Part shown: one piece after another, positions 1-47,030 of the stretch
How the letters are laid out: each line of letters starts with the position of its first letter
How positions within the stretch are numbered: position 1 is the stretch's first letter
Source: a virus
Taxonomy: Duplodnaviria > Caudoviricetes
Direction: 5' to 3' (one strand)
Virus record (IMG/VR): IMGVR_UViG_3300019996_000002
Span: 1 to 47,030 of that record
Length of the DNA: 47,030 nucleotides
The notes under the pieces: generated by a model
What the model saw: only the letters and a program-made list of their open reading frames with translations
Databases searched by the model: none
What the model was told of the DNA's origin: nothing
Position numbers and translations under genes: made by a program

Positions 1-127
1 AGAGCCGGCCGATCAGTGACGCGACGATCCTGTCGGTCTACATCGACCGGAAGGCTCGAGGGATCAAGTAGTGGCGGGCAACGAATACGACGACCTGGTC
101 GAGCAGGTCGCGCAAACGCCGGCGCCG
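1..127. repeat. Terminal direct repeat, identical to 46904-47030 (circular assembly overlap)
   Basis: Bases 1-127 (agagccggcc...gccggcgccg) match 46904-47030 exactly. The repeat spans the junction between the 582-aa gene stop and the giant gene start, so the genome closes into a 46,903-bp circle. Confidence 0.97.
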
Positions 128-3100
128 ACGCCGATCAATCCTTACGACCAGGTGCTCGAGTCGCAGGACGTCGAGCAGCAGCACAAGCTGCGGACGTCCC
201 TGACGCAGCAGGCCGACCAGTCGCCGGACGCGGCGGCCGAGGCGACCAAGCTCGCGCAGCGGACCGGGCTGCCGCTCGACGTCGTCCAGCGCAATCTGCC
301 GGACATGCAGAAGCGCGCGAAGATCGTCGACACACCCTACCGGCAAATGCTGCAAGACACGCCGGCGCTCGCGACCTGGGCCGCGGAGCCGGCGCACGCG
401 GCGGTCAGTCACGACGACATGGAGCAGCTCGGCGCGCTCGACTGGCTGGTCTCGATGCCGAGCCGGGCGATCAGCCAGTCGCTCAACGAGCAAGCGTATG
501 GCGCGCTCCGGACGAAATCGATCTTTCAACCGCTGACGCAGGCCGAGCAGGACCAGATGGCGAGCTACAAGCTGCATGCCCAAATGGGCGGCGAGCTGGG
601 CTCGGGCGATTCGTGGTTCAAGGGCGCGCTAACCAAGTCGATGAAGCTGTTGACGACCCTGATCGCCCCGCAGGCGATCCCGACCGTCGCCGGCGGCGCG
701 GCTGGGGCGGTCGTCGGCGGCGTCGGCGGCTTCGCAGTCGGCGGGCCGGCCGGCGTCATCCCTGGCGCGCTGGCGGTCGGCAAGCTCGGCGCGGAAGCCG
801 GCTACACGTTCGGGCTCGGACAAAGCGCGTTCCAAGTCGCGGCCGGTTCGGCGCTCGACGAGTTCAGCGAGACGACGGACGCCTACGGGCGGAAGCTCGA
901 CCCGGAGGTCGCGAAGGCGCTCGCCGTGACGGCCGGCGCGGTCAACGCTGGGCTCATGGTGTTCGGCGGCAAGGTCATCGCGGCCGGCATGCACGAAGGC
1001 GGGCAGCAGATCGCGAGCCGGCTGACGCAGAACGCGATCAAGGAAGCGATCCGACAGCCGTCCGTCGTCGCAGCGATCGGCCAGATGATGAAGTCCTACG
1101 GCACGACGCTGACCGAGGGAACCGCGCTGATGGTCGCCATGAAGGCCGGCGACATCCTCACGCACGCGATCGCGCAGTCGTCGGGCGAGCGCTCGCCGGT
1201 CGCCGGCCAGCTCACGCCGGGCAACATCGACCTGTTCAAGCAGCCGGCGGTCAAGAACGCGGACGGCTCGATCTCGACCGTCGACAGTTTCAGCGTCAAC
1301 GTCGACGGCAAGGAGGTTCTGCTCCCTACTGTCATGCCGGACGGCCGGCATCTCGACCAGGCCGCGGCGCTCGAGGAGTTCAAGCAGACCGGCCGGAACC
1401 TCGGGACGTTCGACAGCCCGCAGGCGGCCGACGCTTTCGCGCAGCAGCTCCATGAGGACTACGCGGCCGGCAAGTATTCGCAGCCGACCATCGGCGCGCA
1501 GCTCCTGGGCGCAGCCGCGGAAGGCGTCCAGTCGTTCGCGCTGATCGGCCTGGGCGGTCCGGCGATGGGGCTCGCGCGCAACGTCCGCAAGGCGCAGCAG
1601 GCGCAGCGCGGCGTGCAGTTCTTCCAAGCGCTCGGCGAGGGCGTCGAGCAGAGCAAGACGCACAAGCGGCTGCCGGAAGGGATGCAGTCGTTCATCGAGC
1701 ACGCGACCAAGGACGGGCCGGTCGAAAAGGTCTACGCCCCGATCGATACGTGGACGAAATACTGGCAGGACCGGGACGTCGACCCCGCGGCGATGGCGAC
1801 CGAGCTGACCGGCCGGGCGGACGCCTACGAGCAGGCGCGCAAGACCGGCGAGGATCTGGCGATCCCGACCGCGCGCTACGCGACCAAGCTCGCAGCGACG
1901 GAGCACAATGCTTTCTTCGCGCAGGAGCTGCGGCTCGGACCGGACGAACAGAACGGCCGGGAGTCGGCGGCGCTCATCGAGCAGATCCGGAAGTCCGCCG
2001 GCACCGAGACGAAGCCGGAGGAGTCGCCGATCCGGACGGCGCTGCTCGAGCAGCTCACCAAGGCCGGCTATCCGCAGGCGACGGCCGAGCAGATGGCCGA
2101 CCTGTTCAGCTCAGCGACCGGCGAGGGCGTATTCGGCGAGGGCGTCGCGGAGCGCGGCGGCGAGCTGGGCCGCGGCGGCGAGGACATCAGCAAGTTCTAC
2201 GAGCGCTACGGGCTGAAGGTCAGCCGTCCGGAAATTGAGACACCTGGCGGAATCTCGAAACCGGACGGGACGCCGCCGGCGCCTGGCGAGGCTGGCGGGC
2301 CTGTGGCGATCGGCGAGGCGGCCGTAGGGGAGGGGCTCCCGCTCGGCGAGGCGCCTGTAGACCGTCCTGAGCCTGCAGGGGCTCCGGCCGAGGTTCAACG
2401 GGCTGCCGCCGACCTGAGCGGGCCGGCCGGCGCCGTGCACGACGTGCTGGTCGACCCGGCGATCGCGGCAGCCGAGGCCGCGCTGCGGTCAGAAGCCCTA
2501 CCGGCCGGCACCAAGGACCGGCTCCGCGAGCAGGGGCTGACGCCGGAGCAGATAGACGGCATGACGCCGGCCGAAGCCGCGGACGCACTCAAGGGCAAGG
2601 TCGCAGTCGGCAAGCAGATCCCGGGCGCGCGGCCGGTCAGCGACTACTCGCCGGCGGACCTGGCGAACGAGGCGACGCGCGTCCGCGAGATGGCGTCGGC
2701 GCGGCGGCTCGAGAAGGGACCGCGCGAGCGAGTTCTTGACAGAAAGTCAGACGCGGAACAGAATCCGGAGAACTACCTCAATGCCGAAGCTCGGAAGCCT
2801 GCCCCCGCTGAAGAAGGGCAACGACCTGCAGACCTTGCGGGACAACAGCCTGGCGCTGATGTCCGCGGGGATGGAGAAGGGCGAGGCGATGGCGACGTCG
2901 CTCAACCTGGCAGGACTACGCCCCGCGGCATCCCCGAAATCGACGAAGTCTTTAGGCGCGAAGACAAAGAAGCCACAACCGCCCGACTGACCCCGGAGGT
3001 CGAGCGCAATTTGCGCTGGATCCTCGAGGAGCTGGTCAACTTCCCATTCATCGAGGCGAGTTGGCACTGGCTCACCGATGAGAACGCGGCGAGGGGCAAG

Positions 3101-6100
3101 AGCGGCAACGCCGCCGGCGGCAACGCGAACAAGACGCCGGCGATGGGCGGCGCTCCGGTCTTCAACGACGTCATCGGCTACAGCCCGGTCAACGAGCGCA
3201 CGGTCAAGGGCGAGAAGGTTCCAGCGCGCGACGTCCACGGCTCAAGGAACGACGTCCGCGGCGCGATCGAGAAGCTGCTCGAGACGGGCCACGTCACAAG
3301 CAATCTGATGGAGGGCGCGCTCCGCGTCGCCGAGAACCGCAACGCCGGCAACTGGCGCGATCTGGAACGGCCGATGATCCCGCCACCGTGGGGCGAGCCG
3401 GTAACGCGCGAGTTCACGGACGCGCTCGCCGACGCGATCGACCAGGCCGACAAGCCGGGCGACATGAAAGCCGAGGCCGGCATCGAGCAGGACAGTCTCG
3501 AGACGGCCGAAGGCGATACGTCGTTCGACATCACCGAGTTCAGCCAGTCGCTGTTTGACGCGCTCGAGGATCCGGACCCGACCAAGGAGGAGTTAACCAA
3601 GGTCGACCGGCTCGAGACGGGCGAGCTGCAGCCGCGGCTGCCGGTTGCCGGCGACGTGCGCGAGCAGAACGTCCAGACGCCGGCGTTCGAGGCGCCGTTC
3701 TCCCTGACGTCGGAAGTGTCGACGCAGAAGGGCAAGCAGACCACGCTGTTTCAAGAGCCGGCGCCGGTCACACAGGCGTCGCTCGACCAATTCGCGGAGC
3801 AGGTCAAGGCCGGGCACGGGACCGACGTCGACCGCTTCCAGCTCGCGCTGAACCGCAACGGCGACATCGCGCTCGAGTGGATCATCATCGACCGCGGCGC
3901 GCAGCGGGCCGGCGTCGGCTCGGACGTCATGCGGCAGCTCACGCGCTACGCGGACGCGAACGGCCGGCGGATCCTGCTCTCGCCGGCGGAAGACGCCGGC
4001 AGCACGCGATCGCGCCTGGTCAATTTTTACAAGCGCTTCGGGTTCGTCGAGAACAAGGGACGCGATCGCGACTTCAGCACACGTGCCGGCATGTATCGCG
4101 ATCCCAACGCCGGCGGCAACCTGGGACAGCCACTATTCCACGGCTCCCCGCACGATTTCGAGCGGTTCAGCCTCGAGCACGTCGGCACCGGCGAGGGCGC
4201 GGCGAGCTACGGACACGGTCTCTATTTCGCTGAAAATCCGGCAGTCGCGGCCAACTACCACGATCAACTGAGCGAGGGGCGCGACGTCGTCTCGCTGAAG
4301 CTGGGCAAGATGAAGCTCCGCGCGCCGGAGCTGGACTACACCAAGAACGCGCACATCAACGACGTCGAGAACATTCGCGCGGCGATCGCTGAGGATCTGC
4401 TCGCGAGTCCGCTCGACATGAACGCAGCCGGCGAGGGCGGATTTAGGGATCACGTCCTGGCGATGGTCGACCAGCGGATCGCCGACTACGAAAAGGAGTA
4501 TCCGGAGGGCGTCGCGGCGGCGAAGAAACTCCGCGCCGAGCTGGAAAAGCCTGGCGCGCTGGCGGTCGAGTTCACGAAGACGACCGGCGGCGTCTACCAG
4601 GTCGACATCCCTGACGCGCATATCGACAAGATGCTCGATTGGGACGCGCCGCTCGATGAGCAGCCGGCGGCCGTGCAGCAGCTCGCCAAGGATCTGAAGC
4701 TGTCGCCGGCGCTGATTGGGCTCGAGCACGTCGAGGACGGTTGGCAGATCACCTATGACGGTCAGCCGGTCGGCGTGCCATACAACCGCGAGCAGGACGC
4801 CCGATCGCGCATGCGCTCAGGCTTCCGGCTCGATAGCGGCGATTCAGTCGTCGGCGCCACCGGCGAGGGCGTCTACCATGCGCTGACCGCGGCGCTCGAG
4901 GCGAAGCGAACAAAGAAACTCGTCGCCGAGCGGACCGCGCTCGAGGCGAAGCACTTTCGAGAAGGCCAATACAGCGGAGCGTCGCGCGAGTCGATCATGC
5001 GCGGCACGTCGGACTGGACACGCTGGAACGCGATTGATCTCGAGTTGGAGACGATCAACCGCGGCGCGGCGAAAGAGGCGAGCGACAAGCTGGCCGCGGC
5101 CGGCGTCCCTGGCTTGCGGTATCTCGACCAGGGCTCGAGGGACACCGGCGAGGGAACACGCAATGTCGTCGTCTTCGACGACTCGATCGTCACACTGACG
5201 CACAAGGACGGGAAGCCGTTCACGCCGGCGGAGCGGAAAGAGTTTTTCCAAGGCGGCGGCGGGCCGGAGGAGGGCGCGACGCCGGAGCAACGTCGCGGCG
5301 CGATCCGCTTCGGACCGGATCGGCAGTTCTCGATCGACCTGCTCGAGAAGGCCGATCTGTCGACGTTCCTCCATGAGTCGGGCCATTTCTTCCTCGAGGT
5401 GTTCGGCGACATCGCGGACAACCTGATGGCGGCCGACCCGGAGACGCTGACCGACCAGCAAAAGCATGTGCTCAGCGACTACGGCGTGCTCCTGCAGCAC
5501 CTGGGCGTCGAGAACCGCGGCGAGATCGGCACACCGCAGCATGAGCAGTTCGCGCGATCGTTCGAGGCGTATCTCATGGAGGGCAAGGCGCCGAGCCTCT
5601 CCATGCGGACCCCGTTCGCGCGCTTCCGCGCCTGGCTGACCGGCATCTATCGATCGTTGAAGAACCTCAACGTCCGGCTGACACCTGAAGTCACCGGCGT
5701 CATGGATCGGCTGCTCGCGAGCGACCAGGCGATCAAGGACGCGGAAGCGCAGCGCGGCGTCGAGCCGATGTTCTCGACCGCGGAGTCGGCCGGCATGGAG
5801 CCGAGCGAGTTCGCACTCTACGCGCGCACGATCGCGGACGCATCGAAGGAAGCGCGCGAGACGCTCGACCGCAAGCTGCTCGCCGAAGTGCATCGCGAGC
5901 AACAGGCCGAATGGAAGGCACGGCGCGGCGAGGTCAAGCTCGAGGTCGCCGACCAGGTGCAGCGCCGGCCGGAGTATCAGGCGATCAGCGCCATGCTCGA
6001 CGGCACGAATCCGGACGGCTCGCCATTGGTCGAGGGGCTGACGACGCCCCCGCTGAAGCTCGATCGCAAGCTGCTCGAGGAGATGTTCGGCAAGGACCGC

Positions 6101-9100
6101 GTCAAGCGGCTGCCTCGAGGCATCATCGCGGCCGGCGAGGGCGTCAACCCCGACCTGGTCGCAAGCATGTATGGCTACTCGAGCGCCGACGCAATGCTGA
6201 CCGCGGTCGAGAAGGCTCCGCCGATGCGCGACGTCATCGAGCAGCAGACGAAGCGGCGCATGATCGAGGAGCACGGCTCGATCCTGTTGGATGGCACGCT
6301 GCCGGCGGAAGCACAGGCGAGCGTCGCGAACGAGACGCGCGACGCCGTCATCCGTGCGGAGATGCGCGCGCTGGGCCGGAAGCGGCGCGAGGTCGACCCG
6401 TTCGTCAAGGCGGAGCGCGCGAAGGGACGCGACGCGCTGGCGGCCGAGAAGGCGGAACGCGACTACGAGCGGCGATGGTTCGAGGCGGAGGCGAAGCTCC
6501 GGATCGCGATCGCCGAAGGACACAAGCAGGTCGAGATCGACGCGCTGACGACCGAGGTCCGGCAGCTCAAGGCGCAAGCGCGCGGCGGCGCGGCGGTCAT
6601 TCGCGCGGCGATCCCTGACGCGGACACCGTCAAGGCCGCGGCGCTCGAGCGCGTCGCCGGGACCAAGGTCCGCGATCTCAATCCGGCGGCGTTCTGGTCT
6701 GCCTCGAGGCGAGCCGGCACGCAGGCGCTCGAGAAGGCGGCGCGGCAAGACTTCGACGGCGCGATCACGGCCAAGTCGCAGGAGCTGATCAACCTGGCGA
6801 TCTACCGCGAGATGGAGCGCGCGAAGTCGGACGCGGACGCACGCGCGCGCTACGCGCAGGGGCTGACCAGCAAGGCGGCGCGCGAGCGGCTGGGCAAGGC
6901 CGGCGGTTCGTATCTCGACCAGGTCGACGGCGTGCTCGACCGCTACGAGTTCGCGCGCGTCTCGCAGAAGGCGCTCGACCGGCGGGCTCGGATCAAGGAT
7001 TGGGTCGATGGGCTGCACGCGCAGGGGCTGCCGGTTGAGGGGCTGACGCAGGAGCTGCTCGACGACAGCCGGCGGATCAACTGGAAGGAGACGACCGTCG
7101 CCGAGCTGACCGGCGTCACAGACGGGCTCAAGCAGATCGAGCACCTGGCGCGGCTCAAGAATCGGCTACTCAAGGCGGCCGACAAACGCGAGTTCGAGGC
7201 CGTGCGCGACGGCGTCGCCGATGGGATCCGCGCCAACCTGAAGGAACGGCCGAAGCTGCTCGAGGTCAGGCCGGCCGACCAGGCGAAGCGAATCGCCGGC
7301 GACTACTTCGCGTCGCATCGGAAACTCGCGAGCCTGGCGCAGATGATGGACGGCCACGTCGACGGCGGTCCCATGTGGGAGGCGTTCATCCGGCCGATCA
7401 ACGAAGCCGGGCACCTCGAGGAGACGCGGCGGGCAGAAGCCGGCGGCGCCTACATGAAGATCCTCGACGAGCACTACCCTGGTCGAGAGATCCTCCGGCT
7501 GAACGAGAAGCTGCACATCCCCGCGATTGACGGCAGCCTGAGCCTCGAGGGCCGCCTGGCCGTCGCGCAGCTCTGGGGCTCCGAGACCGGGCGCGAGCGG
7601 CTGACTAACGATCCGTATCGGAAATGGAACGAGCAGCAAGTCCTGGCGATCCTCGACACGCTCGACAAACGCGATTGGGATTTCGTCGCGGCGCACTGGC
7701 AGAACCTCGATAGCTTCTGGTCAGAGATTGCGGCGAAGCAGGAGCGCGTCACGGGCCTGGCGCCGGAGAAGGTCGACCCGCTGCCGGTCCAAACGAAGTT
7801 TGGCGAGTATCCCGGCGGCTACTCTCCGCTCGCCTACGATGGCCGCTTCAGCGTCCGCGCCGGCCAGAACGAGGCGGCGTCGCAGGCGAAGCTGACCAGC
7901 TACTCGCCCTATGTGCAGAACACGACCAAGCGCGGATTCGTCGAGCAGCGCGTCAAGCACGTCGGGCTGCCGGTCCGGCTCGAGCTGTCGGTCGGCTTTC
8001 AGCACATCGACGAAGTCATCCACGATCTGACCCATCACGAAATGCTGATCGACGTCACGCGGCTGCTCCGCGATCCGAAGGTCTCGAGCGCGATGATGGA
8101 GACGGCCGGCGACATCGTCTACCAGCAATTCACGCGCGGGATTCAGGACATCGCGATCGGCTCGACGCCGGCCGCGCGCAACGTCGGCGAGAAGGCGGCG
8201 AATTTCCTCCGGTCGCGGACGCAGCTCGCGCTGCTCGGGCTCAACCTCTGGACCGGGCTGCAGCAGCCGCTCGGCGTCTTCAACGGTATGGACCGCGTCG
8301 GCGTCAAGTGGGTCGCGAAGGGCATGGGGCGCTGGCTGCGGGACGCGGCGAGCATGGAGAAGACGACCACATGGATCGCCGAGGTCTCGCCGATGATGCG
8401 CGAGCGCGTCACGTCGGGCACGCAGGATCTGCACGACTTGCGCGCGGCGTTCAACAAGCCGGGCGGTTGGTTCGACAAAATGGTCCGGACGGTCAGCAAC
8501 GACAAGCTGACGCAGCAGGCGATCGTCGACGGCTACCTCTGGCACATCGGGATCGCGCAGCGCGTCGCCGACGTCCCGACCTGGCTCGGCGGCTATGAGA
8601 AGGCGATGGCGGCGCCGATGGAGAGCCGGAGCGCGGCGGAGCATGAGAGCCGGGCGATCGCGCTGGCCGACCAGGCGGTCCTCGACTCGCAGGGCGGCGG
8701 GCAGGTCAAAGACCTGGCGCAGATCCAACGCGGCGGACCCTACGCCCGGCTGTTCATGACGTTCTACAGCTACGGCAACACGGTCCTCAACGCGACGGCG
8801 CGCAACGTCGAGCGGACCAACTTCCGATCGCCGGCGTCCGTCATGACCTTTCTCGGGCACATGAGTCTGCTCTACGTCCTGCCGGCGCTCGGAACGGCGA
8901 CGCTCGCGTGTGGGTTCGGCAAGAAGCCGTGCAAGGATGCCGGCGACTTTCTGGCGACGGCCGGCGGCGAGATGCTGTCGACCAGCATGAACACGATGGT
9001 CTACGTTCGCGAGCTGGCCGGCGCGGCGGCGATCGCGACCGGCGGCGACGCCGGCGCGCGCGGCTACGGCGGACCGGCGGCGCTCCGGCCGTTCGAGTGG

Positions 9101-9304
9101 GCTCGGCAGCTCTCCCAGCAAGTCAACCAGAAGAAGGCCGACGAGGGGCTTTGGCACGCGGCGAACAATGTCGCCGGCTTCCTGTTCAAGTATCCGGCGG
9201 CGCAAGTGCAGCGCACGATCGACGGTTACATCGCACTCTCAGAAGGACGGACATCCAACCCGGGCGCGCTCCTAGTCGGACCGCCCCCGAAGAACAAAAA
9301 ATGA
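71..9304 (+). CDS. Giant internal virion/DNA ejection polyvalent protein (3077 aa) with GNAT, ART-like and zincin metallopeptidase domains
   Basis: GTG start overlaps the upstream TAG (TAGTG). It is the last of three internal-virion genes after the nozzle. Motifs: GNAT (QRAGVGS...LVNFYKRFGF, about 3800-4100), ART-like (FHGS...GTGEG...GLYF...NVVVFDD, about 4130-5195), HESGH at 5372-5386 with downstream HEQFARSFEAY. Confidence 0.85.
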   Translation: MAGNEYDDLVEQVAQTPAPTPINPYDQVLESQDVEQQHKLRTSLTQQADQSPDAAAEATKLAQRTGLPLDVVQRNLPDMQKRAKIVDTPYRQMLQDTPALATWAAEPAHAAVSHDDMEQLGALDWLVSMPSRAISQSLNEQAYGALRTKSIFQPLTQAEQDQMASYKLHAQMGGELGSGDSWFKGALTKSMKLLTTLIAPQAIPTVAGGAAGAVVGGVGGFAVGGPAGVIPGALAVGKLGAEAGYTFGLGQSAFQVAAGSALDEFSETTDAYGRKLDPEVAKALAVTAGAVNAGLMVFGGKVIAAGMHEGGQQIASRLTQNAIKEAIRQPSVVAAIGQMMKSYGTTLTEGTALMVAMKAGDILTHAIAQSSGERSPVAGQLTPGNIDLFKQPAVKNADGSISTVDSFSVNVDGKEVLLPTVMPDGRHLDQAAALEEFKQTGRNLGTFDSPQAADAFAQQLHEDYAAGKYSQPTIGAQLLGAAAEGVQSFALIGLGGPAMGLARNVRKAQQAQRGVQFFQALGEGVEQSKTHKRLPEGMQSFIEHATKDGPVEKVYAPIDTWTKYWQDRDVDPAAMATELTGRADAYEQARKTGEDLAIPTARYATKLAATEHNAFFAQELRLGPDEQNGRESAALIEQIRKSAGTETKPEESPIRTALLEQLTKAGYPQATAEQMADLFSSATGEGVFGEGVAERGGELGRGGEDISKFYERYGLKVSRPEIETPGGISKPDGTPPAPGEAGGPVAIGEAAVGEGLPLGEAPVDRPEPAGAPAEVQRAAADLSGPAGAVHDVLVDPAIAAAEAALRSEALPAGTKDRLREQGLTPEQIDGMTPAEAADALKGKVAVGKQIPGARPVSDYSPADLANEATRVREMASARRLEKGPRERVLDRKSDAEQNPENYLNAEARKPAPAEEGQRPADLAGQQPGADVRGDGEGRGDGDVAQPGRTTPRGIPEIDEVFRREDKEATTARLTPEVERNLRWILEELVNFPFIEASWHWLTDENAARGKSGNAAGGNANKTPAMGGAPVFNDVIGYSPVNERTVKGEKVPARDVHGSRNDVRGAIEKLLETGHVTSNLMEGALRVAENRNAGNWRDLERPMIPPPWGEPVTREFTDALADAIDQADKPGDMKAEAGIEQDSLETAEGDTSFDITEFSQSLFDALEDPDPTKEELTKVDRLETGELQPRLPVAGDVREQNVQTPAFEAPFSLTSEVSTQKGKQTTLFQEPAPVTQASLDQFAEQVKAGHGTDVDRFQLALNRNGDIALEWIIIDRGAQRAGVGSDVMRQLTRYADANGRRILLSPAEDAGSTRSRLVNFYKRFGFVENKGRDRDFSTRAGMYRDPNAGGNLGQPLFHGSPHDFERFSLEHVGTGEGAASYGHGLYFAENPAVAANYHDQLSEGRDVVSLKLGKMKLRAPELDYTKNAHINDVENIRAAIAEDLLASPLDMNAAGEGGFRDHVLAMVDQRIADYEKEYPEGVAAAKKLRAELEKPGALAVEFTKTTGGVYQVDIPDAHIDKMLDWDAPLDEQPAAVQQLAKDLKLSPALIGLEHVEDGWQITYDGQPVGVPYNREQDARSRMRSGFRLDSGDSVVGATGEGVYHALTAALEAKRTKKLVAERTALEAKHFREGQYSGASRESIMRGTSDWTRWNAIDLELETINRGAAKEASDKLAAAGVPGLRYLDQGSRDTGEGTRNVVVFDDSIVTLTHKDGKPFTPAERKEFFQGGGGPEEGATPEQRRGAIRFGPDRQFSIDLLEKADLSTFLHESGHFFLEVFGDIADNLMAADPETLTDQQKHVLSDYGVLLQHLGVENRGEIGTPQHEQFARSFEAYLMEGKAPSLSMRTPFARFRAWLTGIYRSLKNLNVRLTPEVTGVMDRLLASDQAIKDAEAQRGVEPMFSTAESAGMEPSEFALYARTIADASKEARETLDRKLLAEVHREQQAEWKARRGEVKLEVADQVQRRPEYQAISAMLDGTNPDGSPLVEGLTTPPLKLDRKLLEEMFGKDRVKRLPRGIIAAGEGVNPDLVASMYGYSSADAMLTAVEKAPPMRDVIEQQTKRRMIEEHGSILLDGTLPAEAQASVANETRDAVIRAEMRALGRKRREVDPFVKAERAKGRDALAAEKAERDYERRWFEAEAKLRIAIAEGHKQVEIDALTTEVRQLKAQARGGAAVIRAAIPDADTVKAAALERVAGTKVRDLNPAAFWSASRRAGTQALEKAARQDFDGAITAKSQELINLAIYREMERAKSDADARARYAQGLTSKAARERLGKAGGSYLDQVDGVLDRYEFARVSQKALDRRARIKDWVDGLHAQGLPVEGLTQELLDDSRRINWKETTVAELTGVTDGLKQIEHLARLKNRLLKAADKREFEAVRDGVADGIRANLKERPKLLEVRPADQAKRIAGDYFASHRKLASLAQMMDGHVDGGPMWEAFIRPINEAGHLEETRRAEAGGAYMKILDEHYPGREILRLNEKLHIPAIDGSLSLEGRLAVAQLWGSETGRERLTNDPYRKWNEQQVLAILDTLDKRDWDFVAAHWQNLDSFWSEIAAKQERVTGLAPEKVDPLPVQTKFGEYPGGYSPLAYDGRFSVRAGQNEAASQAKLTSYSPYVQNTTKRGFVEQRVKHVGLPVRLELSVGFQHIDEVIHDLTHHEMLIDVTRLLRDPKVSSAMMETAGDIVYQQFTRGIQDIAIGSTPAARNVGEKAANFLRSRTQLALLGLNLWTGLQQPLGVFNGMDRVGVKWVAKGMGRWLRDAASMEKTTTWIAEVSPMMRERVTSGTQDLHDLRAAFNKPGGWFDKMVRTVSNDKLTQQAIVDGYLWHIGIAQRVADVPTWLGGYEKAMAAPMESRSAAEHESRAIALADQAVLDSQGGGQVKDLAQIQRGGPYARLFMTFYSYGNTVLNATARNVERTNFRSPASVMTFLGHMSLLYVLPALGTATLACGFGKKPCKDAGDFLATAGGEMLSTSMNTMVYVRELAGAAAIATGGDAGARGYGGPAALRPFEWARQLSQQVNQKKADEGLWHAANNVAGFLFKYPAAQVQRTIDGYIALSEGRTSNPGALLVGPPPKNKK
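2730..2770 (+). promoter_or_regulatory. Internal promoter, operator and RBS within the giant gene
   Basis: TTGACA (2736-2741), 17 bp, CAGAAT (2759-2764). Operator-like palindrome GAGTTCTTG-A-CAGAAAGTC at 2730-2748. GGAG at 2767-2770 before ATG 2781. Confidence 0.65.
2781..2990 (+). CDS. Overprinted small basic protein (69 aa), MPLKKG-type phage family
   Basis: Lies in the +1 frame inside the giant gene and has its own promoter and RBS. PLKKG-x4-T-x2-N-x4-M-x-AG-x5-A-x-A-x2-L pattern matches the common small phage proteins of the MPLKKG...NI...AG...QAVAIAL type. Confidence 0.65.
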   Translation: MPKLGSLPPLKKGNDLQTLRDNSLALMSAGMEKGEAMATSLNLAGLRPAASPKSTKSLGAKTKKPQPPD

Positions 9305-9310
9305 TTCGGC

Positions 9311-9781
9311 ATGGAAGACGCAAGCGAAACCCTGGGACCGGCGACAATGACCAATGAGGAGCTAACGGAGCGCGTCATCCGGCTCGAGGAGTGCCAGCGC
9401 AAGATCATCGAGCACCGAGGCATCCTCGACAGCCTGGCGTCGCAGCTCGAGCAAGGCATCCGACCGCGGATCCACAATCTGAACGACGAGCTGCAGCTCC
9501 ACCGGCTTTCGATCAAGGAGCACGACATAGTGCTAGGTATGCTCAAAACCGACATTGCGCTGATGCGCGCGACCGCGGCGACCAGGGAGCAACTCGAGAC
9601 CGGGCTCAAGTCGGTCGGCGAGAAGATCGAGAACGTCCACACGCAGACCGATCTCAAGCTGGACGCGATCAAGGAGACGCTCGACCCGCTGAAGCGCGGG
9701 ATCTATTGGGTCGTTACGGTCATCGTCGGCGCCGTGATCCTGGCCGTCATCGGCCTGGCGCTGCGAGGCGGCAAGCCATGA
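9311..9781 (+). CDS. Coiled-coil protein with C-terminal transmembrane helix (holin/lysis-module candidate)
   Basis: Heptad-rich body followed by GIYWVVTVIVGAVILAVIGLALRGG. Follows the last virion gene. Confidence 0.55.
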   Translation: MEDASETLGPATMTNEELTERVIRLEECQRKIIEHRGILDSLASQLEQGIRPRIHNLNDELQLHRLSIKEHDIVLGMLKTDIALMRATAATREQLETGLKSVGEKIENVHTQTDLKLDAIKETLDPLKRGIYWVVTVIVGAVILAVIGLALRGGKP

Positions 9782-10134
9782 CGGACGCGATCGCGATTGC
9801 CTTGATCGGCGGGACGCCGTTGACGATTGCCTCGATCGGCGTGCTCTACGTCCAGCTCACCACGCGCGGCAAGGTCGAGACGATTCAGGGCCACGTCAAC
9901 AGCGAGCGGACCCAGCTACTCGGCGAGGTCAGCTCGCTCCGCATCGAGAACGCGCTCCTACGAGAGATCATCCTCGACAAGACGGCGACCGCGGCGCTTC
10001 TGGCGCAAGCCGTCGCGACCCGGGCGCATGCGGTCCGCTCGACGGATGGCCCGGCGGCCGTCGTCGTCGTCCAGCCTGGGACCACGCCGGCGCCGGCGGC
10101 GACAGAGCCGTTGATCATCCCCTCGACATCTTGA
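9778..10134 (+). CDS. N-terminal TM plus coiled-coil membrane protein (holin/spanin-like candidate)
   Basis: ATGA coupling with the previous stop. MTDAIAIALIGGTPLTIASIGVLYV hydrophobic N-terminus, then coiled coil. The true start is internal to track ORF 9391. Confidence 0.6.
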   Translation: MTDAIAIALIGGTPLTIASIGVLYVQLTTRGKVETIQGHVNSERTQLLGEVSSLRIENALLREIILDKTATAALLAQAVATRAHAVRSTDGPAAVVVVQPGTTPAPAATEPLIIPSTS

Positions 10135-10159
10135 CAAGAAGGCGGCCGGCCGGTAGACT
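10125..10159 (+). promoter_or_regulatory. Sigma70-type promoter with operator
   Basis: GACATCTTG-A-CAAGAAGGC at 10125-10143; TTGACA (10131), 17 bp, TAGACT (10154-10159). Confidence 0.8.
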
Positions 10160-10182
10160 CCCGCACAGAAAGGGACTACCGA

Positions 10183-10593
10183 ATGGCACCTCTCGAGCCG
10201 CTAGTCGACACTGAGCGCTGCGAATCGTCCAACCTCTCGACCTACGGCTACTCGCCGGAGCGTCGCACCTTGGCCGTCTCGATGAAGACGGGCGAGCTGT
10301 ATCAGTATCATGACGTCCCGCCGGCGCTCTGGGCCGCGTTCCAGAAGGCACCAAGCAAGGGCACATTCTACGGCCGCGCGGTCCGCGGCAAGTTCGACGG
10401 GATCAAACTCACCGGCCATTGTCCGAAGTGCGGCGCGCTGGGGATCGTCGGCGTCAACTGCGAGGACTGCGGGACCGCGGAGGTCGTCGCGGATCCGATG
10501 AAGCCAAAGCGCCGGAGCAAGGCGGACGAGCGCGATCTTGACCTGCAGATCGACCGGATCGCGGAGCACCTTGCACCAGACCCGCGGGACTGA
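10183..10593 (+). CDS. KTSC domain protein with C-terminal zinc ribbon
   Basis: ESSNL..YGY...L.V....G.LYQYHDVP...W..F..APSKGTFY is the KTSC pattern. Followed by CPKC...CEDC. Confidence 0.85.
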   Translation: MAPLEPLVDTERCESSNLSTYGYSPERRTLAVSMKTGELYQYHDVPPALWAAFQKAPSKGTFYGRAVRGKFDGIKLTGHCPKCGALGIVGVNCEDCGTAEVVADPMKPKRRSKADERDLDLQIDRIAEHLAPDPRD

Positions 10594-10624
10594 GTAGACT
10601 GCCTTGACTTTAGAGCAAGAAGTC
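10571..10624 (+). promoter_or_regulatory. Putative promoter with downstream operator
   Basis: TTGCAC (10571), 18 bp, TAGACT (10595-10600). GACTTTAGA-G-CAAGAAGTC at 10606-10624 has a perfect right arm. Confidence 0.55.
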
Positions 10625-10750
10625 GCAAGGCGGAAGGCACGCTATCAGGCTCGCCGGCGCAAGGGGATCTGTATCCAATGCCCGACGCGGACCCTGTTCT
10701 CGAGATGCCTGATCCATCGTCTTGATCACAGGAGCAGGAGAGTATCCCGC

Positions 10751-10999
10751 ATGACCAAACCAAGGACCGGATCGCGGGCGCGTATGGGCCGGCCGTCCGT
10801 GTTCCAACCCAAAGACGGCGCTCGCGTGCAGGGCGTCCTGACCAAGACCGGCGCTGATCGGTTCGAGGCCGCGCGGCGGAAGCTCGCGAAGCTCGCGCCG
10901 CATGTGAAGATCGTCAGCGACGCCGACGTGATCGAATACCTGGCACGCGGCGAGACCATCACCGTCGCCTACATCGCGGCGCACGGACCAGGAGCGTAA
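10751..10999 (+). CDS. Small DNA-binding protein, ribbon-helix-helix-like; candidate repressor
   Basis: AGGAG RBS at 10736-10740. MGRP arm, then strand (RVQGVLT), helix (ADRFEAARRKL) and helix (SDADVIEYLAR). An in-frame TTG at 10604 would add a CxxC...C..H N-terminal segment. Confidence 0.55.
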   Translation: MTKPRTGSRARMGRPSVFQPKDGARVQGVLTKTGADRFEAARRKLAKLAPHVKIVSDADVIEYLARGETITVAYIAAHGPGA

Positions 11000-11007
11000 A
11001 CGAAGAA

Positions 11008-11040
11008 ACGCCCGGCAGGCGGCGAAACCTGACCGGGCGT
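11008..11040. terminator. Hairpin, possible terminator
   Basis: ACGCCCGG-CAGG...CCTG-A-CCGGGCGT directly after the 10999 stop. An upstream A-rich run gives a U tract on the minus strand. Confidence 0.5.
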
Positions 11041-11096
11041 CTCAACAGGAGGAGCTGACGACAGAAGCAGTCAGCATCCTACCAGAAAGCAGACCC

Positions 11097-12002
11097 ATGA
11101 AAAAGAAGACGAAGCGGCGCAAGCCGTCGACGGCGCTCGCGCGTCGGCCGCCGGCGGCGCTGCAGCTCGACCCGCAGCTCGGGCCGATCGAGCGCCTGGC
11201 GCGCGACAAGAACCTGACCGTCGACAAGCTCGAGCGACTCATCGCAGCGACCGAGCGGATCCAGAAGGCGAAGGCGGAGGCCGCCTACTGGCGCGACTTC
11301 GACACGATGAAACCGCATTTGCCGGTCATCACCAAGCGCGGCATCATCAGAGGGAAGGCCGAGGAGAAGGGCAAGAAGGGACCGATTCAATCCCGCTATG
11401 CGAAGTTCGAGGACATCCAGACGGCGATCGCGCCGATCCTCCCGCGGTTCGGATTCGTCTACAGCTACCGGACCGAATGGCCGGCGCCGGCCGTGCTCTG
11501 CATCGTCTGCCGGCTGAAGCATCGCGAGGGGCATTTCGAGGAGAGCCGCTTTCAGTCGCCGGCGGACGCGAGCGGCGGCAAGAACGCGATCCAAGGGCTC
11601 GGCTCCGCCAACAGCTACGGCAAGCGCTACACCATCAAGGATCTGCTCGACCTGCAGGAGCAGGGCGTCGACGACGACGGCAACCTCGCGAGCATCCTCG
11701 AGCCAAAGGATCCCAACGTGATCGATGCGGAGACCGTCCCGCCGGCGGGACCGCGGGACGCGCACCATTCCCAGAGCACGGAACCGATCACTGAGCCGCA
11801 ACGCAAGCGGCTGCTCGGCATCATCAAGAACAGCGGCCGGATCGAGCGCGACGTCCTGATCTGGATCGGCAAGACCTACCACGTCGACAAACTGTCAGCG
11901 CTCAGGCGCTGCGACTACGACGCAGCCGTCGCGGCGGTCGAGTCGCCGGCGGAGCTGCCGAAGCCGAAACCAAAAGACCGACAACCAGGAGAGGACGGTT
12001 AG
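11097..12002 (+). CDS. erf: ERF-family single-strand annealing recombinase
   Basis: YAKFEDI and the ERF signature QGLGSANSYGKRY followed by DDDG. Confidence 0.88.
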   Translation: MKKKTKRRKPSTALARRPPAALQLDPQLGPIERLARDKNLTVDKLERLIAATERIQKAKAEAAYWRDFDTMKPHLPVITKRGIIRGKAEEKGKKGPIQSRYAKFEDIQTAIAPILPRFGFVYSYRTEWPAPAVLCIVCRLKHREGHFEESRFQSPADASGGKNAIQGLGSANSYGKRYTIKDLLDLQEQGVDDDGNLASILEPKDPNVIDAETVPPAGPRDAHHSQSTEPITEPQRKRLLGIIKNSGRIERDVLIWIGKTYHVDKLSALRRCDYDAAVAAVESPAELPKPKPKDRQPGEDG

Positions 12003-12004
12003 CT

Positions 12005-12250
12005 ATGCTCGATCGATTCAAGCCGGAGGACGTCGCGAACATGCTCGCGCTCGAGCAGCAGCTCAAGGTTGTGTTTGACCGAGCGGAGCATCAGAACCTC
12101 GAGCCGGCCGTCGCGATCTTCGCGATGATGCGCTTGTCGCGGAGCATGCTCGAGATGTATCCAGACCTGGCGCGGACGGCGCTGCTCTCGGCGATCATGC
12201 CGTTTCTCCGCAATGACCAGGTCAACGTGACGGATCTATGGCTGCGGTAG
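12005..12250 (+). CDS. Hypothetical protein
   Basis: Tightly packed between erf and the nuclease; normal composition. Confidence 0.7.
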   Translation: MLDRFKPEDVANMLALEQQLKVVFDRAEHQNLEPAVAIFAMMRLSRSMLEMYPDLARTALLSAIMPFLRNDQVNVTDLWLR

Positions 12251-12828
12251 CGTCGGCCGTCTTTCGGTTCGACCAGGTCCGACACGAATACATCGACCCG
12301 GGCAGCGGCGAGCAGTATCCGCACATCACGGGCATGCTCGAGGCCGCCGGCCACGTCGACAGCGAATGGTTCACCGAGGACAGCCGGATCCGCGGCTCCG
12401 CGGTTCACCGGCTGACCGCGGACTACGACCTGGGCGCACTCGACTTGGAGAGCTGCGTCTCGCGCTACCGCGGCTACCTGCTCGCGCATGCGTTTGCGAT
12501 GGACGTCATGAAGCCGGAGATCCTCGAGGTCGAGCAGCCGCGCGTGCACGCGGCCATGCACTACGGCGGCCGGCCGGATCGCGTGTGGCGCTACGACGGC
12601 CGGCTCGCCATTCCGGAGATCAAGAGCGGCGACTACGAGAAGTCACACCCGATCCAGACGGCGCTGCAGGCGGTCCTGGTCGCGCCGGAGTATGGCATCC
12701 CGCCGGAGCTGTTCGAGCGCTACGGCATCTACCTGAAGGCCAACGGCCGCGCGAAGGTCGAGCGGTTCGACGACCGTCGCGACTTCGACGAAGCCATGAG
12801 GATCATTAAACGATGCTGCCAATTCTAG
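12238..12828 (+). CDS. PD-(D/E)XK exonuclease (RecB/Cas4-like, recombination partner of ERF)
   Basis: RGSAVH, EVEQ, YGGRPDRV, EIKSG, QTALQ motifs. Confidence 0.85.
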   Translation: MAAVASAVFRFDQVRHEYIDPGSGEQYPHITGMLEAAGHVDSEWFTEDSRIRGSAVHRLTADYDLGALDLESCVSRYRGYLLAHAFAMDVMKPEILEVEQPRVHAAMHYGGRPDRVWRYDGRLAIPEIKSGDYEKSHPIQTALQAVLVAPEYGIPPELFERYGIYLKANGRAKVERFDDRRDFDEAMRIIKRCCQF

Positions 12829-12959
12829 GAGTTGGGGCGTTCCTGGCCGGCTGGCTGATCTGGGGCGGCGTCATCGCCTACCGGCTCGCGCGGCACATCA
12901 ACAAAGGCAAGGTCTCGGACGCCTGGCGGGCCGAGCACAGAGGAAGAAAAGACCAATGA
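12813..12959 (+). CDS. Small single-pass membrane protein (48 aa; not in ORF track)
   Basis: MLPILGVGAFLAGWLIWGGVIAYRLARHINKGKVSDAWRAEHRGRKDQ. Fills the gap, and its stop overlaps the next ATG (ATGA). Confidence 0.7.
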   Translation: MLPILGVGAFLAGWLIWGGVIAYRLARHINKGKVSDAWRAEHRGRKDQ

Positions 12960-13513
12960 CTGAGGGATGGCCGCCACGATGGGAGGGTCCGCAATTCAAA
13001 CAGGCGCCGGGCTCGGCGAAGGTGAAGCGCGGCAAGAAACGGGAAGCTCGAGCCGACCGGGAGGACGCCAAAAAGATCGAGGTCCGGCTGCGCGATCGCT
13101 ACTGCCGGTTCCCGCTCTGCGGCTGCAAGCGGTTCCAGCTCACGCTGACCGAGGTCAGCCACAGCAAGCATAAGGGCATGGGCGGCAACCCGGCCGAGGA
13201 CCGCTCAGACCCGGAGAGTATGGTCCTGCTCTGCGACGCGCGGCACAAGGCGAACAAGTTCAGCGTCGACCGCAAAACGCTGCGCTGGCGCGCGCTGACC
13301 AGGTCGGGCAGCGACGGGCCGATCGCCTGGTCGATCGACACGCGCGAGCTGCGGAACATCAAGCGGACGCCGGCGCTGATTCACCTGGCGATCGAGAACC
13401 TGCCGGCCGGCCGATGGTTCGAGCTGGCGGTCGAGACCGGGATCCACACCTACGAGCCGACGTCGGCGGAGCAGTCGGCGATCCTTGCCTGGCTCCGCGG
13501 AATGGATTACTGA
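12956..13513 (+). CDS. HNH-like zinc-binding nuclease
   Basis: RDRYCRFPLC...EVSH..H.GMGG...LLCDARH treble-clef pattern. Confidence 0.6.
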   Translation: MTEGWPPRWEGPQFKQAPGSAKVKRGKKREARADREDAKKIEVRLRDRYCRFPLCGCKRFQLTLTEVSHSKHKGMGGNPAEDRSDPESMVLLCDARHKANKFSVDRKTLRWRALTRSGSDGPIAWSIDTRELRNIKRTPALIHLAIENLPAGRWFELAVETGIHTYEPTSAEQSAILAWLRGMDY

Positions 13514-13737
13514 TGGACAGCTACGGCGTCGGACACCGCAAGGAAGTCGAGAAGCCGAAGACCAGGAAGCAGCGCAAGACGCAGCTCGCGCGCGAAGCGC
13601 TGGCCGCGGCGCTGCAGCTCAGAGAGGCGCGCGACCATCTGCGCGGGCTCACCCTGCAGGGCAGTCCGCTCGAACGGGCGCTCGAGCGCGGCGCCGACCT
13701 GCTCGAGCAAATGGCGCGCGAGGACTGGCGCGGCTGA
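13513..13737 (+). CDS. Hypothetical protein
   Basis: TGATG coupling with the previous gene; MDSYGVGHRK...EDWRG. Confidence 0.65.
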   Translation: MDSYGVGHRKEVEKPKTRKQRKTQLAREALAAALQLREARDHLRGLTLQGSPLERALERGADLLEQMAREDWRG

Positions 13738-13770
13738 CATCTTGACAACAAGTCGCGCCGGCTGTATACT
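13736..13770 (+). promoter_or_regulatory. Strong sigma70-type promoter with operator
   Basis: GACATCTTG-A-CAACAAGTC at 13736-13754; TTGACA (13742), 17 bp, TATACT (13765-13770); AGGAGG RBS before ATG 13792. Confidence 0.88.
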
Positions 13771-13791
13771 CCGCAACCAGGAGGAGACAGT

Positions 13792-14817
13792 ATGGCAAAG
13801 CGACAGAGCAGCAAGGCGACGCCGGCGACCGAGCCGGACATCATCGACGTCGGCGGTCCCGCGGAGGCGATGAGCGAGGATCTGCAGCTCGCGACGACGG
13901 CCGGCGAAGCCGTCCGCGAGTTCATGCGCGGCATCCGGCAATTCTTCACGACGGCCGACACGCTCGAGGCGACGGCGCTCGCGCGGCTCACCGAGGCGAA
14001 GGCGCTCAAGGCCAAGCCGCCGACGAACGAAGCCGAGGATCTGGCCGTCCAGAAGTTCATCCGGCAGACGTCGGCCGACAACAAGGCGGTTGTCGAGCAC
14101 TGGAAGATCACGACGACGATCGCGGCGTTCCACAAGCGCATGACCGGCAAGCGGAAGCTCGCGACCGACGCGCTCGACGAAGCGAACAAGATCGGCAACG
14201 AGCTGCATAACGCCTACGAGAAGGAGGAGGAGCGCAAGGCCAAGGCCGAGCAGGAGCGGCTGCGGCTCGAGGAGGAGCAGAAGGAAATTGACCGGCGGCA
14301 GCGCGAGCAGGACAACCTCGAGGCCGAAGCCATCCGGCGCGAGGAGTCGATGGCCGAGCTGACGCAGCGCGAGCAGACGTTCGTCGAGCTGTATCTGGCG
14401 CGCGGCGACGGGCTCAGCGCGGCACGGTCGGCCGGGTTCAAGCTGCCGGCGAAGGACGCGGCGCGGCTGCTCACGCTGAAGAAGATTCAGGACGCGATCG
14501 CGGCGAAGCGGTCGGCCGCGGAAATCCGCCGGCAGGCCGAAGCGATCAAGCAGCAGCCGATCGTCGTCGACACGCCGGAAGTCAGGCCGAATGTCGTCAG
14601 GGCGGCCGGCAGCTTTCAGAAGAAGACGCCGGCGAGCGCCGAGCTGCTCGACGAGGCCGGACTGATCGAGGCGATTTTCTCCGGCAAATATGGGATCCCG
14701 CGGACGATTCTGAAGATCGACCAGGTCGCACTCAACCAGCAGGCGCGCGACCTGGGCGCGCTGATCAACAAGTGGCCGGGCGTCCGGTTCGTCGACGGCG
14801 AAAGGAAACTCTACTAA
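13792..14817 (+). CDS. Coiled-coil early protein with embedded TerS-like helix-turn-helix
   Basis: Long E/K/R coiled coil containing LTQREQTFVELYL....G..AARSAGF....AARLL....IQDAI. C-terminal ID..ALN...WPGVRF tail. Confidence 0.65.
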   Translation: MAKRQSSKATPATEPDIIDVGGPAEAMSEDLQLATTAGEAVREFMRGIRQFFTTADTLEATALARLTEAKALKAKPPTNEAEDLAVQKFIRQTSADNKAVVEHWKITTTIAAFHKRMTGKRKLATDALDEANKIGNELHNAYEKEEERKAKAEQERLRLEEEQKEIDRRQREQDNLEAEAIRREESMAELTQREQTFVELYLARGDGLSAARSAGFKLPAKDAARLLTLKKIQDAIAAKRSAAEIRRQAEAIKQQPIVVDTPEVRPNVVRAAGSFQKKTPASAELLDEAGLIEAIFSGKYGIPRTILKIDQVALNQQARDLGALINKWPGVRFVDGERKLY

Positions 14818-15332
14818 TGAAGTTTGGAACAGAGACAGTCGGTAAGCACGCGATCGCGGTCGAGATCGACGGCCGCGGGACGTTCAGCGCTGAGTTCAAC
14901 GATGAAGACTTCAGCGCGCCAACACACAAGGAGCTGGTCGAGATGCTCCGGAAGGCCGTCCGCAAGGCGAGCAAGGTCAAGCCGGTCGAGGTCACGATAC
15001 TCGGCCTGGTGCCGAAGACGGTCCGCAAAAGCTGGGACAACGAGCTTTTCATCGACGGCGCCGGCACGATCGACGCGCAGCTCCGCGGCCGGCACTCGCG
15101 CAACAGGGTCTATCTGCTCAAGACCGAGAACGGCAGCAAGTTTCAGCTCAGCGAATACGGGCGCAAGGAGAGGCCGATCGTCCGGCGGCTGACCGAGGTC
15201 GAGAAGCAGCAGTATCTGACGCTGCTCGAGGCGCAGCGCGTCGCGGCGACGGCGCTCGAGGACTTCATCGGCGAGGTTTCGATCAATCCGGACCAGGCGC
15301 TCGCGGCGGCGGCGAAAGCGGGAGGCGAGTAA
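14817..15332 (+). CDS. Hypothetical protein
   Basis: TAATG coupling; start MKFGTETVG; phage-typical codon usage. Confidence 0.75.
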   Translation: MKFGTETVGKHAIAVEIDGRGTFSAEFNDEDFSAPTHKELVEMLRKAVRKASKVKPVEVTILGLVPKTVRKSWDNELFIDGAGTIDAQLRGRHSRNRVYLLKTENGSKFQLSEYGRKERPIVRRLTEVEKQQYLTLLEAQRVAATALEDFIGEVSINPDQALAAAAKAGGE

Positions 15333-15652
15333 TGGACGACACGCTCCCGACAGACGACTACAGCAAGACGCTTCGCAGCCTGGTCGCGCATCCTGGCGCG
15401 GTCGAGCGCGCGAGCACGATCGAGCTGACCGACTTCTACGGCAACCAGGAGACATGGGTCGTCAAGACGGTCCGCGTCGACGGACGCGATACCGTGTTCC
15501 TGCAGCGCATCAACGCCGGCGGCGGCTCGCGCTGGGTCTTGCCGGCGGAGATCACCGATGCGATCAGCCGGCAGCGCGACAGCGCGGTCAGCACGATCCG
15601 GAAGCGCGCGGCGCGAGCTGGGGCAGCGACCAGACGGGCGGCGAAGAAGTGA
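15332..15652 (+). CDS. Hypothetical protein
   Basis: TAATG coupling; GGAGG upstream; basic C-terminus. Confidence 0.75.
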   Translation: MDDTLPTDDYSKTLRSLVAHPGAVERASTIELTDFYGNQETWVVKTVRVDGRDTVFLQRINAGGGSRWVLPAEITDAISRQRDSAVSTIRKRAARAGAATRRAAKK

Positions 15653-17556
15653 CAGGGGAAGGGGCGGCCGTCGCCCCAACCCAACGCCCCTACCAGCTCG
15701 CAGCGTCGGAAGCGCTCGAGCGGACGTTCTTCGACCTGGGTCAGAACCGGGCGCTGATCAAGAAACCGACCGGGACCGGCAAGACGGTTTGGTTTGCGAA
15801 CCTGCTCAAGCTGCCGCGGCTCGGCGAGTGGGTCTCGAGCTTCAAGCAGAAGGGCGCGACGCTCCTGGTCATCGCGCATCGGGAGGAGCTGCTCGACCAG
15901 GCGGCCGACAAGATCCGGCGGGCCAACCCAAAGCTCATGGTCGACATCGAGCAGGGCGACCGGCATGCGAGCCACTACGCCGACGTCGTCATCGCGTCGA
16001 TTCAGACGCTATCGGCCGGCAAGGGCGCGGCTCGCTTCCGCCGGCTGAAACGGTTCATGGTGTGGCACACGCCGCGGATCGTCGTCGTCGACGAAGCACA
16101 CCACGCCGCGGCCAAGAGCTACCGGACGGCGCTCGCGATGCTCGGCTTTCTCCCGAAGGCCGACATCAGCGACCAGGACAACATCGAGGCGGCGACGCAT
16201 GACGACGTCGTCGAGATGGAGAAGGCGCTCGCCGGCTGGGACGCGATCGCGCCGAAGGACCGGCTGCTCATCGGCGTCACGGCGACGCCTAATCGATCGG
16301 ACGCGGTCGGCCTGGGCTGTGTGTTCCAGACGATCGCGTTCTCGTATCCGCTCAAGCAGGCGATCAACGACGGCTGGCTGACGCCGATCACGTCCTGGGC
16401 GATCGACACCAAGACGTCGCTCGAGGGCGTCCGGACAACGGCCGGCGACTTCAATCAGAAGGAGCTGGCGGAGGCGGTCAACAACGCGGCGCGCAACCAG
16501 CAGGCGCTCGCAGCCTGGCGCGAGCACGCGGACGGCATCCCAACGATCGGCTTTACGGTCGACGTCGCGCACGCGCACGAAGTCGCGGCACTGTTCGCGG
16601 CGGACGGCGTCAAGGCCGTCGCGCTGAGCGGCGAGACGCCGCGCGAGGACCGGCGGCGCATCCTCCGGCAGTTCGAGGAAGGGACGATCGAAGTCGTTTT
16701 CAATTGCATGGTCCTGACCGAAGGGACGGACCTACCGCGGACCGGCTGCATCCTGCATCTCAAGCCGACGAAGTCGCCGACGCTCTACGAGCAAATGACC
16801 GGCCGCGGGCTCCGGCCGCATCCCGACGATCCGAAGGGACCGGAGCGGCTCGAGGCGCTCGAGCGCGGCGAGACGTTCATCAAACGCGACTGCATCGTGA
16901 TCGACCTGGTCGACCTGTCGCGCCGGCATAGCCTGCAGACGGCGCCGGTTCTCTACGGGCTGCCGCCGACGCTGATCGCCAAGGGCGACGACCTGCGACA
17001 GATGGAGGAGAAGCTCGAGGAGCTGCTCGCGAAGTATCCCGGCTTCGACGTCAACGAAGCCGGCCGGCTGACGCTCGAGCAGCTCAACGCGAAGGCGAGC
17101 CTGATCGACGTCTGGGCGATCCCTGAGCTGGGCGCATTCGGGAAGGGCCGAGCGCTCGATTGGGTCAAGTTCGCGGAGGACAGCTACCAACTTCAATACC
17201 CCTGGGCGGACGGCATCGAGACGATCACGGTCATGCGCGACCTGCTCGGCAAGTTCGAGGTGGTCTGTTCGCTGCGGCCGAAGGAAGGGCCGGCCACGGT
17301 CCGGCAGCGCACGCTGGCGAACGGCGTGCCGAGCGCTGACGCGGCGGCCGGGCTCGCCGAGGCGTTCGTCCTGCAGGAACGTCGCAGCGTTATGAAGCTC
17401 GCCGGCAAGGATGAGGATTGGAAGAAGCGGCCGGCGTCCGAAAAGCAGAAGGGTCTACTGCGCCGGCTTCGCGTCCCGCTGCCGGCCGGGCCGTTGACGA
17501 TGGGGCAAGCCGGACGGCTGATCGATCTGGCATTCGCACGAAAAGGGAGACGTTGA
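15649..17556 (+). CDS. Superfamily 2 DEAH-box helicase
   Basis: GTGA coupling. RPYQ, PTGTGKT, IAHREELLDQ, VVDEAHH, VTATP, VLTEGTDLP, QMTGRGLR motifs. Confidence 0.93.
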   Translation: MTGEGAAVAPTQRPYQLAASEALERTFFDLGQNRALIKKPTGTGKTVWFANLLKLPRLGEWVSSFKQKGATLLVIAHREELLDQAADKIRRANPKLMVDIEQGDRHASHYADVVIASIQTLSAGKGAARFRRLKRFMVWHTPRIVVVDEAHHAAAKSYRTALAMLGFLPKADISDQDNIEAATHDDVVEMEKALAGWDAIAPKDRLLIGVTATPNRSDAVGLGCVFQTIAFSYPLKQAINDGWLTPITSWAIDTKTSLEGVRTTAGDFNQKELAEAVNNAARNQQALAAWREHADGIPTIGFTVDVAHAHEVAALFAADGVKAVALSGETPREDRRRILRQFEEGTIEVVFNCMVLTEGTDLPRTGCILHLKPTKSPTLYEQMTGRGLRPHPDDPKGPERLEALERGETFIKRDCIVIDLVDLSRRHSLQTAPVLYGLPPTLIAKGDDLRQMEEKLEELLAKYPGFDVNEAGRLTLEQLNAKASLIDVWAIPELGAFGKGRALDWVKFAEDSYQLQYPWADGIETITVMRDLLGKFEVVCSLRPKEGPATVRQRTLANGVPSADAAAGLAEAFVLQERRSVMKLAGKDEDWKKRPASEKQKGLLRRLRVPLPAGPLTMGQAGRLIDLAFARKGRR

Positions 17557-17557
17557 G

Positions 17558-17803
17558 ATGTGGATTTTGCTGACACCGAGAGAGGTCGAGCTGCTCGAGC
17601 GGCGAGTAACCGGCGGCGACAACGCGGCGATCATGCGGACGGTCCAGACCCGGATCGACCGCGTCACGGGCGAGCTGACACTCTCGGACGATGAGATGGA
17701 GATGGTCCGCGCCGGCGCTCGAGACTGGCGCGGCGGCTACGAAAAGCAGTTCAAGGCGCTGCTCGCGGCGGCCGACCGGCATACTACATCTGGTAGGTCT
17801 TGA
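17558..17803 (+). CDS. Hypothetical protein
   Basis: Directly follows the helicase; GGAG upstream. Confidence 0.7.
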   Translation: MWILLTPREVELLERRVTGGDNAAIMRTVQTRIDRVTGELTLSDDEMEMVRAGARDWRGGYEKQFKALLAAADRHTTSGRS

Positions 17804-18236
17804 TCTTTTGGAGCGGACGGAACGAAGAATGTGCAGCCGGCGAGTTGGAAGCTGCCGGCTGCACTGACCGCGTCGTAGCTGAGACTACGAGGCAATCATC
17901 GGGCGGCTCGAGACCCGATCTTACCTCATCCCCTCACCCTACAGCGCACCCGACCGACGCGAGTCGGCCGAAGGCCGAGCGGCTGCGACTGCCTGGCCTG
18001 GGCGCTCCAACGCTTCCCATATCGCACTGTCACCGGACCCAGCGCAGGCGAGATCCGGCGGTTCCAGCTTCGCGCCGAAAAGCTGACAAACAAATCCGCG
18101 GAAGTGCGCTGCTGGACATCTTCGCGCCGCGGTCCCGATCCCGTCGTGCAGGGTGTAGGGTTTGGTTTTTTTCGGGTTTCCTTCAGAGGGAATCGGGAAA
18201 AAAAGATGTCCGTCGTTTGTTCACAGGGAGGGGCTA
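17804..18236. other. Largest non-coding region; putative replication origin or structured RNA
   Basis: Lies between the helicase cluster and the replication genes. Perfect 11-bp inverted repeat 17831-17864, short hairpin 17873-17890, T7/A7-closed hairpin 18166-18204. Confidence 0.5.
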
Positions 18237-18686
18237 ATGGCAGATGAGGCACGGGCGACGCTGGCGAAGCTCGCGAAGCTACACGAAAAATGGTTCGAGC
18301 TGGCCGAGCAGATGGCGGCGATCAACGACGAAGTCAAGAACCTGCTCGCCGGCGGACCAGGGATCGGCGAGCTGCTCAAACGGCTGCAGCGGCATTACTC
18401 GGAGTGCTGGCAGGTCCGCTACCGCGGCGAGTATGTGTTCGAGTTCAAGAAGGACGTCCCGAATCTGAAGCGGCTGATCAGCAAGCTCGGCGTCGAGGAG
18501 GTCGAGCGCCGGATGCTCCGGTATCTGCAGAACGAGGATCCCTACTTCATGAAGGCGCGGCACGGCTTCGGCCTGTTCGTCGCGACCATCAACCAGCACG
18601 CCGCGGCCGGCAGCGCGGCGCTCGAGCAAGACCTGCAGGATGAGGTCGACCAGACGGAGAGCCTGCTCCGGCAGCGGCAGCGATGA
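18237..18686 (+). CDS. Putative replication initiator/helicase loader
   Basis: GGAGG RBS, start MADEARATL. Helical protein translationally coupled (ATGA) to dnaB. Confidence 0.55.
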   Translation: MADEARATLAKLAKLHEKWFELAEQMAAINDEVKNLLAGGPGIGELLKRLQRHYSECWQVRYRGEYVFEFKKDVPNLKRLISKLGVEEVERRMLRYLQNEDPYFMKARHGFGLFVATINQHAAAGSAALEQDLQDEVDQTESLLRQRQR

Positions 18687-20149
18687 GCAAGCGCGAGCCG
18701 TCCCGCCGGCGGGACCAGGCGCCGGCCGAGCCGCTCGAGGAGCGGACGCTCCCGCACAACCTCGAGGCCGAGCGCGCGGTCCTGGGCGCGATCCTTCTGC
18801 ACAATGACAGCTACGAGCGGATCGCCAAGACGATCGACCGGGCCGACTTCTACCGCCTGGCGCACCAGGAGATTTTCGAGAGCATCGAGCGGCTGCTCGA
18901 GAAGCCGGACGGCGAGGTCGACATGGTCACACTCAAGGAGGATCTGGCAAAGCACGGCGCGCTGGACGATCCAGTCGGCGGGCCGGTCTACCTCTCAGGG
19001 CTGATCGACGGCGTCCCGCGGTCGACCAACATCGAGCACTACGCGCGAATCGTGCGCGAGAAGGCGACGCTGCGCCGGCTGATCAAGTCAACTAATCGCA
19101 CGCTCACGGCCGCCTATGAGGGCGTCGATCCGGTCGGCGTCATCCTGACGGCCGCGGACCGGGCGATCGTCGACCTGCAGCGGAACGCGCTCGGCGGCAA
19201 CATGCAATCGCTCAAGCACTCGAACACCGCATACTGCGAGCTGCTCGAGGAGCGCATCCGGAACAAGGGCGCCGTCACGGGCCTACCGACAGGGTTCGCG
19301 AAGATCGACGCGGCGACGCTCGGCTGGCAGCGCAAGGACTCGATCCTCATCGCGGCGCGGCCGTCGATCGGTAAGACGGCGTTTGTGCTCAACACGGCGT
19401 CCGTCATGGCGGAGAGCTACCGGCCGAAGTCGACCGAGCGCTGTCACGTCGCTTTCTTTTCGATGGAGATGCGACGGTCGCAGCTCGAGGACCGGCTGCT
19501 CTCGAGCCTCTGCGGCATCCCGTCGACGTTGATCCGGTCCGGCTACATCTTCGGCGACGACCAGAACGCGGCGATCGTCGCCGGCCTGGCGCGCATGCAG
19601 AACATGAACCTGCATATCGACGACACGAAGGGCCGGACCGTCTTCGACATCAGAGCGGAGTGTCGCCGGCTGCGCTCCGAGCACGGGCTCGACGCGGTCA
19701 TCATCGACTACATACAGCTCATGGAGGGCAGCCTCGAGCGCCGCGGCGCGACCCGGAACGAGGAGCTGACCGACATCAGCCGGCGTCTCAATGTGATGTT
19801 CGGCGAGCTGGACGTCGCCGGCATCATCCTGAGCCAGCTCTCGAGGCCCAACGAGAACCGGCCGGACCCGCGGCCACAGCTCAAGGATCTGCGGGACAGC
19901 GGCGCGCTCGAGCAAGACGGGGATCTGATCTGCTTCCTGCACCGGAGGAACCACAAAGAGCCGGGCCTGACGCACTTCATCATGGAGAAGGCGCGCAACG
20001 GGCCAACCGGGACGCTCGCGCTCGACTTTGACCGGGATCTAACCCTGTTCAGGGAATACGAGGGCGAGCCGCCGGTCGAGCCTGCCCCAACGCCGGCCGA
20101 AAAGAAGACCCGGCAACGGTCGTTTCTGTCGCAGCGCGCACGATCGTAA
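18683..20149 (+). CDS. dnaB: Replicative DNA helicase DnaB
   Basis: PHNLEAERAVLG N-domain, ARPSIGKT Walker A, FSMEM, IIDYIQLM, LSQLSR, DLRDSGALEQDGD, KARNGPTG. Confidence 0.96.
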   Translation: MSKREPSRRRDQAPAEPLEERTLPHNLEAERAVLGAILLHNDSYERIAKTIDRADFYRLAHQEIFESIERLLEKPDGEVDMVTLKEDLAKHGALDDPVGGPVYLSGLIDGVPRSTNIEHYARIVREKATLRRLIKSTNRTLTAAYEGVDPVGVILTAADRAIVDLQRNALGGNMQSLKHSNTAYCELLEERIRNKGAVTGLPTGFAKIDAATLGWQRKDSILIAARPSIGKTAFVLNTASVMAESYRPKSTERCHVAFFSMEMRRSQLEDRLLSSLCGIPSTLIRSGYIFGDDQNAAIVAGLARMQNMNLHIDDTKGRTVFDIRAECRRLRSEHGLDAVIIDYIQLMEGSLERRGATRNEELTDISRRLNVMFGELDVAGIILSQLSRPNENRPDPRPQLKDLRDSGALEQDGDLICFLHRRNHKEPGLTHFIMEKARNGPTGTLALDFDRDLTLFREYEGEPPVEPAPTPAEKKTRQRSFLSQRARS

Positions 20150-20180
20150 TTGACTCTCCCCGACTATTTGACAAGAATGA
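20150..20180 (+). promoter_or_regulatory. Operator copy and possible promoter
   Basis: GACTATTTG-A-CAAGAATGA at 20162-20180. CCCGACTATTTGACAAGAA (20159-20177) is identical to 23634-23652. Also TTGACT (20150), 17 bp, AAGAAT. Confidence 0.65.
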
Positions 20181-20187
20181 GGGCCGC

Positions 20188-20844
20188 GTGATCTACATCG
20201 GCATCGACCCGGGAGGCAGCGGCGGACTGGCGGCGATCGACGACAGCGGGGTCTGTATCGAAACGCGGACGATGCCGGCCACCGAGCGCGACACGCTCGA
20301 CACGATCGCCATGCTCGGCTTTCACAAGGGCGACGAAGATCGACGAGCTGCGCTCGAACACGTCTGGTCGATCCCTGGGCAGGGCGGCGCGTTCAAGTTC
20401 GGGCTCAACGTCGGCACGCTCCGGACGGCGCTGACCGCGGCGCGCATCCCGTTCGATCTGGTGCTGCCGAAGCGCTGGCAACGGATGCTAGGCGTCAGCT
20501 ATCCGCCGGGCTCGACCGACACCGAGAAGAAGAACATCACGAAGCGGCGGGCTCAGCAGCTATTCCCGCAGCTCACGATCACGCACGCGATCGCCGACGC
20601 GCTACTCCTGGCGGAGTATTGTCGACGGCTCGAGCGCGGCGACCAGGCGGCAACCAGTAGGAGGACAGATGGCAAAGAAGAAGGCAGCGAAAAAGAAGGA
20701 CAAGCTGGCCGCGCGCAAAGCCGCCGGCGGCTCGAAGAAAGGCAGCGCTCCCGCCAAACCGCGCACGCCGCGGCCACGGCAGCAGGCGCTGATCGAGGAC
20801 GCGCGGATCAAGCCGCTCGACGATTGCGCCGCGTCGATCGCTGA
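20188..20844 (+). CDS. RuvC-like Holliday junction resolvase
   Basis: IGIDPG.SGG, LEHV, AFKFG.N.G, PKRW, ADALLLA motifs. The C-terminal tail overlaps the next gene. Confidence 0.85.
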   Translation: MIYIGIDPGGSGGLAAIDDSGVCIETRTMPATERDTLDTIAMLGFHKGDEDRRAALEHVWSIPGQGGAFKFGLNVGTLRTALTAARIPFDLVLPKRWQRMLGVSYPPGSTDTEKKNITKRRAQQLFPQLTITHAIADALLLAEYCRRLERGDQAATSRRTDGKEEGSEKEGQAGRAQSRRRLEERQRSRQTAHAAATAAGADRGRADQAARRLRRVDR

Positions 20845-21115
20845 AGTGCGGGAGGACATGAACAATCTCCGCGGCGAGGAGAAGGGCTTTCTTGCGACAG
20901 CTCGCTCGCTGATGCACAAATACGGCAAGACCGTTTACAAGCACGCCGGCGTCGAGATCGTGCTCGTCCCTGGCGACGAAAAGGTCCGCGTCCGGATCCT
21001 GAACGACCAAGGCGACGCGAGCAGCTCGGGCGCCGACGACAACGCGGCCGGCGCTCCGCGCGAGGATGCGGTCAGCGGCGATCGCGGCGGCTCTGACGAA
21101 GCGGCGGAGGGCTGA
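20669..21115 (+). CDS. Protein with histone-like Lys/Ala-rich N-terminus
   Basis: GGAGG RBS; MAKKKAAKKKDKLAARKAAGGSKK; acidic C-terminus. Confidence 0.75.
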   Translation: MAKKKAAKKKDKLAARKAAGGSKKGSAPAKPRTPRPRQQALIEDARIKPLDDCAASIAEVREDMNNLRGEEKGFLATARSLMHKYGKTVYKHAGVEIVLVPGDEKVRVRILNDQGDASSSGADDNAAGAPREDAVSGDRGGSDEAAEG

Positions 21116-21117
21116 CC

Positions 21118-22134
21118 GTGGGGAGGGGGCTAACGAAGATTCGCGCCGACATCCAACCGATCAGAATTGGTCCCTTCACTCTCACGGCGACCGGGCTCGA
21201 GGTCGACCCGCGGAGCAAGCCGTCATTCGAGGAGTATGAGAGCGTCGGCGAGTTCATCAAACGCGCGCACGCGGCGAGCGGCTTCTGGCTGGCCGACTGG
21301 CTGCGCTACGGCGAGAGCCGCGGCGATTGGGAGGAGCGGCTCTCGCAGGCGGTCGACGCGACCGGGCTCTCCGAGAAGACGCTCCGCAACGTGCGCGCGG
21401 TCGGTCGCATCGAGGCATCCCGCCGGCGGGACGATGTCGACTTCAGTCTGCACGAAACCGTCGCCGGCCTGGCGCCGACCGAGCAGACGGACTGGCTCGA
21501 GCGCGCGCATGCGAACGGCTGGGACCGGCGCGAGCTGCGGCTCAACATCCGAGCGGCGAAGCGGACGCGCATCATCGACGGACAGGCGATTCTCAAAGGG
21601 CAGTATCGCGTGATCTACGCCGATTTCCCCTGGCTCTACGACAACCGGCAACCGAGCGGCTCGAGTTCGCAGGACCATTTCCCGGGCCTGACGATTGAGC
21701 AGGGCTGCGAGCTGCCGGTCCGCGCGCACTCGCGGCCGAATAGCGTCTTGTTCTTCTGGGTGACTGCCCCGCTGCTCTACGACCGACCCGGGCCGGCCGA
21801 CATCATCCACGCCTGGGGATTCGAGCCGAAAAGCCAGATCATCTGGGACAAGGTCGATCACAACGTGGGGAGTTACGTCAGCGTCCGGCATGAGATTCTG
21901 GTCATCGCGACCAGGGGCTCCTGTCTACCGGACCGACCAACGCCGATGCAGGACAGCGTCGTCACCGAGAAGCGCCGCGGCGAGCACTCATCGAAGCCGG
22001 AGACGTTCCGCAAGATCATCGAGCGCATGTATGACGGTCCCTACCTCGAGCTGTTCGGCCGGCAGCGCGTCGAGGGCTGGGAGGTCTTCGGCAACGATGC
22101 CCGGCTCTGGGCTGACCAGGCGGCGGCGTCATGA
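21118..22134 (+). CDS. MT-A70 family N6-adenine DNA methyltransferase with N-terminal helical (LmbU-like) domain
   Basis: YRVIYADFPW, LFFWVT, AWGF, IWDK, HEILVIATRG, HSSKPE, YLELFGR, GWEVFGN motifs. Confidence 0.9.
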   Translation: MGRGLTKIRADIQPIRIGPFTLTATGLEVDPRSKPSFEEYESVGEFIKRAHAASGFWLADWLRYGESRGDWEERLSQAVDATGLSEKTLRNVRAVGRIEASRRRDDVDFSLHETVAGLAPTEQTDWLERAHANGWDRRELRLNIRAAKRTRIIDGQAILKGQYRVIYADFPWLYDNRQPSGSSSQDHFPGLTIEQGCELPVRAHSRPNSVLFFWVTAPLLYDRPGPADIIHAWGFEPKSQIIWDKVDHNVGSYVSVRHEILVIATRGSCLPDRPTPMQDSVVTEKRRGEHSSKPETFRKIIERMYDGPYLELFGRQRVEGWEVFGNDARLWADQAAAS

Positions 22135-22412
22135 GGCTCGAGGTTCGATGTTGCTGTCAGCCGCGGAAGCTGCTCGGATGGCTCGACGTGCCTGAAAGGC
22201 TCGCCAAGGCTGGCACGGTGATCCGGTTCGTGGTCGACGAGGGACTGCGCGACCAGAACGGCGCCCCGCACTACTCGCAGCTCGCGCTGCCGGTCGAGTG
22301 GTATCGATTGAGCTGGGCCGCCAACGCACAGCTCGCGCTGAAATCAGAGGAGACGCCGATCGAGGTGCTCCGCCGGATCGGCGGTTTCACGGAGAATCCA
22401 GAATGCCGCTGA
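22131..22412 (+). CDS. Hypothetical protein
   Basis: ATGA coupling to the methylase; RCCCQP motif. Confidence 0.7.
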   Translation: MRLEVRCCCQPRKLLGWLDVPERLAKAGTVIRFVVDEGLRDQNGAPHYSQLALPVEWYRLSWAANAQLALKSEETPIEVLRRIGGFTENPECR

Positions 22413-23005
22413 AGCAACACGAAGCCGACCAACTGATCGACGTGATCCGCCGGCTGGTCTCAACCGAGCACAAGATCCCCAGCGAGGAGAAGCTCAAGGC
22501 GGAGATCGTCGGCGGCCGTCGCGGCGGCAAGGTCGACGCGCAGCGCGAGGCCGGCAAGGCGCTGACGCTCGATCGGCACACGGTCGAGGGCACGGGCTCG
22601 GCCGGCGACACAGTGCAGGCGTTCGACGAACCGAAGCTCGAGGAGCTGTATCAGTCGTTCAAGAATCGGCTACTCGAGGAGCTGCCGGTCGACCCGGTCC
22701 TGCTCCATCTGCTCAGCGTCCGGCCGGAGATCATCGTCGACGTCGAGCGCAAGGTGATCGAGCTGGACGGATCGACGGACCTGAAGGGGCGCATTGCGCG
22801 GCTCATCGCGGCCGGCTTCCTGTCGCAGCATCGGGCGCGCGGCGCGATCGTGAACGAGCTGAAGAAGACCGGCACGGAGCCGGCCGGCAACCGCATGAGC
22901 GAGGCGATGGACTGGCTGAAGCGGGCCGGGTTCCTGATCTTCGATGATGATGAATGGATCGCGGCGCCTGGCGTCAAAGTCACCGAGCGCAGCATCGAGG
23001 CGTAG
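22403..23005 (+). CDS. Hypothetical protein, possible C-terminal winged helix
   Basis: GGAG RBS, start MPLKQHE. C-terminal AIVNEL...EAMDWLKRAGFLIFDDDEW. Confidence 0.7.
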   Translation: MPLKQHEADQLIDVIRRLVSTEHKIPSEEKLKAEIVGGRRGGKVDAQREAGKALTLDRHTVEGTGSAGDTVQAFDEPKLEELYQSFKNRLLEELPVDPVLLHLLSVRPEIIVDVERKVIELDGSTDLKGRIARLIAAGFLSQHRARGAIVNELKKTGTEPAGNRMSEAMDWLKRAGFLIFDDDEWIAAPGVKVTERSIEA

Positions 23006-23008
23006 ACC

Positions 23009-23368
23009 ATGACCAGGCGCAAAGAGATCCCCCGGTGGGCCGTCTGCACCGTCTGCTGCGAGAAGTGGGCACAGAGCAACAGCGGGCTCTGCCGGCGCTG
23101 CGACCGCAACCGGGCCGCCGGCCTGGCGGACCATGCGATCGCGCTCGAGGCGGCGCACGCGACGAAAGCCAAGGTCTTGCAGTCGCGGAGCTACGATCCG
23201 GACGATCCCATCGAGAGCCGTCCGGTCGTCGAGATCGACGGCGTGCTCTACGTCGTCATGTGGTCGGGCTCGAGCTGCGGCGCGGAAGCGCTCGGCATCC
23301 CGCCGGCGGGACTGCGCGGTAGCCTGTCGTTCAATCCCTCAAGGCTCGAGCGCTACAGCTACACTTGA
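23009..23368 (+). CDS. Hypothetical zinc-finger protein
   Basis: CTVC...GLCRRC. Confidence 0.65.
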   Translation: MTRRKEIPRWAVCTVCCEKWAQSNSGLCRRCDRNRAAGLADHAIALEAAHATKAKVLQSRSYDPDDPIESRPVVEIDGVLYVVMWSGSSCGAEALGIPPAGLRGSLSFNPSRLERYSYT

Positions 23369-23391
23369 CCAACCAAAGGAGAGACAACGCA

Positions 23392-23631
23392 ATGGACACC
23401 GAAACGATCAAGAGCGCACTCGACCAGGCCATTCTCGAGAGCGGCGATCGGATGCTGCCGCACTTTCGATTCAGTCACCTACCGGAGAAGCTCGCGACGG
23501 CGTCAGCGCGGTTCGCGAGCCTGGCGATCGAGATCATCGGGACGCAGCCGGCGACCGCGGAGCGGACGGTCTGCTTGCGGAAGCTGCTCGAGGCGAAAGA
23601 CTGCGCGGTTCGCAACCTGCTCGAGAGCTGA
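23392..23631 (+). CDS. Small helical-hairpin phage protein, Acb2/Tad1-like candidate
   Basis: AAGGAG RBS. F...HLP..L...S..F..LA......P...ERTV.LRKLLEAKDCAVR is a widespread phage family pattern. Confidence 0.6.
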   Translation: MDTETIKSALDQAILESGDRMLPHFRFSHLPEKLATASARFASLAIEIIGTQPATAERTVCLRKLLEAKDCAVRNLLES

Positions 23632-23635
23632 CGCC

Positions 23636-23671
23636 CGACTATTTGACAAGAAGTCTGTCGGACGGTATGCT
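23636..23671 (+). promoter_or_regulatory. Sigma70-type promoter with operator
   Basis: GACTATTTG-A-CAAGAAGTC (near-perfect palindrome); TTGACA (23643), 17 bp, TATGCT (23666-23671); GGAGG RBS before 23690. Confidence 0.87.
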
Positions 23672-23689
23672 CTGCAACCGGAGGACAGA

Positions 23690-23932
23690 ATGCGGAACAC
23701 AGAGAACAAGACAGCGCTCGGCGTGGCGATCGCGATGATCCTGACGGGCATCGCGATCCTTTCGTGCGTCGGCTGCAGCGCCGGCGTCGGGCTTCGGATC
23801 AACCATGCGCCGCGCTGCGAGGTTCAGACAGTCGTCATGCGCTGGATCGATGGCACCGAGTCTAAGATGGTGCTCAATAGCTGCCGCTACGGCGCGGTCG
23901 GTCGCGTGCCGACACCGGACGAGGCGAAATAA
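23690..23932 (+). CDS. Small putative lipoprotein
   Basis: Basic N-terminus, hydrophobic core, lipobox-like ILSC/VGC, and two further Cys. Confidence 0.6.
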   Translation: MRNTENKTALGVAIAMILTGIAILSCVGCSAGVGLRINHAPRCEVQTVVMRWIDGTESKMVLNSCRYGAVGRVPTPDEAK

Positions 23933-23943
23933 CAGGGGGCAGC

Positions 23944-24456
23944 ATGGAAGATGCGGGATTGGTCAACGTCTACGTCTGCTCGATCTGCGGCTTCCACACG
24001 GTGACGAAGAACCGGGACGCCGGAACCACGCCATTCATGATCGGTTGCAAGAATCCGCGGAAGTGCTCCGGCTTCGCGCAGTCGAGTTTCTACCGCGTCC
24101 GACAGACGCTCGATCCGATGTTCCTCTGGATCAAGCCGACCGACGATGAGCTGCAGCGGTTCCTGGCGGACCATGACGCGGCGCAGCAGCAGGCGATCCT
24201 CGAGCATGTAAAGTTCGGCGGGCTGCTCGACCTGATGATCAGCACGGGCGAGCCTGGCGGCGAAGTCATGAGCCGGAAGCCGAGCGCTCGAGAGATCGGA
24301 ATAGCGGCCAATCCACACAGCTACGCCTGTCTCAACTGCCGGCGCGAGTGCTCGCTCGAGGAGGTCGACGAAAGCGGCGGACACTGCCCGACGTGTGGGA
24401 ATCAGCGACTGATCCCGCTCGGGCCACCTGACTCAGGAGAGGAGCATGGTTTATGA
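23944..24456 (+). CDS. Double zinc-ribbon protein
   Basis: CSIC...C....C and CLNC...CPTC. Confidence 0.7.
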   Translation: MEDAGLVNVYVCSICGFHTVTKNRDAGTTPFMIGCKNPRKCSGFAQSSFYRVRQTLDPMFLWIKPTDDELQRFLADHDAAQQQAILEHVKFGGLLDLMISTGEPGGEVMSRKPSAREIGIAANPHSYACLNCRRECSLEEVDESGGHCPTCGNQRLIPLGPPDSGEEHGL

Positions 24457-24503
24457 GCGAAGAATTCTATTGGTTGATTCTGCTGTTGCTGCTGGCGATC
24501 TGA
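24453..24503 (+). CDS. 16-aa hydrophobic micropeptide (not in ORF track)
   Basis: MSEEFYWLILLLLLAI. GAGGAG RBS at 24439-24444, ATGA overlap with the upstream stop, next gene starts at 24505. Confidence 0.5.
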   Translation: MSEEFYWLILLLLLAI

Positions 24504-24504
24504 C

Positions 24505-25005
24505 GTGAACAAGCGACGTCGCTACCTGGCGAAGCGCCGGCGAGCTGCCGCTCGCGCGCGTCGGCTGGAATGGCTGGACCTGGTCGAGCGGCACGGCATC
24601 TGCCCGACGTGCGGCAATCATCCAATGAATCCGCTCCCGACGTGTCCGCGCTGCGGCTCCGTCCCGCCGGCGGGACGGCTGACCGGCGCTCGAGCGGACA
24701 TGGCGAGCTGGATCCGGCGCTACTTCCATGACTGCAGTCCGGCTCCCTGGCAGGTCGCGCTGATGGTCGACATCCTCGCGGGACGCGAGCGGATGCAGCT
24801 CGGCGTCGATTGGGCCAACGGTCGCGATCGCTCGCTAGTGCGCTACCAGGACGGCACGGTCGAGGAGCCGGCGCCCGGGCTGACTCCTGAGCAATGGGCC
24901 GCGGTCGAGGCTCGCGCACGCGAACGCTCGACTTTCGGCCAAGAACCGGGCTATCCTCTCGTCCGTGGCACGGCGGATCAAAAAGCGGACCAAACAGACA
25001 AGTAG
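24505..25005 (+). CDS. Hypothetical zinc-ribbon protein
   Basis: GTG start; CPTC...CPRC; basic N-terminus. Confidence 0.6.
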   Translation: MNKRRRYLAKRRRAAARARRLEWLDLVERHGICPTCGNHPMNPLPTCPRCGSVPPAGRLTGARADMASWIRRYFHDCSPAPWQVALMVDILAGRERMQLGVDWANGRDRSLVRYQDGTVEEPAPGLTPEQWAAVEARARERSTFGQEPGYPLVRGTADQKADQTDK

Positions 25006-25582
25006 CTCCAAACGGCGCAAGCCTGTCACGGCTGCGCCGGCTCCACCGCCGGCCACTCCTGCCCACGTCGATCCCGCTGACAACCTGACGCCGCTCGAGC
25101 GGCTGTTCGTGCTCGAGATGCTGGTCGATGAGAACCAGACGCAAGCCTATCGGCGCTCGCATCCCGATTGCCACAGCGATAGCTCGGCCGCGGTCGAGGG
25201 GCATCGGCTTGCAAGAAAGCCCAATGTTTCCGCGGCGCTCAGGAGCCAGCGCGCGGCCAACTACAAGCGGCTGCAGGTCTCTGCGGACGAAGCGCTCGCT
25301 AACATCAGCCGGAACGCCCGGGCGGACCTGGGCGACGCCTACGACCCAGACACGGGCAAGATGCTGCCGTTCTCGCAGTGGCCGGACGGGCTGCGGCGGA
25401 GCGTCAAGAGCCTCAAGATCCTCGACGGCCGACTCGAGGTGCAGCTCAACGATCCCCAGCGAGCCAACGAGCTGATGGCGCAGGCCGGCGGGAAGCTCAA
25501 GAACGTGGTCGTTCTCGAGTTCGATCACGCGGCATATCTGGCGGCTGAGCCGCCGAAAGTGGCAAAGGACGGAGAAGCATGA
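24965..25582 (+). CDS. terS: Terminase small subunit
   Basis: LTPLERLFVLE...NQTQAY HTH, RLARKPNVSAAL, EVQLNDPQRANELM; lies upstream of TerL. Confidence 0.88.
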   Translation: MARRIKKRTKQTSSSKRRKPVTAAPAPPPATPAHVDPADNLTPLERLFVLEMLVDENQTQAYRRSHPDCHSDSSAAVEGHRLARKPNVSAALRSQRAANYKRLQVSADEALANISRNARADLGDAYDPDTGKMLPFSQWPDGLRRSVKSLKILDGRLEVQLNDPQRANELMAQAGGKLKNVVVLEFDHAAYLAAEPPKVAKDGEA

Positions 25583-25935
25583 TCGACGGAAATGTTAGCG
25601 AAAATGCGGAACGCTCACGGGCGGGAGTCCACGGGATCTATTCCGCCGGCGAGCACACGCTCGGCGAGTTCGCGGCCAAACTGCGCGCGACGGCCAACCA
25701 GGTGCTCGAGGCACGGGACGACGTCCCGCAGCATCTCCGGATGAAGATCGCCGGCGAGCTGCAGACGGCGGCGACGCTGATCGAGAACATGCGGCCGGCC
25801 GCGGCTTGGCTGCGCGAGCAACCGGAGTTTCAGCACAATCCGATTGATCCGCGCGAGTATACTGCCGCGGTCGTCTGCGAGCTGCTCGAGCGCTACGCCC
25901 GGCACATCGCGGACCGAGAGAGAGAACCATGCTGA
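25579..25935 (+). CDS. Hypothetical protein
   Basis: ATGA coupling to terS; GGAG RBS. Confidence 0.7.
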   Translation: MIDGNVSENAERSRAGVHGIYSAGEHTLGEFAAKLRATANQVLEARDDVPQHLRMKIAGELQTAATLIENMRPAAAWLREQPEFQHNPIDPREYTAAVVCELLERYARHIADREREPC

Positions 25936-26126
25936 GAGACAAGAACGGCAAGACCATCAGTGTCGGCTCGCGCGTCAAGCTCGCGGACGGTAGCACAGTG
26001 AGAGTCCGCGGCACGCTCCTGGCGAGCGGCTCGAGCATCCACAACGCGAGCGAGGTCGAGGTCGTCGAGCACAAGGACGATCACGACAAGGCGGCGGACG
26101 GCGACTCGATCATCTGGGGCTCATAA
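25929..26126 (+). CDS. Small YopX/SH3-like beta protein
   Basis: LRDKNGKTISVGSRVK motif; apparent paralog of 26670-26870. Confidence 0.65.
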   Translation: MLRDKNGKTISVGSRVKLADGSTVRVRGTLLASGSSIHNASEVEVVEHKDDHDKAADGDSIIWGS

Positions 26127-26133
26127 CCGACCG

Positions 26134-26162
26134 GGCGCCGGCTCACATCTCGAGTCGGCGCC
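26134..26162. other. Intergenic hairpin
   Basis: GGCGCCGGCTC-ACATCTC-GAGTCGGCGCC. Confidence 0.55.
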
Positions 26163-26187
26163 AAACCTCAATCTGCGGAAAGGCTCA

Positions 26188-26655
26188 ATGAAAATGCGAA
26201 GTGCTCACCGTGTGGCGCTCACGTTCCTGGTCCTGGCAATGTCGGCAACCGTGCAGGCTCAGACGGTCGCGACGCCGAGCAACCGCCTGGCCTGGACCGA
26301 GGTCGGGCAGACCGTCGCGCAGGCGAGCAGCGCGACCTACAACAGCTTCCTCGACACGGCGACGACGGGCGTCGCTGTCGCCGGCGTCACATGCGCGGCC
26401 GGCACGCCGGCGACGGATGCGGCGTGCTCGAGCAACCTGCCGGTCCTGACGCTGGGGCTGCACTCGCTGACGCTGACGCAGGTCATCAGCGGCGCCGAGT
26501 CGGCGAAGTCGGCGGCCGTGACGTTCACATTCGTCGTCGTTGTGCAGCCGACCGCGCTCCGGATTGCGAAGGCGTTCGCGTTCTTCCGCGGCGGCGTGCT
26601 CGCGTCTCGAGGTCGACAGGCGCTCGGCAAGTATCAGATCCGCCCCGTTCGGTAA
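26188..26655 (+). CDS. Secreted Ig/FN3-like beta-sandwich protein
   Basis: Signal peptide ending VQA-Q. Thr/Ala-rich strands with LAW, Y...LD, GLHSLTLT, ESAKS, PTALRI, and a Cys pair. Confidence 0.7.
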   Translation: MKMRSAHRVALTFLVLAMSATVQAQTVATPSNRLAWTEVGQTVAQASSATYNSFLDTATTGVAVAGVTCAAGTPATDAACSSNLPVLTLGLHSLTLTQVISGAESAKSAAVTFTFVVVVQPTALRIAKAFAFFRGGVLASRGRQALGKYQIRPVR

Positions 26656-26669
26656 ACCAGGAGGAGAGC

Positions 26670-26870
26670 ATGGCGCTGAAGGACAAGCACGGGTTTGACG
26701 TGAAGGTCGGCGACAAGGTCCGGACGCCGGACGGCGACGTCGTCGAGATTCAGGGACGCATCGGCGCCGGCAAGCGGCGCGAGTTTCGGATGGCGGACTG
26801 TGAGAAGGTCGCGCGGTCGACGCCGGTCGGCGATCTGCCGCCGGCACCAGGCGAGCAACTGTTCGCGTGA
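26670..26870 (+). CDS. Small YopX/SH3-like beta protein
   Basis: AGGAGG RBS; LKDKHGFDVKVGDKVR; stop overlaps the terL start (GTGA). Confidence 0.7.
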   Translation: MALKDKHGFDVKVGDKVRTPDGDVVEIQGRIGAGKRREFRMADCEKVARSTPVGDLPPAPGEQLFA

Positions 26871-28357
26871 CACAGGAGGAGAGCGATCGGATCTGGGCGC
26901 GGCTGAAGCGCTGGCGCGAGCATCCGATCGAGTTCGTGCGCGAGGAGTTCAAGGTCGAGCCTGATCCCTGGCAGGCCGAAGTGCTGGCGGCGTTCCCGCA
27001 TCACAACCGGCTGCTCATGAAGGCGTGCAAGGGACCGGGCAAGACGTCGGTGCTCTCCTGGCTCGGCTGGAATTTCATCGCGACCCGGCCGCATGCACGC
27101 ATCGGCGCGACGTCGATCACCGGCGACAACCTGTCTCAGAACCTGTGGCCGGAGTTCGCGAAGTGGCAGCAGCGCTCCGCGTTCCTCATGGCGACGTTCA
27201 CCTGGTCGGCGACCCAGATTGTTCACAAGCTGTATCCCGGCACCTGGTGGATCCAAGCGCGCACCTGGCCGAAGAAGGCGGACGCGCAGCAGCAGGCGGA
27301 CGCGCTCGCCGGGCTGCATGAGGATTACGCCATGTGGCTGCTCGACGAGCTGGGCGGCTATCCACAGGCGATCATGACGACGGCCGAGGCCGTGCTCGCG
27401 AGCGGCATCGAGACGAAGGTTGTCGGCTCAGGGAATCCGACACACACAACCGGACCGCTCTATCGAGCCTGCACCACAGACAAGGCCAATTGGTTCATCG
27501 TCACGATCACCGGCGACCCAGAGGATCCGAAGCGCTCGACGCGCATCAGCCTCGAGCACGCGCGACAGCAGATCGCGGCTTACGGGCGGGACAACCCTTG
27601 GGTCATGGTTAACATCCTGGGGCAATTTCCCCCCTCGAGCATCAACAGCTTGCTCGGCTCGGAGGAGGTCGACCTTGCCATGCGCCGGCATCTCCGGCCG
27701 GACGCCTACGAATGGAGCCAGAAGCGGCTCGGCGTCGACGTCGCGCGCTTCGGCGACGACCGCACGGTCATCTTCCCGCGGCAAGGGCTCGCGGCGTTCC
27801 GGCCGATCGTCATGCGAAACGCGCGGACGACCGCGATCGCGGCGCGCGTCATGGCGGCCGGCCAACGCTGGGGCGCCGAGCTGACGCTGGTCGACGATAC
27901 GGGCCATTGGGGGCATGGCGTGATCGACAACCTGATCACGGCCAACTACGCGGCGATCCCGGTCAACTACGCCGGCAAGGCGATCGACCCGCGCTACAAG
28001 AACGTCCGCGCGGAAATGTGGATGAAGGGCGCCGAGGCGATCAAGAACGGCGCGGCGCTCCCCAACATCCCCGAAATGGTCGGCGAGCTGACCGAGCCGA
28101 CGTATACCTTTGTGAATGGCGTCTTCCAGCTCGAGGACAAGGACATGGTCAAGGCGCGCATCGGCCGCTCGCCGGACTACGCGGACGCCTACTTTCAGAC
28201 TTACGCGCTGCCGGATATGCCGGGCGACATGATGGACCGGCTGGGCGTCCCGCAGCGCGACCGAGCCGCGCGCGACTTCGATCCCTACGCGACCGACGAC
28301 CGCGGCGTCTACGAGCAGAGCGGACGGGCCGCTCGAGACTTCGACCCGCTCAACTGA
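26867..28357 (+). CDS. terL: Terminase large subunit
   Basis: PDPWQ, Walker A CKGPGKT, Walker B WLLDE, GNP coupling motif, nuclease LGVDVARFGDD and SPDYADA. Confidence 0.95.
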   Translation: MTQEESDRIWARLKRWREHPIEFVREEFKVEPDPWQAEVLAAFPHHNRLLMKACKGPGKTSVLSWLGWNFIATRPHARIGATSITGDNLSQNLWPEFAKWQQRSAFLMATFTWSATQIVHKLYPGTWWIQARTWPKKADAQQQADALAGLHEDYAMWLLDELGGYPQAIMTTAEAVLASGIETKVVGSGNPTHTTGPLYRACTTDKANWFIVTITGDPEDPKRSTRISLEHARQQIAAYGRDNPWVMVNILGQFPPSSINSLLGSEEVDLAMRRHLRPDAYEWSQKRLGVDVARFGDDRTVIFPRQGLAAFRPIVMRNARTTAIAARVMAAGQRWGAELTLVDDTGHWGHGVIDNLITANYAAIPVNYAGKAIDPRYKNVRAEMWMKGAEAIKNGAALPNIPEMVGELTEPTYTFVNGVFQLEDKDMVKARIGRSPDYADAYFQTYALPDMPGDMMDRLGVPQRDRAARDFDPYATDDRGVYEQSGRAARDFDPLN

Positions 28358-28368
28358 AGGAGGACAGC

Positions 28369-28617
28369 ATGGCGAAGAAAGCAGCAGTCAAGGGCGCGCG
28401 GCCGGCGAAGCGCAAGGACGAACCGGCGCCGGAGGCGGTCTTTCGCGAGGTCGCGACCCTGACGGTCATCGACTACAACGGGCTCGCGCCGAATCAGCGC
28501 GAGGAGCTGCAGCGCTGGCTCACGGAGCGGACAACCGAGCTGCAGGGACCGCTGACCGCGATCCCGAAGCGCTACACGGCGCACTACAAGGTGCCGGCCG
28601 GCGGAGATGGGGAATGA
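28369..28617 (+). CDS. Hypothetical protein
   Basis: AAGGAGG RBS; MAKKAAVK; ATGA coupling to the next gene. Confidence 0.75.
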   Translation: MAKKAAVKGARPAKRKDEPAPEAVFREVATLTVIDYNGLAPNQREELQRWLTERTTELQGPLTAIPKRYTAHYKVPAGGDGE

Positions 28618-29846
28618 CCGACGCTGAACGGGCCAAGCTCACGACGATCCAAGCCATGATCGGCGAGCTGCTCGCGACGGCGCCGAGTTATCCGCTGATC
28701 ACCAACGTCGCCGACTTCGACAAGGCGCTCGCGGAAGCGGCGACCGGCGCGACGCTCCGGCTCTCGAACGGCTTCGCCTACGACAAGCTGCTCGACGTGA
28801 CGAAGCCGATCAACATCATCGGCGAGACATCAGGGCTCGGCCGCATCGGCATGAAAGACCCGGCGCCGATGTTCGCGGCCGGCGCGCGGCTGCGGAGCGA
28901 CGACATTACGCTGCTCGGGCTCGAGCTGCGCCATGTGGTGACGACGACTGACATTGTCGGCAACGTCGGCGCGCGCCTGGTCATGGATCGGTGTCGCGTG
29001 CTCGGCGACCCGCTGAAGGGCGCCAAGCGCGGCATCGCAGCGAACGGCGCCGGCGCGCAAGCGTTCCGACGCTGCTACGTGGCTGACATCTTCCAGCCGG
29101 CGCAGGACACACAAGCGATCTGTGCCTGGGACTGCGAACCAGGGATCACGATCGAGGACTGCTACCTCGAGGCAGCCGGGCAGTCGTTCATGGCGGGCGG
29201 CGCGGACAGCTCGAGCGAGGAGCGCTCGCCGAGTCAGATCCGGATCGTCGGCTCGCACCTGACGAAAAATCCGTTGTGGTTCGGGATGAAGCAACAGATC
29301 AAGTGCGCGCTCGAGCTGAAGAACGCGACCGAGGTCGAGGTCGACGACTGCATCCTCGAGTATGGCGGCATCAGCCAAGGGCAGGGCGCCTACTTGATCG
29401 TTGTGACGCCGCGGAACCAGGGCGGGAAAGCTCCCTGGTCCGCAGTCGGCGACGTCGTCATCTCGGACTGCACCGGCGGCCACGCCGGCGGGATCATGAA
29501 CGTCCTTGGCTCGGACAACAACGCGCCGAGCGGCATCGTCGAGAACGTGACGCTGCAGCATTCGACGTTCGACAACATCGACCCGAAGGGGATCACGCTC
29601 GGCTCTGGCCGGCTGTTCATGTTCGATCGGGCGCCGAAGGGCGTCACGCTGAGCGACATCAAGGTCAGCGGCCAGAACATCGCGGCGCTCGGATACTTCG
29701 ATGGCGCGATGCCTGTCGGACTGGTCGTCAACAAGATGATCCTGCCGCCGAGCAAATACGGCTGGAAGATCGACGGCGGCGGAGCTGGGCGTAAGGCGCT
29801 GCTCGCAGCGATGCCGGACGCGCAGCTCGACGACACGGTCATTTGA
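28614..29846 (+). CDS. Right-handed parallel beta-helix (pectin-lyase fold) protein; putative polysaccharide depolymerase
   Basis: ALAEA..GATLRL..G start, repeating I.I.DC/N strands, KRGIAAN, QDTQAI, YLEAAG, LELKNA, TPRNQGG.APW. Confidence 0.8.
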   Translation: MTDAERAKLTTIQAMIGELLATAPSYPLITNVADFDKALAEAATGATLRLSNGFAYDKLLDVTKPINIIGETSGLGRIGMKDPAPMFAAGARLRSDDITLLGLELRHVVTTTDIVGNVGARLVMDRCRVLGDPLKGAKRGIAANGAGAQAFRRCYVADIFQPAQDTQAICAWDCEPGITIEDCYLEAAGQSFMAGGADSSSEERSPSQIRIVGSHLTKNPLWFGMKQQIKCALELKNATEVEVDDCILEYGGISQGQGAYLIVVTPRNQGGKAPWSAVGDVVISDCTGGHAGGIMNVLGSDNNAPSGIVENVTLQHSTFDNIDPKGITLGSGRLFMFDRAPKGVTLSDIKVSGQNIAALGYFDGAMPVGLVVNKMILPPSKYGWKIDGGGAGRKALLAAMPDAQLDDTVI

Positions 29847-29857
29847 GAGGAGTCAGC

Positions 29858-30700
29858 ATGGCAAGCGATCAGATCAACCTGGCGGAAGTGGCGATCATGA
29901 ACAGCCCGGCCGTCGCGAGCTGGGCGAAGACGGTCGCGATCACGCGGATCCGCTGCACGCCGGCCGGCGGTTTCGAGCTGACGTTCGATCGAGACATTCC
30001 GGAGAGCTGGAAATGGCCGAGCAATCCCGCGGTCCCGTCCGACAATTTCCAGTTCACGGTGTGGATCGTGGTGAAGCCGAGCACGGCGCTGGCGATGGCG
30101 GCCGGGTTCGTCCAGATGTGGCAAGGCCGGCCGATGGGCGAGCCGGGCCATGCGCTGCCGCCGATCTTCGCGGTCCCGCCGGGCGACCTGGTGCCGGGCT
30201 GGCGCAACTGGTGGGGCGATCCGCGCAAGCCGTGGGGTCCGATGTCTGACTACGTCCCGCAGGCCGGAGACGCGATCGGGATGTTCATCACGGCCGGCAA
30301 CGGTCGGCTCTGCACCGGACTGGACCAGGCGACCGGGCTCTCCGTGCGCGAGCGGAGCAACGTCGTGCTGTTGACGATGCCGGCCGACGACCGCGTCGAT
30401 AACGTCTACGACGGGACCGGGCCAGTCGATCCGCCCGTGGATCCGCCGGTCGATCCTCCGCCGAGCACGGGCTCAGACCTGAAGGTGCTCACGGCGGCGA
30501 TCGTGGGGCTGACGAACGACGTCCGCGCGCTCGAGGCGGAAGTCGCCGAGCAGGAGCGCACGATCGATCAGCTGGTCATCACGGTCCAGAATCAAAACGC
30601 GCTGCTGGCTACGCTCGCCGGCAAGAAGGCGCCGGCATACGCCGGGACGGTCCGGCTGCTCGGCGTGAACGGGACCGTCAACCTGAATCCCGTTCCATGA
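29858..30700 (+). CDS. Modular protein: Trp-rich beta domain, PVDP linker and coiled coil
   Basis: GAGGAG RBS; domain ending VRERSNVV; (PVDP)3 linker; heptads. Confidence 0.75.
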   Translation: MASDQINLAEVAIMNSPAVASWAKTVAITRIRCTPAGGFELTFDRDIPESWKWPSNPAVPSDNFQFTVWIVVKPSTALAMAAGFVQMWQGRPMGEPGHALPPIFAVPPGDLVPGWRNWWGDPRKPWGPMSDYVPQAGDAIGMFITAGNGRLCTGLDQATGLSVRERSNVVLLTMPADDRVDNVYDGTGPVDPPVDPPVDPPPSTGSDLKVLTAAIVGLTNDVRALEAEVAEQERTIDQLVITVQNQNALLATLAGKKAPAYAGTVRLLGVNGTVNLNPVP

Positions 30701-31188
30701 GCTTCACGATCCGGAACGCCACGCCGGCCGACGTGCCGGCAATCGAGCGCATGGGGCTGCGGTTCGTCGGCAGCGTCGCCAAGTATGGGACGATCTTCCG
30801 CGCGACGCCGCAGTCGATGCAGACGCTGGCCGCGCTGTTCTTCGCACTCGGCGAGGATGCGGCCGTCATCATCCTGGCGGTCAACTCGGACGATCAGCCG
30901 TTCGGCATGATCGCGTGTGTCGTCGCGCCGCAGTTGATCGACGGGACGATCTACGCCGACGAAATGGTCTGGTGGGTCGATCCGGAGGCGCGATCGCTCC
31001 GCGCTGGGCCGGCTCTGCTGACCGCGGCCGAAGATTGGGCTAGGGGCAAAAACTGTTCCATGTTAAAAATGGTCGCGCCTATCCCGTCAACCGTCGGTAA
31101 CTTCTACGAGCGACTCGGGTATCAGCCGATCGAAACGGCTTACGCGAAAGGGCTCAAGGCCACATGGATCCCCTCCTCATCATCTTGA
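30697..31188 (+). CDS. GNAT-family acetyltransferase
   Basis: IRNATPADVPAI, WWVDPEAR...GPALL..AEDWAR, FYERLGY. Confidence 0.88.
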   Translation: MSFTIRNATPADVPAIERMGLRFVGSVAKYGTIFRATPQSMQTLAALFFALGEDAAVIILAVNSDDQPFGMIACVVAPQLIDGTIYADEMVWWVDPEARSLRAGPALLTAAEDWARGKNCSMLKMVAPIPSTVGNFYERLGYQPIETAYAKGLKATWIPSSSS

Positions 31189-31316
31189 TCATTCTGATCT
31201 TGTTCGGCGCTGGCGGGACTGCCTACGTCGGGCCTGTGCATGGCGTGCTGCCGGCGCTGGTGCTGATCCTGGTCGTCATCCTGGTCGTTCGGCTCGCGCG
31301 CGGAGACCGGCTGTAG
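31164..31316 (+). CDS. Small two-helix membrane protein (50 aa; DUF3309-like; not in ORF track)
   Basis: MDPLLIILIILILFGAGGTAYVGPVHGVLPALVLILVVILVVRLARGDRL; stop overlaps the next GTG. Confidence 0.7.
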   Translation: MDPLLIILIILILFGAGGTAYVGPVHGVLPALVLILVVILVVRLARGDRL

Positions 31317-31636
31317 TGGCGGCCTTCACGACGATGGCGCTGATCGGCCTGGCCGCGGCGAGCGGGATCTACGCCGGCAGCAAGCTCGCGAACAAAGGCG
31401 CGAAGAATGACGGCGGCGAGAGTCCGCACGGCTCGATCGGCGGACCAGGGCCAACGCCGCCGACCGCGCCGCCGAGCCTGGCGCTGACCAACAGCGCAGC
31501 GACAGCGACGGCCGCCAACGCCGGCACGAAGCAGCGCAAGAAGGCGCTGGCCGCCGGCACACTCACCAACGGTCCCGGCTCGAGTCAGACGCCGGCCAAG
31601 GCCAAACTGCAGCCTAAGACGCTGCTCGGCTACTGA
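31316..31636 (+). CDS. Small virion-assembly protein preceding portal
   Basis: Gly/Ala/Pro-rich and ends KTLLGY, typical of the pre-portal gene of T7/BPP-1-like podoviruses. Confidence 0.75.
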   Translation: MAAFTTMALIGLAAASGIYAGSKLANKGAKNDGGESPHGSIGGPGPTPPTAPPSLALTNSAATATAANAGTKQRKKALAAGTLTNGPGSSQTPAKAKLQPKTLLGY

Positions 31637-33420
31637 TGGCGCTCTACAGCGATCCCCGGCTTCGGCGTGTGCGCTACGAGCAGCTCGCCGGCAAGATGAT
31701 CAGCGACCGGCAAGGCGGCGGCTTCGATGGACACTGGCGCGAGCTGGGCGATTGGACGATGCCGCGGCGGACGCGCTTCTGGACCGGCGAGAAGAATCGG
31801 ACCGGCGTCGGGTTCAACCGCAACATCATCAATTCGACGGCGCGGTTCAGCGCGCGCACGCTCTCGAGCGGACTGCACGCCGGCCTGACGTCGCCGGCTC
31901 GCCCGTGGATGAAGCTGACCACGCACGATCCGCAGCTCGCCAAGCGCAAGAACGTCGCGACCTGGCTGCACGACGTCAGCTCGCGCATGCTGACGCTGTT
32001 CGCGACGACCAATCTCTACAACGTCCTGCCCCTGGTCTATCTCGACATGGGGATCTTCGCCACCGCCGGCATGGCGATCGTGCCGGACAAGCGCGACCTG
32101 TTCCGCTGTTTCTCCTACCCAATCGGCTCCTTCGCGATCGCGCAAGACGACCGCGGCAAGACGTCGACATTCACGCGGGAATACGAGCTGAGCGTCGAGC
32201 AGATCGTCGAGCAGTTCGGCGTGCTCGACAACGGGCGGGACATTGATTGGTCGCGCATCTCGAACCACGTCAAAAGCCTCTGGGACAGCGGCGACTACCA
32301 GCAGTCGATCCCCTTGGTGTGGATGGTCAAGCGGAACGAGCAGGCGGACGCGCGCAAGCTCGCGAGCAAATACCTGCCGTTTTCGTCCTGCTATTGGGAG
32401 AAGGGCAACGAGGAGCGCATCTTTCTGAAGGAGAGCGGCTACAACAACTTCCCGATCATGGCGCCACGGTGGGACATCACCGGCGAAGACAGCTACGGAA
32501 CCGACAGCCCGGGCATGATCGCGCTCGGCGACATCAAGCAGTTGCAGATCATGGAGCGGCGCAAAGGGCAGGCGATCGCGAAGTTCGTCGACCCGGCGCT
32601 CAAAGGACCGTCGTCGCTCCGGAAGCAGAAGACGAGCCTGTTGCCGGGCGATGTGACCTATGTCGACGTCCGCGAGGGCATGCAGGGGCTCGCGCCGATC
32701 CATGAGATCCGGCTCGAGGGCGTCCGCTTCCTCAGCGACGACGCGCACGGCGTCGAGTATCGAATCCAGCGGGCGTTTTACGAGGATCTGTTCCTCATGC
32801 TCGCGCGCTCGGACGACGGCCGCGGCCAGCAGCCGGCCACGGCTCGCGAGATCGATGAGCGCCATGAGGAGAAGCTGCTCGCGCTCGGGCCGGTCCTCGA
32901 GCGGACGAACGACGAACTACTCGACCCGATCGTCGACCGCACATTCTCGATGATGGTCGCGGCCAACATGATCCCTCCGCCCCCGCAGGAGCTGCAGGGC
33001 GTCCGGCTCAAGGTGGAATACATTTCGATTCTGTCGCAGGCGCAGAAGCTGGTCGGCGTCACGGGACAAGATCGGTTCCTGCAGACGACGCTCGGGCTCG
33101 CCGAGGTCTATCCGCAGGTCCGGAACAAGGTCAACGTCAACAAGGTCGTCAACAACTACGCCGACATGCTCGGCGTCGACCCGGAAATCGTCTACTCGGA
33201 CGAACAGGCCGACGCGACCACGCAGCAGCAGGCGCAGGCGGCGCAGGAAGCGCAGGACGCCGAGACGGCGCAGAAGGTCGCCAAGGCCGCGCGCGATGCG
33301 TCGCAGGCGCCGGTCACTGGCGACTCAGCGCTGAATGCGATGGTCACGGCCGCCGGCCGCGGCAACCAGATCCCGGCACAAGCGAGCGGCTCGGCGCCCG
33401 TGCAAGTGCCGGCAGCATAG
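31636..33420 (+). CDS. Portal (head-tail connector) protein, Bbp21/T7 gp8-like
   Basis: LTSPARPW.KL, PRW.....YG.DSPG..ALGDIKQLQ, TAREI.ER.EEKL..LGPVLER...ELL.P, VEYIS.L.QAQK. Confidence 0.95.
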   Translation: MALYSDPRLRRVRYEQLAGKMISDRQGGGFDGHWRELGDWTMPRRTRFWTGEKNRTGVGFNRNIINSTARFSARTLSSGLHAGLTSPARPWMKLTTHDPQLAKRKNVATWLHDVSSRMLTLFATTNLYNVLPLVYLDMGIFATAGMAIVPDKRDLFRCFSYPIGSFAIAQDDRGKTSTFTREYELSVEQIVEQFGVLDNGRDIDWSRISNHVKSLWDSGDYQQSIPLVWMVKRNEQADARKLASKYLPFSSCYWEKGNEERIFLKESGYNNFPIMAPRWDITGEDSYGTDSPGMIALGDIKQLQIMERRKGQAIAKFVDPALKGPSSLRKQKTSLLPGDVTYVDVREGMQGLAPIHEIRLEGVRFLSDDAHGVEYRIQRAFYEDLFLMLARSDDGRGQQPATAREIDERHEEKLLALGPVLERTNDELLDPIVDRTFSMMVAANMIPPPPQELQGVRLKVEYISILSQAQKLVGVTGQDRFLQTTLGLAEVYPQVRNKVNVNKVVNNYADMLGVDPEIVYSDEQADATTQQQAQAAQEAQDAETAQKVAKAARDASQAPVTGDSALNAMVTAAGRGNQIPAQASGSAPVQVPAA

Positions 33421-33430
33421 GAGGGACGTC

Positions 33431-33760
33431 ATGCGAAGGAAGATCGCGATTCTAGTAGTAGCGGTAATGGTGCTCATCGGATCCCGCGCCGATGCCGTGC
33501 TCGCGCCGCGTGTCACCGTCGCGACGACGGCGACGCTGATCTTTACCGCGCCGCTCGCCGGCGTCAGCCGCGTGTTGATCCGGAACCCTGGCGCCGTCTC
33601 GGTCTACGTCGGGCCGGCGACCGTGACGACGGCGAATGGCTTCGAGATTGCCGGCGGCGATGCGATGGCGATCAACCTGGGCTACGGCGATACGATCTAC
33701 GGCATCGTCGCCGCGTCGACTCAGGTCGTTTACACCATCATCGGAGCGAACCCGCAATGA
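33431..33760 (+). CDS. Small beta-sandwich protein with signal peptide (decoration-like)
   Basis: GGAGG RBS. MRRKIAILVVAVMVLIGSRADA signal peptide, then strands (VLIRN...VYVG...GFEI). Confidence 0.75.
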   Translation: MRRKIAILVVAVMVLIGSRADAVLAPRVTVATTATLIFTAPLAGVSRVLIRNPGAVSVYVGPATVTTANGFEIAGGDAMAINLGYGDTIYGIVAASTQVVYTIIGANPQ

Positions 33761-34317
33761 GAAAGTTTCTGCACACGGCGACGTTTGTCGTCACTCTGCT
33801 GGCTGGCGCGATGATCTGCCGGCCGGCGGCGCAGGACTACGTCAAGGGCTGGGCCACGATCACCGGCCCATTCAGCGTCAGCGGGACGCTCGCCAGTAAT
33901 GGATCGTTCGTCGAGGCAGCCGGCGGCGTGATCTTCTGGAACACGCGCGCCGTCATGGAGAGCCAGGCGGACGGGCATTGGAGTATCGAGAACAACGCGC
34001 AGACCATCGGCGCTCGGATCAAGGTCGACTCGCTGCCGACTGTCGGCTCTGGCTTCGGCACGTCGCCGGCGGTCATCGCAGGCTCGACACCGTTCGCGGG
34101 GTCGGTGAACGTTGGCACTGGCGGCGTCGCGACGTCGGGCGTGATTACCTTCAACGGCACCGCGTTTCCAAGCGCGCCGTTCTGCGTCGCCAGCACCGGC
34201 ACGGCCAATAACTTCCCGGTGAACGTCACGCCGACCACCACGCAGGTGACGCTCGTCAGCGGCGCGGCCTGGCCGGCGTCGATTCTGGTTAGCTGGATCT
34301 GCGTCAGCGCGAAGTAA
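33757..34317 (+). CDS. Fibre/spike-like beta protein with signal peptide
   Basis: MRKFLHTATFVVTLLAGAMICRPAAQ N-terminus; C-terminal GVITF...F.SAPFCVAS...VSWIC fibre-tip-like domain. Confidence 0.7.
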   Translation: MRKFLHTATFVVTLLAGAMICRPAAQDYVKGWATITGPFSVSGTLASNGSFVEAAGGVIFWNTRAVMESQADGHWSIENNAQTIGARIKVDSLPTVGSGFGTSPAVIAGSTPFAGSVNVGTGGVATSGVITFNGTAFPSAPFCVASTGTANNFPVNVTPTTTQVTLVSGAAWPASILVSWICVSAK

Positions 34318-34679
34318 TGGCACTCAACGCCGCCGACCCGCGGCAAGTCAAAGGCGCAGGCCGCCGGCAGCGCGAGCGCGAGGAGCAGCTCCGCGCGAGT
34401 GTCGCGGCCGTCATGAGCCTCGAGGCCGGCCGCCTGGTCATGTGGGAATTGCTCGAGCGGGCCGGCGTCTTCCGGTCGGTCTGGTCTCCCAACAGCGAGA
34501 TCCACTACAAGGCCGGCCGACAGGACTACGGGCATGAGCTGATGGCGACGCTGCTCGAGACCAACGAAGGGCTCTACGAGCTGATGCAGCGCGAGGCACG
34601 AGCACGCGATCGAAAGAACGACGTTACGGCCGCGGCGGAGCAAACGCCGCCGGCCGACACTGAGGGAGAGCGGACATGA
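34317..34679 (+). CDS. Bbp19-like protein
   Basis: VMS..AGR.VMW.LL..AGVF......Y.AGRQ.YG..L pattern; conserved position between portal and scaffold. Confidence 0.8.
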   Translation: MALNAADPRQVKGAGRRQREREEQLRASVAAVMSLEAGRLVMWELLERAGVFRSVWSPNSEIHYKAGRQDYGHELMATLLETNEGLYELMQREARARDRKNDVTAAAEQTPPADTEGERT

Positions 34680-35368
34680 CTGAAGCAGCAGCGGCCGGCA
34701 AGGGTTCCACCGGACCCGGCGCAGACGGCAAGACCGGCGATGAGGGCAAGACTGGCGCGAGCGGCACGACGGAGACGCCTGAGCAAAAGGCGGCGGCCGA
34801 AGCAGCAGCGACAGCGGCGGCGACCACGGCAGCGACAGCCGCGCAAAAGGTCAAGGACGACAAAGCGGCAGCCGATGCCGAAGCGGCGAAAAAATCGAAG
34901 GAGCCGCCGGACAAGTATGAGCTGAAGATCCCCGACGACGCGACCGACTGGCTCGACGCGAACGATCTCAAAGCGATCGAAGGGATCGCCAAGAAAAACA
35001 AGTGGACGCAGGAGCAGGCGCAGGGCGCGCTCGAGGAGCACGCCGAAACCCTGGTCGCGCAGTCCAAAGCGTTCCGCGCCGAGATCGAAGCTGATCCGAC
35101 CTACGGCGGCGACAACCTGGCCGAGACTCAGCGGCTCGCGACGCTGGCGATCGACCGGATCCGCCCGAAGGACACGGACCAGGGTAAAGCGCTCCGGTCG
35201 ATGCTCGCGAAAACGGGTTACGGAAACAACCTCATGGTCGTCAGCCTGTTGGCGGACATGGGAAAAATGATGGACGAGGATTCGACGCACCTGGTCGCAG
35301 GCGCCGGCAAGGGGAAACCGAAAGACCCCGCGGAAGCGCTCTACGGCAAGGAAGCGACGAAGACCTAA
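34676..35368 (+). CDS. Capsid scaffolding protein
   Basis: Low-complexity N-terminus, PDKYELK.P, TQEQAQ, DPTYGG.N, TGYGN, MDED, ALYG end; directly upstream of the capsid gene. Confidence 0.85.
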   Translation: MTEAAAAGKGSTGPGADGKTGDEGKTGASGTTETPEQKAAAEAAATAAATTAATAAQKVKDDKAAADAEAAKKSKEPPDKYELKIPDDATDWLDANDLKAIEGIAKKNKWTQEQAQGALEEHAETLVAQSKAFRAEIEADPTYGGDNLAETQRLATLAIDRIRPKDTDQGKALRSMLAKTGYGNNLMVVSLLADMGKMMDEDSTHLVAGAGKGKPKDPAEALYGKEATKT

Positions 35369-35387
35369 CGTCTCGGAGGCACACACC

Positions 35388-36530
35388 ATGCGAACGATTG
35401 GATTGATCATCGCGGCGACGCTCGGCCTACTGTTCATTGGCCTGGCGATCAGCCACGCCGGCGCACATCAGGCGCTCGGCCAGCTCGCGCACGTCTTCAG
35501 GGATCCGCAGTATCAGGTGCCGATCATGTTCGGCATGGCGGCGCTCGGGACGGGCAACCTGACACTGCTCGATTGGGCGAAACGGCTCGACCCGGACGGC
35601 AAGACGCCGACGATCGCCGAGCTGCTCAACCAGAAAAACGAGATCCTCGACGATATGCAGTGGCGCGAGGGCAACCTCCCGACCGGGCATCGCGTCACGA
35701 TCCGGACCGGGCTGCCGGCCGTCGCCTGGCGTCTGCTCAACCAGGGAGTCATCCCCAGCAAGTCGACGACCGCGCAGATCGACGAGCAGACCGGGATGCT
35801 CGAGGCATGGTCGGAAGTCGACAAGGATCTGGCGCTGCTCAACGGCAACCTCAATGCGTTCCGGCTCTCCGAGAGCCGCGCGTTTATCGAGGCCATGTCG
35901 CAGGAGTTTAGCCGCGTCCTGTTCTACGGCAACGGCGGCGTCAATCCGGAGCAGTTCACCGGCCTGTCGGTCCGCTACGGCGCGAGCGGCGCGGGGAACA
36001 CGGACAACGTCATCAAGGCCGGCGGCGCCGGCGCCGACAACGCGAGCATCTGGCTTGTGGCCTGGGGCGAGGACACGATCAGCGGCATCTTCCCGAAGGG
36101 GAGCAAGGCCGGCCTGATCCATGACGACTTCGGCGAGCAGACGAGCGAGGTCGTCGCCGGGCTGCCGGGCGCGCGCATGCGCGTCTATCAGGAGCGGTTC
36201 CAGTGGAAGGGCGGGATCGCGCTGAAGGATTGGCGCTACGTCGTCCGGATCTGCAACATCGACGTTTCCGACCTGAACGCGGCCAACGTCAAGACGTTGA
36301 TCAACTTCATGGAGCAGGCGATCGAGACCATCCCCGACAACCTGGGCCGGCCGGTCTTCTACATGAACCGCACGATGCGGCGCTTCCTCCGTCGCGAGGC
36401 GCGCGAGTCGGTCGGTTCCGGCGGCGGGCTCACCTACGAGAACTACGACGGCAAGCGGATCCTGATGTTCGGCGACGTGCCGATCAAACGCGCCGACACG
36501 CTGCTCAATTCGGAGGCGCTGGTCGTCTGA
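35388..36530 (+). CDS. Major capsid protein (BPP-1 Bbp17/epsilon15 gp7-like) with 49-aa hydrophobic N-terminal extension
   Basis: AKRLDPDGK, EGNLPTGH..TIRTGLP, GMLEA.SEVDK.LA.LNGN..AFRLSE, PKGSKAGL, DWRYV.RICNIDVSDL, LLNSEALVV. GGAGG at 35375-35379. Confidence 0.96.
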   Translation: MRTIGLIIAATLGLLFIGLAISHAGAHQALGQLAHVFRDPQYQVPIMFGMAALGTGNLTLLDWAKRLDPDGKTPTIAELLNQKNEILDDMQWREGNLPTGHRVTIRTGLPAVAWRLLNQGVIPSKSTTAQIDEQTGMLEAWSEVDKDLALLNGNLNAFRLSESRAFIEAMSQEFSRVLFYGNGGVNPEQFTGLSVRYGASGAGNTDNVIKAGGAGADNASIWLVAWGEDTISGIFPKGSKAGLIHDDFGEQTSEVVAGLPGARMRVYQERFQWKGGIALKDWRYVVRICNIDVSDLNAANVKTLINFMEQAIETIPDNLGRPVFYMNRTMRRFLRREARESVGSGGGLTYENYDGKRILMFGDVPIKRADTLLNSEALVV

Positions 36531-36534
36531 TCCT

Positions 36535-36588
36535 GGGTTCGTCGTTCGGTCCAGCAGCCGCACAGACCGGCCGCCGGAAACCCTTTTT
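36535..36588 (+). terminator. Probable intrinsic terminator after capsid gene
   Basis: GGGTT...CGGTC...GACCG...AACCC stem followed by TTTTT. Confidence 0.55.
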
Positions 36589-36604
36589 GTAGGAGTCAAG
36601 AATC

Positions 36605-37033
36605 ATGTTCATCGACGCACTTCTCAAGGTCTCGAGCGCGCAGGCGATGGGCGCCGGCGCCGTCTCGACCAACTCGATCGACCTGGCGCTCCTGACGCCC
36701 GGCCGGCAGGTTGGCACGGGCGAGGCGCTCGGCTTCGGTATCAACGTCGACGTCGCGGCCACCGTCGCAGCGACCGATTTCGAGATCATCAGCGCGACCG
36801 ACGCGGCGCTGACGGCCGGCATCTTGTCGCACGTCAAGGTCACGATCCCGCTCGCGACGCTGGTCGCGGGCTACCAGCTCTTTCTGCCACTGCCGCAGGG
36901 CACGCCGACGCAACGCTACATGGGCATCCGGACGACGACGGCCGGCGGCACCATCACAATCAGCGCCTGGCTGTCGACGCATTCGATGTTCTCCCTGGCG
37001 CAGCGCTACTACGCGAAGAACTACGTCGTCTAG
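36605..37033 (+). CDS. Capsid cement protein (Bbp16-like)
   Basis: MFIDALLKVS.AQA......STNSIDL, RY.G, GTITISAWL; directly after the capsid gene. Confidence 0.85.
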   Translation: MFIDALLKVSSAQAMGAGAVSTNSIDLALLTPGRQVGTGEALGFGINVDVAATVAATDFEIISATDAALTAGILSHVKVTIPLATLVAGYQLFLPLPQGTPTQRYMGIRTTTAGGTITISAWLSTHSMFSLAQRYYAKNYVV

Positions 37034-37072
37034 CGAGACGGCGGGCTCGAGCGTTCACGCAGGATGTTGACT

Positions 37073-37102
37073 CGCCGGCTGCCTCGAGGCGGCCGGCGCT
37101 TT
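37073..37102 (+). terminator. Hairpin, possible weak terminator
   Basis: CGCCGGCTGCC-TCGA-GGCGGCCGGCG followed by CTTT. Confidence 0.45.
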
Positions 37103-37124
37103 CCGCAGAGAGAGGTTCAGAGCA

Positions 37125-37670
37125 ATGGCAAAACGCACCGCAACGACTCGGACGTCGACCAGGACCGCACGGCACGCTGCCGCGGCCGGCGACGGGCCGG
37201 AGGGGCTCAGCGACGCGCCGGGCACGGTCAGCGACGTCTCGCCGGCCGGCAGCAACAAGGCGCGCGAGGCTGAGGAGAAGGACCGGCAGCGCGCGGCGCA
37301 CACGACCACGCAGCCGATCCCGCAGGCGGAGAATCCGCCCCGGCAGCCGGAGATGATCCCGGCCAAGCAGGTGCACGCGCAGACGGTCGGCGGTCCGCCG
37401 GCGGTCGACCCCGACGAGCTGGGGCAGCCGCGGCGCGATCGCAGCAAGCGGATCCGCGTGCAGGCGACGGCGCTCGGCTACTACGACGACGTCCTCCGTC
37501 GCGTCGATGATGTGTTCGACATCTTCGATGAAAAGGAGTTCAGCAAGAAGTGGATGCGTCGCGTCCCGACGACGACCCCGACCGTCGTCACCGGGAGCAA
37601 CGTCGCGCTCCGCAAGGGCGCGGCGGCGAACGAGCCGACCGAGGGCGATCCGCTCGGCGCCGGCGACTAG
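37125..37670 (+). CDS. Hypothetical head-associated protein
   Basis: GAGG RBS; disordered N-terminus, then RVQATALGYY...RR..DVF......FSKKWM domain. Confidence 0.75.
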   Translation: MAKRTATTRTSTRTARHAAAAGDGPEGLSDAPGTVSDVSPAGSNKAREAEEKDRQRAAHTTTQPIPQAENPPRQPEMIPAKQVHAQTVGGPPAVDPDELGQPRRDRSKRIRVQATALGYYDDVLRRVDDVFDIFDEKEFSKKWMRRVPTTTPTVVTGSNVALRKGAAANEPTEGDPLGAGD

Positions 37671-37696
37671 CGCGTCTCGATTTCGTTCGTGATCGT

Positions 37697-37731
37697 GGGG
37701 CGTTCGGTCAACCTGGCCGAACGCCCCCTTT
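37697..37731 (+). terminator. Intrinsic terminator
   Basis: GGGGCGTTCGGTCA-ACC-TGGCCGAACGCCCC then CTTT. Confidence 0.65.
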
Positions 37732-37749
37732 GTGCATGAAGGGCTCGAG

Positions 37750-40700
37750 ATGGCAACGACGAACCAATACCTGACCTACGAGATTCACCTCTCGGACCTG
37801 GCGCTAGTCACCTCGCTACAGGGCAGCCTGATCGAGCCGGCGCCGGGCATCACGGGCAACGGGATCGGCGCGATCCTGGCGGCGCCGGACGATGCCGCGG
37901 TCAAGTATTCGGCGCCGAAGCTCGCGCCGCATGCGGAGTTCGTCGCGCCGTGCATCACCTCGAGCTGGTTCGGGACCGAGCAGCAATTCCCGACCAACGT
38001 CGCGACCTTCGATCGGAAGTCTGGCGGTTGGTTCGGCATCTCCTGGCTATTCGGCGATACGACCCATTACCACTGGCGCGGCATTTTCGTCTATGCGCCG
38101 GTCGAGGATCCGGTCGGCGGGCCGCCGATCAAGCCGTCGATCACGCCGCGGAGCTTCATCGACGGTTTCGAGTTTCCGCTATTCGGTGAAGGCGGCAGCG
38201 GCTCGATGGCGTGTTTCTCGCGCGAAGGCTCCCGGCACGTCGAGGGCTTCGGCCTGGCGCTCCGTTCGCATTCGGTGGCCGCGCGCAATCACCTCTACAC
38301 GGAGAACGGCGCGGCGCCGAGCAAGAAGGCTTGGGACCGCTTCTACATGCGGCTCCGGACGCTGCCGACCGGCTCGACGACCTTCTGGCGCATTCGCGAG
38401 ACGGTGCAGGCGAACGTCGGATGTGCGCTCGATATTCTTCCCAGCGGGCAGATCGCGGCCTATTTCGTCCAGAGCAGCGGCAACTACATCCTGCTCGGCA
38501 CGTGTCCCGGTCCCAACCTGAACGAATGGGTCCGCGTCGACATCCTGAGCGAGTGGACATGGCCGCCTGTCACGCACGAAAACGGGTTCGTCGTCAACAT
38601 CTACATCAACGGCGCCAACGTCCTGACGGCGACCAGGTTCGATACCGGCAGCACGTCGGGCACTGACGTTGATCGGATTTCCAGCTCCGAGATCGGTAAC
38701 GGCGTCGCGAACAGCCTGGGGCTGGACGTCGACGACTGGCACGGCTGCAGCGCGCATCCGAGTCTGCTCAGCAACGAGTGGATCAACGGCTCCGGCATCT
38801 TCCCGATCTCGCCGACCGGGCTCGACGCCGGCACGACGCCGGCCGTCTGGACCGGCGACTACCGCGCGCTCCTGCAGGATCCGCCGGACGATGGCGGCGC
38901 GACCTTCACCGGCGCGACGGCGGCGTCGACGGTCATCGTCAACACGGACGCGCTCGACATCTGCTCGGCGATGCCGGAGACGCTCGGCGCCGTCGCGGTC
39001 AACGTGGCGATCAAGGCGACGGGCGTGCAGGCCGGCGCGACGCTGGGGCTGAGCACGGCCGATGCGGACATCCCCTCGAGCGTCGGCGCGATCACGCAGC
39101 TCGGCGGCAACTGGATGCAATACCTATGGAAGAAGGGCGGGACGGACGGCGCGAAGCCGACCGGCGCCGTCAATCTGGTGTTCAACCACGGAGCGGCCGG
39201 CGCGACGACGATCAAGTGTCTGATGGCGTGCGCGGAAGTGATCGGCGCCTTCGGACCGGAGGACACGAAACTACTCTCGCCCCCGCCGGCGGTCATGCCG
39301 CAGCACTTAGGCATGCACAATTCCCCGTATCCGTCGACGCCCTGGGCGCGGCTCACGGCGACGCCGATCCAGCCGGTTTTCATCCGGTCCGGTCTCTACA
39401 CCGGCAACGGCACCGGGCAGGATCTCAAGTTTCCGGTCCCGATCCATTTCCTCTGGGTCAGACCCATCACGGCACCGAGCGGCGGGACGCGCTGGTATTC
39501 GTCGATGCTCGGACCGAAGTCTGGGCTGCTGACAAAGTCGGTTGTCGATCACATGGCGCGCGCGATGATCGATACGTCGTTCGTCGGCGGCGGCGAAACC
39601 TACGACGGCTTCCCGGCGCCGCTACCGGCTCCGCCGGCGACGGTCGTCGAGGCGATGGATCTCGCGAACCGGCTCGCCTACGGCTTCCCGAAACATACGG
39701 ACGAGAGCTACTGGACCGGGCTCGGCTACCTGAGCGATCCGGTCTATTTCTTCGGCCGCATGCTCGGCAACGGCGCGGCCGGTCCCGACATTCCGCCCTA
39801 CGGGCTCTACGCGACCGTCCCGTCGCGCTGGAACACGGCGCAGCAGCAGACCCTGGTAAAGATCGCCGGCAGCGATCCGCAGAGCAATCAGAACACGATC
39901 GTCTACTGCTATTTGGCGTTCGGCGACCCGGGAATGCGGTTCATGGTCAACGGCTGCATCAAGGATCACAAGGTCGCGGCGAACGTCATCACCACGCTCG
40001 CGCATCCGACGTTCACCCCGCTCGCCGGGTTCTTCTGGCAAGAAGTGTTTGGCGGCGCGAGCGCTGGCGCCTACTACAAGGGCACGGGCCATGCGCCGGC
40101 GACCGTCTCCCCGCTCGGCGCGGCGGAGTCTGCGAACAATGTCACGTTCGGCGCCGGCAGCCTGACATCACAAGCCGGGTTTCATGGGTCGTTCCTCGAT
40201 ATTGCGTTCTCGCTGCTCCGGATGGACGACGGCAGCGGGCAAGCCGGCAAGTCGATTTACATCGGCAAATACACCGGCGACGGTAATGCGTCGCGCTCGA
40301 TCGCGCTGGTCCCTGGCAGCGGCAAGCGGCCGGTTTGGGCAATGGTCGTTCCGCACAACGCGAATGCGATCTATCGCGATGCCTCGAACACGACCAACGT
40401 CTCGCAGCAGGTCAGCGCGGACGCGACGACGGCGACCGGCATCACCGGCGGCGACATCGATCAGATCATGGTCGGGATCACGCTCAACGCCAACGGCGTG
40501 ATCTACGAAGTGCTGGTATTTCCTGGGTCGGACGTCGCCGGCAACGGCGGTTTCTCGGTCCCGGGCGATTTCTTCCCGGTCCCGCCGGACGCTCCGCCGA
40601 ATGCGCCACACAGCATCGGCGACCCACAGGAAGCGCCGGATCCGCCGGTCGCCGATCCCTCAGAGCCGCCGGTCGAGCTGCCGGACCCGCTCCCGCCGGC

Positions 40701-42078
40701 GGGACCGATGCCGTCGTTGACCGACGACCTTGAGGGCGCATGCGAGCCGGAGACGCGCCGCATTTGCAACCTGGCGCTGACGCACATCGGGATCGGCAAG
40801 CAGATCAGCAACGTCGCGACCGACCAGACGCGCGAGGCCGTCGCGATCCGCCTGGTCTACAACGACGCGATCCAGCAAACGCTGCGCGATTTCGCTTGGC
40901 CGTTCGCGACGCGCTACGTCCAGCTTGCCGTGCTCGACGGCGGCGTCCGGCCAAATAGCGATTGGTTGTTCAAGTATCGGCAGCCGAGCGATTGTCTGTT
41001 CGAGCGGCGCCTGGTCGTCTCGCGGACCGACGTCGGCGATCCGGCGCCGTCTCCGTTCCTCTGCTCGAGCGACGACACGGGCGGGCTCATCTTCGCCAAC
41101 CTCGCCAACGCCGTGCTCGAATACACGGCGCGACCGAAGTGTCCGCACACGCGCGGAGAACCGCTGTTCAGGGAGGCCGCGGCGTGGAAACTCGCCGAGG
41201 CGATCGCGCCGGCACTCTCGAGGATGCAGGACGCGGTCGTCGCCTGTCAGAAGGGTTACGCGGAGGCGATGGCAAAGGCGACGCTGGTGCTCCGGCCTGG
41301 CATCCCGGGCGAAGTGCCGGCGACGGCGACGATCGACACGTCGGCCGCGGCCAAGCTCGCGAACCTGCAGGTCATCAACCTGGGCCTGATCCGCATCGGC
41401 GCGCGGACGATTCGGAACACGACGAGCGACCAGTCGCGCGAGGCGCAAATGGCGCGGACCGTGTTCGAGCAGGAGCTGCGCGCGACGCTGCGGGATTATC
41501 CCTGGGCCTTCGCAACGGTGTATGTGACGCCGGCGCTAGTCGGCGGGACGTCGACGGTTGCCGTCAATGGCGACTGGCAATACAGCTACCGACTGCCGGC
41601 TGATACTGTGTTCGTCCGGCGCCTGGTGTCTGCCTCGAGGCGGACCTACGAGCGCAATCCGCCGACGTTCAAGGTCGGCCGGGACGCGACCGGGCCGCTC
41701 CTGTTCACCGACTGGCAGCACACGACGGACACGCCCCTGGTCGTCGAGTATACGAACCGGCCGGAGGCGACGGTCAGCGTCGCGGATCCGCTGTTCAGGG
41801 ACGCGCTCGGCTGGCGCCTGGCGTGGACGCTGGCGCCGAGCCTGGCGATGATCATCCCTGAGACGCCGGAGACGGTCGGCCGCGGTCCGGAGGACAACCA
41901 GATCCAACGCATCCCGCGGCAGCCGCCGGCGACGGGCCAGCAGCTCCGGCAGCGCGCGGCCGACAACGCGCGGCAGTGTTACTACTTCGCGCTCGCGACA
42001 GCGACGACGGCGGCGGCCAATGAGGATCAGCCGGACATCGCGCCGATCGATGCCGACTGGATCAGCGGGCGGGAATAG
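37750..42078 (+). CDS. Fused fibre/lectin-like protein with two tandem tail adaptor (tail tubular protein A-like) domains
   Basis: Occupies the adaptor gene position before the nozzle. N-terminal ConA/LamG-like region, YTGNG/YTGDG repeats, Pro-rich linker, then two copies of IxNLAL..IG.....D..REA......Y......LRD..W.FA...DW...YR.P.D. Confidence 0.85.
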   Translation: MATTNQYLTYEIHLSDLALVTSLQGSLIEPAPGITGNGIGAILAAPDDAAVKYSAPKLAPHAEFVAPCITSSWFGTEQQFPTNVATFDRKSGGWFGISWLFGDTTHYHWRGIFVYAPVEDPVGGPPIKPSITPRSFIDGFEFPLFGEGGSGSMACFSREGSRHVEGFGLALRSHSVAARNHLYTENGAAPSKKAWDRFYMRLRTLPTGSTTFWRIRETVQANVGCALDILPSGQIAAYFVQSSGNYILLGTCPGPNLNEWVRVDILSEWTWPPVTHENGFVVNIYINGANVLTATRFDTGSTSGTDVDRISSSEIGNGVANSLGLDVDDWHGCSAHPSLLSNEWINGSGIFPISPTGLDAGTTPAVWTGDYRALLQDPPDDGGATFTGATAASTVIVNTDALDICSAMPETLGAVAVNVAIKATGVQAGATLGLSTADADIPSSVGAITQLGGNWMQYLWKKGGTDGAKPTGAVNLVFNHGAAGATTIKCLMACAEVIGAFGPEDTKLLSPPPAVMPQHLGMHNSPYPSTPWARLTATPIQPVFIRSGLYTGNGTGQDLKFPVPIHFLWVRPITAPSGGTRWYSSMLGPKSGLLTKSVVDHMARAMIDTSFVGGGETYDGFPAPLPAPPATVVEAMDLANRLAYGFPKHTDESYWTGLGYLSDPVYFFGRMLGNGAAGPDIPPYGLYATVPSRWNTAQQQTLVKIAGSDPQSNQNTIVYCYLAFGDPGMRFMVNGCIKDHKVAANVITTLAHPTFTPLAGFFWQEVFGGASAGAYYKGTGHAPATVSPLGAAESANNVTFGAGSLTSQAGFHGSFLDIAFSLLRMDDGSGQAGKSIYIGKYTGDGNASRSIALVPGSGKRPVWAMVVPHNANAIYRDASNTTNVSQQVSADATTATGITGGDIDQIMVGITLNANGVIYEVLVFPGSDVAGNGGFSVPGDFFPVPPDAPPNAPHSIGDPQEAPDPPVADPSEPPVELPDPLPPAGPMPSLTDDLEGACEPETRRICNLALTHIGIGKQISNVATDQTREAVAIRLVYNDAIQQTLRDFAWPFATRYVQLAVLDGGVRPNSDWLFKYRQPSDCLFERRLVVSRTDVGDPAPSPFLCSSDDTGGLIFANLANAVLEYTARPKCPHTRGEPLFREAAAWKLAEAIAPALSRMQDAVVACQKGYAEAMAKATLVLRPGIPGEVPATATIDTSAAAKLANLQVINLGLIRIGARTIRNTTSDQSREAQMARTVFEQELRATLRDYPWAFATVYVTPALVGGTSTVAVNGDWQYSYRLPADTVFVRRLVSASRRTYERNPPTFKVGRDATGPLLFTDWQHTTDTPLVVEYTNRPEATVSVADPLFRDALGWRLAWTLAPSLAMIIPETPETVGRGPEDNQIQRIPRQPPATGQQLRQRAADNARQCYYFALATATTAAANEDQPDIAPIDADWISGRE

Positions 42079-44307
42079 ATGGCAACGCCACAGTCGACAT
42101 TCCAGCGATCGCTTGCGGCCGGCGAGCTGGCGCCGGCGCTCCACGCGCGAGCCGACCAGGTCAAGTATCTGACCGGGCTCCGGCGCTGCCGCAACTTCCT
42201 GGTCCAGCGCGAAGGCGGCGCGACGAACCGCCCCGGGACCAGGTTCGTCGCGCCGTGCATGACGAACGACATTGACGTCATGCTGATGCGCTACGTCTCG
42301 GAGAACGTCGGCGAGTCGGTGCTGATCGAAGTCAACGAGACGACGATCCGCTTCTACGTGAACGGCGCGCTGCTCGAGGTCGACAGCGGCACGATCGACC
42401 CCTACGGCGGCGGCGTCGACTACGTCGTCGGCGACCTGGTCACAGCCGGCGGCGTCGTTTACTACAGCCTCGAGGTCCAGACCGGCGTCGCCCCGCCGGG
42501 CGCAAGCTGGTATGCGTTCACCGGCGAGACGTTCGAGCTGCCGAGTCCGTTCGGCGAGGATCTGCCGCACTGGAACCAAAGCGGCCGGACGATCACCCTG
42601 ACGCATCGCGACCATGTGCCGTATGAGCTGATCAACGGCGGCGCGCTGACAAGCTGGATCTTCCGGCCGGTCGTCACGGAAACGGCCGGCGTCGCGCCGG
42701 TCGGCCTGGTCGTCACGCCGGGCGGCAACACGGGCACGCTGACGATCGCCTACGTGGTGACGTCGGCGACAGCCGACAGCTACGAGGAGAGCATCGCGTC
42801 GGGCGTCGTCATCAACTCCGGCATCGGTCTGCCGGATGCAGCAATGCCGGACGTCCTGGCATGGACCGCGGTCCCTGGCGCGGCCGAGTATTACGTCTAC
42901 ATGGATCCGGCCGGCAACGGCATTTTCGGCTACATCGGGACCGCGCAAAGCAACGGCTTCACCAACACGGGGATCTTGCCCGACTTCCTGAGCACGCCCC
43001 CGCTCGCGCGTCCGCTGTTCGCGTCGACCGACAACTATCCCGATCGCTCCGGCAACTTCCAGCAGCGCCGGCTGTTCGGCTTCACCAACAACGCGCCTGA
43101 TGCGATCTTTGGCTCGCGGACCGGCTTCGCGTCCAACTTCGGCATCTCGCAACCGCTGCAAGACGACGATGCGATCACGTTCCGGATCGCCGGCAACAAC
43201 CACAATCCGATCAAGCATCTCCTGAGCCTGAAGGGATTGATTGCGGCGACCGGCGCCGGCGCCTGGACGATCACCGGCGGCGGTCCCAACCTCCCGCTGA
43301 CGCCGTCGCAGCTCGAGGCGGACCAGACGACGTATACCGGCTTCGGCGAAGTCCCTCCGGTCCTAGTCGGCAACTCGATCATCTACGTCGAGCACTTGGG
43401 CCGGACCGTCTTCGATCTGCAATTCGACCAGCAGGTCGAGGGGCTCGGCGGCAAAGACCTGACGATCTTCGCGTCGCACCTGTTTCGCGCGCACACCATT
43501 CGCGAATTGGACTACGCGCAGAATCCCGACAGCGTCGTCTGGTGCTGCCGGGACGATGGCACGCTGCTAGGGCTGACCTACATCCGAGAGCAGGAAGTCC
43601 TGGGCTGGCACCGGCACGACAGCGGCGCGAGCTGCCGCTTTGAGCATGTGTGTGTCGTTCCGGAGGCAGACGGCGATACGGTCTACTTCATCACGCGGCG
43701 CACGATCAACGGCGGTTTCACCCGGCAGATCGAGCGGTTCGTCTCGCGCGAGATCATCACGTTCGATACGGATGCGTTCTTTGTCGACTGCGGGCTCAGC
43801 TACTCCGGCGCTCCGGTCAACAACGTCGCCGGCCTGGGCCACCTCGAGGGCGAGGTCGTCGCGGTCGTCGGCGACGGCGCGGTCATCTTCAACGGCGACG
43901 CAACGGCCGCCAACGCCGGCGACTTCACGATCACGGCCGGGACATTCCCGATTGACTTCCCGGCCAGCTATTCAAATATTCACGTCGGCATCCCGATCAC
44001 GGCGCAGCTCGAGACGCTCGACCTTGACGTGCAGGGCTCGCAGGTCCGCGATCGGCGCAAGCGCGTCGCGGCCGTCACGCTCCTGCTCGAGCGCAGCTCG
44101 AGGACATTTAGGGTCGGGCCGGACGTCGGCAACCTGACGCAGCTCTCGCTCGAGCCGTATGAGACCATGACCGACGAATTTACCGGACCCGTCGAGCTGA
44201 CCGTCGTCTCGCAATTCGACGAGCTCGGTCGCGTCTTCATTCACCACACGGATCCGCTACCGTTGACCGTGCTCGGCATCCTGCCGAGCGTCGAGCTGGG
44301 AGGATAG
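42079..44307 (+). CDS. Tail nozzle / tail tubular protein B (T7 gp12/P22 gp10-like)
   Basis: Q.S.AAGELAP.L.AR.D, NF.V...GG..NRPGTRFV, F.QRRL.FG, DLT..ASHLF, Y.REQEV.GWH.H, L.HLEG..V, PLPLTVL.I. Confidence 0.92.
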   Translation: MATPQSTFQRSLAAGELAPALHARADQVKYLTGLRRCRNFLVQREGGATNRPGTRFVAPCMTNDIDVMLMRYVSENVGESVLIEVNETTIRFYVNGALLEVDSGTIDPYGGGVDYVVGDLVTAGGVVYYSLEVQTGVAPPGASWYAFTGETFELPSPFGEDLPHWNQSGRTITLTHRDHVPYELINGGALTSWIFRPVVTETAGVAPVGLVVTPGGNTGTLTIAYVVTSATADSYEESIASGVVINSGIGLPDAAMPDVLAWTAVPGAAEYYVYMDPAGNGIFGYIGTAQSNGFTNTGILPDFLSTPPLARPLFASTDNYPDRSGNFQQRRLFGFTNNAPDAIFGSRTGFASNFGISQPLQDDDAITFRIAGNNHNPIKHLLSLKGLIAATGAGAWTITGGGPNLPLTPSQLEADQTTYTGFGEVPPVLVGNSIIYVEHLGRTVFDLQFDQQVEGLGGKDLTIFASHLFRAHTIRELDYAQNPDSVVWCCRDDGTLLGLTYIREQEVLGWHRHDSGASCRFEHVCVVPEADGDTVYFITRRTINGGFTRQIERFVSREIITFDTDAFFVDCGLSYSGAPVNNVAGLGHLEGEVVAVVGDGAVIFNGDATAANAGDFTITAGTFPIDFPASYSNIHVGIPITAQLETLDLDVQGSQVRDRRKRVAAVTLLLERSSRTFRVGPDVGNLTQLSLEPYETMTDEFTGPVELTVVSQFDELGRVFIHHTDPLPLTVLGILPSVELGG

Positions 44308-44311
44308 GCGC

Positions 44312-44650
44312 ATGGCGAAGATGGTCAGCATGAAGATCACGGCGGCCGAGCAGAAAAAGCGGAGCGAGCCGACGTCGATGGTCGAGGACCGGCCGCGGTA
44401 TCCCTGGGGTCTGCAGCTCAATCTCGATACGGACGCGCTCGAGAAGCTCGGAATCGGCGAGGAGCTGCCGGCGGTCGGCGAGTCCTACGTCCTGATCGCG
44501 AAGGTCGACGTCACTAGCGTCAGCAGCAACAAGAGCGAAGGCGGCAGCAACCAGAGCGTCGGGCTGCAAATCACCAGCATGTGCCTCGAGGACGGCGACG
44601 GCGACACGTCGGCGGCAGCGGCAGCACTCTACGAAGGAGCTAAGTCGTAG
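44312..44650 (+). CDS. Capsid staple protein (epsilon15 gp10-like)
   Basis: YPWGL.L.LD...LEKLG....LPAVG......A...V.SVS...V.LQIT pattern of epsilon15 gp10. Confidence 0.85.
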   Translation: MAKMVSMKITAAEQKKRSEPTSMVEDRPRYPWGLQLNLDTDALEKLGIGEELPAVGESYVLIAKVDVTSVSSNKSEGGSNQSVGLQITSMCLEDGDGDTSAAAAALYEGAKS

Positions 44651-44652
44651 TC

Positions 44653-45225
44653 ATGGCTGGGTTCACGCTGATGGCGCTCGCGCTGGTCATGTCCGCGGCC
44701 GGGACAGCCTCGCAAGCCTACGGACAATACAAGGCGGGCAAGGCCGGCGAGCGGGCCGGCAACGCGGAAGCCGACATCTCCGAGTCTCAGGCCGACGTCG
44801 CCGACTTCAACGCGCACGTCGCCGGGCTGCAGTCGGCCGACGCGCTCGAGCGCGGGACCGAGCAGGAGAACCGCTTTCGTGACCAGGTCCGCGGCATCGT
44901 CGGCCGACAGCGGACCGAGTTCGCGGCCGGCAACATCGACACGGGTTTCGGCTCGGCGGTCGACGTGCAGGCGGACGCGGCAACGCTCGGCGAGCTAGAC
45001 GCGCTGACCATCCGGACCAACGCGGCGCGCGAAGCCTGGGGCTACGACGTCCAGAGCTACAACTACCAGCAGCAGGCGCGCATCGACCGGAAGGCCGCGG
45101 CCAACCAGGTGCTCGCCGGCGAGCAGGCGGCCAGCGCCGGCACCTGGGGCGCGGCGTCGACGATCGTCGGCGGGACCGGCTCGCTCCTGCTCGACCGCTA
45201 CGGCTACAAGAAAGGATCGAAGTAA
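44653..45225 (+). CDS. Internal virion (ejection) protein, T7 gp14-like position
   Basis: Hydrophobic N-terminus, Ala/Gln-rich helices, G.QR..FAAG.ID...GSA.D, ELDALTIR.NA.REAWG. Confidence 0.85.
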   Translation: MAGFTLMALALVMSAAGTASQAYGQYKAGKAGERAGNAEADISESQADVADFNAHVAGLQSADALERGTEQENRFRDQVRGIVGRQRTEFAAGNIDTGFGSAVDVQADAATLGELDALTIRTNAAREAWGYDVQSYNYQQQARIDRKAAANQVLAGEQAASAGTWGAASTIVGGTGSLLLDRYGYKKGSK

Positions 45226-46974
45226 ATGCCGGTCGCTCCGCGGCTCACACGGCAGGTCGACACGATGGCGCTCCCCGGCGCGCGTCTGACGGCCACCGAG
45301 AACGAAGCCTCGAGCGGCGCCGACCTGGCGCAAGCCGAGGGACGGAAGGACCAGGCAATCGCCGGGTTCGGCGCGACCGTCGAGCAGATCGGGCTGCACC
45401 TGAACAAGCAGCAGATGGCAGCGGCGGCCGAGGAGAAGGACCGGGCGGACCAGGTTGCCGTGCTCAATGCCAGCAACCAGCTCGCGATGTGGGAGAACCA
45501 GCGGCTGTATTCCCCGCAGACCGGCGCGCTCGCGCAGCGCGGCCAAGCAGCGTTTGATCTGCCGGAGAAGGTCGGCGACGAATATCAGACCCTGGTGTCA
45601 TCGGTCGAGGCTGGGCTCGGCAACGACCGGCAGAAAGAGGCGTTTCAGCGCGTCAAGCTGCAGCGCGGCGCGCAGCTCGATCTGACCTTGCGACAGCACG
45701 TCTACGGCGAGATGCAGAAGTATGAGGCCGGCGAGCTGCAGGCGTTCGTCGACAACAGCGTCAACGCGGGGATCGCCAACGCGAGCAATCCGCAGCGCGT
45801 CGGGCTCGAGCTGGGCAACGCCGAGGACGCGATCCGCATGCACGCGAAGAACCTGGGGATGTCACCCGACCAGGTCCAGCAGCAGATCGAAGGCGTCGCG
45901 ACGAAGATGCACGTCGGCGTGATCGACAACCTGCTCGCGCAGGACAAGACCAAAGCGGCACAGGTCTACTTTGCTGAGACGAAGGACGAGATCAAGGGCG
46001 ACGCGCTCGCGCGCGTGCAGAAGGCGGTCGAGGAGGGCGGGCTCCGGAAGCAGGCACAGACCAAGAGCGACGAGATCATCAGCGCCGGCGGGACGATCAC
46101 GGAGCAGCTCGAGAAGGCGAAAGGGATCGACGACGCGAAGCTGCGGGACGAGGTCGAGCAGCGGCTCGAGCACAACCAGACGGTCAAGGACCGGGCCGAG
46201 CGCGAGACGGAGCAGAAGACGCTCAAAGGCGTCTACGACGTGCTCGACCGGACGCACGACGTCACGCGGATCCCGACTAGCGTCTGGGCGAACATGGAGC
46301 CTGGCCAGCGGTCGGCCGCGCGCAGCTACGCCGAGCACCTCGCGAAAGGCGTCGGCGTAGAGACCGACTTCCCGACCTACTACGGGCTCATGCAGCAGGC
46401 GGCTCGAGACCCGGAGTCGTTCGCGACGACCAACCTGCTCAACTACCGGCACAAGATCGGCGATACCGAGCTGAAGCAGCTTACGGAGATGCAGGGCTCG
46501 ATCATCAAGGGCGACCGCGCGCAGGCCGACAAGCAGGGGCTCGGCGACTTCCGGACGCATGAGCAACTGGTCAACGACTCGCTCAACCTCTACGGCATCG
46601 ATCCGAAGGAGGAGGGCAAGAGTTCACCGGAGGGCAAGGCGATCGCGCAGCTTCGCGGCATGCTCGACGCGCGCGTCTCGGCGCTCGCGAACATGACCGG
46701 CAAGAAGCCGACGAACGACGACATTCAGAAGACGCTCGATCAGATCCTCTCGACGACGGTCGACTCGCCGGGCTCCTGGTGGAACATCTGGCCGGGCGGC
46801 AAGGCGGGACCGTGGGGCACCGACAGCAAGCGGCTGATCGATCTGACGATCGAGGATGTGCCGGCGGCCGACAAGGATCAGATCACGGCGGCGCTCAAGA
46901 AAAAGAGCCGGCCGATCAGTGACGCGACGATCCTGTCGGTCTACATCGACCGGAAGGCTCGAGGGATCAAGTAG
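45226..46974 (+). CDS. Internal virion (ejection) protein, 582 aa
   Basis: All-helical, MP start; sits between the small ejection protein and the giant ejection protein across the circular junction. Confidence 0.8.
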   Translation: MPVAPRLTRQVDTMALPGARLTATENEASSGADLAQAEGRKDQAIAGFGATVEQIGLHLNKQQMAAAAEEKDRADQVAVLNASNQLAMWENQRLYSPQTGALAQRGQAAFDLPEKVGDEYQTLVSSVEAGLGNDRQKEAFQRVKLQRGAQLDLTLRQHVYGEMQKYEAGELQAFVDNSVNAGIANASNPQRVGLELGNAEDAIRMHAKNLGMSPDQVQQQIEGVATKMHVGVIDNLLAQDKTKAAQVYFAETKDEIKGDALARVQKAVEEGGLRKQAQTKSDEIISAGGTITEQLEKAKGIDDAKLRDEVEQRLEHNQTVKDRAERETEQKTLKGVYDVLDRTHDVTRIPTSVWANMEPGQRSAARSYAEHLAKGVGVETDFPTYYGLMQQAARDPESFATTNLLNYRHKIGDTELKQLTEMQGSIIKGDRAQADKQGLGDFRTHEQLVNDSLNLYGIDPKEEGKSSPEGKAIAQLRGMLDARVSALANMTGKKPTNDDIQKTLDQILSTTVDSPGSWWNIWPGGKAGPWGTDSKRLIDLTIEDVPAADKDQITAALKKKSRPISDATILSVYIDRKARGIK

Positions 46975-47030
46975 TGGCGGGCAACGAATACGACGACCTG
47001 GTCGAGCAGGTCGCGCAAACGCCGGCGCCG
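46904..47030. repeat. Terminal direct repeat, identical to 1-127
   Basis: Exact match to the window start. Confidence 0.97.

Follow-up and report, generated by a model that had tools for sequence, protein, structure and literature searches.

A signal-like, probably cleaved leader on the BPP-1-type major capsid protein of an uncultured soil podophage

The usual view is that tailed phages build their heads from soluble subunits. The capsid protein of HK97 carries a removable propeptide, and such delta domains are soluble scaffolds that are cut by a phage protease. In the filamentous phages f1 and M13, the procoat is laid out as a signal, a spacer and a membrane segment, as is the leader described here. 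According to the available text of PMC3185693, procoat is a capsid protein that inserts into the membrane and then loses its leader to a host peptidase. The membrane helix of f1/M13 is the virion protein itself and the phage is extruded, whereas in the present case an HK97-fold domain follows the membrane part, and no homology between the two was found. A removable capsid leader cut by a host protease is already known from Staphylococcus phage 80alpha, in which the host enzyme Prp removes it and in which it is dispensable for viable phage (PMC5744158, accessible portion). The 80alpha leader has 13-14 residues, is cut between F and A, is common to the scaffold and holds no membrane segment, whereas the leaders reported here have 30-57 residues, are hydrophobic, end at a Gly junction and occur on the capsid protein only. 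Membrane-associated head assembly, which we propose here from sequence, is known from phage T4; the T4 prohead is tethered via its connector and a separate protein, unlike the arrangement proposed for our phage. A 2011 review states, in the sections available, that membrane association of head assembly had not been shown for phages other than T4. No description of a signal-like leader on a tailed-phage capsid was found in the literature that we searched, which included the accessible text of PMC3185693, PMC5723332, PMC12989515 and PMC13059738 and little from subscription journals.

The stretch of DNA analysed here (the window, 47,030 nucleotides) is a single, complete virus record that has direct terminal repeats, a 47-kb uncultured podophage from soil. 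The sequencing runs that contain its DNA are soil or sediment metagenomes, and no RNA dataset was among the runs listed. The late module runs from the portal gene (31636) through two small ORFs, a Bbp19-like gene, a scaffold-position gene (34676-35368), the capsid gene (35388-36530) and a Bbp16 cement gene to the tail and internal virion genes. The order portal, Bbp19, scaffold, capsid, Bbp16 is common with the BPP-1 type. The head genes lie as follows:

31636..33420, + strand: portal (head-tail connector), from family matches; without a leader
34676..35368 (stop codon TAA at 35366-35368), + strand: scaffold-position gene, phrog_458; no Pfam peptidase match; without a leader
35375..35379, + strand: ribosome-binding site GGAGG of the capsid gene (-9.5 kcal/mol); an equivalent Shine-Dalgarno (SD) sequence of -4 or better stands ahead of the leader ATG in 37 of 39 leader loci read as DNA
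35535..36530, + strand: HK97-fold, BPP-1-type core of the major capsid protein (PF20911, E 4.4e-125; phrog_212; structure matches)
36605..37033, + strand: Bbp16-type cement protein, from a family match; without a leader

The capsid ORF (380 aa, ATG 35388 to 36530) encodes a major capsid protein of the BPP-1/epsilon15 type (PF20911). The PF20911 profile matched residues 68-380 at 417 bits against a cut-off of 27, Foldseek returned an HK97-like fold (3j4u, E 1e-25), and the neighbouring portal, Bbp19 and Bbp16 genes are of the BPP-1 type. In sequence and fold the core resembles BPP-1 Bbp17 (3j4u), epsilon15 gp7 (3j40) and the Carin1 capsid (8cjz). The solved capsids (3j4u_A, E 4.7e-95; 8cjz_Y; 3j40_A) aligned from residue 50 or 51 onward, confirming the observation of an earlier note on this DNA that capsid similarity starts near Met50. 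Unlike the present protein, the capsids of BPP-1, epsilon15 and Carin1 start at the position of Met50. On re-reading, the positions recorded in that note for GGAGG, the ATG at 35388, Met47 (35526) and Met50 (35535) were all correct; AGGTG lies at 35515-35519 and Gly49 occupies 35532-35534. Low-depth contigs from a second soil study matched 35200-35483 and 35265-35500 with 0 and 1 differences, and because they cover the start of the leader, it is not an assembly artefact.

Ahead of the core, the window capsid carries a leader of 49 residues that resembles a bacterial membrane-targeting signal and ends in Gly. Its parts are as follows:

35388..35450, + strand: leader segment 1 (Met1-Ile21), a basic start and a hydrophobic helix (AlphaFold helix 2-24; K/R; hydropathy)
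35451..35465, + strand: S-H-A-G-A, a signal-peptidase-I-like site predicted by eye; the family consensus is D-x-x-A-A
35466..35513, + strand: variable His-rich spacer (His27-Tyr42), from spacer composition over 111 leaders
35514..35534, + strand: leader segment 2 (Gln43-Gly49), short and hydrophobic, with near-invariant Gly49 as the proposed cut site (Gly conservation)
35515..35537, + strand: weak possible internal start (AGGTG, Met47, Met50) within a predicted local hairpin (pairing energy, fold)

The best 19-residue hydropathy was 2.48 in the leader versus 0.82 in the core, and among 959 stop-free 49-codon windows in six frames only two reached 2.48, both of them membrane-type ORFs. Of 111 distinct leaders, 107 had a lysine or arginine within residues 1-6. 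A D/E-x2-3-A type motif was found in 71 of the 111, the D being missing in the window's subgroup, and the loose x-x-A pattern, which is easy to meet, in 110. By motif and hydropathy the leader thus has the Sec/signal peptidase I layout, with a basic n-region, a hydrophobic h-region and small residues at -3 and -1. The 111 spacers together hold 57 D/E, 21 K/R and 145 H, more acid than base, and between spacer and junction there is often an aromatic residue with several Gly, followed by hydrophobic-hydrophobic-Gly. On an insertion scale that is approximate, being built from residue values with our own weighting, the median was -0.33 for segment 1 and +2.15 for segment 2, and the best core window scored +7.67. 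Segment 2 of the window scored +4.0 on this approximate scale, and an equally weak segment 2 was seen in eight of the 91 leaders without a nearby Met; we regard segment 2 as a marginal membrane helix. AlphaFold placed the second helix of a typical member at residues 36-50 with a pLDDT below 50. An Atlas search with residues 1-60 gave no usable match, and a region search with a typical leader matched one capsid. The earlier note had pointed to the A-G-A motif as cleavage-like; a signal-peptidase-I-like site does lie there by motif, but a cut at that site alone fails to free the capsid, and the conserved junction Gly49 lies 23 residues further on.

Comparison with relatives indicates that the leader is coding, obligatory in most of them, conserved in layout and optional across the clade. 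Among the best 120 of 8000 homologues scored, 77 had a leader extension of 30-57 residues and 43 had none, and the core-Met column of those 77 held G in 65, M in 7, V in 2, T in 2 and S in 1. Because the core Met is replaced in 70 of these 77, the leader must be translated, and trimming such genes to the first capsid-like Met, as annotators might, is wrong. Since gene callers can misplace starts, we read the DNA of 228 loci including the window; nine cut-short loci were dropped and duplicates merged, which left 39 loci with a leader, 136 without and two odd ones. The 108 matches to cultured phages, all below 60% identity (40 of them listed), lay outside these loci. Seven of the 39 leader loci had an ATG within -8 to +6 codons of the core, and in four a start of any kind in that range was preceded by an SD of -5 or better. 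The GC3 of the 39 leaders follows that of the core. Pooled over three close pairs, picked as unsaturated, the leader showed 25 synonymous changes per 104.6 sites and 12 replacements per 318.4 (pN/pS 0.16), whereas 73 other, more distant pairs gave 0.31-1.50. These counts show purifying selection on the leader in the three close pairs, and over longer times the letters change but the chemical character is kept. The question raised by the earlier note, whether the leader stays open and hydrophobic in homologous capsid genes, is answered by these loci: the layout is conserved, mostly without an internal start. This speaks for a leader that is translated, of membrane type and probably cleaved.

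One of the two odd loci (L076, around 8570-8720) has a leader with a one-base frameshift just before the junction and no other start near the core; the frameshift may be a sequencing error. The other (L211) has a weaker leader at 51% identity. A leader profile run against 1.84 billion representatives gave three matches, two capsid fragments and one AlpA-domain protein. In the latter (P0254; ENA, a singleton on a 696-base contig), a leader of the same layout, ending in M-I-F-G, precedes an AlpA helix-turn-helix domain. The record may be chimeric; a genuine fusion would place the leader module on another cytoplasmic protein. No relatives of P0254 were found, and none of 25 AlpA loci of the likely host order had a leader.

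The junction Gly was present in 107 of the 111 leaders by the offset rule and was invariant in the 39-row alignment. It stands at the position of the initiator Met of leaderless forms, or just before a kept Met, and we infer that cleavage behind it would leave the same N-terminus as Met removal does in leaderless relatives. Four different codons encode it, indicating that the constraint is on the residue. Tested in 12 registers against the rhomboid pattern of PMC2941825 (accessible text), the junction Gly was the best, with a small P1 in 107 of 107, a large P4 in 66, a hydrophobic P2' in 85 and all three in 61. It follows a median of 11 uncharged residues and precedes 12. Rhomboid motifs usually lie near the N-terminal end of a membrane segment, according to the same portion of PMC2941825, and GlpG cuts HybA after Gly, in a metastable membrane segment (PMC7232013, available sections). 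As far as those sources go, the leaders resemble the rhomboid substrates Providencia TatA and Shigella HybA in their small P1 (Gly in HybA) and unstable membrane segment, but the known sites lie near the periplasmic end and cutting there leaves a product that remains membrane-bound or is broken down, whereas here a soluble structural protein would be released. The -3/-1 rule of signal peptidase held at the same Gly in 95 of 107 leaders, a better fit than that of the rhomboid pattern.

Class III (prepilin) signals have K/R before the Gly, Glu at +5 and a helix after it; lipoprotein signals have Cys at +1, twin-arginine signals S/T-R-R-x-F-L, double-glycine leaders Gly-Gly, and the Prp motif is L-Q-x-F. 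In our leaders, K/R just before the Gly, Glu at +5, Cys at +1 and Gly-Gly were each found in 0 of 107, and the twin-arginine and Prp-type motifs each in 0 of 111; the scaffolds are without a Prp-type leader. Regarding homology to inovirus procoat, 39 leaders gave no coat family among 14 Pfam matches (E up to 1) and none in the PDB. A resemblance to the N-terminus of ATP synthase c/K subunits (18.5 bits, E 0.023) was rejected as chance level, which was 17-18.7 bits in 61 genomes.

The reading that we prefer, and to which we give an even chance on what the letters alone can tell, is that the leader is a transient membrane tether that a host protease removes after the Gly. The precursor, the capsid protein with its 49-residue signal-like leader, would be anchored by that leader in the inner membrane of the host, and the capsid domain would be left in the cytoplasm. 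Segment 1 would enter the membrane, probably N-in, and be trimmed by signal peptidase I; segment 2, weaker and Gly-rich, would return to or lie in the membrane. The cut between Gly and Ala or between Gly and Met, giving a normal BPP-1-type subunit, would then be made by a membrane protease of the host, a rhomboid being the most plausible. The likely use would be that subunits are held or concentrated at the membrane until taken up by scaffold and portal. Packaging of DNA takes place in the cytoplasm, where the other head proteins are too, and most relatives have no other start, so that the capsid domain must end in the cytoplasm. From the positive-inside bias, segment 1 would be N-in and the spacer external, and the chain would come back through segment 2. 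Once a shell has closed, hundreds of its N-termini can no longer sit in a membrane, and removal of the leader is therefore likely. Moreover, about 415 retained hydrophobic helices would be hard to square with an N-terminal peptide of the BPP-1 type, which is external and pairs with the cement protein (PMC3863775, accessible text). Against the tether stand the weak segment 2, the position of the Gly after the hydrophobic stretch, the full rhomboid fit in no more than the 61 leaders given above, and the leaderless relatives, which build heads.

A rhomboid would be the favoured enzyme. None of 11 near-complete records contained a phage rhomboid (control 14/14) and none of 5 genomes a JAB protease; none of the eight leader genomes had an ORF with three or more membrane segments, and no gene family was present in all eight yet missing from three leaderless genomes. 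With neither a phage rhomboid, nor JAB, nor a leader-linked gene among these records, a host enzyme would be needed. Among 106 further ORFs there was one putative metallopeptidase, in one genome. Rhomboid matches occurred in 31 of 31 Vicinamibacterales-order genomes at 2-6 per genome; as host rhomboids are near-universal, their presence only removes an obstacle. No signal was found on scaffold, cement or portal in any complete genome where these were called, so assembly should be cytoplasmic.

As dozens of related capsids have this leader as an obligatory part, a membrane-signal role for it would bring into head assembly both a step at the membrane and a host membrane protease; it would mean a viral substrate for bacterial rhomboids or signal peptidases, and would expose a host function able to limit host range or serve in defence. 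A wider version is tentative and, in our judgement, rather unlikely: that the HK97-fold capsids of many uncultured tailed phages pass the host inner membrane by means of a signal-like hairpin with a rhomboid cut at Gly, as a portable module, acquired and lost across capsid families, for which some lineages would bring their own rhomboid and this one would use that of its host.

The same precursor and the same Gly cut could also go with a simpler topology, the best of the alternatives although an unlikely one. Segment 1 would be a plain anchor, or Sec would take no part, the rest would stay cytoplasmic, and a soluble or surface protease, from the host or encoded at the scaffold position, would read hydrophobic-hydrophobic-Gly as Prp reads its site. 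This arrangement accounts for a segment 2 that is too weak to cross, as in the eight of 91 leaders without Met and in the short forms L044, L153 and L158, and it has a precedent in 80alpha (PMC5744158, accessible portion). The scaffold-position gene just upstream is labelled 'protease' in PHROGs and in some GenBank records; however, all 11 genomes have it, whether or not they carry the leader, and it has no Pfam peptidase match. The basic N-terminus, the acid-biased spacer and the kept A-x-A-like site point to N-in, the Prp-type motif is lacking from all 111 leaders, and the BPP-1 capsid is reported as uncleaved in the available text of PMC3863775.

For the window's subgroup, an improbable alternative is a dual start, in which shell subunits would come from Met47 or Met50 and the long form would be either a separate isoform, exported or anchored, or a relic in decay. 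The earlier note had raised dual starts and a second isoform; for the family this does not hold, since no such start is possible in 70 of the 77 leader homologues (best 120 of 8000), and in the window's subgroup the case is weak. With an anti-SD motif, pairing was -9.5 kcal/mol at 35388, -6.2 at 35526 (Met47, through AGGTG) and -1.5 at 35535 (Met50); nine large genes served as background, and among their 167 internal ATGs one reached -9.5 and 11 reached -6.2. M-F-G-M is kept in the window and in all five of its close relatives, which also retain a weaker segment 2. AGGTG at its place, however, needs Gln, Lys or Glu and then Val at residues 43-44 and is encodable in none of these five, and the Met47 start is predicted to be paired (unpaired probability 0.21-0.24 versus 0.52). 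A near-junction Met goes with a weaker segment 2 (3.70 versus 2.08 in 20 and 91 leaders) and with a mostly missing D motif (present in 5 of 20 versus 68 of 91). The link with segment 2 was, however, not significant on seven independent pairs (3.0 the same way, 0.3 opposite; p 0.25), and P0004, a member of the same clade, combines a weak segment 2 with the lack of such a Met. An RNA hairpin over Met47/Met50 was rejected as a feature: its z was -3.2 in a window chosen after seeing the fold and -1.5 in a broader window, one background window among 23 equalled it, and it is not conserved.

It is very improbable that the gene is a polyprotein whose cut-off leader is itself useful as a small peptide of the membrane, produced alongside the capsid, for lysis timing or exclusion of other phages. 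The two hydrophobic segments, the very high copy number and the selection in close pairs would suit such a peptide; on the other hand, it has no family match and turns over fast, as the 73 more distant pairs indicate, an internal signal-peptidase-like site would split it, and no replacement gene was found in the three leaderless genomes.

That heads assemble on, or carry, hundreds of retained hydrophobic leaders, with the Gly as a helix-packing residue, ranks after this and is hardly to be expected. Gly-x-x-x-Gly-type packing (Gly with a small residue four on) was present in 87 of 107 leaders, but the small residue at +4 also belongs to the leaderless forms, in which it is G, S or A in 119 of 136. 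The external N-terminus of BPP-1 (PMC3863775, accessible text) would favour retention, but the cement binds the N-terminal peptide, and leader length (30-57) and sequence vary freely. An uncleavable 80alpha capsid protein is viable according to the available portion of PMC5744158, but that leader has just 14 residues.

That the upstream sequence is non-coding or neutral, with translation from Met50 only, as Met50 in the window and the 136 leaderless loci might suggest, is largely refuted by the replaced core Met of relatives, the SD at the leader ATG, codon use, selection and hydropathy, and by the leaderless loci, which, unlike the window, have a median of 2 (at most 19) open codons upstream and an SD directly ahead of the core ATG.

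The share of loci with a leader fell with distance, from 29 of 49 at an identity of at least 65% to 8 of 48 at 60-65%, 2 of 52 at 55-60% and 0 of 26 below. A tree of 163 DNA-verified cores required 18 leader changes, 11 of them forced by well-supported branches; with gene-caller proteins added (218), there were 35 changes, 19 of them forced. As such trees do not tell gain from loss, the changes were counted undirected. By the DNA-verified tree the leader is optional, with at least 11 changes. The spacing from start to upstream stop had a median of 17-25 bases in both leader and leaderless classes, indicating that a locus has either the whole leader or none of it. Of 53 window genes, 27 are also present in the leaderless genome G007, a larger number than in most genomes with a leader. 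Natural near-twins with and without the leader, such as P0004 and P0006, allow direct comparison.

The DnaB of the window was 42-48% identical to that of 31 Vicinamibacterales-order genomes and 34-41% to that of three other orders (11, 9 and 13 matching genomes, of 13 each), a comparison of one gene over four orders that tentatively points to an Acidobacteriota host. The matches of a DnaB homologue search did not name a host. A genome-contig scan with the single capsid protein gave no match, and one with the capsid alignment gave 17 loci, all in metagenome bins; these were rejected as hosts because they are metagenome bins of mixed phyla. A capsid relative was present in 1 of 401 Vicinamibacterales-order genomes, a bin that was already known.

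Several other ORFs of the window were recorded, all on the + strand. Between portal and Bbp19, the ORFs at 33431-33760 and 33757-34317 open with plain signal-peptide-like segments; residues 21-108 of the former match predicted models of 88-residue viral proteins, which suggests that signal-less relatives exist. Accessory ORFs with similar signals are present in leader and leaderless phages alike, and the two in the window are possibly exported decoration proteins. Without a good family match were a further signal-bearing ORF ahead of the terminase region (26188-26655), a lipoprotein-like ORF (23690-23932) and a 50-residue two-helix membrane ORF (31164-31316). No endolysin family was recognised in the scanned window ORFs, the internal virion protein aside. 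A polyvalent protein of 3077 residues (71-9304) matched LPD22 and, weakly, GNAT and ADP-ribosyltransferase; a one-helix XhlA-like ORF (9347-9781), a KTSC domain (10183-10593), an MT-A70 methyltransferase (21118-22134) and, ahead of the portal, a GNAT acetyltransferase (30697-31188) were also seen. In G004 (L239, 805-2325) and G010 (L256, 2686-4224), terminase-like ORFs have an in-frame signal-like stretch upstream from a GTG/TTG start, which may be a miscalled start. Finally, 3' of the cement gene, L036 and L007 carry small virion-type ORFs that look alike by eye, one with and one without a signal-like start.

Follow-up and report, generated by a model that had tools for sequence, protein, structure and literature searches.

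A podophage adaptor gene with two tandem adaptor units and an N-terminal appendage module, a candidate for stacked neck rings with covalent arms

One gene of an uncultured podophage joins a large N-terminal appendage module to two consecutive adaptor units. It lies in the window, the whole 47,030-nucleotide stretch analysed here (IMG/VR record IMGVR_UViG_3300019996_000002). The fusion is read directly from the sequence, the units match the adaptor fold, relatives carry one to four such units, and sequence features are partitioned between the units. We infer, at a probability of about 0.7, that twelve chains build two stacked rings and carry twelve covalent arms. Stacking, this stoichiometry, host binding by the arms and an uncut chain in the virion would together make up that architecture.

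Results

A single long frame in the adaptor slot

A preliminary description of this DNA had placed a gene of about 1440 aa in the adaptor slot. Translation agrees with it, since ORF 37750-42078 is a single open frame of 1442 aa with zero internal stops. The source phage is an epsilon15-like podophage, and the ORF occupies its adaptor slot: the portal (31636), the major capsid gene (35388) and a Bbp16-like gene (36605) lie upstream, and a nozzle-type tail gene (42079) follows directly. This position between capsid genes and nozzle gene is a feature of adaptor genes. A PHROGs scan found phrog_394 ('tail protein') two times within the ORF (E 9.8e-50). The Pro-rich linker said to join the adaptors to the N-terminal region was located as well. 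The features are as follows.

37750..42078, + strand: whole gene, 1442 aa; appendage module, Pro-rich linker, adaptor unit A1 and adaptor unit A2
37750..38133, + strand: N-terminal beta/alpha segment, aa 1-128; conserved among the relatives, without a family match
38137..38787, + strand: LamG/concanavalin-like jelly-roll, aa 130-346; candidate glycan-binding domain
38788..39264, + strand: second all-beta domain, aa 347-505; without a family match
39367..40584, + strand: DUF7483-like region, aa 540-945; two YTG[ND]G motifs
40585..40740, + strand: Pro-rich linker, ~55 aa, 33% Pro; family median about 50 aa
40741..41289, + strand: adaptor unit A1, putative lower, nozzle-side ring; 8CK1_E, E 1.3e-9
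41290..41343, + strand: inter-unit linker, 18 aa, in the place of the hook and of about hook length
41344..42075, + strand: adaptor unit A2, putative upper, portal-side ring
31636..33420, + strand: portal, PF12236; putative partner of A2
42079..44307, + strand: nozzle-type tail protein, phrog_376, 742 aa; putative partner of A1

An artefact of assembly or gene calling might have fused three genes, although we regard the chance of this as negligible. Both junctions lie within 38725-42600, a stretch that a single contig from run X1 (depth 211) matches free of differences and gaps (0 each), and none of the 4 runs compared had an indel listed. Because runs X1-X3 may themselves be the source of the window, and the whole gene is spanned by no single contig, the stronger argument is the family, in which the architecture with two adaptors recurs in 105 diverged full-module proteins of several sources. 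Judged from these sequences, the family already refutes the artefact.

Two C-terminal units of predicted podophage adaptor fold

The two units share 39% identity over 161 aa (E 1e-35), and the motifs cited earlier for two homologous C-terminal domains are present in the translation. Their predicted fold is that of podophage adaptors of the Carin-1/T7 gp11 type, with the secondary-structure order of a four-helix bundle and a beta-sandwich dock in both modelled units. That the repeats match adaptor folds was borne out by sequence (8CK1_E), by Foldseek (8ck1_E, E 2.1e-10, TM by target 0.75; 7box_M, E 8.8e-5) and by VIA on both units, where A1 was matched in most rows and A2 with 7wmp_m (Z 9.1, rmsd 5.7, 173 aligned).

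The single-domain adaptors of Carin-1 (8CK1), LME-1 (orf17, 9EFK), T7 (gp11) and epsilon15/phiV10 (phrog_394) have the same fold in the same slot, and the epsilon15 gene has about 31% identity to the product of 37750-42078. However, those are proteins of ~200 aa with a single domain per chain, assembled into one ring to which fibres from other genes dock, unlike the two-domain chain of 1442 aa described here. A1 keeps helix-bundle loops and cysteines like those of single adaptors and is missing the C-terminal hook. A2 retains the hook (42025-42075) along with beta hairpins that resemble those of single adaptors, and ~30 aa are newly inserted at its helix 3-4 tip (about 41848-41934). Thus, the portal-embracing hook is not on every domain, its tail motif being found in 102/106 last units and 0/106 first units of the family.

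A module predicted to be a compact monomer

The 945-aa module is predicted to be a compact monomeric cluster of beta domains, comprising a LamG jelly-roll and DUF7483-like repeats. In the monomer model of aa 1-950 (pTM 0.81), beta-sandwich domains are accompanied by short helices only, and none of the shaft features of trimeric fibres or tailspikes (triple coiled coil, collagen repeat, beta-helix) is seen; a sequence scan of the module found no Gly-X-Y run. The region had been called lectin/fibre-like. The lectin-like part of this stands for the jelly-roll, while the fibre-like part gives way to the predicted beta cluster.

The jelly-roll has the concanavalin-type fold of LamG-like domains (5gmt_B, VIA Z 16.4, rmsd 2.8 Å, 194 aligned), with PF13385 as an atlas near-hit (0.93). 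The DUF7483-like region, which has a low-confidence insertion at about 39589-39840, scored 0.92 in the atlas with PF24299 in 23/30 hits, and also had BFVD hits. The likeness of LamG-like and DUF7483 (PF24299) phage proteins to the head domains is thus one of fold or features. A local Pfam HMM copy gave zero matches for any head domain, the DUF7483-like region included; PDB sequences gave no significant match to the head by single sequence or profile (one weak, E 0.019), tblastn with aa 540-945 none in the phage collection, and no paper found in the literature search names DUF7483. A whole-PDB fold search was dominated by the jelly-roll and barely sampled the remaining head domains. Matches to botulinum/tetanus receptor domains are generic to the jelly-roll (TM by query 0.13-0.16, identity 7-15%), and a toxin identity was rejected.

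The head domains probably bind glycan, and would then serve host recognition. It is also conceivable, though rather unlikely, that the head is structural, as a collar or capsid brace, and that another gene recognises the host, e.g. 28614-29846, 29843-30700 or 33757-34317; this concerns the head only and is compatible with stacking. The jelly-roll collars on the A1002 adaptors are structural (PMC13730344), and the three ORFs are unannotated, the first having zero relatives by family, structure or viral-contig search. However, by family identities the jelly-roll ranks with the least conserved stretches of the module, the run data contain a minority allele of the jelly-roll that differs by 39 substitutions over 417 bp, and relatives carry inserted Ig-like and CBM5/12 domains. 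The three ORFs match 1, 0 and 1 of 129 loci, respectively, the flanks of which are often too short. The earlier statement that no separate fibre gene is evident holds in that none was recognised among 28 ORFs compared with PHROGs; it supports no wider claim.

Twelve arms would also require that the chain stays whole. If the head were removed at the Pro-rich linker, or if an internal start gave a plain double adaptor mixed with the full-length protein, fewer than 12 arms would be displayed, which we consider very unlikely. The linker does contain a Met here (aa 987), a few tandems of the family type without the module are recorded (P0129, P0140, P0145; possibly fragments), and locus L157 has fused and unfused adaptors as two adjoining genes. 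Yet only 24/112 two-unit and 7/90 one-unit proteins have a Met among the final 30 residues of the linker, and the module stands beside no unfused adaptor in 129 loci. The frame breaks of L002, L005 and L089 differ in position, which is more in line with sequence errors than with a programmed signal.

Fusion and duplication in the family

Among 188 full-module relatives, 79 have one adaptor, 105 two, two have three, one has four and one has none, so that two units are the commonest tandem form (105/108 full-module tandems). Adaptors with two or three units but without the module also exist. Chains of three units were found in the fused family and in the unfused P0134/L071, P0138, P0165 and P0181, which represent several lineages. 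No protein with five or more units was seen in 236 proteins or in the loci examined; the word-index searches had length limits of 2310, 2524 and 2734 aa, and the profile search covered the best 150 of 8441 hits. In a FastTree phylogeny, tandems appear to have arisen ~4 times.

That 79 relatives combine the module with one adaptor shows fusion and duplication to be separable; provided that the chains of these relatives are not cut, a ring can evidently carry 12 arms. None of 50,697 phage records had 80% coverage of the query. Neither a tandem adaptor nor an appendage-fused adaptor was found in a search of literature largely outside the subscription journals. One relative (L016) lies on a 32-kb contig of a Steroidobacteraceae MAG, a hint to the host that may reflect mis-binning.

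Division of portal-facing and nozzle-facing features

Several structural studies assign the faces of adaptors. In Xacm4-11, the upper domain comprises the beta sandwich and hook, and the lower domain helices 1-4 (10.64898/2026.02.16.706137). T7 gp11 grips the portal by its embracing helix, the end of helix 4 and the fibre dock, and buries a larger surface on the portal than on the neighbouring gp11 (PMC6702177). The helix bundle is the nozzle binding site in SU10 (PMC9509320), and residues 15-26 of ring 5 contact the muzzle in crAss001 (PMC10172136).

In our family, portal-facing and nozzle-facing features appear to be largely divided between the two units, a pattern expected of stacked 12-mer rings. 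With 24 fused single adaptors as reference and 65 dereplicated tandems of one common origin as test set, the first unit was nearer the fused singles in helices 1-2 (59/65) and the 1-2 loop (55/65), and the last unit in the beta hairpins (55/65) and the hook (65/65). The hook result is partly trivial, because only the last unit has a free C-terminus. A GRGP-type insertion was present in 91/106 last and 5/5 middle units, compared with 0/106 first, 0/24 fused single and 0/48 unfused single units. Middle units were first-unit-like in the upper domain (9/9, one a near tie) and last-unit-like in the lower domain (7/9; P0138 and P0181 fail); the five from the fused family form one clade and therefore count once. 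The borders of these segments coincide with the upper/lower domain boundary of Xacm4-11. Thus, it appears that first units keep more ancestral nozzle-side loops and last units the portal-side hairpins and hook, and that middle units are mosaics joined at the upper/lower boundary.

Several observations count against stacking. The effect sizes are modest (0.41 vs 0.34; 0.46 vs 0.35). In helix 3 the first unit was nearer the singles in just 18/105, i.e. the last was nearer, an outcome not expected from a clean top/bottom split. Among 13 unfused tandems the hairpin was not partitioned (6/13) and the upper domain of the first unit was nearer the singles (10/13). All copy numbers observed in the family divide 12. 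Mean-field covariation (effective depth 103) recovered plausible within-unit pairs and gave no clear between-unit signal: the top 20 contained 3 pairs of A1 top and A2 tip (3.0 expected), and the top 100 contained 22 (14.8 expected). The tandem A1-A2 model had a pTM of 0.48. In 11/16 VIA rows with Z of at least 8, the C-terminal end of the target aligned with part of helix 2 of A2, as though A2 occupied the hook's target; given the rmsd of 5.6-8.6 Å and that pTM, no weight was attached to this.

The preliminary description had instead proposed six pseudo-dimeric chains, each placing two neighbouring subunits in one 12-domain ring with six arms and so solving the 12:6 step. A1 and A2 would then be specialised for two environments on the hexameric nozzle. 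We now consider this unlikely in view of the 79 single-adaptor fusions, the three-unit forms, the division of features and the stacked-ring precedents. One ring would fit the predominance of two-unit tandems and the copy numbers 1-4, each of which divides 12, but the latter carries little weight because every integer to 4 does so. The 18-aa linker suits either geometry, alternate subunits differ at the nozzle in the solved tails of crAss001 and phi24B, and a split between left and right faces could also yield mosaic middle units. The mosaic borders, however, track the upper/lower boundary. A single ring would have to forgo half of the portal hooks (three quarters with four units), whereas T7 ring formation is driven by the portal interface. 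Three-unit chains in one ring would mean four chains, hence a C4 ring mismatched to a C6 nozzle. Finally, since duplicated and triplicated units also occur in unfused adaptors, the number of arms is not a general driving force.

Comparison with known multi-ring necks

Stacked rings have precedents: five in crAss001 (PMC10172136) and two in phi24B (10.64898/2026.04.10.717836), the latter preprint also placing the neck and tail adaptors of GP4 in the same multi-ring class. As in our gene, the crAss001 barrel (R1-R5; gp43, gp40, gp35, gp34) and phi24B gp64/gp62 have duplicated adaptor-fold units, i.e. at least two paralogous units per genome. In these necks the portal is contacted by the top ring alone, and the 12-to-6 step is made by the bottom ring alone. 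The 37750-42078 protein most likely works in the same way. In contrast to the separate ring genes of crAss001 and phi24B, with 15-31% mutual identity and non-covalent fibres, both units here are in one ORF at 39% identity with a fused head, and the source phage is not a crassvirus. Jelly-roll proteins also surround the adaptor in A1002, DEV and GP4, but these are separate proteins on the beta dock (PMC13730344), rather than an N-terminal fusion.

Discussion

In the stacked architecture that we favour, the upper 12-mer ring would consist of A2, whose beta domain and hook would hold the clip and stem of the portal, and the lower ring of A1, whose helix-bundle loops would seat the hexameric nozzle. 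From the top of A1 the 18-aa linker would run up to A2, following the route by which the hook usually reaches the portal. Twelve monomeric, probably glycan-binding heads would extend on Pro-rich tethers from the lower ring, in place of docked trimeric fibres. The tail would be approximately one ring longer, about 4.6 nm by the crAss001 figure of 23 nm for five rings. 'Middle' units, with a last-type underside and a first-type top, could supply extra rings.

A broader proposal, which we hold tentatively at somewhat less than even odds, is that neck rings and host-recognition apparatus form one polyprotein in a widespread uncultured podophage clade. Its 12 chains would self-register, stackable units (1-4) would set the length of a multi-ring tail, and 12 covalent monomeric lectin-like arms would replace trimeric fibres altogether.

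To our knowledge, podophage tails have no tape-measure protein, and we know of longer podophage necks from separate ring genes only. Were the single-ring arrangement correct, the 12-to-6 symmetry step would be encoded genetically in an unusual way. If the stacked architecture is true, a repeatable middle unit within a polyprotein would encode tail length as repeat number, and the family would offer a natural 1-2-3-4 series for studying ring stacking and a possible benefit of longer necks in crossing thick cell surfaces. Its 12 covalent monomeric receptor-binding arms would then represent a design of host recognition unlike that of docked trimeric fibres.

Tandem adaptor units in one chain

37750-42078, + strand: adaptor ORF of 1442 aa, comprising a head module (aa 1-945), a Pro-rich linker and two adaptor units (first and last)

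Comparison with PHROGs matched this ORF to phrog_394 twice, and the two units share 39% identity. The first unit had a sequence match to the Carin-1 connector (E 1.3e-9), and the modelled pair matched the folds of the Carin-1, LME-1, KP32 and T7 adaptors, bearing out the tandem duplication proposed in the preliminary description. Against an assembly fusion, a single contig of depth 211 crossed both junctions between these parts with 0 differences; the runs containing 99% of the window's sampled words were soil metagenomes, and may be the window's own source.

The 47,030-base record has a 127-base terminal repeat and is therefore probably a complete phage genome. Its gene order (portal, scaffold-like gene, major capsid, Bbp16-like gene, adaptor ORF, nozzle, internal virion genes) resembles that of epsilon15 and BPP-1. 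Several virion-module ORFs, and the capsid gene in its longest reading, begin with signal-peptide-like stretches; capsid ORFs of 375-390 aa were frequent in fused-adaptor phages.

71-9304: 3077-aa polyvalent protein (LPD22; weak GNAT and ART-PolyVal matches), following the ejection genes across the genome end
26188-26655, ~33422-33760, 33757-34317 and 35388-35540: hydrophobic, signal-peptide-like starts (by eye)

A small hemolysin/holin-like gene follows the 3077-aa gene, at a position that in epsilon15 is taken by the tailspike.

The head module and other possible appendages

The model of aa 1-950 was confident (pLDDT 82, pTM 0.81) and nearly all beta, with a poorly modelled insertion at aa ~614-697. 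Residues 130-346 form a concanavalin/LamG-type jelly-roll (Z 16.4, 8% identity in structure comparison), with its nearest matches among polysaccharide lyases and carbohydrate-binding modules. Language-model features and viral structure models both liken residues 540-945 to DUF7483 phage proteins. Thus, of the lectin/fibre-like domains originally proposed, the lectin-like part stood, while no fibre shaft was predicted in the head model. Relatives carry Ig-like or CBM5/12 domains inserted in their heads. In three sequencing runs, X1-X3, we found a minority allele over aa 197-335 (38338-38754), confined to the jelly-roll coding region, with 39 substitutions of mixed types (not adenine-only) and no indel, at depths of 37/196, 19/139 and 47/279, respectively. 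Together, the jelly-roll, the inserted domains and this allele make it likely that the head binds the host surface.

Three unannotated ORFs of the window, the two below and 33757-34317, could also be appendages.

28614-29846: 410-aa ORF, short helical start followed by beta-helix-like repeats (by eye); possibly a tailspike or depolymerase in its own right; neither a family nor a structure was matched, and one partial match lies in locus L061
29843-30700: 285-aa ORF with PVDP repeats, an N-terminal domain rich in aromatic residues and, towards the C-terminus, a stretch resembling a coiled coil; no family match found

Relatives and origins

Word-index and profile searches (the latter the best 150 of 8441) yielded 236 proteins beyond the query and a near copy. 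Among the 188 with a full head module, 105 had two adaptor units, 79 one, two had three, and one each had four or none, shares that do not measure prevalence because the tandem itself was the search seed. The remainder had a partial head (17), another N-terminal fusion (12), or were unfused or fragments (19, of which 16 had two or three units). None of the 236 relatives listed had more than four units, and divisibility by 12 thus stays unbroken. Across 129 loci, the adaptor gene preceded the nozzle in every locus holding both, and no head module was found beside unfused adaptors. None of 50,697 deposited phage records covered 80% of the protein; their nearest matches were single adaptors of epsilon15-like phages (~31%).

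In both quick and FastTree trees, fused single, first, middle and last units formed one supported group, whereas unfused tandems fell into three others; this pattern suggests that tandem adaptors arose about four times. Several features of relatives were seen alongside. In locus L157, two complete adaptor genes lie side by side (354-2387 and 2397-3056) and their hooks are nearly identical; one of them has a different, beta-rich region fused at its N-terminus, and the pair is possibly a two-gene intermediate or a mixed ring. Locus L071 (9986-11818) encodes a 610-aa unfused triple of separate lineage, and beta-domain insertions are frequent in its relatives with two or three units (P0138, P0148, P0151 and others). 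Nozzle length (window: 42079-44307) varies little among fused-adaptor phages, at 727-769 aa in 42 loci, and spans a broad 618-959 aa in the 52 loci of phages with an unfused single adaptor.

Arrangement of the units

The two faces of an adaptor are known from solved tails. In the Xacm4-11 adaptor, helices 1-4 are reported to form the lower domain and the beta sandwich and hook the upper domain (10.64898/2026.02.16.706137). T7 gp11 holds the portal by its hook, its dock and the end of helix 4 (PMC6702177), the SU10 helix bundle binds the nozzle (PMC9509320), and residues 15-26 of crAss001 ring 5 contact it (PMC10172136).

We compared these faces in 65 dereplicated tandems, which descend from one event, with those of 24 fused single adaptors. 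The differences in similarity were modest in size: the first unit was nearer the singles in helices 1-2 (59/65), and in the beta hairpins (55/65) and hook (65/65) it was the last unit that came nearer. However, helix 3 showed the opposite trend to helices 1-2, and the hairpin partition was absent from unfused tandems (6/13). At the tip between helices 3 and 4, 91 of 106 last units carried a new insertion, as did 5/5 middle units, which descend from one event; it occurred in 0/178 first and single units.

If the units stack, an inner ring would have its top fitted to the ring above and its underside to the ring below, and middle units should thus be mosaic. Their upper domain was first-type in 9/9 and their lower domain last-type in 7/9, the other two failing this test. 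The fused-family mosaic has three switch points along the unit, which by sequence would exceed the yield of one unequal crossover, and it recurs in the unfused triples L071 and P0165, of separate lineages.

We therefore favor two stacked rings (probability about 0.7), although the modest differences, the single origins, the trend of helix 3, the hairpins of unfused tandems and the two failing middle units count against this. The earlier proposal, in which six pseudo-dimeric chains form one in-plane ring and solve the 12:6 step, is probably wrong given the face partition and the mosaic middle units; a single ring is unlikely. The tandem-unit model (pTM 0.48) does not fix the relative orientation of the units, and covariation gave no clear signal between them. 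That chains are processed or mixed is less probable still, a conserved internal start being unsupported (Met in only 24/112 linkers).

Stacked adaptor rings encoded by separate genes have been solved in crAss001 (five; PMC10172136) and phi24B (two; 10.64898/2026.04.10.717836), and the phi24B preprint states that one to three occur. No tandem or appendage-fused adaptor was found in a search of the open-access literature. The protein would work like these multi-ring necks but belongs to neither, having its units in one chain with a fused head. It is a real, widespread variant of a known neck design, apparently undescribed so far.
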